A DNA stretch of 59,836 nt, counting the filler, from Catajapyx aquilonaris (Eukaryota): assembly GCA_000934665.2 (NCBI GenBank). It is 3 parts of 3 records of this genome, joined end to end, with 100 filler letters (N's around TTAATTAATTAA, not from the genome) between each part and the next. Parts side by side here need not be neighbours in the genome. Positions count along the whole stretch, not along the records: positions 1 to 19,882 come from JYFJ02006374.1; 2 more parts are not named here. One strand, given 5' to 3'. Under the pieces are notes generated by a model. That model made no database searches and was not told where the DNA came from. It worked only from the letters and a program-made list of their open reading frames with translations. The number at the start of each line of letters is the position of its first letter. The first letter of the stretch is position 1. Shown here in pieces: positions 1 through 59,836 of this stretch. Position numbers and translations under genes: made by a program.

Positions 1-75
1 ATGGTCACGTGGTATTTGCACGACCCCTAAGTGTCTCTGTGCTGTCACAGACATGCATGACATACTCCTCTAGAG

Positions 76-310
76 CAGTGCTTCCCAAATTGTGGGTCGC
101 GACGCCAATATTTGGGGTCGCGAGGCAGGGTAACAAATTATTTTCACAAAATTATGCTATCTTTCTTGAAAATAATGACCATAAGGTAAGGTCATTTTAC
201 TGTTTACCTGTCTTTTCATGTTGGCGGATCGAAATGTGCACATATAGGGGGTCGCAATTTTTACGAGACGATGTTTTGGGGTCGCCAACTGAAGAAATTG
301 GGAAGCACTG
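76..310. mobile_element. hAT (Charlie-like) MITE
   Basis: TIR CAGTGCTTCCCAA...TTGGGAAGCACTG with a perfect 8-bp TSD CTCTAGAG (68-75, 311-318). Confidence 0.9.
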
Positions 311-336
311 CTCTAGAGGGTGGCTTCATTCCCATT

Positions 337-739
337 CAGGGTGCGGATATTTAATCTACCGTTGCTTTGGGAAACGATCGGGGTGTTCTAGGTTATCACT
401 TTGAGTACATGGAACATGGTTCTCCTACGCATAGTTCCCGATATAATGTGCTTAAAGCACAAGGTATAAAATATCCTGGCAGGTATGTTTCCCTCCACGT
501 GACCTTACCTTTTTCATTTAAATTTACATTCCTGTTAGGTGTAGCAGGGAATGTCCTAGGCGATGGAAGTGTCGTAAAGCAGTATCCGAAACCTATAAGC
601 TGAGATGATGCACTTTTTATTTAATGCTAATTATCTCGGTAACTATGATTCGGAGACCCATGATTCCTATATTTAAAATGATCGTCTGGAAGCCCTCTAC
701 CATCCCCCAAAGCGAAGGTGATCAAATTTCCACACCCTG
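337..739. mobile_element. Tc1/mariner-type MITE
   Basis: Imperfect 20-bp TIRs CAGGGTGCGGATATTTAATC / GATCAAATTTCCACACCCTG, with TA after the right end. Confidence 0.7.
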
Positions 740-881
740 TATAAGGCCTAAAGGAATCATGACTTACCTGCTCCAGACATGGAGATGAACACAACTGTTG
801 GATCAAAGTATAGTGAGCCCTCTATCAGTGTTTTGAAAATCATAAATAAACATTTCAAATTAAAACATGTATCCATTACAG

Positions 882-1198
882 GGTAAACTTGAAGATGGAA
901 CTGAGTTTGATTCCAGTTATGGCCGAGACCAACCACTGAGCTTCACTTTGGGGTCAGGACAAGTCATCAAGGGTTGGGATCAAGGATTAATTGGGTGAGT
1001 CTCTGTGCAGTTTGTGTAACTTGAACAGTTATTCATGTTATGATCACTTTCAGGATGTGTGAAGGAGAAAAAAGGAAGCTAGTCATTCCATCGGAATTAG
1101 GATATGGTGCTTCTGGAGCCCCACCAAAAATCCCTGGAGATGCAACTCTGGTTTTTGAGGTTGAGTTAGTCAAAATTGAGCGTAGGGAAGACCTCTAA
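882..1198 (+). CDS. FKBP2: FK506-binding protein 2 (ER FKBP-type PPIase), last two coding exons; 5' exons lie upstream of the window
   Basis: Exons 882-994 and 1054-1198 joined by a 59-nt GT-AG intron translate [85 protein letters not shown]. This has the classic FKBP VIKGWD motif and a KDEL-like REDL end. AATAAA at 1267-1272. Confidence 0.95.
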
Positions 1199-1639
1199 GT
1201 TGTCATGATGATTGCACAATACAAATGACATGATGAAACATTCCATGGTTTATAAACTGATATGAAAATAAACTTCATTTCCATTGCTTCTGGTGAATCA
1301 CCAGCACACTCTGGTGTTTATTGTTCCTTAGTGTGCAGGCAGTACAAAAAGTTATTAAATTACAATGCCTTTTGCGCCCGGGGGGAAAAAATTATGATTA
1401 TTGGTTTCTCCCCCCCAATCACATCTGTTTAGTAGTGGGAAGAATGACTTAATTTTACTTAGTTATATCTTGAACGGTCCAGAACCACCCCACCCCCCAC
1501 CTATCTACCCCTCCCACTTCCACCTCCCTCTCATGCCTCACGTTTCATTGAACGAGCTCTTAGAGCATTCAGGAAAAACAAAGAAGTATTGAGTATCAGT
1601 TAAAAGAATTCATTCTCCCACCATCCGAAGTCCGCTGAA

Positions 1640-4600
1640 TTACATCTTTTCTGAAACCAAGACGCCCTTGCTGGTGCTGGCTGTTGCTCCTCCTGACTGG
1701 CTGTCTGGTTCACCTCCACTCTTGCTTTCGGATGCAGTAATGGGTGCACTAGAAGGCATGTCGTCTAGTCCTCGCACCCTGATGTTCCACTTCTCCTTAT
1801 AGTCATTGAGCTCTCGACCTTTGCTCTCCAGCTGCTGCTTCATGACTTCAATAGCCCCTGCGAACTGATTCCAATAGTTGAAACAATTAACCTGCCCATA
1901 AAGCCAGCTAATAATTAAAAGACCCAACACAATTACATAATCAGAACATGACAGAGCTGGGACTTAAATTTTCAAAATTTTATTTATGATGTTGCTCTTT
2001 GCGACTTTTAACCCTTTGACAGGTTTCTTTTTTTGTGGAAAAATTCGATGTAGGAGTGATATTAATGAATAACAACTTAATTATGCCAAAATTAATCATT
2101 TTAGTTCGTGGTGGTTTTTTTGAATGTAAAATTCTGGAAAAAATTCATCTACAAGGTGTTCCAAATTTTTTGAGCATCGTCTGGCTCTCAGAACACCGAT
2201 AGGCCTAACAAGTTTACATAGTCATTATACACTGTTATGGTTACATAATATTGCCACTACACTACTATGAGAAACTCCCAAGGGTCCATACTTTGTGGAC
2301 ATCCTGTACTTAGGGCGTTTGTTTACATGAAAGATGGCGCGGCAACAGCATCATCAGCTTGGCTCCCGCCCAGTGGATTGTGGGGATGTCATGGTAGATT
2401 AGTCAGTGCATAGAGAGGAATCGCAATGGTTTTATAATCCATCCCATAGATACAAATGATATATCTATGATCCATCTTTGTAGCAAGCGTTTGAATCCAC
2501 CACAATGTCTGAAACTGTCCAAATTTTGGACGCAGCTGCCACCTCTTATTTCCGCCAGATGGCGATGTCTGCGCATAGCCATTAATGCAGGGTAGGGTAC
2601 AAGAAAGCAACTTTGCTTGCTTTCCCACACTCCATGAATTTCAGAGCGTCTGTGGGAGGCGCAGTGGCACGCAAGTCGGAAGTCATTTCTAACTATGAGG
2701 CCGAACCTCAGAACTCAGAATGTGAGGGGGAGGGGGGTGGCAGGTAAGGAGGAACACACACTGTATTCTGATTAGGGGTCGTGCAAATACCACGTGACCG
2801 TTTTGGGGGGAGGGGGGGTGTCAAAAAGTTGCCTAAAATCGGTCACGTGGTATTTGCACGGCCCCTTATCCGTGCATCGCCAAGAGCAAAAGTTAGAAAT
2901 AAAAGTTCGAACGAATGTCACTATGTCTTGCAAAGAAAGAAATTATGTTATATTATTATTATTATTATTATTATTATTTTAAATTGTACCCCGGTTGCCA
3001 AGACCCACTGACGCAGGCGAAAGGTAACTCCCGAGCGGGGATTAGAACCCGGGACCTTTCCCACAAGCCGAGACTTTACCATCTCGGCCACCACACCTTC
3101 CCCTTGGAACCATGTATAATTTTTCAATTATTTTCTTGGTCCAAGATCAGGGTAACTAGGAGGGGATGTGCAAAGTGCAATGTCGTTGCTTGGTCATTTT
3201 GTGAACTCCCCCTGATGGATTAGTCTAGCGGCCATTTCCACCCGAGACGAAGCCAGAGATGGCCCACCTCTGCACGAGATGAAGGGGGGAAACTGGGACC
3301 TTAGCATCCATGGGCGCATACATTACCGCAGCGCCACTTCGCCTCCCTCAAAGAAAGAAATGATAACATACGGTACTTTATCTAGGAAAGAAACTAAAAA
3401 CTTATGGTACATTTTTCTTACTTTGTTTAAACTTATTTGAAGCAGCATGCACTATGTAGCCTACAGCAGTTCATTAAAAACCTTCAGTCTCCTCAATCTC
3501 TTTTACTAGGGCTACATACTAGTGGTTGTCATAAATGCAGTTCATGTATGGATTTGTAGACAACTGCTTTAGAGACGCATCGCAATCCCTGGCAGTGTCA
3601 CTCTGAAATTTGAATAAGAGTGCACCGTCTTCATCTTGACTTATTCTTTTAATGGCAATTGATGTTCAAGAGATGGGCACGAAATGATGGAAGCTTTGGG
3701 TCCCAGTTATGGTCTACACTGCTTTGAAGGATTCCTTTAACTTATCCCTAGCTGCATCCATATCACACTTTCTGATGAAAATGAAATGTATATTCTCTAT
3801 GTGGCGTGTACAGAATTCATACATATCATTTACTATCATAATTTTATTTGAATATTGTCTTTGTAAGCTAGCTCGTGCTACAAGTAGCTTGACGGTTCCA
3901 CCTATGCCATCACCAGATGACTTTCCATGCCCGGTCGCAAAAAATGCCCTTGAGGCTTCTATGTCAAAATCCTCTTTATGGAAACATAGATTATAGAAAC
4001 CCTTGCAATTTTTGAACTGTTCAGCACATCCATCAGTAAAATACAATACCCTTTTAATATTTGGTAACTTTTGCTTCAAAAAGGTCATACCTTTTGACTG
4101 CACTTAGTACACTAATGGCACATCATGATCCAAGTCATCTGATATAATGCAATTCTGTACAACCCACATAGAGAATATACACTTCATCTTCATCGGAAAG
4201 GGTGATATGGATGCAGTTAGGGATAAGCTAAAGGAACGCTTCAAAGCAGGGAAGACCATATCTGGGACCCAAAGCTTCCATCACTTCATGCCCATCTCTT
4301 GAACATCAATTGCCATTAAAAGAATCAGTCAAGATGAAGATGTTGCACTGAGATTCAAATTTCAGAGTGACACTGCCGGGGATTGCAATGTCTTTCTAAA
4401 GCAGTTGGTCACAAATTCATTCATCAGGTGCATTTATGACAACCGTTAACGAGGTAGACGACCAGAAACATCGGCCGGTGGTTGCGGAAGTTGCAAGATA
4501 TGAGCGGTGATAATCTGTGAAAGAGGTGACCTTGCAAATCCCAACAGTCGCGATTTTCACGCTCATATCCTGCTCCTTCAGCAACCATTGACCAATGTTT

Positions 4601-7600
4601 CTGGTCAAGGTCATATTAACGGTTGCTCTCTCGACATTTCTCCCCCCTACATCTTCTACTTCCTTTGGCTCAAGGAATACACTGATGGCCATTGGCTAGA
4701 CTAGTAACAAACACCCTGTATTCTTTGCGTTATAGGCACCCCTAGGGCTGTGTGGTTAACCGGTTAATTTTTAGGTTACTGCATTAACCAGTTACCCAGT
4801 TAATTTTTTATGAAATAACAGGTTATTGCACTAACCGGTTTGTCTGGTTAATGGGTCTCAGTGATAGGATTTCAGAATTACCGTTTATTACCGTCGAAGG
4901 ATCGGTGTGGTACTATGGTGTGTGCGGACAGTGAGCTAAAATAACCGCTGACCAGTTATAACCGAGGTTATTTCAATAACTGATAACCGGTTTCCTATTC
5001 AATAACCGCACAGCCCTAGGCATCCCCACTACTATTACAGGAAGACAATACAAATTATATGAAGAGTCTACTGAACTGATTGAAAGAAAGTGGTTGTCCT
5101 ACCAGATAAAAATATTTAAAAAACCTTTTTAAGAACACGCTTTATACAGGGTGTTTATAAAAGAATGGTGGGGTTTCGTAAGTGAATAAAACTGCTGTTT
5201 ACAACCTTACATGGGTGTAACCTGCACCATTAGGAAGAGCAAAGTTCCAAGTTTGAGATGAGTTACCAACAGTTCATTTATGGTCACTGCAGGGTCACTG
5301 TGGGGCCAGTTTCCAAAATGGCAACTCTGCAGGAGGAGGGTTTCTGTGTTTTTGAGGAAAGTCAGTGACTAAAGGAAGCAGGGAACTGAACATGACAAAA
5401 ACGACAATCTGGAAGGTGTTGACCATTAACCTTAATACTGATATGAAAAATGTGGCTTCATCAGTGAAAACGAGCCATTCTACGAAACCACTGTCCTCTA
5501 ACATTGACTGCATTTCCATGCAAATGTCACTCAGAAGGGACATTTGCATGGAAATGCAGTCAATGTTAGAGGACAGTGGTTTCGTAGAATGGCTCGTTTT
5601 CACTGATGAAGCCACATTTTTCATATCAGTATTACAGTGGTTTTGAACTTTTCACCTTGTCTGCTGGTGTTAGGGCCTGCACCGACCGCAACTTGTACGA
5701 TTTGACACAAAACCTTCCAGACTGTCGTTTTTGTCATGTTCAGTTCCCTGCTTCCTTGAGTCACTGACTTTCCTCAAAAACACACAACGCCTCCTCCTGA
5801 AAAGTCGCCATTTTGGAAACTGGCCCCACAGTGACCACAAATGAACTGTTGGTAACTCATCTCAAACTTGGACCTTTGCTCTTCCTAATGGTGCAGGTTA
5901 CACCCATGTAATGTTGTAAACAGCTGTTTTATTCACTTACAAAACCCCACCATTCTTTTATAAACACCCTGTATTTCCAAGTGCACTAAAAAGTAGAAAA
6001 TAATTTCTTCCTCAATCTTCAGCTTTCTTTTACCTTGAACTGAACAGTAGATTCATTACTTTCTTTCCATGGAATTCAGCTGCTGCAGTATTAGTGTTGT
6101 CCGATTGATTGCACTGGTGTAGCCAGTGTACACTCGTGCAGGAAAAAGCGTCAGATTCACCGGGAGCAGCGTGTCCGATTCGCCAGTGTAACTGCACCAG
6201 TGCAAGCGGGGGGCTGCACTCGCTGCACCAGTGGAGAAGGTGGGGCAGGCGGTGTAAGGCGCGAAGACGGGCTGGCAAGATGGCGGCGGATGGAGGGTGA
6301 TTTGAACCTGGGACCTTACGCTTGGCTGGCCAGTAGCCCCTGGACTGGCCACTAGACCACCGTGTCCCCTAGCGTGCAAGTATTAATTGCTCGTCGTTAT
6401 AAAGAGCTAAAAAAGGTCAAACCGCCAAGGTGCCCACGATCCCGTGGAAATCCTGCTGTCGGCCATCTTGGGTTGCACTGGAGGTGTCCGATTCGAGGCC
6501 CCAGTGCTGGGTCACACTCGCTGCACTGTGACGTCACCTCCCTACACCGAGTGTAGCCGGTGCAGTGTCAATCGGACAACACTATTGTCTTGCTTTACTT
6601 ATATTCTTATACGGCCTACATGACAAAAAATAAAGCGTGGGCACTTATGACACATTACCTACATCCATGTAATGAAATATAACCATGTACCGTATTAATT
6701 GTAAATTTTAGTGCCCACGCTTTATTTTTTGTCATGTAGGCCGTATAAGAATATAAGTAAAGCAAGACAATACTGCAGCAGCTGAATTCCATGGAAAGAA
6801 AGTAATGAATCTACTGTTCAGTTCAAGGTAAAAAAGCTGAAGATTGAGGAAGAAATTATTTTCTACTTTTTAGTGCACTTGGAAATATAAAGCGTGTTCT
6901 TAAAAAGGTTTTTTAAATATTTTTATACTGACAGAATTATGCAGAATCCTGCAGGCTTCACGGTGAGGGTAAGTACATTTACTTTCCTGCATTTATGTAA
7001 AAAGCTATTTTTAACTATTAAGAGTAAAATACACAAACTTTTTAATACTGATTTGGAAAGTTCACAAACTTAGCTTACCAACGGTACTATTTTTGTCACT
7101 CTATAAACTAAGAAAGTTTAACTATTTGCTTGCAAAGTTTAAAGGTCATGGTATTTTTGGATCTGCAAATTTATTATACACGGTGGTCCAACTTCAAGTG
7201 TCGTTTTATAACGGCGATTAATAGCAGTGATTTTGCGATGACGTAGCAGCGACGTGTAAAATGTCCCACTTCGGCGCCATCGAAAATATTAGCTGCCAAT
7301 AGCAGCACACATGTAATCAACCCTGCTGCTGGGTTGACCTGGAAAAAAGGAGGTGCACACATGACCTGCGATGCGCCTGGGTGAAATGGGTGACGTCCAA
7401 GGCACCAGATGGACCATGGACCTGTAATGCAAGGGGGACGCCTGCAAACGAAACACAGCTAATATTTTCGATGGTGCCGAAGTGGGCCATTTTACACGTG
7501 GCTGCTACGATAATCGTAAAGCGCTTCTATTAATAGCCGTTATAAAACGACACTTGAAGTTGGACCACCCTGTATACTATTGTAAATACTCACTGATCAT

Positions 7601-10156
7601 GAAGAGATCATTAAAACATGATGAATGTTTTGAAATCAGCAGGTTTTAAACCATCAAATTGGAGCCATTTGCAGGTTTGTCGAGCATATAATAAATGCAT
7701 GGTAAAATAAATCGCAAGACAGTGAACCTTTAATAACAATTTAGCGATGGTTTTCTCCAATTTATGACCAATAAATTGAAAATTTCACAACTTTTGATCT
7801 AACCAAGATATTGACCTGAAATTTTGAGGATATCTCTCTTTGAACATGTGCAACAAGTATGCCAAATATCTAAGATGGTCAGGTGACATTCCATGTTTTC
7901 TCTGCATGACCTGACATGTTATGACCCTACTTTCTTTTTCTATCAGAGAGTGCTCAGCACTCACGCAACATATTTTTGTGGATTGCACTGGCATTTTCCC
8001 CTGTGGTGATCCACCGCCTATTGCCCTGGTGTTTCACAACTCGTGTATAATAAATGCATTTCTTTTTTTGTGTGTGTGTGAAACAGGCTTTAAGGCTCAG
8101 GGATGTTTTAGAAGCCAAAATTTTGGGTTAAAAATCCAGGCCCTTTCTAGAGAGGTGGGTCAAGGTTCTAGACATGATTTTACATGGCATCCAAAAGTAC
8201 AGGATCATGGAAAAAGAATGTCCAAATTTAAAAACCCTATAACTTGAACACTTGTAAACATATCTTAATGATTTAAGTTTTGAAATGCTAAGAAATGTCT
8301 AAGTTTAGGTCTCACCATAGTATGTTTTGATATGAAATTAATTTGTCACTTGGCAGATTAAAAAGCCGGTATTCAGTCCCTTGCCAAACCTGCTCAATTG
8401 TGTCTGGAGATACCGTTGCAATCCTATCCTGTAGGTGCTGGAGATGCCTGATCTTTACACCACACACATTGTTCTTGATGATGCACATAAAAAGTCACCT
8501 CACCCGTGAAACAAACGTGCTGCAGAAAAGTATCATTTGTTCAGCCTCCAAGTGTGCGAAGTCTTGAATGAGAAGTTTCCCCATTACTACACCNCCCCCC
8601 CCCCCCCCCGACTTTTTTGTGGAGATACTTGTATGGTGAAAAGATCCAGCATCTCCAGCACACACAGTATAAGATTACACTGGTAACGCCAGACATGCCT
8701 GAATGGGTTACGTATGACACCGATTACCGTATTTAGCTCCAAAAAGCATTAACAGCTGACATGGGCAAACATTAACTGACATCAGAAAATGCACCCCATG
8801 TCAGTATCTTGATGTAATTTTGACACATGGGTGGTAAACAAGATCAAAATAAGTAGCAATAGGTCACTCTTTTCTGGCCCTTGAGAGGAAAATGAAATGC
8901 TGGAAGTAACCTAATGCTTTATGATTACTGAAAAGGAGCTAAAGCCTGTTTCACAAACTCGGTGTTGCGATGGTGTCCAACCAGGTGGACTTTCTGCGTC
9001 CAATTAGCGGGAGGCCCACCCGCCCTCCCACGCTCAGCCATCGCACACAGCATTTGTGAATAGCCCATCGCAAGTTTTCTGCGCTCCACACACCGCACTT
9101 GTGCAACGCAGAGTTTGTGAAACAGGCTTAAGGTGGTTGGGTAGTTATGGCCACATCCTAAGAAGTTCATGAAAGTTGCACGATTTACAGAAAAAAGTGT
9201 GCTCTTTAAAATAAGCCCATAAAAACGGGTACTTACTGTTCAATTTATTGAACCACCGACACCTAAACATAGCTAATTTTATCATTGGCCTTATGGAAAA
9301 ACGGCAAGAAACAGCAAAAAAATGCCAAAAATCTTACTTGAAAATCCTAACATATGTACATAAAACTATCTTTTGAAAGCTTGAACTGTGTAGAGTAAAT
9401 TGGCCGCAGAAAATCGCAATGGTGTGTACGTAAGAAGACCTTGTTCCGAATTTTAAGTTCAACTTGTGGAATGTTTTTTACAGGCTCTGATTTGACTTAA
9501 GATTCACTACCCAACCACCTTAAGTAATGAGAATTTTTATAAGCAGTGTTCCTTGTTGGATCACAAGATAATTATAAGGCTGCTAATTGGGTAAGAAATT
9601 GAAATCTTCCCTGGTACTCCTCTCCATACCTTTTCTTTGCTGACATGCAGGGCCGGAAGGACATCTTTGACAGTCCTCTCCACCAGGACTCCTCCAATAA
9701 GCCGGAAGCACCTGCGGCCAGGGTCCACATCTTTCAGTGTTTCTGCCACAAGGCTAGAAACGAGAAAATTCCATGAACTCCCTATTATGTCATTACAATT
9801 AAAACTTAGTAGCAACTATTAAACCATTGTCACAAGACCATTTCGTCTGCCAGTGCCTCAAAAATAAAATCAAAATAAAATCGGAGCAATATTTGACACA
9901 GAGAGTGGAGCCCAAGAGGAGCCCCTCCCTGACTACGAAAGCGTGCCACTGACGCATGGTTCCTCATCGATACTGACTTGTGCTCATTATGGTCTTGCTC
10001 AAGCTCAGCTAGCTTGGTGGCCAGTTGCCTCTGATCGTTCCTAAGCAGGTTGAACCCATGTACGATCTCTTCCTGCGACTTCTGGCCGACCACTTTCGAA
10101 CCCGACGGTTTCTTCGACGCATCGCTCGTACTCGCTTGCACCTCGGAAGACGCCAT
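1640..10156 (-). CDS. PFDN2: Prefoldin subunit 2, complete 3-exon gene (~175 aa)
   Basis: Exons 10156-9978 (ATG...EEIVHGFNLLRNDQRQLATKLAELEQDHNEH), 9753-9630 (LVAETLKDVDPGRRCFRLIGGVLVERTVKDVLPAL) and 1864-1640 (FAGAIEVMKQQLESKGRELNDYKEKWNIR...GVLVSEKM*). GT-AG sites and phases are consistent. Intron 2 is 1865-9629. Confidence 0.95.
2775..2865. mobile_element. PIF/Harbinger (Tourist-like) MITE; the right end of a second copy lies at 1-27
   Basis: TIR GGGGTCGTGCAAATACCACGTGACCG...CGGTCACGTGGTATTTGCACGGCCCC with TTA TSD. The same terminus followed by TAA opens the window. Confidence 0.8.
2946..3097 (-). mobile_element. tRNA-derived SINE, family A
   Basis: Minus strand shows A-box TGGCCGAGATGG, B-box GGTTCTAATCC and an (AAT)n tail. 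Related copy at ~54290-54553. Confidence 0.65.
3111..3349 (-). mobile_element. SINE family B, degraded copy
   Basis: Reverse-complement similarity to the + strand copy at 38585-38935 (shared CATCTCGTGCAGAG, CTTCGTCTCGGGTGGAA, AGACTAATCCA). Confidence 0.6.
3400..4150 (-). mobile_element. Decayed DNA transposase (Sola-type DDD, tentatively Sola2)
   Basis: ORF 3714-4103 has YFTDGCAEQFKN...FFATGHGKSSGDGIGGTVK and continues through frameshifts (PGTQSFHHF-like). Superfamily name is from memory of the motifs. Confidence 0.6.
4743..5018. mobile_element. hAT MITE
   Basis: TIR TAGGGCTGTG...CACAGCCCTA with 8-bp TSD GGCACCCC/GGCATCCC and internal TAACCG repeats. It interrupts the + strand copy of the transposase tail. 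Confidence 0.85.
5147..5971. mobile_element. Palindromic mariner-derived element (two 5' ends head-to-head)
   Basis: CAGGGTGTTTATAAAAGAATGG TIRs extend ~270 bp, TA TSD. Transposase remnants MATLQE..., SRELNMTKTTIWKVL and WLVFTDEATF. Inner perfect 96-bp inverted repeat 5433-5528/5539-5634. Confidence 0.9.
6093..6583. mobile_element. MITE with 3-bp ATT TSD (PIF/Harbinger-related)
   Basis: TIR AGTGTTGTCCGATTGA...TCAATCGGACAACACT. ATT at 6090-6092 and 6584-6586. The empty site is preserved in the inverted copy near 6770. Confidence 0.85.
7179..7572. mobile_element. Tc1/mariner MITE with long TIRs
   Basis: ~120-bp imperfect TIRs CA(C/G)GGTGGTCCAACTTCAAGTGTCGTTTTATAACGGC, TA flanks. Confidence 0.85.
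8944..9128. mobile_element. Harbinger-like MITE
   Basis: TIR AGCCTGTTTCACAAACTC...GAGTTTGTGAAACAGGCT with TAA TSD. Confidence 0.8.
9132..9519. mobile_element. TTAA-targeting non-autonomous DNA element (Kolobok-like)
   Basis: TIR GGTGGTTGGGTAGT...ACTACCCAACCACC flanked by TTAA (9128-9131, 9520-9523). Confidence 0.8.
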
Positions 10157-12800
10157 CTTTCCCTTTCTTCCGCTTGCTTTTTTTTTTCTTCTTCTTCGTC
10201 CCACCGGGAGAGCGGGAATTGTCATACGGGCGCTAGAGCTCAAAATAGTTCACATAAAGTTGAGTACTTGGACTTCCTACCGCTAGGTGTAACATAATTG
10301 ACAAGCATTTTACATAAATGTATCGGACGGATATTACATATTATACTGTAAATATTATTTTATATATTTCATTATGGATTTATGGCCGATATCTATGACC
10401 TCTATGACATTCCAGGTGCCAGTGCCGCTGGGTACAGCAGCGGGTGGAAGGTACACTATTAGAGGGTCGCATAATCAAGTGTCGCACGATGTCGCATATT
10501 TATTATTTTGGGCACAGTGATTTTGGGTGACATCAGGTGACAGCATGTGTGACACGAATATTGAGAGCAGTCATTCTCGGACCCCCACATCAAAGGCTAT
10601 TATGAACCCATGTATGATATAGTACTGTATCCGGGTATAACACCATGTAATATAATATGATACCGTAATTAAATTGTAATACATATTTATAGAGACATGA
10701 AATATGCACCCCCCCCCCCCCGCCCAATTATCTGCGAGTACCTGACCAGGCTTCAGATTATTATTATTATTATTTTGTATATGTGTGGTCATACGAGGAT
10801 ATTATAAGGACCTCAATATCCGCTGGCAACCCCATATCTGTTTGGGAAACGCCGTGAAGATGATGATGATGAAATATGCAGAAAAGCTGAAAAATTTTGG
10901 ATTTTGAATAATATATTTTAGTTGTTGAGTCATGCAAATGAATGCAAAAGGGAAATCGTACAAGTTCACCCGTATTAACAGATGTTATTCATAATTGCAT
11001 CGAGAATAAAATAATGTCATCAAGGACAAACTACCACCCAGCTTGTGATTGCCAAAAATAAATAAAGAATACCATATTTCGTCATTTCTTCTGTCTGCAT
11101 CTGCAAAGACCGTATATGAAGCTTGGTCCCTTGCTGACTTGATCTTTGGGCAAGGGCGGGCAAAGGTCATGGCGGAAGAAGGAATCCACGACAAACCTTA
11201 ACGTAACTTCATAGAGATTAGAGTGCGGTGGCCGCATAATTGCCAGCGCTGATTCCAGGTATCCGAAAGATCTGGGGTACGTCAATCAAGATGAATCTTG
11301 ACGTCAATGCTGTTGCTATGGGAGCTGATTTGAATTTCGGGAGTTCTGCGCAGCTGCCATCTGACGGCGCATGTAGTAGGCTTCTGAAAGTGAGGTACTG
11401 TACCGTAACGGGTGGCAAATTAAAACTGATGGGATACGATTCTTTGACTGCATACTTTTACGAGGTCAATTTTGATATGCTTTTGATAATTATAGTTTTC
11501 AATTTTCAATTTTTTAAATGCAGTGTTGGAGTTTCGGTGCGGGAATTTTAAGCTGTTAACTTCTCAAGTAAGTTGTGGGCATGGGCGTAAAGAAGAGGTT
11601 ACGATTTCCCTATAACAGTAAGTAAGTTAGAGGCAGACAAAGGCAATGGTGAAATACAGTAGTCTGCAAAAATATTGATTTTTGCCAATACATATATATA
11701 TATATAGCTGGGTTTGTTCTTGATTGCATTTTATTATCGATGCAAATTCTGATCATATATTGGATAACTTCTACAGTTAGGAGCTTTACTATACCCTTTT
11801 ATAGTCATTTGTATGACTTATTAACTAAAATCCAATTAACTGTAAAAAGAAATTTTGCAAGGGATCTGTATTTTTAATTTTTATACCTAAATAAGCAGAA
11901 ATTACAATTTAATTATTACATGCTGAAATAACATTTAATTGGGGTTCATATAATGTTTAGATTTTGACAGTGCGGAATATTCCATCTTCAGCTTCCTCAA
12001 GGGGGTGGTGGGTGGCTTGGAAGAGTCCAGAAGCAATTGGGGCCCAGCAGGTGAGCAATGCACAGGTAGATTGATTGGATCCGTCAGCATCACTAGAGGA
12101 GCACCGACTCATCTTCTGCCCACATTTATTTCGTGGAGTACCAGGGATGTGCCTACTATTTAGTGAGGCAGTTTTAGGGGAGGAAAAAGATTTGCACCCT
12201 CAAATCCTGTAGGTAGGCCAACTTCCTGATGCAACAAGTGGGAAGGAGTGAATGCAGAAACGACATTTTTAATTCCATATGCTTACTATGTAGATGTTTA
12301 TTTAATGATGGTACCGGTATGTGGTATAGGATGTAAGGGGGTAGGATAAAAGCTTCCCAAGACCAAGGAAGTACCAGATGAACCAGCTAGTGTTCAAATA
12401 CATTTGCATAAAATATGGGTATACTTGCTGGACTTCCCCTGATGGATGTAAGATGCCTGAATATTGCCAGGTTCTTTCCACATTTGATATACGCGTAAGA
12501 CTACTATCATGTGTTGTAGTTTAAATATTATAAGCTACATTTTACAATATTTGAGAGACCTGCATAATATGACATCACATAACCAGTGGGCTGTATGCAG
12601 TGGAAGGGAGAAGTTACACTAGTGGAGAATTCACCTATCCCGCTATGTAAGATTATTATTACTATATTATTAAGATTACGGCAATTCCTGATTCCAAATT
12701 TAATCAGTAAGGGCGTTATGCCGTAATGCGTCAGAGTAGGCTCCCAAATGGATTCCTACTCGTGTACCGTTTGAACCTTTTTCTCAGATGATGAGAGTTT

Positions 12801-13359
12801 TGTGACAGGACAAAACCAAGACACACATAGGGTTGTAAACGTATCTCATTTTATTTGTCAGACATAGAGGACACTGCCAAAATACACTATTGCGGCGACA
12901 TCTCACCCTCGTTGTGGCTAGGTAGCCCCTGATGTATCTGACATCGTCTGGGTTGGACTTCCTTCGGGCTAGCCTAGTCCGGGTTTGGAACCATCAGCAC
13001 GGTTGGGACCAAACAGTCGGTCTTCCCTCCTTCAGACTTCAGGTGTGATGTCGTCTCTGGCTCTCTACTGGCTTCGTACTCGCTTACTCTAGCTCGCTAG
13101 CTTACTCTCGTACTGGCTTACTGCCTTCCCCTTATTTATAGAGTCGGAACCGGCTGTCAATGTCGCTAGAGTCTCAGGGCAATTACCCTGTAGAGCTCAC
13201 ATGACTTTACTCAACAGAACAGGACGTGTGGTCAAGCGGCTGAGGATGTGTCAGCCGATACAGAGGTTATTGGGTGCGCAAGCTGCCCGGGTTTTTTTTA
13301 CTGGAATGGACTCAATGTCCTCATGTGCAACCGTGTGGTTATGACTCATACAGGTCACA
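12801..13359 (-). mobile_element. 3' LTR of an LTR retrotransposon
   Basis: TGTGAC...GTCACA termini. On the minus strand a purine tract (AGTGGGGG) sits just upstream, TATAAATAA is at ~13135 and AATAAA at ~12852. Confidence 0.7.
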
Positions 13360-13738
13360 AGCCCCCACTATGTTATTGTAAGGCGTGACTCGCCTTCTGG
13401 AAGTGGTTACACATGAGTTCACAGCTCCCCTTAGAATAGCGCTCATGTTGCACTTTGTGAAACATTGACACCCAAAAAAATAGGCTAAGTTTAACCCCGA
13501 TCATAACAATATTCACCTTGTTTCCATAAGCTTTGTGAGTGGTGGGAGATGAAGAAATTTGATATTGATTGCATCAGAGCACAAACAGATCCCACTGCAC
13601 TAAGTTAATTTTGTGGGAAGAATTTTAGGTTTCTTTCATGTTTGTGTTTTCTAGAGGTGTACTTTTCTGTCACGAGAGATATGTACAAGTTTTGTAAGAG
13701 CTCAAATACATGTACCGTCAAGTTATTAGCTCTTGGTA

Positions 13739-14254
13739 TCGTATTACCTCTCATATTGCGGCATGCCGGTGTAGGTGAGGTCAACCAGTTTTTTAAAATG
13801 CTTGATCTGGTGGCTATACCGGCATGCCGGTATAAGGCGAGGTTTTCACATGTTACATTATCCTTTCCGAACTTGACATTTGCCTGAAAAGCAAAATTCA
13901 CATAAAGGCTATCAAAAAGGCCCATTTTCTGGCAATAATCTCTATTTAAACAGTATGTTGGAGCAGAGGGTTCCCCTGTCAAAGCAGGCTGACGATGGGA
14001 TTGGTCACACAATCTCCATTTTTTACATGCACTGTGCAACAGAAGTTGCATATTCTCACAGCTTGTACACTCGCCCATTTTCATTGTAACATTATTTTAG
14101 TATGGTACCAGATGCATTCCAAAAAATTTGGCAAAGATCAAAATTACGGAAATCTACCTCGGTTATTGTAGCATGCCACCCACCCCCGGGTTATACCGGC
14201 ATGCTGGTCGACCTCGTTTTATACCGGCGTGCCGCAATATGAGAGGTAATACGG
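13739..14254. mobile_element. pogo/Tc2-type MITE
   Basis: TIR (T/C)CGTATTACCTCTCATATTGCGGCA...TGCCGCAATATGAGAGGTAATACGG, TA flanks. Confidence 0.8.
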
Positions 14255-14622
14255 TATCACATCAATGCAACATACTGTAGTTGTTTTCTTATATTGATTT
14301 TAAGTCAAACGTAACTTTCAGTTTTTTCCTACATGGTCTATTAACCAGCAGATGACAGCTTTCAAGCCAAAATTGACCTTGCACCTTGAAGTTACCTTTC
14401 AGTTCTAAGAAATTATTCGGATTACAACATCACAATCAATTATTTAGCTTGAATTTTAGAGCTGTACTTGTTGAATGAGTGGTCCTTTAAAATAAAGGCA
14501 GGATATTCATTTCTACGTAAAAGTGGTAGGACTTGTAAACATACATAAATGCTATAGTGTTACATTGATGTGTTAGCCATTGTACTTCCATTCAAAATTA
14601 TTTTGCTTTGCAGCAGGACAGC

Positions 14623-17600
14623 ATGCCAAAACATTTTCCAGTGCACCGCAAGGAGACTACAGAATTGGAAGTCAAGAGAAGATGCCCTGATCAACCTGAT
14701 CAGGTTCGTAATAAATTAAGCCCTATTGCATGCCCTTATGAACCATTATAAGCTGTTCTCATGTCCTTTTAGTTTTCTCTCTGAAAGAGGAAGTGTGCAC
14801 ATACTGAAGCAAAAATACAATTAAAATATTTCCTCAGGATCAAACCATTCCTGAAACAAACCCAAGTGTCCCCAGAATCCACATCTGTTGTGCAGTGGTG
14901 GAAAAAAATTCTTGTTCCCCCAAAAGCGGCACAAAGTGACCCCTCCCACCTGTATGTGTGCTGCTTCCAAAGGCACAGGGCAGTTTTTCCAGCAATGTAC
15001 ACAGGATTTACAGCACACTACAGTACTGTACATGATGAACCTGAATTCATATGTATTGCTAGGTGCCAAAATTAGTTTCTGAGGCGCTTCATAAATTTTT
15101 ACATTTATGCAATTTGGAATTATGTGTTGGAAGAATATTTATTTATTTATTTAGTTTTATTTACCCCATTGAGAGAATCGGCACTCCATTAGGGGGGTGG
15201 AATACCACCATTTTACAGCTCGATTTTTCTGAAAATTTTCTTCACACATGGATGGGGCCAAGGATAGGGAAGGACAGAAGCAGCTGTGGCCTATTATACG
15301 GAAGTGATCACGGAATTATCCTGGGGGGACCGTGGAGAACCACAGAAAACCACGGTGAGGATCGCTGACCCTGGGAATTGAACCTAGGACCTCCCAATTA
15401 GCAGTCGGGCTCCTTAACCACCACACCAACCTGCTTCGGTTGTGTTGGAAGAATATATTGTGATTTGACATTTACTATGGTTCATCCTGCTTAACAAGCA
15501 TGCTACACGAGTTGAATTTGCAGCCATTGCGCTACATTAATAATAATAATAATTATTATTGTACTTGTTTTATTTTTCAAAATGCACCAGGTAGTCATAA
15601 TATGTTTGACATAATGTTAGATCAGGAATATTGAATTTTTGTACATGGGTGTTTTTATTTCCACAGAAGGATAAAATTGGCATCCTGGAGCGTGTCATAG
15701 TGAAGAACTTCATCTGCCATGACTCAGTCTGCGTGGATTTCTCAAAGCACATAAACATCATAATAGGAAAGAGTGCAGTATTGGAAGCTGTGATGGTTTG
15801 CTTGGGCTCAACAGCAAAAAAAAGGTCAGAAAATCTGAACAAGTTCATCAAGCAGGGCTATAAGCAGGCAAGCATTGAGGTCACACTTTCTAACCATGGA
15901 TGCCATGCCTACAATGCAAATGAATATGGAGAGACGATCCGCCTGCAAAGAATTCTCAATCTATCTGGAAGCAACTTTTTGAACGTGTGGTCATTAAGAG
16001 TGGGGCTGCCAGGCAGGTCTGGTGGGTGGCGACCAACTGAAGTGGAGGAGCTGCATGCCATCCTAACAAACCTCAACATCCACATTGACAGCCCCATTGT
16101 CATGCTCAACCAGGAGATTACCAGGTAAGTGTCATCCATGCTGTTGATATTCTTGAAGCTTACCAATTAATAATTAGCGTTTCTTATTATCGTTTCATAT
16201 TCATATTAATTCCATATTAACGTTTTATTGTGAGCCCTTCTGCAGCCCTTGGTTTTTGAACTGAGACATTGGCAATGACATCATATTGGTAGGATATGAT
16301 CATCAGCATGTGGGAAGAATGGGATAGCTACTGGGGAGAATGATTGTGACTCAATGCTTGCGGCCGTTTCCATAGTTGAGAAATGTCATGCACAATCTTG
16401 ATGACCACACTGAGGGCCTCAAATGAGGTTAGATTAAACACAATTTTTGTTGGTATCCTCATAATTTCATGTTGCTTAGGGCAATGGGTGGGAATATGGT
16501 ACTGTTTGTCATTTTTTCCCTACATGCTTTGCTATATGCAAACCACATTTTTGTCACTCACTGTCAGAGATAACTAGGACAGAGTTATGAAACAACATTA
16601 TGAAGTCATGACTTCAAGAACACCCTAATTCCAGTTGGAGTGATTTCGAGAAAAACAAAAAACTGTTCAACCACCATTTTTGGTAGGTATGTTCATTGAA
16701 TAAATTGAATGAATTCGCGTTGTTTTTGAAGTCAGAAGGTGGGGTAAACCCTACTGACCCTGTTCCCGTTCTTAACTCAATTTCGGAAAAAATTGTGGTT
16801 AGGGTGTTCTTGAAGCCATGGCTTCATTTGAGTCATCACTGTAAACAGTGTAAAGACTCACGTGTTTGAATGAAACAATATGTTCAATGACTTACATTCC
16901 AACCATTGTAGCTGCAGCATGTCAAGCTTAAGAAGAAAAATCAGGACCAAGTGGTTGAAATAATTTTTTCCTTCCTTCCAATTTTATATTGACATGTAAG
17001 AAGAGATCTTTTACGTTTCTCTGCATGAAAAAGAAGTTCACTGCCCCATTCCTGCCCACTCTCCAATGTCCAAATTCCATTACATGGTCCTGTTTATTGT
17101 AAATGGGCAACTGAATGTATACTTTCAGTTTACCAGCTCACAAAAGATAATATACTTGTTAGTTGCAACATGTTGAACAAGACAGATTCACCAGTTTCAG
17201 CAATTTTTAAATCCTTATATATCCAGAGCATTCCTGCATTCATCAACTAAACATCACCAGTACAAGTTCTTTGAACATGCTACCCTTTTGAAGAAGATAA
17301 TGGATTTATACTCTGAGGTGCAGAATAGTGTTGAACTGGCAAAGAAGAATTCACTGCAGCAAGAGAAAGAATTACAGAAAGAGCTTAAAAGGCAGGAAAA
17401 GCAACTGGAACTGCAGAAGAACATGGCCTTGGTCAGCCAGGTCCTGGGTGAGATGGAGCTCCCAAATCATGAACTTGATATGGTAGAGGTAGAAGTAGCT
17501 GAGCTGGGAGAAGAAGAAATATCCCAACAAGTGGTCTCAAGTGACACAAATTTGAATGAGCTGAGGGAGACAGCTACACTGGATATGGAGAACTCCGAAC

Positions 17601-17948
17601 AGAACAATGAAGGATTAAAGCAAAAGGTGGGCTTACTTCAGATGGAAGGTGTGGTTCATCAATAATTGGGTTTGTGCTTTAACTTGCTATAAGGAAATTG
17701 AAAATGCATGATAATTTATTATTGGAAACTATTTTTTGTGAGTTCTGGGCTAACCATTGTGAAAGTGTTTTCCTTTTAGCCTGTGAATTTCCAATGTAGT
17801 GCAGGTGCTGTGTCAGAGTTACGGCGACCCGACCATAAAGGCCCCTCGCCAATGTAGTGCAGGTGCTGTGAACTCATGCTAATTGTTTCAGATTGAGTCT
17901 GACCTCAGAATGGCCATTGGGAATGGGTGGGCCATATTGGGGAAATAA
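14623..17948 (+). CDS. SMC6-like protein, N-terminal head half plus short coiled coil; Walker A deleted; possibly truncated (~331 aa) or a pseudogene
   Basis: Exons 14623-14703, 15667-16124, 17227-17626 and putative 17892-17948 are in phase with GT-AG sites. They translate IGILERVIVKNFICH...NIIIGKSAVL...KFIKQG..ASIEVTLSN...YGETI...NIHIDSPIVMLNQEITR/AFL...YKFF..AT, colinear with the SMC6/Rad18 N-terminus. Confidence 0.8.
15137..15441 (-). mobile_element. tRNA-derived SINE family C (conserved invertebrate Deu/Inv-like body)
   Basis: Reverse complement of the 36872-37065 copy: GGTTTTCTGTGGTT...ATAGGCCACAGC, tRNA-like head and A-rich tail. Confidence 0.7.
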
Positions 17949-19603
17949 TGGAAACAATATTTGTTGGGGGTGCTGGCTACACTGGTTACTTGCTTGAATG
18001 TTTGGGTCAAGCCATTGGAGGAGGGCAAAACTACCCTCCAATTGTTATGATAACTACCCAGAAAACTTCATGTGAGCCATAGGGTACTGCACGTGTGTTG
18101 ATTGTTTATGAATTAAATAAGAACGTCAATAGAGCAGGATATGAGCATGATTATAATCAGAGCCGGCCTTAGGGGTGGGCAGTCCGGGCGACCGCCCGGA
18201 GCCCCGCGCCGTGTGACCTTGAACCCCCTTTATAGTGACCCACACTCATTTCACTGCAGCTGAGAGTATCCTGGGTTCAATCCCATGTCCCTCCCACCAG
18301 CTTTGAGTGGGTCCAGAGGGGAACAAACAATGTGTGCTTGTACGACATTAGCTGTGGGGATGGAAATGTGTGTTTTAACCAGCCCAGGGACACTTCTATC
18401 CCAGGGCAATAGAAAAAGCTGTGCCGTTATCTCTTCCGGCAGTGGTGCTAATATATGTGCAATGGAATCCTGCTGTGGAACTCGCATCTCCATAAGTCCA
18501 GCCCCTTTAGGCACAACTATGCACTAACGCCTACAGCTCTATATGGCTCTATAGGCGTTAGTGCATAGCTGTACCATAAGAGGCGCTGAACTTATGGAGA
18601 TGTCAGTTCCACAGCACAAGTGGGGCCCCACGGGGAGGTGCCGAGCCCTAGCGCCTCGCAAAGCGAATACACGCCTAAAGCAGCAACAAAATGAAACTTG
18701 TCTCATGAAAATTGAGCAATATTTGACAAAGTTATGTGTTTCTAATAGGGGTCATTCCATGTCAGTGGGGCCCCCTTTGTACCCTTGATGTGGCGGATTT
18801 GAATGATATTCACAGGTTATGGTGACCTAGCGCTGCTAAAACATTGTACCAAAGCGTTTTGAAATATTTTGATTTTTACCCGTTTTTTGGGGGGTGGTAA
18901 TTTTGAGCCTTTTCTTTGAGAGCCATTTTTCTTTTGGCTGTTTCTCCGCAACTAATCGTGAGACAGATGTGCTTTTGATATCAATTTACTCAGAAAGGTT
19001 GATATAATCGTATTCTATGGTTAATTTTAAAATTTTAAATTTTTGCGTTAGAAATATTGAAATTGCAAATTTTAAACATTTAATTTTTAAAATTATACCC
19101 CTTTATTTTACGCTGGTTTTCACGTATGTTGTAGCCCTACATGTGAACTACATGTGGCCATATCAGTCCTGTTGGCTAGTATAATACTAAGGAAGATTGG
19201 ACCTCTTAAGCGAGACCCCCTCCATATATGTCGTCATTATGATGGGTACACCCAACATGCAAATCGCCCCACCTTGCTCAGTGCAAATGTTGGGATGATC
19301 ACTGGTGAGAGTACGACACATGTAAGACTCCTTTGGTAGCCCACACCCCCCTCCCCAAGCAAACCCATGCCTCCCACCCCACAAACACACCTAGCCAATT
19401 ATAATTATATTGTAGTGGTCCTGTTGGCCACATTGTGTTATTGTTGCGTAGCAACAAGAATAGTGTTCAGTCTAGAATAAAAGGTTAGAGAGAACTGACG
19501 TGTTCTGGAACTCGGGAACTGCCTTGTCTGGCCATGGTCCCTGCTGGTGGTAAGGGGTCCACTACAATATTATATATAATAAGATTACGCTTCTGCTCAC
19601 CCT

Positions 19604-19830
19604 TCACGCGGATGTGGAGACTTGACACGTCCACTCCTTGAACCATATGGCTTGATCGAACAGAACTTCCTGACATTTCTGGAAGAAGGAGGGTCGACTG
19701 TTGTTGATGTACTCCTCTAGGTCATGCGGGAAGCATCTGTGGACACTCCTGATAGCTTCGGCTATGGTAGCGACTAGGTGGAACAGACTAGCGGTCTCCA
19801 GCGACTCGGGTTGGAGGTAAACAGGCATGG
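19604..19830 (-). CDS. Probable terminal coding exon of an unidentified gene cut by the contig end
   Basis: Acceptor TTGTGTTGCAG precedes a 75-codon, GC-richer frame (MPVYLQPESLETASLFHLVATIAEAIRSVHRCFPHDLEEYI...). Product not recognised. Confidence 0.45.
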
Positions 19831-19882
19831 CTGCAACACAACAAAAGTCTCGACATTATTTTGACCCTCTTTTTGAAATAAT

Positions 19883-19982
19883 NNNNNNNNNNNNNNNNNN
19901 NNNNNNNNNNNNNNNNNNNNNNNNNNTTAATTAATTAANNNNNNNNNNNNNNNNNNNNNNNNNNNNNNNNNNNNNNNNNNNN
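19883..19982. other. Artificial contig spacer
   Basis: N44-TTAATTAATTAA-N44, exactly 100 nt, with stops in all six frames. Confidence 0.97.
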
Positions 19983-20338
19983 AGCACAGACACGAGGACC
20001 AAACAAGTCCCTCGTCTCCTGTCGCCAAGACTTCTGCAAGAGCGACCGTTACGGCTGATCCTGCTCCGACGCCATCTTGATCTTGTGTACATATACTGTG
20101 CATTAATTGAATTTCCAATAGTCCAGGGTGAAAAAGGAGTGGTTGGAATAATATAGCTGATCCATGCATCGCTTAGTGCAAAATTTATACAATGTGTTTA
20201 TGTGGGGCCTAAATTAATTAAATAATTGCAGTATCTCAAAATAAAAATTTAGGAATAAGAGCGAGGCATGACAGTTCTCTATTGGGCCATTCAATTTTAC
20301 GTGTATACATGTTTCTATATAATAATATACCTTTTCAG

Positions 20339-20620
20339 GCGGGTATAGACATCCAGGCTCTTGTAAACAACAAGAGCGATGGGGTTACTCAGCCCTACAT
20401 ACTGGCTGTTGGGCAGAACCACACGAAAAATTGCAAGCATTTCAGCGTGCTGGACAGGAATTCTGTGGATTTGGGTCAAGCAGATGCGCTTAAAGCATTT
20501 GATTTTCTCTACAAATGCCACCATGTATTTGATGTTGAGTATGATGGGCATCTGGAGAATTTTTACTCGTTTGTGGATGCATTTTTGTATCAGGTGCCAC
20601 ACAAGAAACTGAATACAAAA
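20339..20620 (+). mobile_element. Exon fragment of a DNA-transposon accessory ORF (SAMD3-like, CMC-type)
   Basis: Acceptor CTTTTCAG, then TQPYILAVG...ALKAFDFLYKCHHVFDVEYD..LENFYSFV. Confidence 0.55.
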
Positions 20621-20779
20621 GAGTGGCCACATTTATTTAGCTCTTTTTTGGAGCGAAAAACACACATTTTTCGAGTCATAGTGGCCACTTTCCTCTCTTT
20701 TTTCGAGCCTAAATTAGTCTTTTCGAGCTATTTCATTTTATTATATTTCACGCTTTTAATCTTAGCACTTTGAAGGAGC

Positions 20780-21092
20780 TATTAGACGAGCATCAGGTCT
20801 GGCCCACCAGCCCTCCCAAGAACAGGTAGATGAACTTATTCTTGCTATGGGAGATCAGGCAGACGACACTCTGGACTCATTTGGCCTGTCTCCAGAAGAG
20901 GAGGCCGATTATGAAAGCGTCACAGCAAAGTTTGAGGAATACTTTATAGTGGGAAGGCACATTATCTTTGATAGAGTGCGATTTCACTCACGAGTGCAGG
21001 AGCCCGGAGAAACAGTGGATACCTTTGCCACTGCTCTTCACTCCTTAGCCCAACATTGTAAATTTGGCACATTGCACGATGAGATGATACGA
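20780..21092 (+). mobile_element. Ty3/Gypsy (K02A2.6-like) gag fragment
   Basis: AMGDQADD...YESVTAKFEEYF...IFDRVRFHSRVQEPGETVDTFATALHSLAQHCKFG.LHDEMIR. Confidence 0.85.
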
Positions 21093-21221
21093 TTGGGGAG
21101 GGGGGGGGGGGAGCAGCTGGTAGCTGCAGTTGATGAGTGGTTGGGGGGCAGGAGCGAAATTTTTCTTTTGCACGGCATCCAAGGACTAGAACAGAGATGG
21201 GAAAAGGCGTTTGAGATATGA
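21093..21221 (+). mobile_element. Mariner transposase C-terminal fragment
   Basis: EQLVAAVDEWL...EIFLLHGIQGLEQRWEK matches the mariner AV..WL......F..GI..L..RW.K tail. Confidence 0.75.
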
Positions 21222-21900
21222 CATTATGACTGATATACAAACTCCCGAACAACAACAGCCAATAGTAGACCAACTAACATTGTCTCAGTTCAAATCAGGA
21301 CTTTATTCGAATGGAGTTAAAAAGAATTTGGCCATCTTGAAGCCAAAGACGCTAGATGAAGCTTTGAAATTGGCTCAGGAGGAGGAAGGTCGCGAGGCTG
21401 GAAATTTCTATCGTGACAAAAAAAACCAAACATGGGGTTTTGGTTACGCATCCTGAGGATGATGTGACCGCGACGTTGGCCGACAAGGTAGCCTCTTTGG
21501 CTCATCAATTGGCAAGATATCAACTCGAAATGGAGAGAAGCGTGGAAGAGGCTAGGGCCGCGGTTAATCAACCTCCACCTGCATTTCCATATCCTCCGCC
21601 TACATTCCGAAATCCAAGAGCAGGGAGAGTAAACTTTGCGCCGGGAACGCCTCCGAGACCACCTTTGAGGTGTTTCCAGTGTAATAGTGACCAACACTTA
21701 ATTGCGGGATGCCCCGTGAAAACCGTGTCCCCAAGGCCCGCAAATAACTTGCCCCCAAGCCCAGTAAAATCCTTGCCTCCAAGTCCGTGTCATCAGTGTG
21801 GCGACTGGCACTGGAGACGCGAGTGTCCATTAAATAGAAATGGTACACCCCAAGGTGGCCAAGGCAGGCGGGATAATTACAGGGCCCCTCCTCACCTGCA
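21222..21900 (+). mobile_element. Two abutting Gypsy gag fragments, the second with two zinc knuckles
   Basis: QFKSGL...KPKTLDEALKLAQEEE, then CFQCNSDQHLIAGC and CHQCGDWHWRREC. Confidence 0.8.
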
Positions 21901-22999
21901 TTTTGCCGGAGCCTACACCGGGAGTTCCACCGCCCCCGGTGACACTCAAAGTTGCGGGGCATGCCATCCCCCACGGGTCCCTGATCATTTGCCCGGAGAC
22001 CTTCAGTGGGGGGGATGGAGATCCTCCGTGTAAATAACAATTGGATATCCGACTGGCGTTGGCTGCCTCCAAACGCGACCCTGGTCGCGAGGCCCTGAAA
22101 GCAGACCATCTTCGATCAGATGAGGGTCGGAGGAATAGGACCCCGTCCGGTGTCAACTACGACGGCCGCCACGGATCAGCTGGGCGAATCCGGCTCGGAG
22201 GTCCCTGAGCACGCTGGTGAAACTGTGACGACCCCGGAGCCCGCCAGGAATGTGGTGTTTCGGGTAGTGGCGTCGCAGTGCCCGAGGCTCCGTTTTGGGG
22301 CCGCTGTCCCGACACCGCAGCCTGGAACAGGGGTGGCCGGCCGCGGAGGGAAGAGGAGGAGGCCTGTTGCCGCCCCCCCGGACAACACCACCTGGGGTCC
22401 GAAATCAATGGCCAGTAGCGGTGGAGCGGCCTCGTCATCGCCAGAGTTGCAGTAACACCGTGCCGGCCCAATTGACCACCACACCGGCGCGGCGGACAGC
22501 GCACCGACGGACGACACCCGGGTTCTTTCATATCCTGCCCTGCAACCCAACTCCGAACCCCGGCGCCTCCTGCTGACATCCCCCAGGAGGTCAGAGTGGT
22601 CCGCCCGACTGAGGGACGGCCAGAGGAGACCAACCGTCATTCACATAAGAGGATCACTGCCAGTGAGAGTGTGGGATGGTGGTGTTTCAGGGTTTGCAAT
22701 GTTTATTTCTTTTTTTTATGTTTCTTATTTTTATTCAGTAATATTAGACGGTTTTTTGTCTTTAATTAACTAGTGGATAGGATTCATTACCCCCCCTTGC
22801 GTCATTTTCCTTGCTGTATATCTGTCAAACACGAGATTCCCATGTCTGGGAAATATACCTATACTTATATTTACAAACCAAAAGAATTTTTGTCTGTCCG
22901 GAAAAATTTTCTGAAGAGGGAGGAGATTTGTCACCCAGCGAGGCCTATACCATTTACGTACGCGTTATACATCAAGCTTATACTACTTGATTTCGCCCG

Positions 23000-23570
23000 T
23001 TGTGCAATATCCTTTTAAACACCTGACACTTAGTCATCGGGATATTGCGCAGTTGAGCAGTATTAAATCGATGACAAGGAACAATTTTTCCTTATGCTGC
23101 AGAGTGCAGTTGCGAAAGAGGCGTTGCGCCACCCTCCGCACCTACACTTATTGCACCATAATGTCGCAAGTTTTAACTATAATTCTGCGCGTTAAAGGCA
23201 CTATTGGCCACTATAAAAGGCTCGCAGTTTCCCATCTCTCCAGTCCCTATCCAGAACGGACACCAGTGTATCCTCGATATGTAAGTACCTATCTATGTTT
23301 ATCTTTTATTTTAATGACTTAATAGCGTAATGTTAAATTCTTAGTACCATAATTAATAACTTTGTATTGAAGAAACATAATAAATGTCAGATTACTGTTA
23401 TACTGGTGTACTTCTTACTCTTTGGGTCTGATTATCGGAAAACTTGAACGTCAACTGGAAACCTGGGCTAATCACATTTAAGTTGATGACAGCGCAATGA
23501 TTACGTAAGGAGTTGCGTAACAGGTTACCCAATGTTAATCTCGTTTTCCTGCGCAAGTAGATGGGGTAAC
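23000..23570 (+). mobile_element. LTR-like fragment
   Basis: TATAAAAG at ~23212, AATAAA at ~23378, ends GGGGTAACA. Confidence 0.45.
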
Positions 23571-23609
23571 AGTCACCTTCACTGCATTTGCATTGCATTG
23601 CATTTGAGC

Positions 23610-24301
23610 ATTGCTACAGGATCATGTCCCAGTTGCGGATTGAGCTTCAAAGATTTTAGCTCAAGGTTAAGCCACATGTATACTTCACACCTTTCACGCT
23701 TGAGAGAATGCTTGGAAGCAATAGGCTTGAAGTTGTTGATGGATAACACTATAAGGAATAGGGGGGTGCAAACTGAAACCAGTCCTTCAGACGTTGAAAT
23801 AGAAACAGAAGTTGTTTACGGAACACCTCTTAAAGGCCCACAGATCATGCATGTGAGTTACTTACACTTACCTGCATGGGAGTGGACAGGACCACAAGAA
23901 GCCGTACCGTTAACAGTAGGCAGTAAAGAACCCGTATGGATAGATTTAGAGGCAAGAGATACTCCAGCAGTCTAGACTTAATCACTACGTTGAAATCAGT
24001 ACCAAGCGGAATGGAGATTATGCCAAGACAAAGAACAAAGTTGTACAAGGGGAAAGCAGAAAAGTGTCCAATGATAGAGTGTGCTTGTTCACTTAGCCAA
24101 TACATAAGTAGACCACCTCACTTGGTTAGTCACTTAAACACCAATTGCATGTATTGCCCCATTTGTTGCCGGTCGTGGTATAGCATCCTAGCTTGGATCA
24201 ATCATTTGGTAAACACTCATACAGAGTATATGAACACAGTATTGAAACAAACTGGTTACGAACACATTTTGCACTATGGAAAGACACAAGTCATTATGTA
24301 A
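23610..24301 (+). other. Two C2H2-like zinc-finger ORF fragments (probable retroelement accessory ORFs)
   Basis: CPSCGLSFKDFSSRLSHMYTSH and CPICCRSWYSILAWINHLVNTH. Confidence 0.45.
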
Positions 24302-24434
24302 ATGAATTGAGGCATTTAGAGATGGGGAAGTTATTGCTGCAACCACGCATGCCTCTCATCACCTTGAGAATGTCACGTACAGTCCAGATAGGCCACCTAC
24401 TCCTCCGCCCAGGAAGCCAAGAATCCGATTCGAA

Positions 24435-25170
24435 ATGCAGGACAATGGAGAGGTGATTAAGCAAACAATTCCAGTGGGCAACAACCCAGTACAGTCACGC
24501 CCTGACCAAATTACGTGCCCAATAGTTAATTTGCCAGTAGTAATTGAGTCAGCAGAATCTCGAGGTGAAGGAGGTGCAAAGATTGCTGAGTTAGCACCAC
24601 CGAAAGATAACACTGCAGTTATAAAAGCACTCACTCAATGCCTCATGATAAAGAACAAGGACAAAACCGATGAACTAGAGCCAGTCATATGGGACCGTGA
24701 AAGAGTCATTAGGGAGCAAGATACAGATCCAGTGATTAGGACGCTGAAACAAGAGATGAAGTCAGGCAAATTTGAGGCAGATTACGTTTTGGAGTATGAC
24801 ATATTGTTCAGAAAGGTAGCCCCTTCTTGGAATGAGAGAAGGGAAGAACTAGTGTTTCAGTTGTACGTACCGACAACAATGAGGCGGTACATAATGGAAG
24901 TGTTCCATGAGAGTGTGTTTGCACCGCACTACTCCGAAAAGAAAACGTTTGAGCGAATAAGAAGGCAGTACTTTTGGCCAGGACAAAAGAAAGACATAGA
25001 GAGCTAAGTCTGTAAGTCTAGTGTAAAATGCTTACAAAAGAAAGGAGCAACAAATAGCAAAGCACCATTACAGGCAGTAGACCCAGTTAATTATGAGGTC
25101 GAACCACGACGAAGTGGCCGGGACAGAAAACCACCCCAAAAGTATTCACCATGTAAAAAGCAGAAATAGC
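24435..25170 (+). mobile_element. Gypsy pol fragment (integrase HHCC region) plus polyprotein tail
   Basis: EQDTDPVI...LYVPTTMRRYIMEVFHESVFAPHYSEKKTFERIRRQYFWPG...C..C, then PRRSGRDRKPPQKY. Confidence 0.85.
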
Positions 25171-28100
25171 CCTGCTTGACCGCAGTGTATGTAATGTCCC
25201 TTTGTCCAAGTGTTTAATCTCAAATGTTCAGGTATAACAAGCCGTCTGGACGTTTGACACGACCGGTCACTATGGTGGTCACAACCGTGCCCCTGGGACT
25301 TAAATTGGGTGCAAGGCGTCACCCTGTCAGCAGATTTTCTGCCAGCATATAGTAACGCAGCACGATAACCATCGTGTCAAATCTCCACAACATTAATCAT
25401 AGCCTTAAGTGTGGTTGCAGAAGCACTATGAGGGTGAACAAAGGCGACCACGCCCTAGTCTTTGGACTGTGCAGCCATTCCCGGGTTGCTGAGTGAGCAA
25501 CGCCGTGGAAGGGTGAGACCTGAGAACGTGCCATTCACTGGGGACACAAATGCAACAGACGACTGGAACCGTCTCTATGGACCCCAGCAGGATTCACAGA
25601 TGACCCCTGATGAAATCCTCCAATCCTGCCACTTTAAAACACGACTCCGAACGGAACCCCAAACACTGGTACTAGCAATGTAAGAAGGTGTCAATGATTC
25701 CTGTCATGTAGCCCAGGACTGACATATCATGCTTACATATACATTATTTTTATTTTTATTTTTATTATTTTTAATAGTATATGTATATGTCCAGTCAGTA
25801 TGACTACATAATAAGCCGGTATTGCCAATAACTCATTCAGTAAAACCCATCTGAATCAAACGTTCAATATGTTTTATTGTTATATGGGGTTATGGTCCAA
25901 CTCAAGTTAGAATCCCGACAATTAAAATTTTTAGTTTGAAAACCAGTTATTATTATTTTTCTTCCCCAAATGATACAATTTGAGCAAGTGATAGGGACAC
26001 TCCCCTATGTTTTATTATTATTATATGGGGTGATGATAATATATTAGCCCGCCAGCCAGCCGTTGCAGCCGTTAATACACTGGTTCCGTGGACGACTGGT
26101 CCCTCGCCCACCGGGAATTCCATTTACTATGCAACCAAGACCATGGGTCTTCTCATATTGTCGTCAACTGATGCCGTGGTGGCAGGCCACCGCCTGTTAT
26201 GTTTTGGCGTCCGNTAAATGTAAATGTAATCATGTGAGGAAGGAGGAGGGTCGGCCAAGCGGCATTAGCTGCAGGCCGACAGACTAAATAAAGCACAAAA
26301 CAAACAAACAACAACAACTATCTACTTAGCTGGTGATTGTTACACGGTATGTCCGGAAGGTGGACGGTGAACATCCGATGGCCACTGAATACTTCCAAAA
26401 CCAGAGTTGCGGCCACGGTACTTAGGTCCGCATCGAACGGACTATAGGACAGTCCTTCCTTCCCATTTGGTGCCGTCCCACCATGTTGCTGGACCATGTA
26501 CACTGGTTTCTCTTCTCTCTGGATAGAAGTGGACACCGCAGGCCTTCCGCTCTAGCGGCCTGTTGACACAGTTCCATAAGGACTGAATCGTGCTGCCAAG
26601 CCACTTTTCACCATGGTTGTAGCCAGGTGATATTAAAGTACGTGGTGTGCTGTTTGGAACTAAATCAATACGATAATTACAACGATTTGTAGTCAGGGGG
26701 CACGGTCGTTGCTAGCGCGCCTTCCTCTCCTGGCTACATGCGTTCGGATCCACTCTTGGTGAGTTATTACGTAGCTAACAATGATTGTTGGATGGAAATA
26801 ATTTCGAATTAGCACCAAGGGATGGATCACCAACGGTACCTGCTGACACTGTGGAGCGTCATGAACTCCATGGTGCCGGTAGAGTGCGGTTGGCTTTACA
26901 TTAATAATATACGTGAAAGGAGTCCAATGAATATAATAATGATCAATTCCCAGTAATTACAATATTACAAAATAGTTACGTTGAGTGAAGAAAGAATAAC
27001 TATACCTTGAGAATAATGGAATATAATAATATTTGAAACGGTGCTGAGAGCAGTAAATAAATGAATAATAAATAAGTAATTGAGCTGGTCAAATTTACCA
27101 TCAGCGAATGTCGTATTTTAATTAAGTGAGATGCTTTAATTTTTCCCACAACTATGCTTGTGGAGGCACTTACGAGATGCAAGGTTAAACAATGAGTACT
27201 ATGTATAACATTTTTACTTGCTAAACATTTCAACGTATCACAGCACACCACGTCAAAATAATATAATGCAAAACAAGGAATAATGTCAATCTTAATGAGA
27301 GTATGAATTATAAGTCAATCGATCTTCGCTCCTTTTCACGTCAATATAATGTGAATGTGGTTGAATAAAAATAATATAATAAATACTAAATAACAATCAT
27401 GAAGATACCAATGCATAATAATGATATGATGAGTTAAAGAACACTAAATAATATTAATCACAATTAGGGCTACTTGTTTACTCCGCAAATGCGATGGTTA
27501 ATAATAGATAACCACGAAAGATTAAAAACAGAGGAATAAGCAAGGCCATGCAAGGTTAAATTGCCTGCCTCATTCTGCGTTTGAAATTGATAATTAGACA
27601 ATTCCCAGGTTCACCTTTGGGTGCGTTTTATTTATCCATAGTTGTACCTTTAATGACCTTTTATTTCGGTACGATTAATTCAAGACCCCCTTCTCTCAGG
27701 TCCTTTAGTAGGGCAATGCAAAGGGACCTTCTCCACACGTGCGAAGTCGGGAGAAACCGGCCGCTTTTGCGTCGAGGACGTAATTTGAATGAGTTTCCCG
27801 ACACTCTTTGACTCAGACTCGACAGGTGGCTTTCTGACGTCACAAAATGTTAAGTTCCAAAAAGGGAACCAAGAGTTTGAATGAGTTTTGGCACGGCAAA
27901 CATTCGTCCCACAAATAACCAATTCGCTGCCCTTAAAGAAAAGAGAATCTGTCCTGATGTTTTGTTGTAGTCCCATAATTACCAGGCTACACCGGTTATT
28001 TTGTGTGTATTCGTTTTTTTTTTGTTCTACTTATGCAGTAGAAGACCGTTAGAGAAATGGGTCTTTCCATAATACCGGCAGCTGGTACCATTCAACAATC

Positions 28101-30419
28101 TGCCCCTGGGCAGCCATGACCGGTAATGACCTCTAGTACGACCCTACAGTGGGAAGCGAAATAGTATAATGTGCCCACACTGATATAATGATGACGGATA
28201 TGCAGGTCGTTGGGGGTCCAACCTCCTCCATCTGTGGCTTGTCGGACTCCATCCCTCTGATAATGAAATGGTCCTGGAAATGAACTTTCAGAAAAAGGCC
28301 GAGGAGTTCACAAGAGTTTGAAGCACACTAGGTCTGACCCCTATGTGGTGGCTTGTCGATATCAAAGTTATCTTCACCCAGGGCCCGGGAAGCATAATAA
28401 TAATTATTACGCCACTAATTTTGGAGGAGGGCGTTAAAAGCCAAATCGGAGGTCGTATGTAGGGCAGCAAGCGAATTGATTATTATGGTTATTATGGAAA
28501 AATATTATAATAAATAGGGGTAGTTGTGCATCATATAGCAGGCAAGAATAAGGAGGTCAGAGCGAGTTGTGAATATAGTATTATGATAATGATTGTAGTG
28601 GCAATATTTAAGAAATACTAAAGAAATGAGTCCCGAGAATAAGTGATTACCATCATCCGGTGTTCCTCGAAAGTACCTGACACGTATTACACACATATTG
28701 CCAGACAAGCCATTTTCATTCTTATGATAAGACTATAATAGTGGCAATGGGAGCCACCGAGCGTTTGAGGAAACTATGATGTTCATACGGCAAAGAAGGG
28801 AAACTTGAATACGGGGCCAATAACTTCACAATAAAACAAAGATAGAGATCGTAAAAAGAGAGACTTAACACTTATGATAAATGTAGTCCGGTTGGTTTTA
28901 CAATGGTAGTGTTAAATACTAATGGGACAGTAACTTGCCTACAGGACACAACCACTACGAAGGCCTGCTTCCAACAGCCGTTGTTTAATGCACGGTACAC
29001 GATTAAGTTTTAGTCCTCAGACGCTTCTACCATTTCAAGGAATAGCGGGTTACTATTTGTAGCATTATAGGCTCATCAATTGATGATGCAATACCCAGAG
29101 CGACACATTGTTTGGTATTTTCGTCAGAATACCACGTATTTTCCTTAAGGAAGCCAGTACAGGCCGGTAGGATAAGGTCGGCAGGCTCCTAGCCGACCGG
29201 TGGGAGAAAGTCCAGCATAAAACGAACACATAAAATAATATGAAATTAATAATAATCTTAATGATATTGTCAATGACGTAACAAGTAACCATGATAAAAC
29301 AAAACATAGGCCATGAGTCAGCCATTATCACAGTGATAGGTCGCATTTTTAAAAAATGAACGTCCTTTTATAGACTCTTCGGAGTAATTCAACATGTTCC
29401 AACATGTTCCACTGACTTATCACCAGCTCCAATTTTTGCTAATTGCTATTCAAGTAAACGGAAGGCTTTTGCTTAACTCCACGTGCAAGCCAGCATTGCA
29501 CCAATGTTCTTCCATATGCATAGAGTCTGGATGGACTGAAGCAACTGCCTCAATCTTTTGTCGCATCATTCTCTTTGAAATATTTTGGGATGTTGGTAAT
29601 GTACAGCGCTCTATAATCAGTCATCACATCGATCCTTTGTGGGGAAATTTTTGTCTCCATCTCCTCCAGTCTCCGCAAGTGCCACACAATTATTCCTCTG
29701 AGCAGGATACTGCTGTGTTTGACTTAGGCCACCTGCAGGCTCCTTAGAGAATATCACTCTCTTTTCCCCAACCCTCTGGGGACGGAAAATGACCGGATGT
29801 CTCTTTCCAAACATTCCATTCCAGTTTTGTGGAGAACCAAAAGGCTCCCACCAGTTATGGAGTTTTTCTCCTATCATGAGCATTGCCACTCCCGTTCCAG
29901 TTTTGTGTAGGCTCGAACACAGAGACAACGGTTAGAAACAAACCGTTATCCTAGTACCATCCAATTTTAAAAGACGATTATCTCTCGGGAATGGGTCCCG
30001 GAGCGCCCGGACTGTGCGTATAAAGGCTTCGGAACGGATAATGCCTATTGCGAACAATCTTGGCATGAGAAAATTTAACACGGAAACTTTATACGGTGTG
30101 ACATCATCTATCCCACGTGGCTCTGTCTCAGGGTCCAAAATGGTAGCTTGTCACTGGTAAATGAGGTCTAGGTCATCCTGCCTGATTTCCACCATTACCG
30201 GTGAAATGGGAGGATCTAAGAATATAGGCAGACTGATAAGTGCCCACAACTCGCAAATGCTCCAATAATACAATTAAACTAATAAAAAGTCAAGCGGCCC
30301 TTCCATGTTGTAGACGATCCGCTGTCCGGTCGGACTCAGCTGCCGCAAGTACTCCTCGTAGATGCTGCGTACACCCAATGATACAGGTCATTACGTTAAT
30401 TAAAAGTCATAGCAGCATA

Positions 30420-30620
30420 GTTGCTGACTTCTGTGTCACTATGGAAGGCAACTTGCTAAGGAAGATTTTGCAATTCTTGTTGGGAAGGTTTGGGTGAATA
30501 TTAGAGCAGAGGTCATCAGGCATTCTTTTGAAAAAAAAACTTGAATTTTTGATACACGGCTTCCTTTTCCAGTCAACAGCGATGCATTTCCCAGGGACAA
30601 ATTTGATCAAACAGAACTCC
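30420..30620 (+). mobile_element. pogo/Fot1 (DDE_1) transposase C-terminal fragment
   Basis: + strand reads RQLAKEDFAILVGKVWVNIRAEVIRHSF...FPVNSDAFPRDKF. Confidence 0.55.
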
Positions 30621-32094
30621 AGAATATTTGGAGTCACTGTCACCAGAACCGAACAGGCCTACTACCTGAGAGGGTTCAACCTCACAACTTCATTCAGCGC
30701 CTCATTCAGCCAGTTCATCAGATGTGAATAATGTGGTCAGCTAAAAATAACCTCCTTCCAACTACAACAACGATTATGTAGCGGGGTATGGAGCAGGGGA
30801 AGGCAGGCACCATGTTGAACCCGATCAAGGCAGCAGCCATTTTGAACAACCCCCCCGAGTCAAGCCGAATATTCTAGAAGGCCCAAATTCACAATATCTA
30901 CTGCCCGGACTTATAGCTCCACAGATAGAAGGACAACCAACCATAGGTAAGTCGAGCCGAGTATAATGGGTGCCCACCTGACACCCTGTTTCTTCATTTA
31001 AGTGCACCCAGCAACCGGTGACATTTTCCTGCAGGTGATCAACGACTGAGAAATGTCTGACATCCTACACGCCATCTCTAATCTTCGAAGTTTGCCAATC
31101 CAGGGGATGGAAAAGATCTGTGACAAGTATATTGATCGCATTCAGACTCTTCGATGCTTAAGAAAGATTAACGCGCATCGACGAAGGCAAGCCAACATTC
31201 TCTATCGAGAAAGACAAGATAGATGGTCATTTGAATTATTTAGCAATGAAGAACAGTTCTGCTCATCGTTGCCTAAAGAGTTCATATATGACATTTTACC
31301 TGTGATTGGAAAACAATGTGATCGTATATTTAATATCTGTATACCTGTGTCATGCCGCACACCTTCAGATGTACAGTGTTTGGCAAGCTCTCAAGGAAAG
31401 GTGTGTACATGTAGAACTGGAGTAAAATATCGACGAGGATCATTTAATTGTTTATTCAAGCCTTGTGTAAATAGTAGCCTACATATCAAATATGTTTCAC
31501 ATTAAATAATACATTAGCTGTTATATATGGTTGTTGGTAGTTTCATTTACGGGTAAATAATCTCTGGACCATCATAAGACAGGTACCACTGCTCCAGCCT
31601 CGCTTCAGCCTCGGGTTCGCCCCCATGCTTTCGGGGACTTAGTCCTCCCTACCATCCTGACCGGTACAAGGTGTACTGTTCGGTCAGAGTTGCCCAAATA
31701 CGCTCATCACATTATTTCAGGCCCACCTCCATGGGTCGCAAACAGACTACAGATGACTCCAACAAAGAGGGATGTACCAGATCCCAAGACACTTCAGGCG
31801 AACCCTGCAAAGAGGGCTGCACCAGCTCCTGGTCAGACCTTGGAGTGCGAGCCTGGGAACCCTGTAGGCACGGGCTTACAACAGTTTGTTACAATTGGTA
31901 CATTAAATGGTGCTTGTGGTTTCAGGAGGCTACAGAGGCTTACATAGTTGGCCCACAATGTTGCCCTAGTAAATGTCACCTGGGAACCCTACACACCTCA
32001 TATAGCAATCGAACGGATTCATGACATGGGCGAGTGTGCCATTACATAAGTTTCAGATAGGAACTCCAAGCAGGCAAAGGTTGACATCTGATGG

Positions 32095-32290
32095 GTGGAA
32101 GTGTTTTCCCATTTCCAAACGAACTCTGTTCCATGTGATGAAATAATAATAAAATCGTTGAATTTATTCTGTCTCCTCGGGACTAATGCACCTACTGAAA
32201 GAATCATCTCACATGAACGGACAAGCGAGAAAACACAGCTTAGCATTCAAACATTGAAAGCAATGCTTATTGTGAAATGTAACTTCGAGA
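32095..32290 (+). mobile_element. hAT transposase dimerisation-domain fragment
   Basis: CLLGTNAPTERIIS....EKTQLSIQTLKAMLIVKCNF. Confidence 0.75.
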
Positions 32291-32399
32291 GCGTCAGCAC
32301 CGAGGACCCGTGCGAGATACTTCACGACGCGACGTCCTCATGCAGCGCCCAGATCTACTGAGGAAATACATATGTCTCAAAAGTATTCTTTGGCAACTG

Positions 32400-33483
32400 T
32401 GGTTCCAGAGGGGGCGACTCCAAGCATTACTTAAGCAGCTGTAAGCAAGATGCCAAGTTTTGCCAAACTCACCAGTGCCTCGCAATTGGCGTGACTTTCT
32501 TCGAAATAACCGCAACAAGGGGAAAAAAAAATCTCTCCTAGGAAGGGATCTAGTTGAGAATGTGAGAACTGCAATGGTCGTCACTAAGATTGCAGAAGTC
32601 AGTTCTGAAACCGCTACAACATCTCTTGTTGGACTTACTTGCACTTCTTATGAGGAGACAGATGGACGGATTATAGTGCACACAAGAGATGCAGTCATCC
32701 ATGCTGGGACCGGAACCGTTCTCATAAGAACTGTTGATACTATGTTTTGGTCCTTGCCATATCTTTCTTCTTTGAGTTGAGGACTTTGGGCCTTGAAGAA
32801 CTGTGGGTTTCAATTAACTTTGGTCAGAAACAAAGGTACACTCCAGCTCACATCATTGCCTTGGCGCTTGGTTCAGAGAAATCTGTCGCCCTATGGGGCT
32901 TCCACGCATTCACAGGGTGTGACACTGTTTCAACATCTGCATTCCCTGGGAAACTCAGTGCCTGGAAAACATGGCAGTCCTATGATACGGCTACTGCTGC
33001 TTTCAGTGCCATTACAACTCCACTTCCAGAACTGCCAATGGACGTACTCCATGAGCTTGAACAATTTGTTGTCTGCATGTACCATAAGAAATATTTGGGC
33101 AACAAGACACATGTTTTCGACTTCCTAAGAAAACCTGTGTGACCAACATCAGAAGCACTCCGACAGCATGCTTTGAGAAAGAAGCAGCTACCAAGCCGCC
33201 AAAAGAAGCAGCTACCAAGCCACCAAAAAAAGCAGCTACCAAGCCACCAAAAGAAGCAGCTACCAAGCCGCGGCCCAAGGGCGGCCACATTTGGGATCAG
33301 TGCATGAACCCGCACGCAGAAATCCCTAGTCCAGATAACTGGGGATGGATGAAAGATGGTTCAAACTGGCTTCTGAAGTGGACGTCTCTTCCCACAATAT
33401 GGCAGGGCTGTCGTGATCTTGTGAAGTGCAGATGCAAAGCAGGATGTTCTGTGACTTCAAACTGCAGCTGTAGACGCTACTAG
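32400..33483 (+). mobile_element. Academ transposase C-terminal fragment (frameshifted)
   Basis: PRNWRDFL, EETDGRIIVH, RTVDT, FHAFTGCDTVS, GKLSAWK, LEQFVVCMY, PSPDNWGW, LVKCRCKAGC...NCSC. Confidence 0.85.
33178..33270 (+). repeat. 24-bp tandem repeat, ~4 copies
   Basis: Unit AAAGAAGCAGCTACCAAGCCACCA. Confidence 0.9.
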
Positions 33484-34789
33484 TAGCGTGAGTCGAGATA
33501 GTTGCTGGTGTGACAGAGTTGATTACCGTACCATTCGACTACCACCTATGTCTACAAACAAGTCGAATATCTGTCAGATCATGCGAGCGCTTACCTCTTC
33601 TTACCCAGCATGCATTGTAGCACCATGATATAAGCCCGAACATTTCTGTAATCGAGGCCAGTCGCCTGGGGTAGATCCTAGTGGCTGGTCAGACCGTGAG
33701 GTCTTCCTTCCTGTACTTTACCTAACCTTAGCTATCCTGTAGTCTTTCCATCTTTGATTGGTCGAATAAAAGTCGTTCTGGTTTACCCACTGCATATTCT
33801 TCAAGTGATCCCAACCGCTCGGGGTCACACTGGCTTATGCTCTAATTTTGGCGGTTTTTTGTTAAGGTCGTATTGGGCCCCGAAATATTTACTCACTCCA
33901 ACCTCCAATATGTTACACCCCAACCATTTAATACAACATGTGCTGAATATGCTATTATCCCTTCATCGTACTAGTCGCGTACCCGGTATATCAGATCCCT
34001 TTATTTTTTATTATTGCTACTGAGAGGAGTATGTTAGGTCTCCACCGCAGAAATGGAGTTCAAGCACATAAACTTGAGATACGCAATGGTACCGAAGGAT
34101 CCATCTGATGGGATGGCCCCCTCTTGGGCGACTATTTAAGTCGCCTCCATACAAGCACCCGCCTGACCATCATTTGCCCGGAGGCTTTCAGCGGGGGTAT
34201 GCAGATACTGCGGGTGAATAATAACTGGATCTCCGATTGGCGTTGGTTGTCTCCGGACTCGACCCTGGTAGTGCGGCCCTGGGATCATTTCTCCAGCGCC
34301 AAGAGCCTCCATTCCTCTACCTCTGGCTGGGAGTCCAAATTGCCTGCCTTGGACCAGAGGCAATTGGCAACTTGGTGGTCCATGCAGTAGTGTCTGGGGT
34401 GGGGGACATAATGGGGCTGCCGGTCAACATCGCCCAGTCCATTGCGGCCATGGTTGTGGTGGTGGTGGTGGTGTTTGTCATTTATTGCAAGGTATGTTAC
34501 GAAATGTTTTATTTTACTGCGGTACTGATTTTATTTGACTTGTACACTTGCAGAATATGAAGAAACAGGGGGCGAAGAAACGGGAGACCAAGGTGCAAGA
34601 AACCCAAGTCTAAGGGTGTCTTTCCTTCCTGGTTCGCGACAATCCAACCCCTCTGGTGCGACATGTCACCGTGGATTAGATGCTTGGAGGCGGTGACGTC
34701 AGAGGCCAGCTCGAAAACTGCAATATACTCTGACAATTACTGTGGCTTGTGTTGACTATAGTGATCCGACATGTGACAGTTCTCTTTAG

Positions 34790-35245
34790 GTACCCACGGT
34801 GCATGCACCAAGTGTCCTGGTAACCAAAACCGAAGAGAACCAGAGGCAGTATTCTTTACATATGGATGGGAGTGCTGTGTGCTGCAATTTGGAAGATTTT
34901 GACACTTGTTTGGCCGGAATTTTGGCCCTGTATTTTACTTTTGATGTACAATACCCAAAAAAGTGTAGGAGTACACTATACTTCCTACAGGTAGAATTGG
35001 CAGGCATCAAGGAGACGCAGGAAAAAGTACCCATATCTGTCAGCAGACTGATGTCTTACTTATCGCTCAAAAGCCAGCTAAAAATAATCAAGAACCGCCT
35101 GAGGAACGCAATGGAAAACGAGTTCCTCAGGGCGGCAATTTTTATGGCCATGGAGAGAGACCTTACCTACAAAATAGATAATGTTGATGTGCTGGAAGCT
35201 TTAGCAAGGTCTTCTCCACTTCTCAGCCGACTTCTTTTGTATGAC
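34790..35245 (+). mobile_element. Chimeric cassette: SAMD3/CMC-type exon fused to an hAT transposase C-terminus
   Basis: ALYFTFDVQYPK..STLYFLQ joined to SQLKIIKNRLRNAM...ERDL...DVLEALA. 296 bp of it recurs at 35960-36255. Confidence 0.7.
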
Positions 35246-35960
35246 GTGGCCGAATTTGCCACCAGAATCAAAAAACTTGGGCGAAAAAATAACCAGAAGC
35301 TTGGGCAGTAGGAGAGTCTCCCATGTTGCAGGCACAGCTATTGGCTCAGTACAGAAAGGGACTCACTTCGAGAAATATCCGGCAAATGCTAAGCTGGAAA
35401 GACCCCAAAACATTAGAGCAGGCAGTAGAACTGGCTCGTAAGGAAGAAACCAATGAGAAAGGTTATATGTACAAGTCGCGAAAGGGAAGCGAATTGCATG
35501 CTATTGACATGCTATTGACGGAACTAATCCGAGCGTACAGGGTAAGGCACACTGTACGTTTTGCGGAAAAGTAGGTCATTGAGCTGTCTATTGCTACGCA
35601 AGAATAGGAAGGAAAACAACTCCACCTCAAGGGCACGGTCAGGCGCAAAATAAGAGATGTTGTAATCGAGGGCCTTCCATGTAGGATGTTATTGCACTCA
35701 GGCGCAAGAATAAGTGTAATAAGTGATGATGTCTGGCAACGCATATGTCAGGGCAATAAACTGTACAGTGGAAATGATGTAATAGGAGTAGGAGTAACAG
35801 GGGACTTGTTGTTGCCATTGTTGGGAAGCCGCAGAATATGGATAGATGTAGGTAATAGAAGATATTACCACCAACTTTGGGTAGCTAGCAAGTTGCCGTT
35901 GAGAATGGCAGAAGGTATTTTAGGTTGGGACTTTATGCAAGACGGGGATCTAAAAATAAA
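35246..35960 (+). mobile_element. Gypsy gag and aspartic protease fragments
   Basis: VAEFATRIKKLG, PKTLEQAVELA, then MLLHSGARISVIS...GILGWDFM (degenerate DSGA motif). Confidence 0.75.
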
Positions 35961-36255
35961 CTTTTGATGTACAATACCCAAAAAAGTGTAGGAGTACACT
36001 ATACTTCCTGCAGGTAGAATTGGCAGGCATCAAGGAGACGCAGGAAAAAGTACCCATATCTGTCAGAAGACTGATGTCTTACTTATCGCTCAAAAGCCAG
36101 CTAAAAATAATCAAGAACCGCCTGAGGAACGCAATGGAAAACGAGTTCCTCAGGGCGGCAATTTTTATGGCCGTGGAGAGAGACCTTACCTACAAAATAG
36201 ATAATGTTGATGTGCTGGAAGCTTTTGCAAGGTCTTCTCCACTTCTCAGCCGACT

Positions 36256-36765
36256 CTGTGAGAAGAGAATAGTGTTAAATCCTAAGCCTGTAATTGTGCC
36301 TTTGACTCATAATGGACAGTGGTTGTTCAACACTGCCGAAGATATTAAGTTACACATAAGCTGCCCCAAATCCGACAAGGACGCTGGGCATACGAGTCAC
36401 GTATTGTTGAGTGGTACTGGACGTGCGGTCATTCCAATGGGTTGCTCAGCCCATGCCACAGGGCTGCGAACAATTTCATTGGAAGAACACAGCGGAGGAA
36501 ACAAGTGGATGGACAATTTATTTTCCCTCATTTGGACGGTGTATTAACTGATGTAGAACATCTGTTCGTTGCTGCCCGCCAGCATGTGAATATGTTGCAG
36601 CATAAAAATGTGAGCAAAGTGATGCGAATGTTGAGAGAAACTGAAAATATTGTTGGTAAACACGAGTACCAGGTGCCACTAAGACAGTTCCAACACTCAC
36701 TGAAGGAATTAAATGAACGGGATAGTGATAATTTGCTAAACGATATCAGTAGTTTACCGTTGTAA
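36256..36765 (+). mobile_element. Retroelement envelope-like fragment
   Basis: CEKRIV...GQWLF...LHISCP...LSGTGRAVIPMGCSA resembles the C-terminal part of errantivirus-type env; assignment from memory. Confidence 0.5.
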
Positions 36766-36871
36766 TATGTGCCACTCCACTTTTCCCACCATCCTGCTTG
36801 CCGAAGATTTGAATAATTACCCATCAGGATAACTATCCAAACTTACGGAGGGGGAATTGTTACACCTGTGC

Positions 36872-37065
36872 AACCGAAGCAGTAGTGGAGTGGATAGGGT
36901 GTCCGACTGCTAATCGGAAGGTCCTGGGTTCGAATCCCGGAGGCCGGCGACCCTGACCATGGTTTTCTGTGGTTTCCCATGGTCCTTGCAGGATAATTCC
37001 GGGGTCGTTACCGTAATATAGGCCACAGCCGCTTCCTTCCTTCCCTTTCCCTGCTTCATTCCGCT
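36872..37065 (+). mobile_element. tRNA-derived SINE family C
   Basis: tRNA-like head (GGTTCGAATCC B-box) followed by GGTTTTCTGTGGTTTCCC...GGCCACAGCCGCTTCCTTCC. Confidence 0.75.
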
Positions 37066-38396
37066 GAGAAAAATAGTACAAATGGAAGAGTTCCAGACAA
37101 AAAAATTGGGAGAAATCCCCCCCTAGAAAAGCCCGGCAGGCTGATAATGGGGTATCAAATTATTAAAAAATTATTATCAAATTATTATTGTTACACCCGT
37201 GCATTGTTGGATCCAGGTCCATATATGGTTCAAACGCGGGGTTGTTTACCAGGAGGCTGCCCGACTATTAAGATAATAAACTGCATGGTCAGCAGAGACA
37301 TGAGCAGTGTGGACATTGTCTTCAAAACAGGGGCGTAGGTCGTACATGCCTGGGGGCAACTGCCTGGTATGCAACCAGAGGGTTTAAAAGGGGGTGACCG
37401 CCCCAGAGCAGCGTCTTTTTATTTTGATCGGTCGAGAGTGAGTGAACAGTGAGGATCACGGGCATGTAATTGCTTGATTGATTGTTAATAAACTTCTGTT
37501 ATTGACCCATCGTCCTTCTTTGAGATACCATTGGAGCCAATCCCAGGTCAGCAAAGGTCAAAGTGCAACAGTATGGTCCCAAGGTCATTCCTACAAAATT
37601 TCATGCTTTTATCACCAAGTGCACTGGCGACCTTTGACATGGAAGGCAACAATAAAAACAAAATCCATCGATTGCAGCATATCAAACCAATTATTTTAGT
37701 TCAGAAACCAAACTGCCGTAATTTTGCTATTGTCCTTTCAAGTGTGCCCATTAAAGGGTTAATAACAGAATATGCCACCATAACCAATAAAAGGTGGACT
37801 CAAAATTTGCGCTCTATGTGACGTTGTCACCACCTAGCTCTTAACTGTGGCTGTCTGGGTATTAGAATATGTAAAGGTGGGACAACTCTTGAACCCACAT
37901 TTGATGTGGAATGTGGGCTGTTCTTGACCCACGACTAAACAATAAGACAAACACAGATGGCAATCAGGAAGCCAGTACAAGCTGTGTTTCATGTTGGCTT
38001 GGTCAACAAAGACAAGGTCATGTAAGTCACTGACCTTCCTTTGATACTAGTTCCCTGAATATGCAGAAACACACTCAACATGTAGCCAAAGGTGATATCT
38101 GACCCTAATGCCGATGCAGCTTGTGTCATGTGCTTGCCAACTTTGATTACATCTTGTCATTTAATGGTACATGAGAAGACTTGAGCCTTCCAGGCAGCAA
38201 CAGTGTGTGTTGCATCTTGTCTGGAACCAGGAAAAGGCGTGGATTAGGCCCCTGGGTCTTCTTCCCAACCGCTACCCCCACGTTGTCCCCGCCAGCATCC
38301 CGCAAGGGATCTCTTGATGGTTGGGGGATTGAAGCCCTTCCCTTCCCTCCTTCCCAAAGGCCTCTATCTTCATGTTGTTCCTCCAAGTCCTCCTCA

Positions 38397-38436
<40 letters not shown>

Positions 38437-38584
38437 NGGGGGGGGCCTTAAGTCAATTCTGGCATCACTTTAAGTGAGTGAGTTTTTTCTGACACAATGG
38501 AAACATAACTCAAAGTGGCAAGTACTACTAGTTCAACATGGCTAACATGCCTACAGCTGCATATGGGCAGACTTGTGGAACCTT

Positions 38585-38935
38585 AGGGAGGCAAAGTGGC
38601 TGGAGTAACGTATGCTCCCATGGATGTTAAGGTCCCGAGTTCGATCCCAGCCCGGGGTTCCTCCCTTCATCTCGTGCAGAGTTGAACCGTCTCGGGCTTC
38701 GTCTCGGGTGGAATCTCCAACAGACTAATCCACCCGGGGGAGTTCAGAAAACGACTAAGCAGTGACATTACTCTTGCACTTTGCGCATCCCCTCCAAGTC
38801 ACCTTGCCCTTGGACCAGGACCCTTCGCCAAAAGGGCCAAAGATGGCCCAGCACAAAGTAATTATATAAAAAATTTTAAAAAATTAAAAAAAAACAAAAA
38901 GAAACAAGAAAAACAAACAAACAAACAAAAAATTA
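38585..38935 (+). mobile_element. tRNA-derived SINE family B with TSD
   Basis: B-box GAGTTCGATCC and A-rich tail, flanked by the direct repeat AGACTTGTGGAACCTT (38569-38584 and 38937-38952). Confidence 0.8.
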
Positions 38936-39870
38936 AAGACTTGTGGAACCTTTAGACCAAATCCACTGGATTTACAAAACATCGATAGCTCTCAAGATTT
39001 ATCACCTTTGTTGTCAAGCATTTGTTGTAAACAGAGTCTGAAGCTAACAAACCAGCAGAATGGAATTGCATTGCAAGCTGGTAAATGCATAGGACCTAAG
39101 TACACAGCTGTATATTTTACAATGTGAAATTTGTGCACATGGTATGGGGTCACAGAGCATTTAGGTTTCACGACTATGTGGCAACCCTTGTGACGTAAAT
39201 GATGAAGCAAACTTCTACTTGTCTAGAATAAATGAGACACCATGGTATACTGTAGGAACTTACGACTTGAACCACTCAAACAAACGGCATTATGGGTTTC
39301 GTCGCTTTGTCAACTGATGAAAGGGTACTTGACCTGAAAGCCTTCAAGCATTGGATAGAAACGGCTATGAGCTTGACCAAAAACCATAAAACAAACCACG
39401 GAAAAAAAAATTTCACCCCATTATACGGGGCTTGTATCCTTTAAAAAATCAATTATAAGCTAGTGTGATCAGTAAGGTGTGGTGTGATGCTGAGGAGAAA
39501 CTGGGGGAGAGGAACAAGACAAGAATAGTCGAGTAGTCCCAGCTGCATGCTGATTGAAGTTGTGGAATGTGGGCAGCACATTGGCAGGCTTGTAGAAGGG
39601 AACAGCAATGGAGCAAGGCAGGTTCGCTGCATCAATAGGGTGGTGTGCAAAGGATGAAGATTGTTGATTCTCTGTATGACTCTATATGGCAATGTCAGTT
39701 CTGGAACCACCCTCCAGCATCCAGCTTCTTAACCTGACGGCAGTAGCTCAGAGCGTGTTCAGCCAAACTCAAGCATCAGTCACCAAGCTTGCGGGCATAC
39801 TGGTAGCATTGACTGGGGCTTTGGCAGCACATAGTTGCACAAACTGTCAAAGAGAAAATTGGCAAAATTA

Positions 39871-39970
39871 NNNNNNNNNNNNNNNNNNNNNNNNNNNNNN
39901 NNNNNNNNNNNNNNTTAATTAATTAANNNNNNNNNNNNNNNNNNNNNNNNNNNNNNNNNNNNNNNNNNNN
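39871..39970. other. Artificial contig spacer
   Basis: N44-TTAATTAATTAA-N44. Confidence 0.97.
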
Positions 39971-41860
39971 CCTGTAGCTTTCAAAGCTAAAGTATATACT
40001 AAAAAGTCAGTTTATACTGTACAGTACAGTACGTACATTGAGATTATCTACACCTTGAATTGTGCACCTACAGTCAGTAGCACAATTTTGACATTGATCT
40101 TTCAGATCTACGTAGAGAGGGGAGCCATTTGTGATCTCCCAAAGGACAGCCTGAAGACAGTAGCGGTATCTAATTTGATGCATTGATTGGTCACCACTAT
40201 TTTGCTACCATTCATCAGTAGTGCTCACTCTGTGTGTCGATTACAGCAAAATGAAAGCTTTTGATTTTACCTGATGATGATAATCTGGTGCACAATAATT
40301 ATAAACTTACAGTACATTCAACTTCGGTGCTGCTATATTTTAGGATTTGTACATTGTACAATATACAACTTGTATCCATTAATATCAGTATTTACATCCC
40401 TCATTAGACTGATGTACTGCGCACAGGTGAACAATTTATTTCACTATTCATACAAGCATATATTCATGCAAATATTCAAGCACTTGTAGTTTCACAGCAA
40501 GGCCTAAACTATATGCAGCACAGATATATTAATTATTGCAGTTATGGTGTGTTTCAAAAGAGACGGAGTGTACATCTATGTTACATACCTTTTGAACGAG
40601 CTCTGAAGTCCATGCAATGTGCAAAATAGTTGGAATTTTCCATGAGCCCAGCATAATCAGGTAGCATGATTTGTTTCAGGATATACTGTACAACAAACTA
40701 TAAGTCTGCCTCTTACCACCTGTTCTGTAACTTTGTCTCATTGCACAAGCATTGTATACCATACATGTAGTTGGATATAAACATAATCACTTCAATAATT
40801 TCAAGATTACACCTGTTTGCACACAATCAAGGAAGAATAATTAAGCCTAAATGAGGTGATTACACAGTCATAGTCAAAGTGTTGCAAGTGAGAGCCTGAC
40901 ATGAGTGGTTAACAGATCATGGCACAGTTATTTACCCAGTGGTGTAGGAGACACAAGTTGATTTAAATTTAAAGTGTAAATTTTTTCAGAGTAGAATATT
41001 ATGAAACATCATGCACAGTAGTGGGTATTTGCTAATGTTGCAATGAATGTATTATATGAAGAAAATGTTGCTGAATATCTCACGTCATGGTCATGTAATT
41101 GATTATTATGTGTAGGCCCGCCTCCGAAATAAAACGCATGAAAACTAGTGAAGATTCCTAGAATTGTAATTTAATGTACATTAAATGAATACATTTTTTT
41201 TTTCAACGACTTATTTGTCATCTATACGTAAGCACAGCTCACAACTAGATCATACATTATTTTTTTCTTCAGTCATGGCATGTGTGTTATGAAAGGTGCT
41301 AATCTAATTACACTACATATAATGTTGGGATCCACTGACCATTTCTTAAGTATAAAAAATGACAATACACATACACTGTATATAAATGTAGAAATGATTT
41401 TCACAAATGCACATCTAATATGTCTGGTCAAAAGAGCAGAAACCTGCAATTTCAATGCAGGTGAATGCTCAGATTTGTTACGCCCTTAATGCATGACTGG
41501 TACATTAAAAAAACTTGAAGCCTCAAAGCATCCGCCACAAACGATACACAGTGGTCCAGGCATTCACATCTTGCTCACATATGTATACAGTACATGCACC
41601 TATCCCGATTTGCAGAGTATTGTAAAATTAAGTAACTACAGAAGTAGAGAATACTTGAAAAGCTTACTCTTTTGACTACAAGAAATCAACTGTCTTGAAA
41701 TACGTGTTAATGCTTTGGATTTCTGCTGAGATCAATCAGTTTCTCGAACTAATACTCTACTTGACTTGGATAGTGCATGAATTTATTTAAAAATAATAAT
41801 AAGTAGCTGGAATGCCTACATTCAGTAGGCACACAATCATACAAGATCCAAATGTCACAC

Positions 41861-44800
41861 TCAAACCACTGAATCCTTGGAGATGCTAGTTTTGGACTCT
41901 GCGCTCTTCACACTGCTTCCAACATCCATTCCATTCTTCAATGGCGCCGAATCCCTGAAACAAAGGCAACTCTGAAACACCATACAAGCAATTTACAATA
42001 ATTACAGCATCTGCTTTGCCTACCACTCTCTAAGTAAAAGCAATGTATCTCAAATGAGCATGTGCAAGACCAAGGAACCTAGCTGCAGTCACATTGATTT
42101 CATGTAGTTGATTAAGTGCATGTATGTCCAGTACTGAAATATCTCCGTTACCATGTGGGCATAACATCAGGCCAGTAATCCTTCCGCCGAGGTTGTCTTG
42201 GACTTCTAGACATTGGTGCTAGTTGTGGGTCATCCTCGCGGCGGTACAAATTATTGTGTACGTACAGGTCTGACTTGTCAAGGTTGTTCTGCTTTGCAGG
42301 AAAGTTGCTTGGAAACAGGTTTGGATGGCTCGAGATTGAAGGAAGAATGGGTGATTCCTGGATGGCAATATTGTAGGAACGAGGAGGAGTGTGAGCAGAC
42401 CTCCTCGCTGGAGGGGTTGGTCTTCTGCGTCTACATAAAGGAAAACAAAAGAAAACCGCATGCAATTTCAAGTACTCATACTTACTTTGCAAACTACCCT
42501 GCGTCTGATTTTAAATGTTCCAATCATGCAATCTTACATGCTGATGCATAATAATTCAAATAAATGCAATTAAGCACACATGTCACAAACATGCTCCATG
42601 GGAGAACATAAAACACCAGACAGAAATAATGACAAGTCCCAGTCCCTGCTCCTAAACACTCACCTTCAAGCTTCAGGTACATACACCCAGTGGCAACAAT
42701 TAGTTATCAAAATATATTGATGGTAAATTCTTATAGAAGTATCCTTACCCATCGATCATAGGCGTCTTTTCGCAGGAATCTTTGCCCTCGCCTTGCTCTT
42801 CCAGAACTATTTCCGTCACCCCGCTTTTAAGAGGATCTGACTCATTGCTAGGAATAAGAAGTGTTGTCATGTGACCAGCCGACTGCGCAGCACAAAGCAC
42901 GTGGGTATACATTGTATAGAAGAGATTGCCATATGCATGTGCTCTTACCTGGGTTTTAAATTTGAGGCCTGCATGCCATAAAAATATTTAAATATGTGCA
43001 ACATGCCAGGAGGCAGCAGAACAGCACTGAACACTCAAAATAATTAAAATTTTTGCACTTAAATCAAACTATTCTGTGTCGATAAATCAAAAGGCCTCTA
43101 ACTGCACATGGCAACTCTTCAAAAGCATATGTGACTGATGGACACACAGTGACACAAGCAGCAGTGGCCAAGCAAGTGGCGGAAAATACCTGTTAGCTAT
43201 TGCTGCTGCGGATGCCAGTTGTTCCTTCTTCTTCCCCTGACACCTGTCTGATATCATCATCAGGATACCTGCAAGATACAATATTAATTAGCACAATCCC
43301 TTCAGGTCGGCTGGCTGTGGCTTCTCACCTGCATTGTTGCAGCAGTAGCAGAAGAGGTCGATGGCAACCAGGAGAAAGAGAAGGATTCCCACCACTAATC
43401 CAACAATCACTCCATTTGCCAATATCTGCTCCTGGGTGTCCTTGTCCGGAATTGGGAATATTGGGGTTTTACCTGCCAGAGAGTTGGATGTTACAAAGCA
43501 CGCCTTGTCTGGCAAATGTGGATGTGTGCAGGGCACTACCAGGTTTATGTCAAATGCACACTAATATCTAAGATCACTATTAGGGCACGTGCATTTTTTG
43601 TTATCACCAACTAGGACTACAAAAAAATGGACTGCTCTTGCGAAATGGCCCAACACATTAGTGAATTTCGGCCATATTGTACGTGTGACGGACGTATTTC
43701 AATTTAGGGAGGGCTGGATGAAATGCCAAGCAGCAAACATGGTACAATACATGTAAAGCCATGCTGCGCACAATAATAATGCACATATCAGCAGTTGATT
43801 CTGACATAAAGCATTTATACTATCTTACAAAACAGCACCTCTAACGCAACATCATTTACGCTATGATGCCAATCAGAATCACTTGCCTTAGTAATAAAAT
43901 ATTGAGTGAGAAAAAACACTGCATTTGCATATCCATCATATCTGATTTGAAAATACTTAATTCCCAAATCCAATGCTAAAACGACACGTTGTAAATGGGA
44001 AATAGTTTTCCAAACGCAACAATTTAGTGACATGTAAATGTAGCCAATAAAATGTAAAAAACATGAATTTGCAATTTGCAAAAGCATGCAAACTAATGTC
44101 TAAAAATATTCCGACAGTTAAAAGCGCAAATTGGCTCAACCTCACGTTGAGTTTTACAAGCATGAACCCAACACCACCTGTACACAATAATATTACAATT
44201 AATAACCACATCCCTATTTGAAAGGACTAAAAACACTCAACACTCTAAGAGTACATATGAGAACTGCTGTATATGTTACCCCTCTTCCTTGCAGCAGCGT
44301 AAAGAGAAATGTAGAGAAATCCGTTTTTATTGACTTTAGTGCTCCATGATGTGCATTAAAGAGTGTCACCACAATGCCTATAAGCATGCTAACAAGCATT
44401 TGTAAATTTGTTTTAAATACAATGGTAAGAGAGAGAGAAAAGTAGTATAGGAGGGGGTTAGATATAATTCAACATACTTATCTTCGTTCATTAGATATAC
44501 ATATCAAGAATGGGCAAGCATTGACGGATGAGTCCTCTTCTGGACTGGAATGAACTGGCAGAAGACACCAGCAAGTGACATGTATAACCATTGTTTTTCA
44601 GAAGGAGACAACAAGCAGCACTCTTTCATCCATGTATTTTCATAAAATTATCCAATACATCTCGCTGCAGATTAACTACCAGAATCGCTTACATCTCGCC
44701 ACAAACAGCAGCACCCTTCAGTCGTAATGCTGGGTCTGTATAATCCATATCCATCGGCTCGAACTTTGTGAAAACACAGATGCCAGCATAAAACTAGGCA

Positions 44801-47800
44801 AAAAGTCTCCACTCACGACTGAAAGTCTTGTTAACCTCTAATTGCCAAGAAGCTCGGAAAAGGAATATAAAAATTCAACCTCATTTGCACCTCCACGTTT
44901 TTTCCCCTCACTTGCTCTCTTTTTGTTTCACTGTTGCTCACACTTGTATGTTTCAGCAAAGTGTTGTACTTTACAGAAACAGGACTGTGCAAATGGGACT
45001 ACTGAATTATGTCATGCTAGTGTCGGTGTGTACCAACGTACAGTCCACGTGTTTTTTTGTCAGTCGCAATCAACATCTCTCTCACGCTCGCACGTGCTCA
45101 CAATCATGAAATTTACAGTTTCACCCTTTGAAAAATGCAAAGAAATGAACCATTGACACACGCACACACTTACACTATTATTATTGTCAACCAAACTGCA
45201 TGTCAATAAAAACGGATTTTCTTCTCGGTCATTTGAACAGCTGCACAGGAATGTTGGAAAAAAATAATAATAAAGAATGCACCAAACAACAAGTGTAAAT
45301 CCAAGCCATTCATTCAGGGAAAAGTGTTTCTTCCCCAACAGTATATACTCCACGTGAACACCTAATCTGCATGCTTCCGATCAATCGAATGATCAGTCTG
45401 ATCAGTATTTGTTGAAGTCTTCTGTACACGTGCCTCTACATTCACAAAAGGAAAATTAATCAGGAAAAGCAACAGCCAAGTGAACAATGAATTCCAGCTG
45501 TCCGCCTTTTTTTAAAAAAAAGGTAGGAACGAAACCAAAAGAAATGCACATCAAGCCCCCTTTCGAAACATGATGAAGTTGGCTTTTTAAGAATGACTTA
45601 AAACATTACACATGTGTTCCAGACATACCATCAATGACAAAGACCTCATGCAATCTTCACACACTCTTGGGTTATATACAAACGAACTCAATCTAGAGCT
45701 TACCCAAAGAATACGTCTTATTGTGATTCTCTTTTTTTTTTTCGTCGTCCCAATCCCTAAAATATTTTGAGTTATAGCACAATAGTCACTACCTTGATTC
45801 ACAAATACCTAGAGGACAAACACACAATGCAACTGAGAGGCTGACATTATCATTAGTAATATTGTTATTATTTATAATTTTTTCTTCTTCTGCAGACTAA
45901 GTCCTCAAGAATGGTGTCTTTATGCGCAAATGTAAAAGGCAAAACGTCTTGGGGAGGATCTAAACATAAGTCGACTTGATAACCACCCAATTCTAAACCG
46001 AACACACAGCGACTATGAAAAAAGACGGGGCGAACAAGCGTTTGAGCCACACACACACATCCAAAAATGACTAGAGCAAGGAAAAACACAACGTCATCTT
46101 TCATCATGATTGGTTATGGCAACAAAGTTTTGAAAAGTCCTGCGCACTTGAAACCTGAGATTCCAATGGTTCATTGAAATCTTGCCCTCTCGCATTTCAA
46201 TGCCCCTTGACACCCCCCCCCCCCTCCCACCCTCCAATGGCAGTGCAGCAAACCAACTCCAACAAAGGGACACCGCCCCAGTTCAGGAGATGCACGAAAT
46301 CTCATATAAGCAACACTCATGAACCAGTCACACCTATACTGTCCATTACCTTTTTTTTGGCATTAGAGGCCTCTTAAAATTACGTGTTTGAGCTTCCCAC
46401 ACTTGTCGATCTTATGTTGCACTTGGAATACACAAAAATAATTGCGCAAAAAACACAGGTTTACAGTAGTTTGTTAATAACTTAGTGAGGGAGACTTAAC
46501 AACAGGAAAGAAGTGAAAAATGCTGAACATTATTTTTTGGGATCTGATCCCTGCCTGGCATTGACTTAAGCTCGAATCCCTGCACCTGTATTACAGGCAG
46601 CCTTTTTCTCATCTCTGCACAACAACACTCCACAGTCCAGCAACAATTCGGTTTGGCATGTCATTGTTGTACCGACGGAAGAAAATGAAAAAAAAAAAAA
46701 TGAGTCTACTACTAAATGCCTTCCCAGTGGGAACAAATTAATCACTCATCGACTGGTTCTGTTTCATAAGAGTTCCTGTCGATCTTTTTTTTTCCCAAGC
46801 ACCACCACATAAAGAAACACGTCCTCATTCACTCCGGCACAATTCTGATGTGTCACATGCGTTTAGAGCTCTTATTATTATATATCTGTTTCTCTTTTTT
46901 TTTACCTCGGGAATGTGAGAATATGCATTTTGTAGTGGCAGTCACAAGAATGACCCACATGCAGAAATGGGGGAACTAAAAACATTACTTCTGGTATGTG
47001 TCGGGGAGGGATCCCTGAATATTACTCTTTTTTTTTGTGTCGCAGGTTACTGGCCCTTTCTTTTTGATCCCATTATTGCTTTATTGGCTGCTCCCCTTCC
47101 CATATCCTAAAACTGGCAATAATCCACACTTCATGAAAACAAACGAGTCCTGTGATTATTTTTTTCCTGCACAACCTCGGTCTGCTCAGCCACTGACACT
47201 GACACCCTATTAAGGTGCGGTTATAGAATTTTTTTTGGTGCTTTTTTTCAGGGGAATGACTTATGGTTCTATACTCTTAATGTTGGCTGCTGAATGAGGT
47301 GACGAGAGTAAGGCAAACAAGGAGGAAGAGGACATGGATATCCTCAGTCAATGCTGAGGAAGTATCTGTGCTCGGTTGACTGTCGGAAGGACTACCTGAT
47401 CGGGTGGGATCTACAAGAGAAAGAGACAGAAAAAAATACGGCACAGGTCAAACACTACCATACACAATAGACAACAACAACAATGATGGATGGGGTACAA
47501 GGTTGAGTGCAATCAAAACAATACAAGAAGACAAGAACAGAACATGGGAAGAGTACTAACTGCAACAGAACAGTTGACGACAGTTACAATGTTAGTTACT
47601 TGTTTCATGGAGGTTACAGTTGCATGCTGATAAATTGAGAAACTGTTATTCAAAAATTGGTACAAAAACTCCTCAATAATACTGCAACAACTAGCAATTC
47701 ACACACCTTACTGCAATGAACTCATTGTCAGTGCGGTGAGGACAAAAAGTTCGTTCAGTTGCATAAGTTTCAGTGGTGCTTAGGTTACACTGCAATGTGT

Positions 47801-50800
47801 AATGTCAATTACAGATTACTCAGACAATGCCACTGAGACTTAGCAAGTACATCTATTTATAAACTGAAGTAAAAAAGGAAGAAAACTAAAGTTGATAGCA
47901 GACTAATCTGAAATCGAAATGGGAAATCTTGTCCAAGGTAGTTTGTATTTGCAGATTATCTAAGAACTACTTGAAGTAAAATCTGATTCCATTTCAGAGG
48001 TATAAAGCAAAACCTTAAATGAGAGTCTGGAAGTAAAATGTGCACATGGGGTGAAGGCAGGTTTATAATAATTATGATTTAAGTGGATGCATACCCCTCG
48101 CTGTCTTCACTATGACCTCTCCTGGAATGCTGTTTCCAATGAGGTTGTGAGCCCTAAGCTCCACCTTGTAGTGAGTCTCAGGCTTCAGGTTGTTCAACTC
48201 GTAAGCAACAGTCCCAGGCTGCAACACTTCTACCTCGATCCACTGCCCCCTTGGCTGCCACACTCCAGAAATGTTCTTCACCTGCAAACACAAGGGAATT
48301 AATATGCTTTGGACCAATCACCCCAAAAGCAAGTGGGCCAGACACTCACTGGACAGTAGTTGACTAAGAACTTGTCAATAGGCTCTCCATTGTCAGGTGG
48401 GATAGTCCACCGGAGGTCGTACTTGTCTGGGTATGGGGAGATGACCACCCCAGAAATGACGGTGCCCTGCAGGATGGTAGGCTCTGCTGGAGCAGATCTC
48501 TTCGGCATTGTTCTAGACTGCTCCATGTCCCAGCGGCCAAAGCCAACAGCATTTTCTGCCGCAAACCGGAATGTATATGTCCAAGTCGGTTCCAATCCCT
48601 CAAGAATGTAGGGGACATCTGCAGAGAAACACCCCTTGGTCACTACTATGCACACTCTATATCAGGATATAACACAATACCTGGACTTAATTTAAGGCTA
48701 CCAATTTAATAAATGATTAAATGGCTACCAACAAAGTACACATGAATAAATTGAACCATTTCTGTCTGAACGAATTACAAGTTACTGCTCAAGCTTTCAT
48801 TCTCCTTTGTGAAATGTGTGATTCACCTATCACACCATATCATGCTTTGTCCATGACTTACCCAAAGGCCACACTTTCCTCTTGGCATTCTCCCAGATCT
48901 CCCCATTCTCCTTGTATTCAACTCCATAGGCTGTGAGTGGCAGTCCACCAGTGTCACCAGGTCCAAAGAATTCAAAAGTGATTGTGGTTGCCGTCACCTT
49001 GTCAAACCTGACTTGCAACACAGAGCTGGGGGGACGTGCCTCCTTTAGACTCAGGTCGTACTTGACCTCTCCAAGTTTGTTGGTTGCTTTGCATGTGTAC
49101 ACCCCATAATAGTAGCTGTCAGCTGGGGTGACCCTTAAGGTACTGGCAGGTCCATAGCTCAGCTGCCTCAGGTTGCGTCCACTCCGATCCACCTGCTCAA
49201 TTGGACGTCCTTCAAACTCCCATGCAATGGTCGCATTTGGTATGGATTCAGCCACACAGGTCAAGTTCACTGGGTTGTTGTCCCATGACCATGCCTCCTT
49301 CATCGGGGAGTTGGCAAAGGATGGAGGAAACTCCACTGTTAGATGCCCATTCACACGGGTCTCAGCACCAGTGTTAGAAGCAATGCAGGCATACAGGCCG
49401 TCGTCAGATCGCAGGAGCTCCGTAATGTCCAGGCTACCAATAGTCACCTTTCGCTGAGTGTCTCTGTCTGAACTGACCTGCGTTTCAGAAGAGGGAGGGA
49501 GAGAATAAATACATGAATATATTGCTCCTGCACCAAGTTACTGTGTGAAGCCTATTATCAAAATAGACTATTCCACCAACCTGTATCCTCTCATCGGCAG
49601 GCTGTATACCAGGAGTGAAGGGGGAAGGGTTGCTGAGCTTCCAGAAGGAGATCTCCGGAAGGGGCTCTCCAGTGGCCTTGCAAGTGAGCCTGGCGTCCTT
49701 CCCGACCTCGACGCTGATGTTCATGAACTCCTCCACCTTTGGCTTCAGGATGACCGTCAGGTATGCCCTCTTCTCCGCTGTTCCGGCCCTGTTCTTGGCG
49801 ATGCACTTGTAGTAGCCCCCATCGTCCTTGTGTATGTCCGCGATGGACATGGTGCCGTCCAGCTTGTTGACGGTGAATCGGGGAAGAGTGCTCACGTCGT
49901 CCCCTCTGTTGTTCACCCACCTGTACGACGGCTCTGGTCTGCCCGTCGCCTTGCACTTCATTGTCACACTGTTTCCCTCGATGGCCTTCTCATCGGGAAG
50001 GTCGCCAGGAATAGTTGGAGACACAATCACCTGCAAAAAGGACATGGATGAGACATGCTATACCAAGTCCATGGGCCACTATATGTCCACACCAACATGA
50101 TTTCTCTAACAAGCACTGTTGAAAGTATTATGAACAGTGCGAATCTATGCTGTCCCAATATCCCGTCCGAATAGAGAAATTTTGACGACAAAATTGAACC
50201 TACATGACATAGCACGGGCTGGCGTAACTGCCTAGCTATCAATCACCAGTCGAAACCCCGTCATCATTGTACAGTGCCGCACAAAAGGCAATAGCCCCGT
50301 GTTGTCACTGCAACATGTTTTGTCTGAGCCACGATTGGAAATATTCGCGTCCAGATTATGGCAGCGAAAACAATATTCCGTCAAGCACAGCCACATGAAT
50401 TGAGCCTCCAACAACAATACGCGTAATGGCATCATAATGGGCCGATTTCAGTTGGGTTTAAATAAAATGCAAAGCAGCCAATTGAACATCCATTTGCTGC
50501 GGATCATGCAGGACACTCACCTCCAAAGTGATGTCCTTGTAGTCCAACTGTCCCGTCTCTGTCACACGTGCCCGACATGTGTACACACCTTCGTCGTCCA
50601 TTGCCACATGCTTGATTGTAAGTCCTTCTGCGCTTATGGTGTACCTTCCACCTGCAACAAATTCATCGTCAATAACTGATGTCCAGCAAGTTCCGATAAT
50701 CCGTACCTGGCACCAGCACTTCCTTGTTTCTCAGCCAGTCCACAATCGGAGGAGGGCTGGCCATCACATGACACTGGACGGTGTCATCAGTTTCGAATTT

Positions 50801-53800
50801 GGCAAATTGTTCCGTCGGTGTGTCGTAATAAGTTATGGGCCCTGTAACGGCGACATGGTTGATGATAATGTCCCTTTCAAAATCGCAGGACCAGACACTT
50901 ATGACATTGGAATTCTCACTACGGATGGTTTAATAGGTCACAAGTTCATACATTTTTAAAAATTCCATTGCCAAAGCGTCTTAAATGGCTGTTATCAATA
51001 CGTACGATACGTTACGACGTTAATGTAAGCGTTCAGCTTGACAGAATTTGCGTACGTGGCCGTACAATTGTACACTCCGGCGTCGCGCTCCTCCATTTTG
51101 TTTATGAAGAGTCCTAGTGATTTCCCATAAATTTGATCCACGTACACTCTGTAACTGAAAATTCGGAGAAATTAGCATTGCAATCTTCATTGTCGTGTCG
51201 TTACCACTCTTTTTTTTTTTGAACACATCCAGTGATTGTAACTTGGGCATGTTACAATCAGTTATGGCTTGTACGGTGCTGTTTACCGTCTGTGACATCA
51301 ACAGTACAGTGACATAACATTTTGTTTTTAGTGACACATGCCAATTATTTACACATAACATGCCACGTGATTTATATTACGGTGCATTTGCACGAGTATG
51401 ACAAAAACTCCATGTTGGTTTTACGAAAACCTGCAATAAAATTCATTTAATGTAAGTAGTTTTGCGAGTAAAAATGCTGTGGTGCATGCCACGAATTGCT
51501 GTATCATGTAACGCAACTGTTGTACAGAGCATTCATATACACCGGGCATGCATGGAATGGATGCGTGTTGTTGCCTGTGACATGAGGAATGTGAAAAAGC
51601 AGATAATATAAGAGGTGGAGATGAGAGGAAAATACTCCCTTAGCTGATGTCGCACCAAAGTCTATAGTACTGTACTGTGTGTGAAAGTGAGGAATGCAAG
51701 CAGTGATATACAGAGAAAAAAAATGCATAGTGAGGAAAAAAGTATGTTTGTCATTCTTGAATATTTACTGAAATTTGTAATTTTAATCTGGAGAGAAAAT
51801 CGTTTTCCAGTCGTATATCTGTTTCTATATGATAATTAGTGGAATGGTAATCAGAGTTTTGATGAACGTTTCGAGATGTAACAGCGATTTTCTTTCCAGA
51901 CTCTAAGGAAATGTGCCGTGATCATGAACTTTATAACGTACTGTACAATAACGTACCGCTGCTGCGTACCACCATCGTCAGGTGAAGTGCAACAAACGTA
52001 CATTACCTTCATGATCCATAAGCCAGCTTCCTTGCCGGTAATAAAAATTGTTTGTATGGAGAAAAAAAAAAGCTCTAGCTATTAAAGCTTAAAAAGGTAA
52101 TAATAGTGATTAACAAATCCTACCGACTCATTTTATCATAAATTTTAGGCAAATTTCTAAACCCAGGGATGCAATAGCCCAATATTCTCTAATCCATACC
52201 TGATAGTTTATACATGCAAATGGTAGTAAAAGGGTCATGCGAAAAATTACGCAACAACAGGGTACCGTATATATCCGCGGGACACGTTAATTACGTCCAC
52301 TGCCCCATTAAGTTATCAACCGTTTGATGTCTATATAAATGAAGTGTTATGTAATAATTAAGCATTCTGGCATAACCATTTTTGAAGGGAGTCCATAAAT
52401 CCAGGTGAGATGTGACGGATGCAAAGTGTGAGTTGTGGAGCACTCCCAAAAAAAACTGTGGTGGTCAAACGGGCATTCCTGTGCTGAGTCACTTGGAAAT
52501 CCAGTGCAGTCATCCGTGTCTTACATCCTATTCCACAACATGGCGCAACTCAATCGTTTGACTCAACAGTGTTACGCTCGAGTCACCTTCGTGGACTCGA
52601 GCCATGTACAGGGTGTAACAAAAGGCATCGGACTTGAACGCATGCGGCGAACACTGCCAGACAAAATTTTGACAACGACGCGTGAAATCCGGGCAGCAGA
52701 TTGGCTAAAGGCCAGTGACGTCACGTTCTCTCGGCCAATCTCCTGCCAGGATCACAACTGGCGCGGTGTTGCCATTCCGCCCTGAGCGTCCCATCCGCCC
52801 TGAGCGTCCCATCCGCCCTGAGCGTCCCATCCGCATGAAGTTTCAGTCCAAACGCCACGTTCCTTTTGTTCAACCCTGTATGATCATGCAGACTAATTGC
52901 TAACAGAAAACACCGTCATTCTGGTACAACGCTGAACAACAGGAGGAATATCAGCTGCGGGGGTACAGTTGTAGTTGCCACTACGGTCGGCAGCAGCAGC
53001 ACAAAAGGTTGTAACTTGAAAGTCAGAGTTATTTTTCGCAGCTGACAGCCCTACAGGTTTAGCTGTGGATAAGTGCATTGTCTAACACTACTCATTTGGT
53101 CCTGCCCCCAACAACATGGGTACGAATATGTACATGCTGGACGTACAGTCACAAGCGGTAACGAAACAGAAATTTTGGACCTTCCAAAGTGTTAACAGTA
53201 CTACGGTATAGACTGCAGCTACTACAGAGTTCTACACAAGTATACCCTTCTTTACCTTTTGTCTGGTCCTTGGCTTGGAGCAGTGGCAGGAAGAATAAAT
53301 ATAGCAACCGTGAGAACAAGCTTGCCAATACTTAATTTACGCTCAGTTTCCAATTAGGGCACTTACTCTACAGATTCATTACGTTCAGTAAAAATAAGTA
53401 AATTAATATGGTTCTTCTTAGGGTTGCAATGTGGATCACGTTAAAGAGCCAAATGATCGCCATTAACCCTTTGCGGCATAGTGTTTGCAATTGCAAACAC
53501 TCGGAAATATTTTTTTCCCGCCGTAACAGATGGTGTTTGCATAATGTCTGCTAGCTACTGTCCTCTATAATAAGGGGCAAACTCGAAGCTGCCAAACAAT
53601 AAGCAGCTCTGGTGAATCCGGCCCATTGTAATGGCGCGGTCTTTGACGTTTGCGCGTGCGCGTCTGTGCGATTTTCTCATTCAGAACAGTTTATCGGTAC
53701 AGGGCAAAATGGAAACGGGCAGTAATTGGTTTTTGTAAATCCAACAACTTGTAATATTACTAGTGTTTCCATTTGGGTACATTATTGTGAGACAATAGTG

Positions 53801-56800
53801 GCATAACAATAGTGGCATAACAATGATTGTGCACAGATTCAGGTGGCCATGAGCTACAGGCAATGTTGCACTGCGCAGCTGAAAATTATTTATTTTTTAA
53901 AGTGTGTTACAGAGTCAAATAAATAGTTTTGGAGTGGCAGTTCTTCACTATTATTCTGAACTGTTTTCAAAGATTCGCTCAATGTGCCATGGTGATGGCA
54001 ATTAAGAGGAAAATACCTCATAACTACAAAAGTATGTAAGGAATCATTTTGTTATATTTTTTCCCTGCCTAACTGATGCCCAGTGACCATGTCACGTGAC
54101 ATTTCAAAGGGAACCGCATTAGCATCTAACGAGGTGTCTCAAAGGGTTAAACAAGGTGTTACGCACTTTGAGAATTTCTACGATAAAATTACTATTGGCA
54201 GTTTTGGCTACATTAATTATGAAGCCAAAATGGCTAAAGAAACTATAGGGGTATCACCTTAGAAATTCGTCTGCATGTAATATAGCTTTTTGTTTTTATT
54301 TTATTTTATTTTACCCCGTGCAAGAGAACAATGCCCTTATTGGGGGGTGGCACACCACCATCAGTTTTCTGATTTATTAACTTCAATCTCCGGTGCAAGG
54401 AATCAAGGACGTAGGGTTTAGGGTAGGGTAGGCCAGACACCACCAAGGCGCGGGTCCTGACACAGGCGAAAGGGAAATCCCAGGCGGGGATCGAACCCAG
54501 GACCTCTCGCTCATCAAGCCGAGCCGTTGCCGGCTCGACCACCACGCCTCCCCTGCATGTGATATAGAGCATCTTACATGTAAAATATACGCAACCGTCG
54601 TGGGTAATAATTACAATAAGCGCCGGCTATTTTAAGTAACGCGGTCATCAAGGTGGCCAGCAAAATATAGCCCAGCTTATTGGGGCCACCAGAACTGCGG
54701 TGGTTACCACATTACGACATGTAAGTGTGTGTGAGAGAGGGTGATACGGCCTCATTCGGCATCAATCGAGATATGAGGTATGGCAACCACAAGGCAATTT
54801 GGGCGCTTTATGGTAGATTTCCCACAGGTTCATAGACGCCACTATTGAAACAGCTCTTTAACATGGCAGATAAGAGGTCGAAATCGCCGGAACATTAATC
54901 CACAGCACGCAAGACTTTGCAACCCTAAGGCATAAGACCTTAGGCATTTTTTTGGAATATATATTTTTTTTTTATGGCTCTGATGAGGTTGCTGTAAAAA
55001 AATTCTGCCGCTGCAGTAACAGACGCAGGTAGATTGTAACCTGGCACCAGCAGTCCTAGGGGCTTTTACTACCTTTTTTGCTAACATTTCCCGCTGTTTC
55101 TGGGCTCGTAATTTTGTTTTTTAAATAATGTAATTTTACGTTAGGAATCAAAAGCACGTGCAATGGGTTAGCAGCGCCAGACTTCAGTCCAATACAGAAT
55201 TGTTGACTGCATTTGTAAAAAAAGGCAGCGCATGCAAAAAAAAAAAAGTATTGTTGCTACCCGCACATTAGGCATGGATGAGTTTTAATAATGGTTGCGT
55301 TATCAAACTTTAGGGGAGCTTATCAAATGCTGCTGGTAGGGGGAAAATGCTGCTTTATTTGTTCGTTTTATCATTATTCAGGTCTGCTATCTAGCAAGAT
55401 CGCATGACATTTTTTTAAAAAAAAGTAGTGACTCATCAATGAGGTACTTCATCCAGCTTAATTCTTGTATGACATTCTTCAAGAACCTCTAGAATTTGAT
55501 AAGCTCCCCTTCTTTTTTTTCTATTACTTCAGCAGGTTCCTGCCATTTTAGAAAAGTGTCCATTAGCTAAAACGGTCCCTTTTTCAGTCCTTCCGCATTC
55601 ATTACTTCTCCTTTAAAGCAGGCTTAGAAGCCACTACACCATGAAACAATTCGCCAATATTCGGTCCCTAGAAAGTAAGTGGATCGATCCCTACTGCCTC
55701 CGACATCTCTTCGCTTTTTTTTCATTCAAAAAAAAAATCCTGGCCTCTAGGGCATGTACTGTATACACGCACACATGAAAAGGGCGGTGTATCGATACGG
55801 ATCTGTATTGGACCGAAGCAAAAAAGCCAGAAGCGATTCGGCCTGTCGGTTCTGTATTCACAGTCATGGATGGGGTTACTTACACACTGGTTCATCGCCT
55901 GCTGGAGTCCACCGAAATGTATCACACACACTTTCATCTAAACCCCTGTGCACTTGCTAGACCTGGTTCTAATTATTTTTTAAAAATATATTTGCAGACT
56001 AAACACACTGTGCTGCCTGCTCTCAGGTCTACTGTGCACTAGCACTACTTCTAATTCGCGCCTAAGTGACAGCCAACAACATTAGCTTTCAAAATATGAT
56101 TCTACTAACTTTTTTTTCATTTTGGTTTCCATATGTGCGATTTCGGTGTGTGGCGAGTAGGAGGGAAAAAAAGGATCCCAGGTGAGTAAAATGCGAATGG
56201 ATTAGGTATGCGTTATTTAACACATCAATGGGACATTGACCAGGACAAACTGTGTAAATTCTGACAACATTATACACCATTAATTTTGGGTTACATTGAA
56301 ATGGTGATTGCCAATCAATTCTCGTTTATGGTGTATTTTAATGGTTCAAAGCGTATGGCACACTCACACCATGGATTCCAAACTGTGGTACACACACTTT
56401 TTCTGGAGATATCCAAGGAGAGTAGTTTAAAAAATATTTATATTTAAAAAGAAACAAGAAAGAGAAGAAGAAACATGACAAAATTGTATCACTATTAAAT
56501 TATTTGACTAGTTATGCAAAAAATATGCAAAACAGTTTTCCACGGAAAAATATTGCTTCGAACATGACGATAACAGTAATAAGTAAGAATAATATTTAGC
56601 ATTTGTATGGTCGTGTCCATGCAATTCACTCCATCTGGCTTAATTACCTGTTGTCTTCCGGGATTACGTTCTTCTCCGGACCCCACCACTTAAGTTGGGT
56701 AATACTCTCCGGACTCTCCACCTCTGGATTGCAAGTAAACACATTGCTGCTTCCCAGGGCCAATGTGTGCTCCGCTCCAGATGGAGATATCACCAGTCGG

Positions 56801-56819
56801 GGTTCCTGAGCCCATGATG
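41861..56819 (-). CDS. Fas2: Fasciclin-2 / NCAM orthologue (5 Ig + 2 FN3 + TM + PDZ-binding tail); signal-peptide exon not identified
   Basis: In-phase GT-AG exons 56819-56648, 51148-51006, 50841-50707, 50651-50521, 50030-49581, 49477-48862, 48618-48350, 48281-48095, 43472-43329 (TM: GVIVGLVVGILLFLLVAIDLFCY), 43268-43190, 42847-42749 and 41954-41861 ending KDSVV*. Ig motifs DAGVYNC, DEGVYTC, DGGYYKC, DDGLYAC; Fas2-typical VNLTCVAESIPNATI. Confidence 0.93.
42152..42430 (-). CDS. Fas2: Fas2 alternative cytoplasmic exon (93 aa, Pro/Arg-rich)
   Basis: Acceptor CCTTTATGTAG and donor GTAACG; 279 nt, symmetric phase 2, open frame RRRPTPPARRSAHTPPRS...DYWPDVMPTW. Confidence 0.65.
47277..47410 (-). 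CDS. Fas2: Fas2 alternative terminal exon encoding a GPI-anchor signal
   Basis: Phase-1 acceptor CTTTCTCTTGTAG, then DPTRSGSPSDSQPSTDTSSALTEDIHVLFLLVCLTLVTSFSSQH* (Ser-rich spacer plus hydrophobic C-terminus). Confidence 0.75.
52609..52878. mobile_element. Mariner-type MITE containing an 18-bp tandem repeat (3 copies)
   Basis: TA-CAGGGTGTAACAAAAGG...CCTTTTGTTCAACCCTG-TA; repeat TCCGCCCTGAGCGTCCCA at ~52776-52834. Confidence 0.75.
53467..54146. mobile_element. piggyBac-type MITE
   Basis: TTAA-CCCTTTG...CAAAGGG-TTAA. Confidence 0.8.
54290..54553 (-). mobile_element. tRNA-derived SINE family A
   Basis: Minus strand GGTTCGATCCCCGCC B-box, body related to 2946-3097, A-rich tail. Confidence 0.65.
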
Positions 56820-56835
56820 CTGGAAAGAACAAAAA

Positions 56836-56920
56836 AAACGCCATCTATACTTTATATTCAGAACTAACTTGTAAGCGCCATCTATACTACACATTTCGTA
56901 CTAATTCAGCGCCATCTTTG
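56836..56920. promoter_or_regulatory. Cluster of three CTCF-like motifs
   Basis: CGCCATCT at 56839, 56876 and 56910 (reverse complement (T)AGATGGCG), spaced 37 and 34 bp. Confidence 0.45.
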
Positions 56921-59836
56921 GAAACAAGTTCTGTACCGCTTTGACGCGATTCAGAATCCATTTGAAAGGATAGAATATCTAAAGCTAGCAAGCCCAACTT
57001 TAGACTGACAACAGCACAGAGTGCCAGGCATAACGAAAACCTTTGAAGGCGTTGGGGGTACAGTGTAAAAGCCGTTCTTGGTGCGTTCCTTGAAGGATGG
57101 AAGTCTCGGCTGTGCTTCCTTTCAAACAGTCCCACTGATCCGTGAGGAACTAAGCTTCTTCTGAGCCCCGAATAGCCTAATCAATCCACTGAAACGTCAT
57201 CAGTGTTCCACATTTACCAGCAGCAAAATCCTGCATCTCTACCCTGAACCCGATCCGAATCCAGCCTCCAGACTGAGTGAAAAGGATGAAACGAGAAGAC
57301 TCAGCAAAGCTTCGCAGACTTCCAATCAATTCCTCCCACCCAATATTTTTTTTCCGGATCCCACCCTTTAGTTCCCCCTCATACTTCATTAGCCACCTTA
57401 ATTCACTTTGCAGATGTGCAATGAAAGTGACATGCTATCGATATTTTTTGGGGGTTCGATTCTTAATAATTTTAAATAATTATTGCATTTGAAGAAATAA
57501 AATACACTAATTATTTTCTAAATTAATTTTGAACACACTCATGGAATATTACAGTGAAATTGGCTGATTTTTATTTTTTGTTTACTGAACTGTTAATTTT
57601 TAACAATTTAAATTTTTTATTTATTTACCCCTTAATAGAGCCTGATACAGCAGTGCTCTCTTGGAGGGAAATTTAAAATATATATTGAGAATTCCAAAAA
57701 TAATGACAGTGAGCCACTAATTGCCCAACAACATTCCTCTTGTGTTAACTTGCCCCTCTCCTAATTAAGATCTCATCCTGTCAGTCCATGGATTTCCAAC
57801 TTGGCTTATACACAGCAGAGTCTGTTAATTAAGCCCGGATTCTTCGTGGTATGCGAGGTGGGCCATCCCGAAGACTTGTCCTCTGGAGGACCGAGGGGGT
57901 AATTGGGAGGCTGCTCGTTCCTCCCTTATATTTTTTTTCTCCTCCTTTCCCCCCTTTTCTTGCAGAGAAGATTTCCCTTAGTCCCTTTCTCCTTGCCTGG
58001 CTTATGTTAATGGCCCAGAGGGGATCTGAATAGGAGCCGAGCTGATCCGGGGCAAACTCGGCGCAAGAAGCCTGTCACCAGCATAAAATATCCGGAAGAG
58101 GTGAAAAGCTCCTTGCCGTCGAGGGATTATTTCCCTTACTTCCGGGCAGCACCAGCCATTATTTTAGCCCGGCCTGTGTTATCCAGGGGAATGGCGACAC
58201 GTGGCAGTGGTCATTTTGGGGGGGGGGCCAGGACTTATATATGAATCGCAAGAAAAACTGCCTACTTGTTCCAGGAAGAAAAGCTCTCCAAAAGTGGTGC
58301 AAAGAACATGAAATGATGTTATGAGCCGAGGTTGCCTTCGTATAACAAAGCCGTATTTCTTGAGCTAGGAGTTCCCAGCAACTCGCATGAACACCTATAA
58401 ATCCAACCTGGTTTTTTTTTGTGCCAGAACCCGATTTCATAACTGGTGCTAGAGTCGTCAAACGCTTGGGGAGCGTTGGTCTGAACCGATCCATGAAAAT
58501 CGGGCGTGATGACAGCTTCCAAAAATGGGGGACAGTCGCTCCACACCTTGATGGATGGCCCTTCACAGGGATGTACCTCATTTCGATATATGGCACTAAA
58601 ACCTACAGCGCAAAGTATTTAAAGTACTGAGTGTGAATCAGAAGTAAAATATTTAATGAAAATCACTCAAATTTTCTGATTCGATATGGCAACGTCGCAT
58701 CTGTTTAGACCCATCCTCTTTAGCCCGCCTCTGATAATTGGAAATTTTACACCAAATTATAGCCTAAAACGTACAAGCGCATGGTAGGGAGAGAAGATAA
58801 AAAAAAATAGATGCCCGAGCGGGTGAATAATGCACCATTATCAATTAATAGAGAGAGGGTATAGGGGGGGATGCTCTAATTAGTGAATTCATTCGCGTGA
58901 CCCTCTACCGGTCGCTAATCAGCTTTCCGCTCCCTGAATGACGCCAGATTATTATTCGAATCAATAAGTGACGAGCAGCTTGGGATGGGTGCGTCTCTGG
59001 CTATTTTCATACCAACCTAAGCTATAAAGGATTACTAACATGGCAGTCAAGTTTTCAAACAGTTACAACTGTCCTGGCTTACCGCATGTGGCACATGTCA
59101 CAGACCGGAACGAACCCAGAATAAAAGATGGTGGGCCATTCGCTATTCAACGAGCTGGAATCTACAATTCCGGCCAGTTATCGCACTTAATTGACAAGGA
59201 AGCCAGATCCGAGTTCATCGGCTTACAAATTATTCAGTTGAATACAGTGACCCTGTCTGGAAGCTGAATCTTGAAGATAGGTAAAAGAGTAAGGTAGCAG
59301 ATCTGAAGTTCAAATTAGCCTTGGCGCCTCAGAACGCATCGAAAAATGTCGCTATAGCAGTATGACGCGATTAATGTCCAACAATGTACCAAAATGGGTA
59401 AAATCGCTGATTTTTTTAAAATATTGTAAATCATCTGCCATTATATGCAGCCAAGAAGCCACACATCACCAACTACCATCTCCCCCGTTTTCAACAGCCC
59501 TCTTTATCAAGATGGAGGAATAGGGAGGCACACCCTTTAGACCGTCCAGAACAGAGAAACAAAGGCAGGGTGTGCTCGTACATCTAGATTTATAGCCACC
59601 TTTTTTTTTTAAAAAAAAAAGAAGTGTTCTCTAAAAATATATATTTTACGCCCCGGAAGAGTTCAGGCTCACATGACATAATCCCGATAATCAAAATGGC
59701 AGTGACCCCACCTCTTTTCCTCCGTCAAACTTGTCCATTCCTCAAATTTTAGTTCCTGAAATAATAGAAAAACGGTAAGGCCATAGGACCATCCATCACC
59801 TTCTGGCAATTAATCAAACCTCCCCCGCTTAACCCA

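Follow-up and report, generated by a model that had tools for sequence, protein, structure and literature searches.

A candidate SMC6 gene of Catajapyx aquilonaris with an in-frame deletion of the Walker A loop, possibly a recently inactivated copy

We analysed a 59,836-nt stretch of DNA from Catajapyx aquilonaris (GCA_000934665.2; hereafter the window), which is composed of three pieces of 19,882, 19,888, and 19,866 nt. The first piece carries, at 14623–17626 on the plus strand, what appears from homology to be the 5' portion of a chromosome-repair gene, an SMC6 of insect type. Putative exon 1 (14623–14703, plus strand; 27 codons, phase 0) was placed by its ATG, its donor, and its phase only. 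It has no homology support, since the N-terminal tails of SMC6 proteins lack conservation and blastp alignments mostly begin at product residues 27–32. A start exon is required upstream because no in-frame ATG precedes the head domain in exon 2. Exon 2 (15667–16124, plus strand) was assigned by homology to the N-terminal half of the SMC6 ATPase head, with its strands, a shortened Walker A, the following helix, an R-loop arginine, and a Q-loop glutamine. Exon 3 (17227–17626, plus strand) carries the end of this head half, the neck (QYKFF), and ~130 residues of the first coiled-coil strand.

These exons join in phase without a stop, adding up to 939 nt (81 + 458 + 400 nt) or 313 codons, and the initial annotation of a spliced frame open for more than 310 codons across three exons was confirmed. 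Their donors are CAG/GTTCGT, CAG/GTAAGT, and AAG/GTGGGC, respectively, and the acceptors of exons 2 and 3 end in TTTCCACAG and TATATCCAG. The start codon and all four internal splice dinucleotides are intact, and the two known introns of the SMC6 locus are 963 and 1,102 nt long. Within the 313 codons we found no stop, frameshift, or lost splice site, the sole lesion being an in-frame deletion of the P-loop. Read-through beyond exon 3 meets a stop at 17663–17665, as had been described before.

The SMC6 identity of the locus was supported by several similarity searches. Exon 2 (15667–16122 of the window, 152 aa) matched human SMC6 (9lwi_A) with an E-value of 6.2e-20 and yeast SMC6 with ~3e-9, while the match to Rad50 was weaker (2e-5). 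Its score against the Pfam profile SMC_N (PF02463; E 1.1e-6, 28.6 bits) fell below the gathering cut-off of 40, which is expected because exon 2 is half a domain, covering only profile positions 2–95 of 220. In a library of 1.84 billion proteins, exon 2 matched 1103 proteins at E ≤ 0.001 with a best identity of 45%, and the named top matches were SMC6 proteins from insects, chelicerates, molluscs, lamprey, sponge, and fungi. The spliced product was colinear in blastp with approximately residues 50–350 of SMC6 proteins across the joint of exons 2 and 3 (E 1e-33 to 1e-38), for example residues 30–306 with 64–353 of an Octopus protein and 28–312 with 56–333 of a lamprey cluster. These alignments reach product residues 297–313 against SMC6 residues 275–353, so that the neck and the outgoing coiled-coil strand are also colinear with SMC6. 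The earlier description of the locus as SMC6-derived, spliced, and lacking the P-loop was supported.

When 151 SMC6-like proteins were searched against the window by tblastn (E ≤ 0.01), 152 of the 173 HSPs fell on exon 2 and 21 on exon 3, and no SMC6 exon was found elsewhere in the window. Relaxing the threshold to E ≤ 50 added only scattered, non-colinear matches elsewhere. The best of these (E 0.013, minus strand, 26.5–26.7 kb) is approximately at chance level for 151 queries, and the ORFs around it contained nothing SMC-like. Word-based protein searches with exon 2 gave neither a parent nor a family, returning one of 356 candidates in the longer length class (a fungal SMC6 at 35%) and none of 11 in the near length class. 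The best identity of the neighbouring genes in the databases was only 54–59%. In a quick tree the copy grouped with insect SMC6 (SH-aLRT 92, not starred), and in a FastTree phylogeny of 152 rows it was placed in no supported group.

The deletion lies at the Walker A motif. The frame reads NIIIG-KSAVL around the remnant G-K-S (GGA AAG AGT; 15766–15774, plus strand), with the five residues x-N-G-S-G gone between the glycine and the lysine. The HMMER alignments opened a five-residue gap exactly at the Walker A x-N-G-S-G of human and yeast SMC6, in agreement with the initial annotation, which had placed GGA AAG AGT at these positions and counted five codons missing. The motif G-x-x-G-x-G-K-[ST], absent from this copy, is present in 146 of the 151 SMC6-like proteins retrieved from the 1.84-billion-protein library, and the five-residue deletion is shared by none of the 151. 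The five proteins without the canonical motif include fungal proteins reading IIG-GKS, one of them filed under a plant name; the other non-canonical rows are fragments from wheat and Aegilops, a fungal model with a different start, and an unnamed Logan protein without GKS.

Sequencing data from two samples carried the same deletion. Contigs rebuilt from three runs of one sample, the source sample (X1, X2, and X3), span 15412/15413–16636 with no differences from the assembly, and a 174-nt contig from a different sample and study (X5) spans 15650–15823 with no differences and no gaps, extending 116 nt to one side of the deletion site and 49 nt to the other. No insertion at this site was found among the variant rows of the rebuilt contigs. 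The 15-nt in-frame deletion is real and not an assembly error, and its presence in a second sample and study suggests that it is common or fixed. The X5 contigs (15650–15823 and 16425–16717) include intron sequence, so they are uninformative on splicing. An AF2 model of exon 2 had a mean pLDDT of 79.7, with somewhat lower confidence around the deletion junction (74–78), and predicted a helix beginning right after G-K-S; such a model would not discriminate between a dead and a live gene.

The apparent 3' end of the gene was less secure. The initial annotation had added a fourth exon (17892–17948, plus strand) of 18 codons ending in TAA. The codons and the stop are present, but the exon has no similarity to any SMC6, and 53 of the 122 AG sites in 17640–19882 are likewise followed by at least 18 open codons, so that it is no better than chance. 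The polyadenylation signal AATAAA proposed near 18115 reads ATTAAA (18112–18117), and the sole AATAAA in 17601–19882 sits at 19476. The piece bearing the SMC6 exons ends at 19882, 2,256 nt past exon 3 and within high-copy repeats. It is followed at 19883–19982 by a spacer of the form N44-TTAATTAATTAA-N44, which from this form appears to be artificial and recurs identically at 39871–39970. Since the spacer begins there, the DNA beyond 19882 does not adjoin the gene, and an argument that no hinge occurs within 42 kb was dropped for this reason.

In the window, in which only 2,256 nt of contiguous DNA follow exon 3, tblastn detected neither a hinge nor a C-terminal head half, and scanning for motifs revealed neither the signature motif nor Walker B. 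No coiled-coil-like (charged helical) frame and no SMC6 match were detected in 17627–19882. The head continues into ~130 residues of canonical arm, and no C-terminal head half was found on the piece ending at 19882; any exons for the hinge and the C-terminal head would have to be sought past the end of the 19.9-kb piece. The earlier proposal of a mini-SMC6 was not upheld, because the truncation depended on the unsupported 18-codon exon and on non-adjoining DNA past 19882.

The exons lie in a single-copy segment (~14394–18136) flanked on both sides by high-copy repeats. In intron 1, a high-copy SINE-like insertion (15139–15440, family D2) is flanked by the 16-nt direct repeat TGTGTTGGAAGAATAT. 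Its summed contig depth was ~69,000, compared to ~29 in its flanks, with many loose ends at 15440, and ARAGORN called no tRNA in it. Intron 2 contains a small inverted-repeat element (I4; 16600–16827) with 29-nt arms that are 93% complementary, over which the depth rose ~2–3 fold. A high-copy repeat lies directly upstream of the exon 4 candidate (~17808–17870), and high-copy repeats extend from 18137 to the end of the piece at 19882 (summed depth 530–6,400, compared to ~23–37 for single-copy DNA). No Rfam families were found in 13000–20000.

Apart from the deletion, the ATP-site residues of the N-terminal half are kept, namely Lys35 and Ser36 of Walker A, Arg53, and Gln149, and all four occupy invariant columns, of which there are 12, in an alignment of 27 sequences including this copy; from this alignment, we read Arg53 as the probable R-loop and Gln149 as the probable Q-loop. 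That the remaining ATP-site residues are all kept argues that the deletion is recent and that the gene was under selection until lately. In a neutral-decay simulation on the coding sequence, the intact state (313 codons, start codon, and four splice dinucleotides) survived with probabilities of 0.57 at 1% divergence, 0.36 at 2%, 0.08 at 5%, and 0.007 at 10%, values that consider substitutions only and are far lower with an assumed indel rate. An intact frame cannot separate a just-dead from a live gene.

The copy is also unusually divergent. At 35.9%, its median identity to the 151 SMC6 heads ranked last among 152, against a median of medians of 46%, and it kept 38 of 53 conserved columns (72%, median 89%), or 38 of 48 outside the deletion. 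It showed 20–36 unique changes, compared to 11–21 in three insect SMC6 proteins, an excess that was significant in 8 of 15 tests and in none of the five against the butterfly. Its terminal branch was 0.93 in the FastTree phylogeny (median 0.33) and 3.56 in the quick tree (0.87–2.22 for the three insects). Part of this divergence reflects the selection of the comparison set, since a top-150 list favours slowly evolving SMC6 proteins. The divergence counts against a recent loss and fits a longer period of relaxed or altered selection.

Exon 2 was covered by one contig only, at depths of 29, 33.9, and 23.8 in X1, X2, and X3, respectively, and there were no variant rows in the exons in the contigs of these runs. 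Among the contigs of three DNA runs read whole, none besides that of the locus itself matched the exons at ≥90% nucleotide identity, which argues against a young duplicate. The designation of the locus as a paralogue in the initial annotation was likewise not supported.

Our favoured reading, to which we give a probability of about 0.45, is that the locus is a recently inactivated SMC6 copy, ahead of a maintained paralogue unable to bind ATP. Under this reading, the start exon is followed on the piece by the first half of an ABC-type ATPase head, by the neck, and by ~130 residues of the coiled-coil strand leading outward. The 15-nt deletion has removed x-N-G-S-G, so that the strand now runs directly into Lys-Ser at the start of the helix. 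From established knowledge of P-loops and ABC-type SMC heads (PMC8327961 and PMC8665677), a protein without the Walker A loop could not hold the ATP phosphates, and ATP binding at the SMC6 site would be lost. The SMC6-side ATP site, composed of Walker A and B of SMC6 and the signature motif of SMC5, could then not form, and ATP-driven head engagement at this site would presumably be lost as well. The inactivating lesion would be recent, in a gene under purifying selection until lately, and the locus would be a null allele or a pseudogene of very young age, whether it derives from the species' SMC6 itself or from an old paralogue. The earlier reading as a young pseudogene may hold if it means a gene that was inactivated recently; a young duplicate was not supported. 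We do not read the locus as an evolved mini-SMC6, and a decoy or regulator role is no more than a possibility. A fixed null caught before its second lesion requires a short time window, which counts against recent inactivation. Smc6-null flies are viable. Several protist lineages have lost the SMC5/6 complex, which is called "not absolutely indispensable" (PMC8665677).

The next reading, which we consider unlikely, is a maintained SMC6 paralogue that cannot bind ATP (a pseudo-ATPase), full-length or short. Such a protein would still pair with SMC5 and/or bind the NSE4 kleisin via its neck, and its complexes, unable to engage heads at the SMC6 site, would make it a non-catalytic partner, brake, or decoy of SMC5/6. 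Frame and splice sites that have stayed intact in the most divergent copy of the set, the long terminal branch in both trees, the deletion in two samples, and the lack of a close parent copy all fit this view, as do the SMC6 duplicates in Daphnia pulex (PMC2680839) and the opossum (PMC9937046) and the precedent of SMCL-1, a dead SMC-like regulator (PMC5373644). However, an old dead ATPase is expected to lose the lysine, serine, arginine, and glutamine that are all kept here, and such residues have been lost in SMCL-1 (PMC5373644). Moreover, the deletion is common to none of the 151 fetched proteins, the word-based searches in both length classes gave no close relative, and the acceleration is no greater than that of butterfly SMC6. 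That an insect lineage keeps and expresses a P-loop-less SMC6 with neck and arm seems to us somewhat less likely still; such a kept copy would make SMC5/6 naturally one-sided, or would compete for SMC5 and NSE4 as an SMC6 without catalysis.

It is improbable that the locus is a truncated partial duplicate of the first three SMC6 exons, dead since birth, which arose by segmental duplication or transposon capture and left the half-head product of the initial annotation as a relic that makes no working protein. The position of the single-copy exon segment between high-copy repeats and the lack of a coiled-coil-like frame or SMC6 match in 17627–19882 are consistent with this origin, and the annotations of wheat and Aegilops include short fragments from the SMC6 N-terminus. 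From established knowledge and the motif layout in PMC8665677, a half head that lacks the C-terminal partner cannot complete the ABC fold. However, the contigs contain no parent at ≥90% identity, and past ~5–8% neutral change the intact 313-codon frame and splice sites have P ≤ 0.08 from substitutions alone. There are also just 2,256 nt of true downstream DNA, and an intron of that length, which exceeds 963 and 1,102 nt, would be unremarkable among repeats. Finally, an assembly or sequencing artefact hiding a real gene with an intact P-loop is very improbable: contigs drop rare variants, so that a minority intact allele is conceivable, but independent contigs from three runs of one sample and from a second sample and study show no differences.

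If the locus is a fresh null or young pseudogene, it would represent ordinary gene decay in a complex that is dispensable to flies and several protist lineages. Its main value would then be an annotation warning, the short product having arisen because the assembly is fragmented and the window is a composite. A copy that is both conserved and expressed would amount to an SMC6 whose ATP site is naturally dead. It would then bear on how the two SMC5/6 ATP sites divide work and on whether animals regulate SMC5/6 by dead paralogues, as worms do for condensin, and it would provide a ready-made separation-of-function variant for probing the role of the SMC6-side ATP site.

Compared to canonical SMC6, the nu-SMC of SMC5/6 (human 9lwi_A, yeast 7qcd_B/8i4x_B, and the proteins of Timema, Pyrocoelia, and Pararge), the copy is alike in the colinear order of its N-terminal head half, Q-loop, arginine, neck motif, and arm start. 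It is unlike them in lacking five Walker A residues and in its family identity, the lowest of 152, and relative to the family consensus it carries an insert of 7 residues and lacks 2 residues at a gap. Additional SMC6 copies, one of them a pseudogene, occur in other animals: the crustacean Daphnia pulex has the duplicates SMC6A and SMC6B (PMC2680839), and the opossum, a marsupial, has an X-linked Smc6l cluster with one pseudogene (PMC9937046). The accessible parts of these two papers make no mention of P-loop loss in either set of copies, and the comparison would apply only if our locus is itself a duplicate. The model for the decoy idea raised in the initial annotation is SMCL-1 of Caenorhabditis elegans, a negative regulator derived from an SMC protein, with a dead ATPase and the ability to bind SMC subunits (PMC5373644). 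It is derived from the condensin subunit SMC-4 and has lost the coils, the hinge, and hydrolysis residues (PMC5373644). Unlike SMCL-1, the copy described here keeps the start of the arm and all other ATP-site residues of its half.

The SMC6-like gene lies on the plus strand of the first piece. Putative exon 1 (14623–14703) starts with an ATG at 14623 and has 27 codons up to a GT donor (14703|GTTCGT), exon 2 (15667–16124) has 152 codons plus two bases before a consensus donor (CAG|GTAAGT), and exon 3 (17227–17626) finishes the split codon and adds 133 codons before the donor AAG|GTGGGC. The two introns are 963 nt and 1,102 nt long. Joined, the exons make a 939-nt reading frame of 313 codons with no stop, and all four splice dinucleotides are present, in agreement with the three-exon open frame of more than 310 codons described in the initial annotation. 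Exon 2 matched residues 44–193 of human SMC6 (9lwi_A) with an E-value of 6.2e-20 and yeast SMC6 with ~3e-9, and Rad50 heads matched more weakly (~2e-5). The Pfam SMC_N score (E 1.1e-6, 28.6 bits) was below the cut-off of 40, as expected for half a domain. Among 1.84 billion representative proteins, exon 2 had 1103 matches at E ≤ 0.001 (393 at E ≤ 1e-10), with a top identity of at most 45%. The named matches, from 30 looked up, were SMC6 of insects, a sea spider, a horseshoe crab, a spider, molluscs, lampreys, a sponge, fungi and an alga; short SMC6-like fragments of wheat and Aegilops were also among them. The spliced product was colinear with SMC6 residues ~50–350 through the exon 2/3 joint (E 1e-33 to 1e-38) and so follows the canonical protein into the arm, a result in favour of the proposed splicing.

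At 15766–15774, G-K-S comes in frame straight after the strand N-I-I-I. HMMER alignments to human and yeast SMC6 showed a five-residue gap at their x-N-G-S-G, consistent with the earlier observation that Walker A is five codons short. Walker A sits in the N-terminal block of SMC proteins (PMC8665677), ATP is sandwiched by Walker A and B of one SMC and the signature motif of its partner, and ATP hydrolysis is described as essential to SMC function (PMC8327961). With the loop removed, the SMC6 site would be predicted to bind no nucleotide. Walker A (G-x-x-G-x-G-K-[ST]) was present in 146 of 151 fetched relatives, and the Catajapyx deletion was found in none of the other five. Two of these, one fungal and one plant-labelled and fungal-looking, read IIG-GKS, probably from mis-called introns; the third was a wheat/Aegilops cluster of 119–123-residue fragments with GQNG-KS, and the remaining two were a fungal model starting inside the motif and an unnamed record without GKS.

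The wheat and Aegilops proteins are annotated as SMC6-like N-terminal fragments of 119–123 residues. In P0137, the representative of the six-member cluster and the one member read, GQNG-KS makes Walker A two residues shorter, a further example of a short SMC6 head fragment whose P-loop is damaged.

A 100-base block, N44-TTAATTAATTAA-N44, occurs twice in identical form, at 19883–19982 and 39871–39970, and separates the window into three pieces (19,882, 19,888 and 19,866 nt). The block looks like an artificial six-frame-stop linker, so DNA past 19882 is not adjacent to the SMC6-like gene, and features on separate pieces should not be taken as neighbours. The early termination that had been proposed does not stand as written, since contiguous DNA ends at 19882, within repeats, no more than 2,256 nt 3′ of exon 3. 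From 18137 onward this is high-copy repeat (summed depth hundreds to thousands), and short-read scaffolds typically break in such regions. Neither SMC6 similarity nor a coiled-coil-like frame was found in the 2,256 nt, and a third intron of more than 2.3 kb is unremarkable. The supposed 18-codon terminal exon (17892–17948) had no similarity to anything and is a chance-level open frame; it is statistically empty because 53 of 122 AG sites within 17640–19882 are also followed by at least 18 open codons. The poly(A) signal given as AATAAA reads ATTAAA at 18112. A perfect 22-nt direct repeat (17791–17812 and 17849–17870, 58 nt apart) borders a high-copy element just 5′ of the supposed exon.

Upstream on the first piece, the first coding exon of prefoldin subunit 2 (9833–10156, minus strand) matched 7wu7_2 with an E-value of 2.4e-7; this gene is transcribed away from the SMC6-like gene, with start codons ~4.4 kb apart. 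Just 5′ of exon 1 is an element with 40-nt terminal inverted repeats, 90% complementary (13734–14259), of very high copy number (summed depth ~9,000–17,000). Intron 1 contains a 302-nt SINE-like insertion (15139–15440) with a 16-nt target-site duplication and the top copy number on the piece (summed depth ~69,000), in which ARAGORN found no tRNA. The second piece carries retrotransposon remains on the plus strand (20222–25007): long frames whose Cys/His spacing is zinc-knuckle-like and, at 24306–25004, an integrase zinc-binding domain (PF17921, E 2.5e-11). It also carries two near-identical plus-strand frames (34790–35311 and 35960–36547), ~1.2 kb apart, with the common stretch FTFDVQYPKKCRSTLYFLQVELAGIKETQEKVPISV...; Pfam gave no family for them, and they are probably a repeated mobile-element gene. 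On the third piece are two exons of fasciclin-2 (NCAM-type) with Ig domains (48833–50057, minus strand). Its best database identity was 54–59%, to mayflies, termites and cockroaches, so the lineage is poorly represented in databases; judged from these identities, the source appears insect-like and without a close relative in protein collections.

We favour, at a rough probability of 45%, the reading that the locus is an SMC6 gene copy with a recent in-frame inactivating deletion, either a null allele or a very young pseudogene. The remaining ATP-site residues of the N-terminal half are kept: the Walker A lysine and serine, the conserved arginine and the Q-loop glutamine. After loop loss these residues would serve no purpose, and their decay would be expected in an old dead ATPase; SMCL-1, an SMC-derived protein of Caenorhabditis elegans with a dead ATPase, has lost ATP-site residues (PMC5373644). 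We also simulated neutral change on the gene's own CDS, taking as the kept state an open frame, the start codon and the four splice dinucleotides. With substitutions alone and 1% change per site, this state survived with a probability of 0.57, which fell to 0.36 at 2%, 0.08 at 5% and 0.007 at 10%, and the values were much lower under an assumed indel rate; given this rapid loss, any neutral phase must have been short.

The main rival, a maintained ATP-dead SMC6 paralogue, is rather unlikely: the preserved ATP-site residues and the lack of the same deletion in any relative found argue against it, while the high divergence of the copy and the presence of the deletion in two samples speak for it. 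The copy was the most divergent head (median identity 35.9% vs 46%) in the comparison set, which was picked by similarity and is biased to slow evolvers. It kept 38 of 53 conserved columns (median 89%), and of the 15 columns lost, five are accounted for by the deletion. Relative-rate counts gave 20–36 unique changes vs 11–21 in three insect SMC6 proteins, with a significant difference in 8 of 15 comparisons and in 0 of 5 against butterfly SMC6. In a quick tree the copy grouped with insect SMC6 on a long branch (SH-aLRT 92, not starred). We treated the acceleration as modest, because the set favours slow evolvers and SMC5 and SMC6 have known long branches in arthropods (PMC2680839).

A partial SMC6 duplicate, dead since birth, is less likely still. 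A young duplicate of a live parent was not supported, since three DNA runs, read whole, had no contig besides the locus's own on the exons at ≥90% identity.

Contigs of four public runs were aligned on 14000–19880. Three runs from one sample each had a 1,224–1,225-nt contig (15412/15413–16636) with zero differences and single-copy depth (29, 33.9 and 23.8), and a run from another sample and study had a 174-nt contig (15650–15823) with zero differences and zero gaps. The latter run also carries intron 2 sequence (16425–16717), so it represents DNA or unspliced material and is uninformative on splicing. The 15-nt deletion is thus seen in two samples and is neither an assembly error nor private to one data set, which makes an artefact highly improbable.

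SMC6 duplicates confined to single lineages, one pseudogene among them, have been published for Daphnia and opossum, so either outcome at the Catajapyx locus, a dead copy or a maintained paralogue, would be an already known kind of case.

What the first reader, a model, noticed from the sequence alone, without database searches (positions are those of the whole stretch)
20282..36800. Strand-uniform library of short fragments from many transposon superfamilies: candidate uni-strand piRNA cluster built by fragment capture
Seen: about 15 recognisable pieces, mostly 0.1-1.1 kb, butted end to end. In order: CMC-type exon, K02A2.6 gag, mariner tail, two Gypsy gags, LTR, zinc fingers, integrase, pogo tail, hAT dimer domain, Academ, LTR, CMC exon, hAT, gag, protease, env. 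Every recognisable coding piece is on the + strand, and the DNA-transposon pieces have no TIRs or TSDs. In contrast, contigs 1 and 3 contain terminus-bearing MITEs and SINEs. Known: uni-strand piRNA clusters such as Drosophila flamenco hold co-oriented TE fragments antisense to transcription, but mostly as nested LTR insertions. Inference: internal coding slivers of both class I and class II elements suggest acquisition by a route other than transposition (capture or template switching). The result would be a compact genomic memory of the mobilome, transcribed from the minus strand.
Basis: partly seen in the sequence, partly recalled or inferred. Interest (0 to 1): 0.85.

Follow-up and report, generated by a model that had tools for sequence, protein, structure and literature searches.

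The report
One-strand array of transposon gene remnants
A 17-kb gene-free stretch of an animal genome holds broken retrotransposon and repeat-family genes that all read on the same strand, the layout of a one-strand piRNA source locus, but no RNA data could be brought to bear and the idea that the pieces were captured without transposition is not shown.

Summary
The window is three unrelated contigs; the finding lies in the middle one (19983-39870). The core observation holds. Coding remnants are real and sit only on the + strand. This rests on Pfam scans of all ORFs on both strands, on tblastn with 151 fetched relatives, and on a database-free ORF-length test: 24 ORFs of 100 aa or more on + against 5.6 expected, 13 on - against 7.7. 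The detail holds less well. I could support about 6 pieces firmly and about 6 weakly, not 15. The labels CMC, Academ, pogo, both hAT pieces and the LTRs were not confirmed. The stretch 25.1-31.0 kb has no recognisable coding on either strand. The "CMC exons" are C-terminal domains of a SAMD3-like multicopy family. gag, protease and env-like pieces at 34.1-36.8 kb are collinear, which fits one internally deleted Gypsy element rather than separately captured slivers. One real non-transpositional footprint exists: a 727-nt gag/protease sliver flanked by 296-nt direct copies with 4 mismatches. The same scan has already noted at least six such one-strand arrays elsewhere in this genome. Verdict: a further, small, plausible but unproven candidate of a known kind.

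The parts
20228..20707 (+).
   Evidence: 247 proteins at E<=1e-3 among 1.84 billion representatives, best 7.3e-12. They match query residues about 36-130, which in the long relatives is their last ~90 residues; 149 tblastn matches fall here. SAM_1/SAM_2 in 3 of 25 long relatives; no transposase domain in any of the 25.
   Evidence: 13 of 30 nearest Atlas clusters are Retrotrans_gag at 0.93, but only 134-141 shared features, and the first hit is a bacterial hypothetical cluster. Pfam found nothing. The search for homologous proteins found nothing.
21117..21209 (+). Possible mariner transposase C-terminal tail, 31 aa, in frame with the gag-like piece; not significant
   Evidence: ORF residues 118-148 align to Mos1 transposase residues 306-336 of 345, E 0.73-0.87, in 4 distinct PDB sequences. 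No Pfam hit.
21190..22030 (+). C-terminal part of a Gypsy-type gag: capsid end plus two CCHC-like knuckles
   Evidence: Ty3_capsid E 0.036 (profile positions 137-185) in 21190-21453; Lin-28A-like zf-CCHC_2 E 0.018 and zf-CCHC E 2.6 in 21368-22030. The CCHC spacing can be read directly in the translation.
21984..22452 (+). gag N-terminal-like piece, same family as 34169-34281
   Evidence: 21984-22097 against 34169-34281, 81% over 114 nt, same orientation; tblastx agrees. The gag label comes from my reading of the translation, not from a tool.
23490..24298 (+). ORFs with single C2H2-like zinc fingers, origin unknown
   Evidence: zf-C2H2 E 0.012 (23490-23972); zf-C2H2_4 E 0.26 (23927-24298). Both below Pfam cut-offs.
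24690..25106 (+). Sliver of a Gypsy pol: linker plus integrase H2C2 zinc-binding domain, with no RT, RNase H or integrase core beside it
   Evidence: Integrase_H2C2 at 2.5e-11 and 1.2e-11. P0151 (1379-aa Gypsy polyprotein) residues 527-660 match at 42% identity, E 6.6e-20. The rest of P0151 matches nothing on either strand at E<0.2.
25107..31049 (.).
   Evidence: no Pfam hit in the three + frames read through stops, up to 30004; no hit in the three - frames read through stops; no ORF excess on either strand; 25459-25680 gave 0 families at E<=5.
31050..32021 (+). Two long + ORFs (151 and 148 aa) of unknown origin
   Evidence: ORF list; no meaningful Pfam hit.
32092..32358 (+). Claimed hAT tail; not confirmed
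   Evidence: 0 families at E<=5; 0 PDB sequences at E<=1. It resembles a hAT C-terminus only by eye.
32445..33480 (+). About 1 kb remnant, in three frames, of a widespread eukaryotic multicopy 'hypothetical protein' family with a Cys-rich tail; contains a 24-nt tandem repeat at 33178-33269
   Evidence: nearest Atlas clusters score 0.96-0.97 with 197-201 shared features, all eukaryotic and without a common Pfam family. XPG_I and TCR appear only as leads (14% of members, scores 0.80-0.82); tandem repeat; no PDB hit.
34109..34557 (+). gag N-terminal-like piece, second copy of the family at 21984
34790..35232 (+). Second SAMD3-like C-terminal remnant (34808-35047); its last 296 nt (34937-35232) are copy 1 of direct repeat D1
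   Evidence: 3 tblastn matches, best 1.75e-5. D1.
35233..35959 (+). 727-nt sliver of a Gypsy element: gag capsid end (35293-35571) and aspartic protease (35608-35964), lying between the two D1 copies
   Evidence: Ty3_capsid 1.6e-3; Asp_protease_2 7e-5; RVP 1.6e-3; retroviral-like aspartic protease 1, E 3.1e-4.
35960..36255 (+). Copy 2 of direct repeat D1: 296 nt, 4 mismatches, sharp ends
36256..36762 (+). env-like piece that starts where D1 copy 2 ends; weak
   Evidence: Baculo_F E 0.015, ORF 35960-36544 residues 98-163 (nt 36251-36448), below Pfam cut-off.
36850..37190 (+). tRNA-derived SINE, also on the + strand
   Evidence: B-box GGTTCGAATCC at 36927-36937 on +; sequence with an A-box-like head and an A/T-rich tail; 79% match to contig 1, 15259-15442, in reverse orientation.
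38399..38850 (-). SINE-like retroposon on the - strand with a 38-nt A tail. It lies outside the finding and marks where strand uniformity ends.
   Evidence: T38 run at 38399-38436; 80% alignment to contig 1, 3100-3400.

Best explanation
The stretch 20.2-37.2 kb of the middle contig is a gene-free graveyard of old, truncated mobile-element genes.

Contents: three or four Gypsy-type gag pieces, one protease, one integrase zinc-finger sliver, one env-like piece, two remnants of a SAMD3-like multicopy family, one remnant of another multicopy eukaryotic family, and a tRNA-SINE. All point the same way.

Most likely reading: the stretch is part of a long transcription unit read from the minus strand, in which only insertions antisense to the transcript are kept. 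This is the layout of a uni-strand piRNA cluster, whose precursor would give small RNAs antisense to these elements.

How the pieces arrived: most by ordinary insertion, then cut down by deletion and local rearrangement. At least one arrived through a duplication-associated rearrangement.

Shown: the pieces, their common strand, the absence of host genes, and the D1 duplication. Inferred: transcription, its direction, piRNA production, and selection on orientation.
For: - Strand-exclusive TE domains.
- tblastn of 151 fetched relatives hits only the + strand at E<=1e-3.
- ORF excess on + only, in two blocks (0 of 200 shuffles reach it).
- The method does detect minus-strand genes elsewhere.
- The SINE at 36.85-37.19 kb is also on +.
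- The pieces come from several unrelated families.
- Co-oriented, Gypsy-rich remnant arrays are the defining content of flam-like clusters (PMC10643416, passages read). Unidirectional arrays of LTR fragments occur in Aedes piRNA clusters (10.1101/127498, passages read).
- Earlier notes of this scan report several larger one-strand arrays in the same genome. I did not check these.
Against: - No RNA evidence of any kind.
- Only about 6 firmly supported pieces. Some are probably parts of one element, so there are fewer independent insertions than pieces.
- About 6 kb in the middle shows nothing on either strand.
- The array is at most 17 kb on a 19.9-kb contig, far below flamenco.
- AATAAA is not depleted on the proposed transcribed strand: 21 on - against 13 on + within 20282-36800 (my count). 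TE sense strands avoid this hexamer themselves, so this weighs little.
- No promoter or upstream gene could be identified.
- Junctions are unverified by reads.
Confidence: 0.4

Rival explanations
1. The array lies in a very long intron, UTR or read-through region of an ordinary minus-strand gene. Sense-oriented insertions are removed because they bring splice and poly(A) signals. The strand bias is a by-product and no piRNAs are made.
For: - Earlier notes of this scan describe gene-free stretches with candidate recursive splice sites, read as giant introns, in this genome (unchecked).
- Antisense bias of TEs in introns is established knowledge (recalled).
- Contigs 1 and 3 of this window are genic, with TE-poor coding.
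Against: - No host exon was found on either strand of the 19.9-kb contig. The one minus-strand hit, OAF_C at E 0.005, is at chance level for 213 ORFs.
- No fly-type ratchet-point motif anywhere in the window (0 matches, 0.02 expected).
- Intronic bias is usually partial, not complete (recalled).
Confidence: 0.25
2. The co-orientation is mechanical rather than selected. A few chimeric LTR-retroelement copies, made by reverse-transcriptase template switching between co-packaged RNAs (which joins pieces sense to sense), inserted here and then decayed. The real number of independent insertions would then be about 2-4, and their shared strand could be chance.
For: - Non-retroelement pieces sit directly against Gypsy gag pieces in the same sense: the SAMD3-like remnant between gag-N and gag-C, and a gag-like piece running in frame into a mariner-like tail.
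- The A-B-A structure of D1 is what a switch away and back would leave (inference).
- gag, protease and env-like pieces are collinear.
- Template switching with LTR elements is the proposed route for virus-TE hybrids in Aedes clusters, where partners share orientation (10.1101/127498, passages read).
Against: - No LTR pair flanks any block.
- No RT or RNase H remnant on either strand.
- The mariner tail is not significant.
- The pieces differ in state: open ORFs of 173-195 aa next to frame-shifted ones.
- The tRNA-SINE is an independent insertion and also lies on +.
Confidence: 0.2
3. Chance or assembly artefact. This is an ordinary repeat-rich region, or a chimeric short-read contig, whose few recognisable pieces happen to share a strand. 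It was picked out of hundreds of windows by a reader that reads the + strand more easily.
For: - Only about 6 firm pieces, against 533 windows with notes in this genome.
- The assembly has single-N positions and a 38-nt homopolymer.
- Junctions could not be checked.
Against: - The database-free ORF test is strongly one-sided in two separate blocks.
- The D1 copies differ at 4 of 296 positions, which a simple assembly duplication would not give.
- The four DNA runs hold 0.86-0.89 of the sampled words. All four come from one sample, which may be the source of the assembly, so they are not independent support.
Confidence: 0.1
4. The whole mosaic is one copy of a multicopy composite element (Helitron-, Pack- or Maverick-like carrier, or a large segmental repeat).
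For: Nothing direct. Copy number could not be measured.
Against: - No inverted repeats of 40 nt or more in the contig.
- No look-alike stretch among the scan's other windows for two junction-bearing queries (0 windows).
- No helicase, Rep or polymerase domain.
Confidence: 0.05

Closest known systems
Drosophila flamenco and flam-like uni-strand piRNA clusters (PMC10643416, passages read)
   Same: - Gene-free array of truncated TE remnants all in one orientation.
- Gypsy-type pieces, including an env-like one, make up about half of what can be recognised.
   Different: - No piRNA, transcript, promoter or synteny evidence here.
- At most 17 kb, cut by the contig end, against hundreds of kb.
- In flam-like clusters the bias is driven by Gypsy elements alone. 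Here non-retroelement multicopy families and a SINE share the strand.
- The organism is not a fly. The closest Gypsy polyprotein found is from a decapod crustacean, which does not identify the host.
Unidirectional EVE/LTR piRNA clusters of Aedes mosquitoes (10.1101/127498) and read-through core clusters (10.1101/2022.08.22.504762); passages read in both
   Same: - Short co-oriented fragments interspersed with Ty3/gypsy pieces.
- A proposed non-transpositional entry route (template switching) for some fragments.
- Clusters often have no promoter of their own and are driven by an upstream gene.
   Different: - No fragment of a non-retroviral virus was found here.
- No upstream gene is identified on this contig.
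- No small-RNA data.
Internally deleted errantivirus/Gypsy provirus
   Same: 34.1-36.8 kb keeps the order gag-N, gag-C, protease, env-like on one strand.
   Different: - No LTR pair, and no RT, RNase H or integrase core.
- A foreign SAMD3-like remnant is present twice inside it.
Earlier notes of this scan on the same genome (e1-7683629, e1-7683656, e1-7506408, e1-7596252, e1-7683721, e1-7682800)
   Same: One-strand transposon graveyards read as candidate uni-strand piRNA clusters, all without RNA data.
   Different: Those stretches are 19-60 kb with more fragments. This one is smaller, has a blank middle, and shows the D1 duplication. I did not re-examine those loci.

Membership tests
Uni-strand (flamenco-like) piRNA cluster | Abundant 23-32-nt, 1U-biased small RNAs mapping to one strand only | not testable with these tools
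   no RNA holder listed among the 5 runs.
Uni-strand (flamenco-like) piRNA cluster | TE remnants co-oriented across the locus | tested here: met
   every supported piece and the ORF excess are on +, none on -, within 20.2-37.2 kb.
Uni-strand (flamenco-like) piRNA cluster | TE remnants antisense to a single long precursor that starts at a defined promoter or upstream gene | not testable with these tools
   No RNA data. No host gene found on the contig.
Uni-strand (flamenco-like) piRNA cluster | Enrichment of env-bearing Gypsy elements, which drive the strand bias (PMC10643416) | tested here: inconclusive
   Gypsy-type gag, protease and integrase pieces and a weak Baculo_F hit are present. The other families share the bias, and no genome-wide background is available.
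Uni-strand (flamenco-like) piRNA cluster | Size of tens to hundreds of kb | tested here: inconclusive
   About 17 kb. The left edge is within 250 nt of the contig end. The right edge lies near 37.2-38.4 kb, where a minus-strand SINE appears.
Aedes-type EVE-bearing unidirectional cluster | Fragments of non-retroviral RNA viruses among the LTR pieces | tested here: not met
   No viral domain other than retroelement ones. The Totivirus_coat hit at E 0.87 is noise.
Pack-type, Helitron or other fragment-carrying composite transposon | Defined termini (TIRs or Helitron ends) and multiple genomic copies sharing the same junctions | tested here: inconclusive
   0 inverted repeats of 40 nt or more. No look-alikes among scan windows. 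Copy number in the genome is not testable because no genome is held.
   Relatives are about 350-700-aa proteins in which this is the C-terminal domain. 3 of 25 scanned carry a SAM domain and none carries a transposase domain.
hAT transposase dimerisation domain (two claimed pieces) | Match to Dimer_Tnp_hAT or to a solved hAT transposase | tested here: not met
   0 Pfam families at E<=5 for 25459-25680 and for 32092-32358; 0 PDB hits for 32092-32358.

The most novel reading that the evidence does not exclude
This species keeps many compact one-strand arrays into which internal slivers of mobile-element and multicopy-gene transcripts are written by a templated, non-transpositional route. That route would be reverse-transcriptase template switching or copy-in during break repair. 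The 296-nt duplication around the gag/protease sliver would be its footprint. The arrays would then be a written record of the mobilome that feeds antisense piRNAs, rather than a passive trap.
Probability: 0.08. Interest if true: 0.75.

Novelty: new member of a known kind. Interest (0 to 1): 0.27.

Why it matters
If small RNAs confirm it, this locus and its larger siblings in the same genome would extend flamenco-type one-strand clusters to a non-fly animal. They would also extend them to content beyond Gypsy elements. The D1 junction would give one concrete case for asking how fragments enter such loci. On present evidence it is one more plausible but unproven candidate, and the scan already holds better examples from this genome.

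Tried and rejected
- RNA evidence. The look-up of sequencing runs listed no RNA holder (4 DNA runs of one sample with shares 0.86-0.89, and one run of unknown kind with share 0.10).
Nothing was laid, so junction support, depth and copy number remain open.
- Whole genome. None is held.
- Read-through frame as protein query (1413 aa): 5070 candidates, none scored. The sampled words were too sparse.
- gag/mariner ORF against longer proteins: 916 candidates, none scored.
I repeated it with 3 frames per call, and it added nothing beyond the ORF scan.
- PDB sequence searches. 32092-32358 and 32445-32777 gave nothing. The gag/mariner ORF gave only chance-level hits.
- Rfam and ARAGORN found nothing in contig 2.
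- Literature search for Academ and XPG returned only irrelevant papers, because the word start matched 'academic'.
- Look-alikes of two junction-bearing stretches among the scan's other windows: none.
- Ratchet-point motif: 0 matches.
- OAF_C hit on a minus-strand ORF (E 0.005): rejected as chance. Four unrelated DUF/OAF hits of similar strength occur among the 213 ORFs.
- Idea rejected: D1 as an LTR pair. The repeat carries the coding sequence of the SAMD3-like domain, and the ORF runs through it.
- First script of the ORF test timed out and was rewritten.

Full report
WHAT THE WINDOW IS
The 59,836 bases are three separate contigs joined by N...TTAATTAATTAA...N spacers: 1-19882, 19983-39870 and 39971-59836. 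The finding (20282-36800) lies in the middle contig, within 300 nt of its left end. No whole genome is held for this window, so copy number and genome-wide background could not be measured.

IS THE STRAND CLAIM REAL, OR A READING BIAS?
A reader without tools sees forward-strand coding more easily than reverse-strand coding, so I tested both strands alike.

1. Pfam on all ORFs. I scanned all 213 stop-to-stop ORFs of 45 aa or more in the contig (94 on +, 119 on -, E<=0.01).
   - TE domains appeared in 3 of the 94 + ORFs and none of the 119 - ORFs: Integrase_H2C2 (24306-25004, 2.5e-11), Asp_protease_2 with RVP (35608-35964, 7e-5) and Ty3_capsid (35293-35571, 1.6e-3).
   - Four unrelated hits below cut-off (three on +, one on -) are chance-level.
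2. Pfam at E<=5. I scanned 69 of the 130 ORFs of 58 aa or more (36 on +, 33 on -).
   - More TE-type hits appeared, again only on +: a second Ty3_capsid (21190-21453, 0.036), a CCHC knuckle (21368-22030, 0.018) and Baculo_F, the errantivirus-type env family (35960-36544, 0.015).
   - The 33 - ORFs gave only unrelated noise.
3. A test that needs no database (100 order-1 Markov shuffles in 500-nt blocks).
   - ORFs of 100 aa or more: 24 on + against 5.6 +/- 1.9 expected (0 of 100 shuffles reach it); 13 on - against 7.7 +/- 2.4 (3 of 100).
   - ORFs of 130 aa or more: 13 on + against 1.4 expected; 3 on - against 2.4.
   - Five of the 13 long - ORFs lie opposite the G+C-rich gag region at 21.3-22.6 kb, where antisense ORFs are expected.
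   - Contigs 1 and 3 show no asymmetry.
4. Control (101 ORFs of 75 aa or more). The same ORF-plus-Pfam method on contigs 1 and 3 finds minus-strand host exons and a plus-strand one, and no TE domains.
   - Minus strand: Prefoldin at 9564-9815 and an Ig/fn3 gene at 48075-50929.
   - Plus strand: SMC_N at 15610-16125.

WHAT THE PIECES ARE

- The ORF 20222-20770 found 247 proteins at E<=1e-3 among 1.84 billion representatives (best 7.3e-12).
- In the longer relatives (about 350-700 aa) the match is always the last ~90 residues.
- Of the 25 long relatives I scanned (out of 150 listed), 3 carry an N-terminal SAM domain and none carries a transposase domain.
- I recall this architecture as 'SAMD3-like'; that name comes from memory. 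The CMC label is not supported.
- tblastn with all 150 relatives places them at 20228-20707 (149 matches) and 34808-35047 (3 matches). Both sites are on +, with nothing on - and nothing in contigs 1 or 3.

The integrase piece
- It is a true sliver. The one relative found (P0151, a 1379-aa Gypsy polyprotein) matches only with residues 527-660, at 24690-25106 (42% identity, E 6.6e-20).
- Its RT, RNase H and integrase core match nothing on either strand at E<0.2.

The piece at 32445-33480
- It belongs to a widespread eukaryotic 'hypothetical protein' family (Atlas 0.96-0.97).
- An XPG/PIN-like nature is only a lead: 14% of members in clusters scoring about 0.8.

The 'K02A2.6 gag' at 20766-21100
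- It has only Atlas support: 13 of 30 clusters are Retrotrans_gag at 0.93, with low shared-feature counts.
- Two word-index searches found nothing.

The 'mariner tail'
- 31 residues align to the right place in Mos1 (residues 306-336 of 345), but at E 0.7-0.9.

The two gag N-terminal-like pieces
- 21984-22097 and 34169-34281 are 81% identical and co-oriented.

The protease
- It is also supported by solved retroviral-like proteases (E 3e-4).

The SINE at about 36850-37190
- It is tRNA-derived and on the + strand.

Not confirmed
- Both hAT pieces (0 Pfam families at E<=5; no PDB hit for 32092-32358).
- The pogo tail and Academ.
- Both LTRs (no matching direct repeats).

HOW THE PIECES ARE ARRANGED
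They are not butted end to end throughout.
- The ORF excess sits in 20282-25100 and 32001-36800 (0 of 200 shuffles reach it in either block), with two further long ORFs at 31.05-32.02 kb.
- The stretch 25.1-31.0 kb shows no ORF excess. Pfam gave no hit in its three + frames read through stops up to 30004, in its + ORFs of 45 aa or more beyond that, or in its three - frames read through stops.
- Recognised coding covers roughly 5 of 16.5 kb.
- To the right, a SINE-like retroposon with a 38-nt A tail lies on the minus strand at 38399-38850. Strand uniformity therefore ends between 37.2 and 38.4 kb.

HOW THE PIECES GOT THERE
That inference is weak.
- The class II labels it depends on mostly failed.
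- Any old truncated remnant lacks termini.
- At 34.1-36.8 kb the pieces follow the canonical order gag-N, gag-C, protease, env-like. That fits one Gypsy-type element that lost its pol region.

One structure is not what an integrase or transposase leaves.
- A 727-nt gag-C/protease sliver (35233-35959) sits between two 296-nt direct copies (34937-35232 and 35960-36255). The copies differ at 4 positions and have sharp ends.
- The repeat carries the end of the SAMD3-like ORF, so it is not an LTR.
- The env-like match begins exactly where the second copy ends.
- This A-B-A layout fits several origins: a templated insertion with a long target duplication, a template switch away and back during reverse transcription, or unequal recombination.
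- I could not check it against reads.
- The four mismatches argue against a plain assembly duplication.

FUNCTION
- The layout matches what defines flam-like clusters: co-oriented, Gypsy-rich remnants (PMC10643416, passages read).
- It also resembles the unidirectional LTR-fragment arrays of Aedes piRNA clusters, where template switching has been proposed for virus-TE hybrids (10.1101/127498, passages read). Many of the Aedes core clusters are driven by read-through from an upstream gene (10.1101/2022.08.22.504762, passages read).
- Against the cluster reading: the locus is small, it has a blank middle, and no promoter or upstream gene is visible.
- AATAAA is more frequent on the proposed transcribed strand (21 against 13 within 20282-36800, my count). 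TE sense strands avoid this hexamer, so this weighs little.

RIVALS
- A long intron or read-through region of a minus-strand gene would give the same orientation bias without piRNAs. Earlier notes of this scan describe candidate giant introns in this genome (unchecked). Here I found no host exon and no ratchet-point motif.
- A few chimeric LTR elements made by template switching would make co-orientation mechanical. The number of independent insertions would then be too small for the bias to mean anything.
- Chance or misassembly is unlikely given the ORF test, but it is not excluded for the junctions.
- A multicopy composite element could not be tested. No inverted repeats of 40 nt or more were found, and no look-alikes among the scan's windows.

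STANDING
The scan has already reported at least six larger one-strand TE arrays in this genome with the same reading and the same lack of RNA data. This locus is a smaller further member. Its one distinctive feature is the D1 duplication around a retroelement sliver.

Noticed in passing
window 34937-35232 and 35960-36255: A 296-nt direct repeat with 4 mismatches and sharp ends encloses a 727-nt gag/protease sliver. The repeat carries part of an open ORF of the SAMD3-like family. It is a long target duplication or template-switch footprint, not an LTR pair.
   Followed up: partly
window 20766-21218: A single open frame of 151 aa runs from a gag-like segment straight into 31 residues that align, not significantly, with the C-terminal tail of Mos1 mariner transposase. 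This may be an in-frame chimeric junction.
   Followed up: partly
window 33178-33269: A 24-nt tandem repeat (3.8 copies, 95% matches) inside the decayed multicopy-family gene encodes a repeated KEAATKPP motif.
   Followed up: no
window 38399-38850 (minus strand): A SINE-like retroposon with a 38-nt A tail, about 80% like contig 1, 3100-3400. It is the only oriented element found on the minus strand of contig 2 and marks the right edge of strand uniformity.
   Followed up: partly
window 5476-5591: A palindromic hairpin scores on both strands against the Rfam mir-5985 model (58 bits, below the gathering score of 100). It is probably a MITE-derived hairpin in contig 1.
   Followed up: no
window 48075-50929 (minus strand), 9564-9815 (minus strand), 15610-16125 (plus strand): Host-gene exons in the two flanking contigs: an Ig/fibronectin-III cell-adhesion-type gene, a prefoldin subunit exon, and an SMC/RecF-type N-terminal exon. 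These contigs are genic and showed no TE protein domains.
   Followed up: no
window 32919-32957 (+) and 17784-17822 (-): A 13-aa stretch of the multicopy family at 32.4-33.5 kb recurs in contig 1 on the opposite strand (77% identity, tblastx). The family is therefore dispersed in both orientations elsewhere.
   Followed up: no
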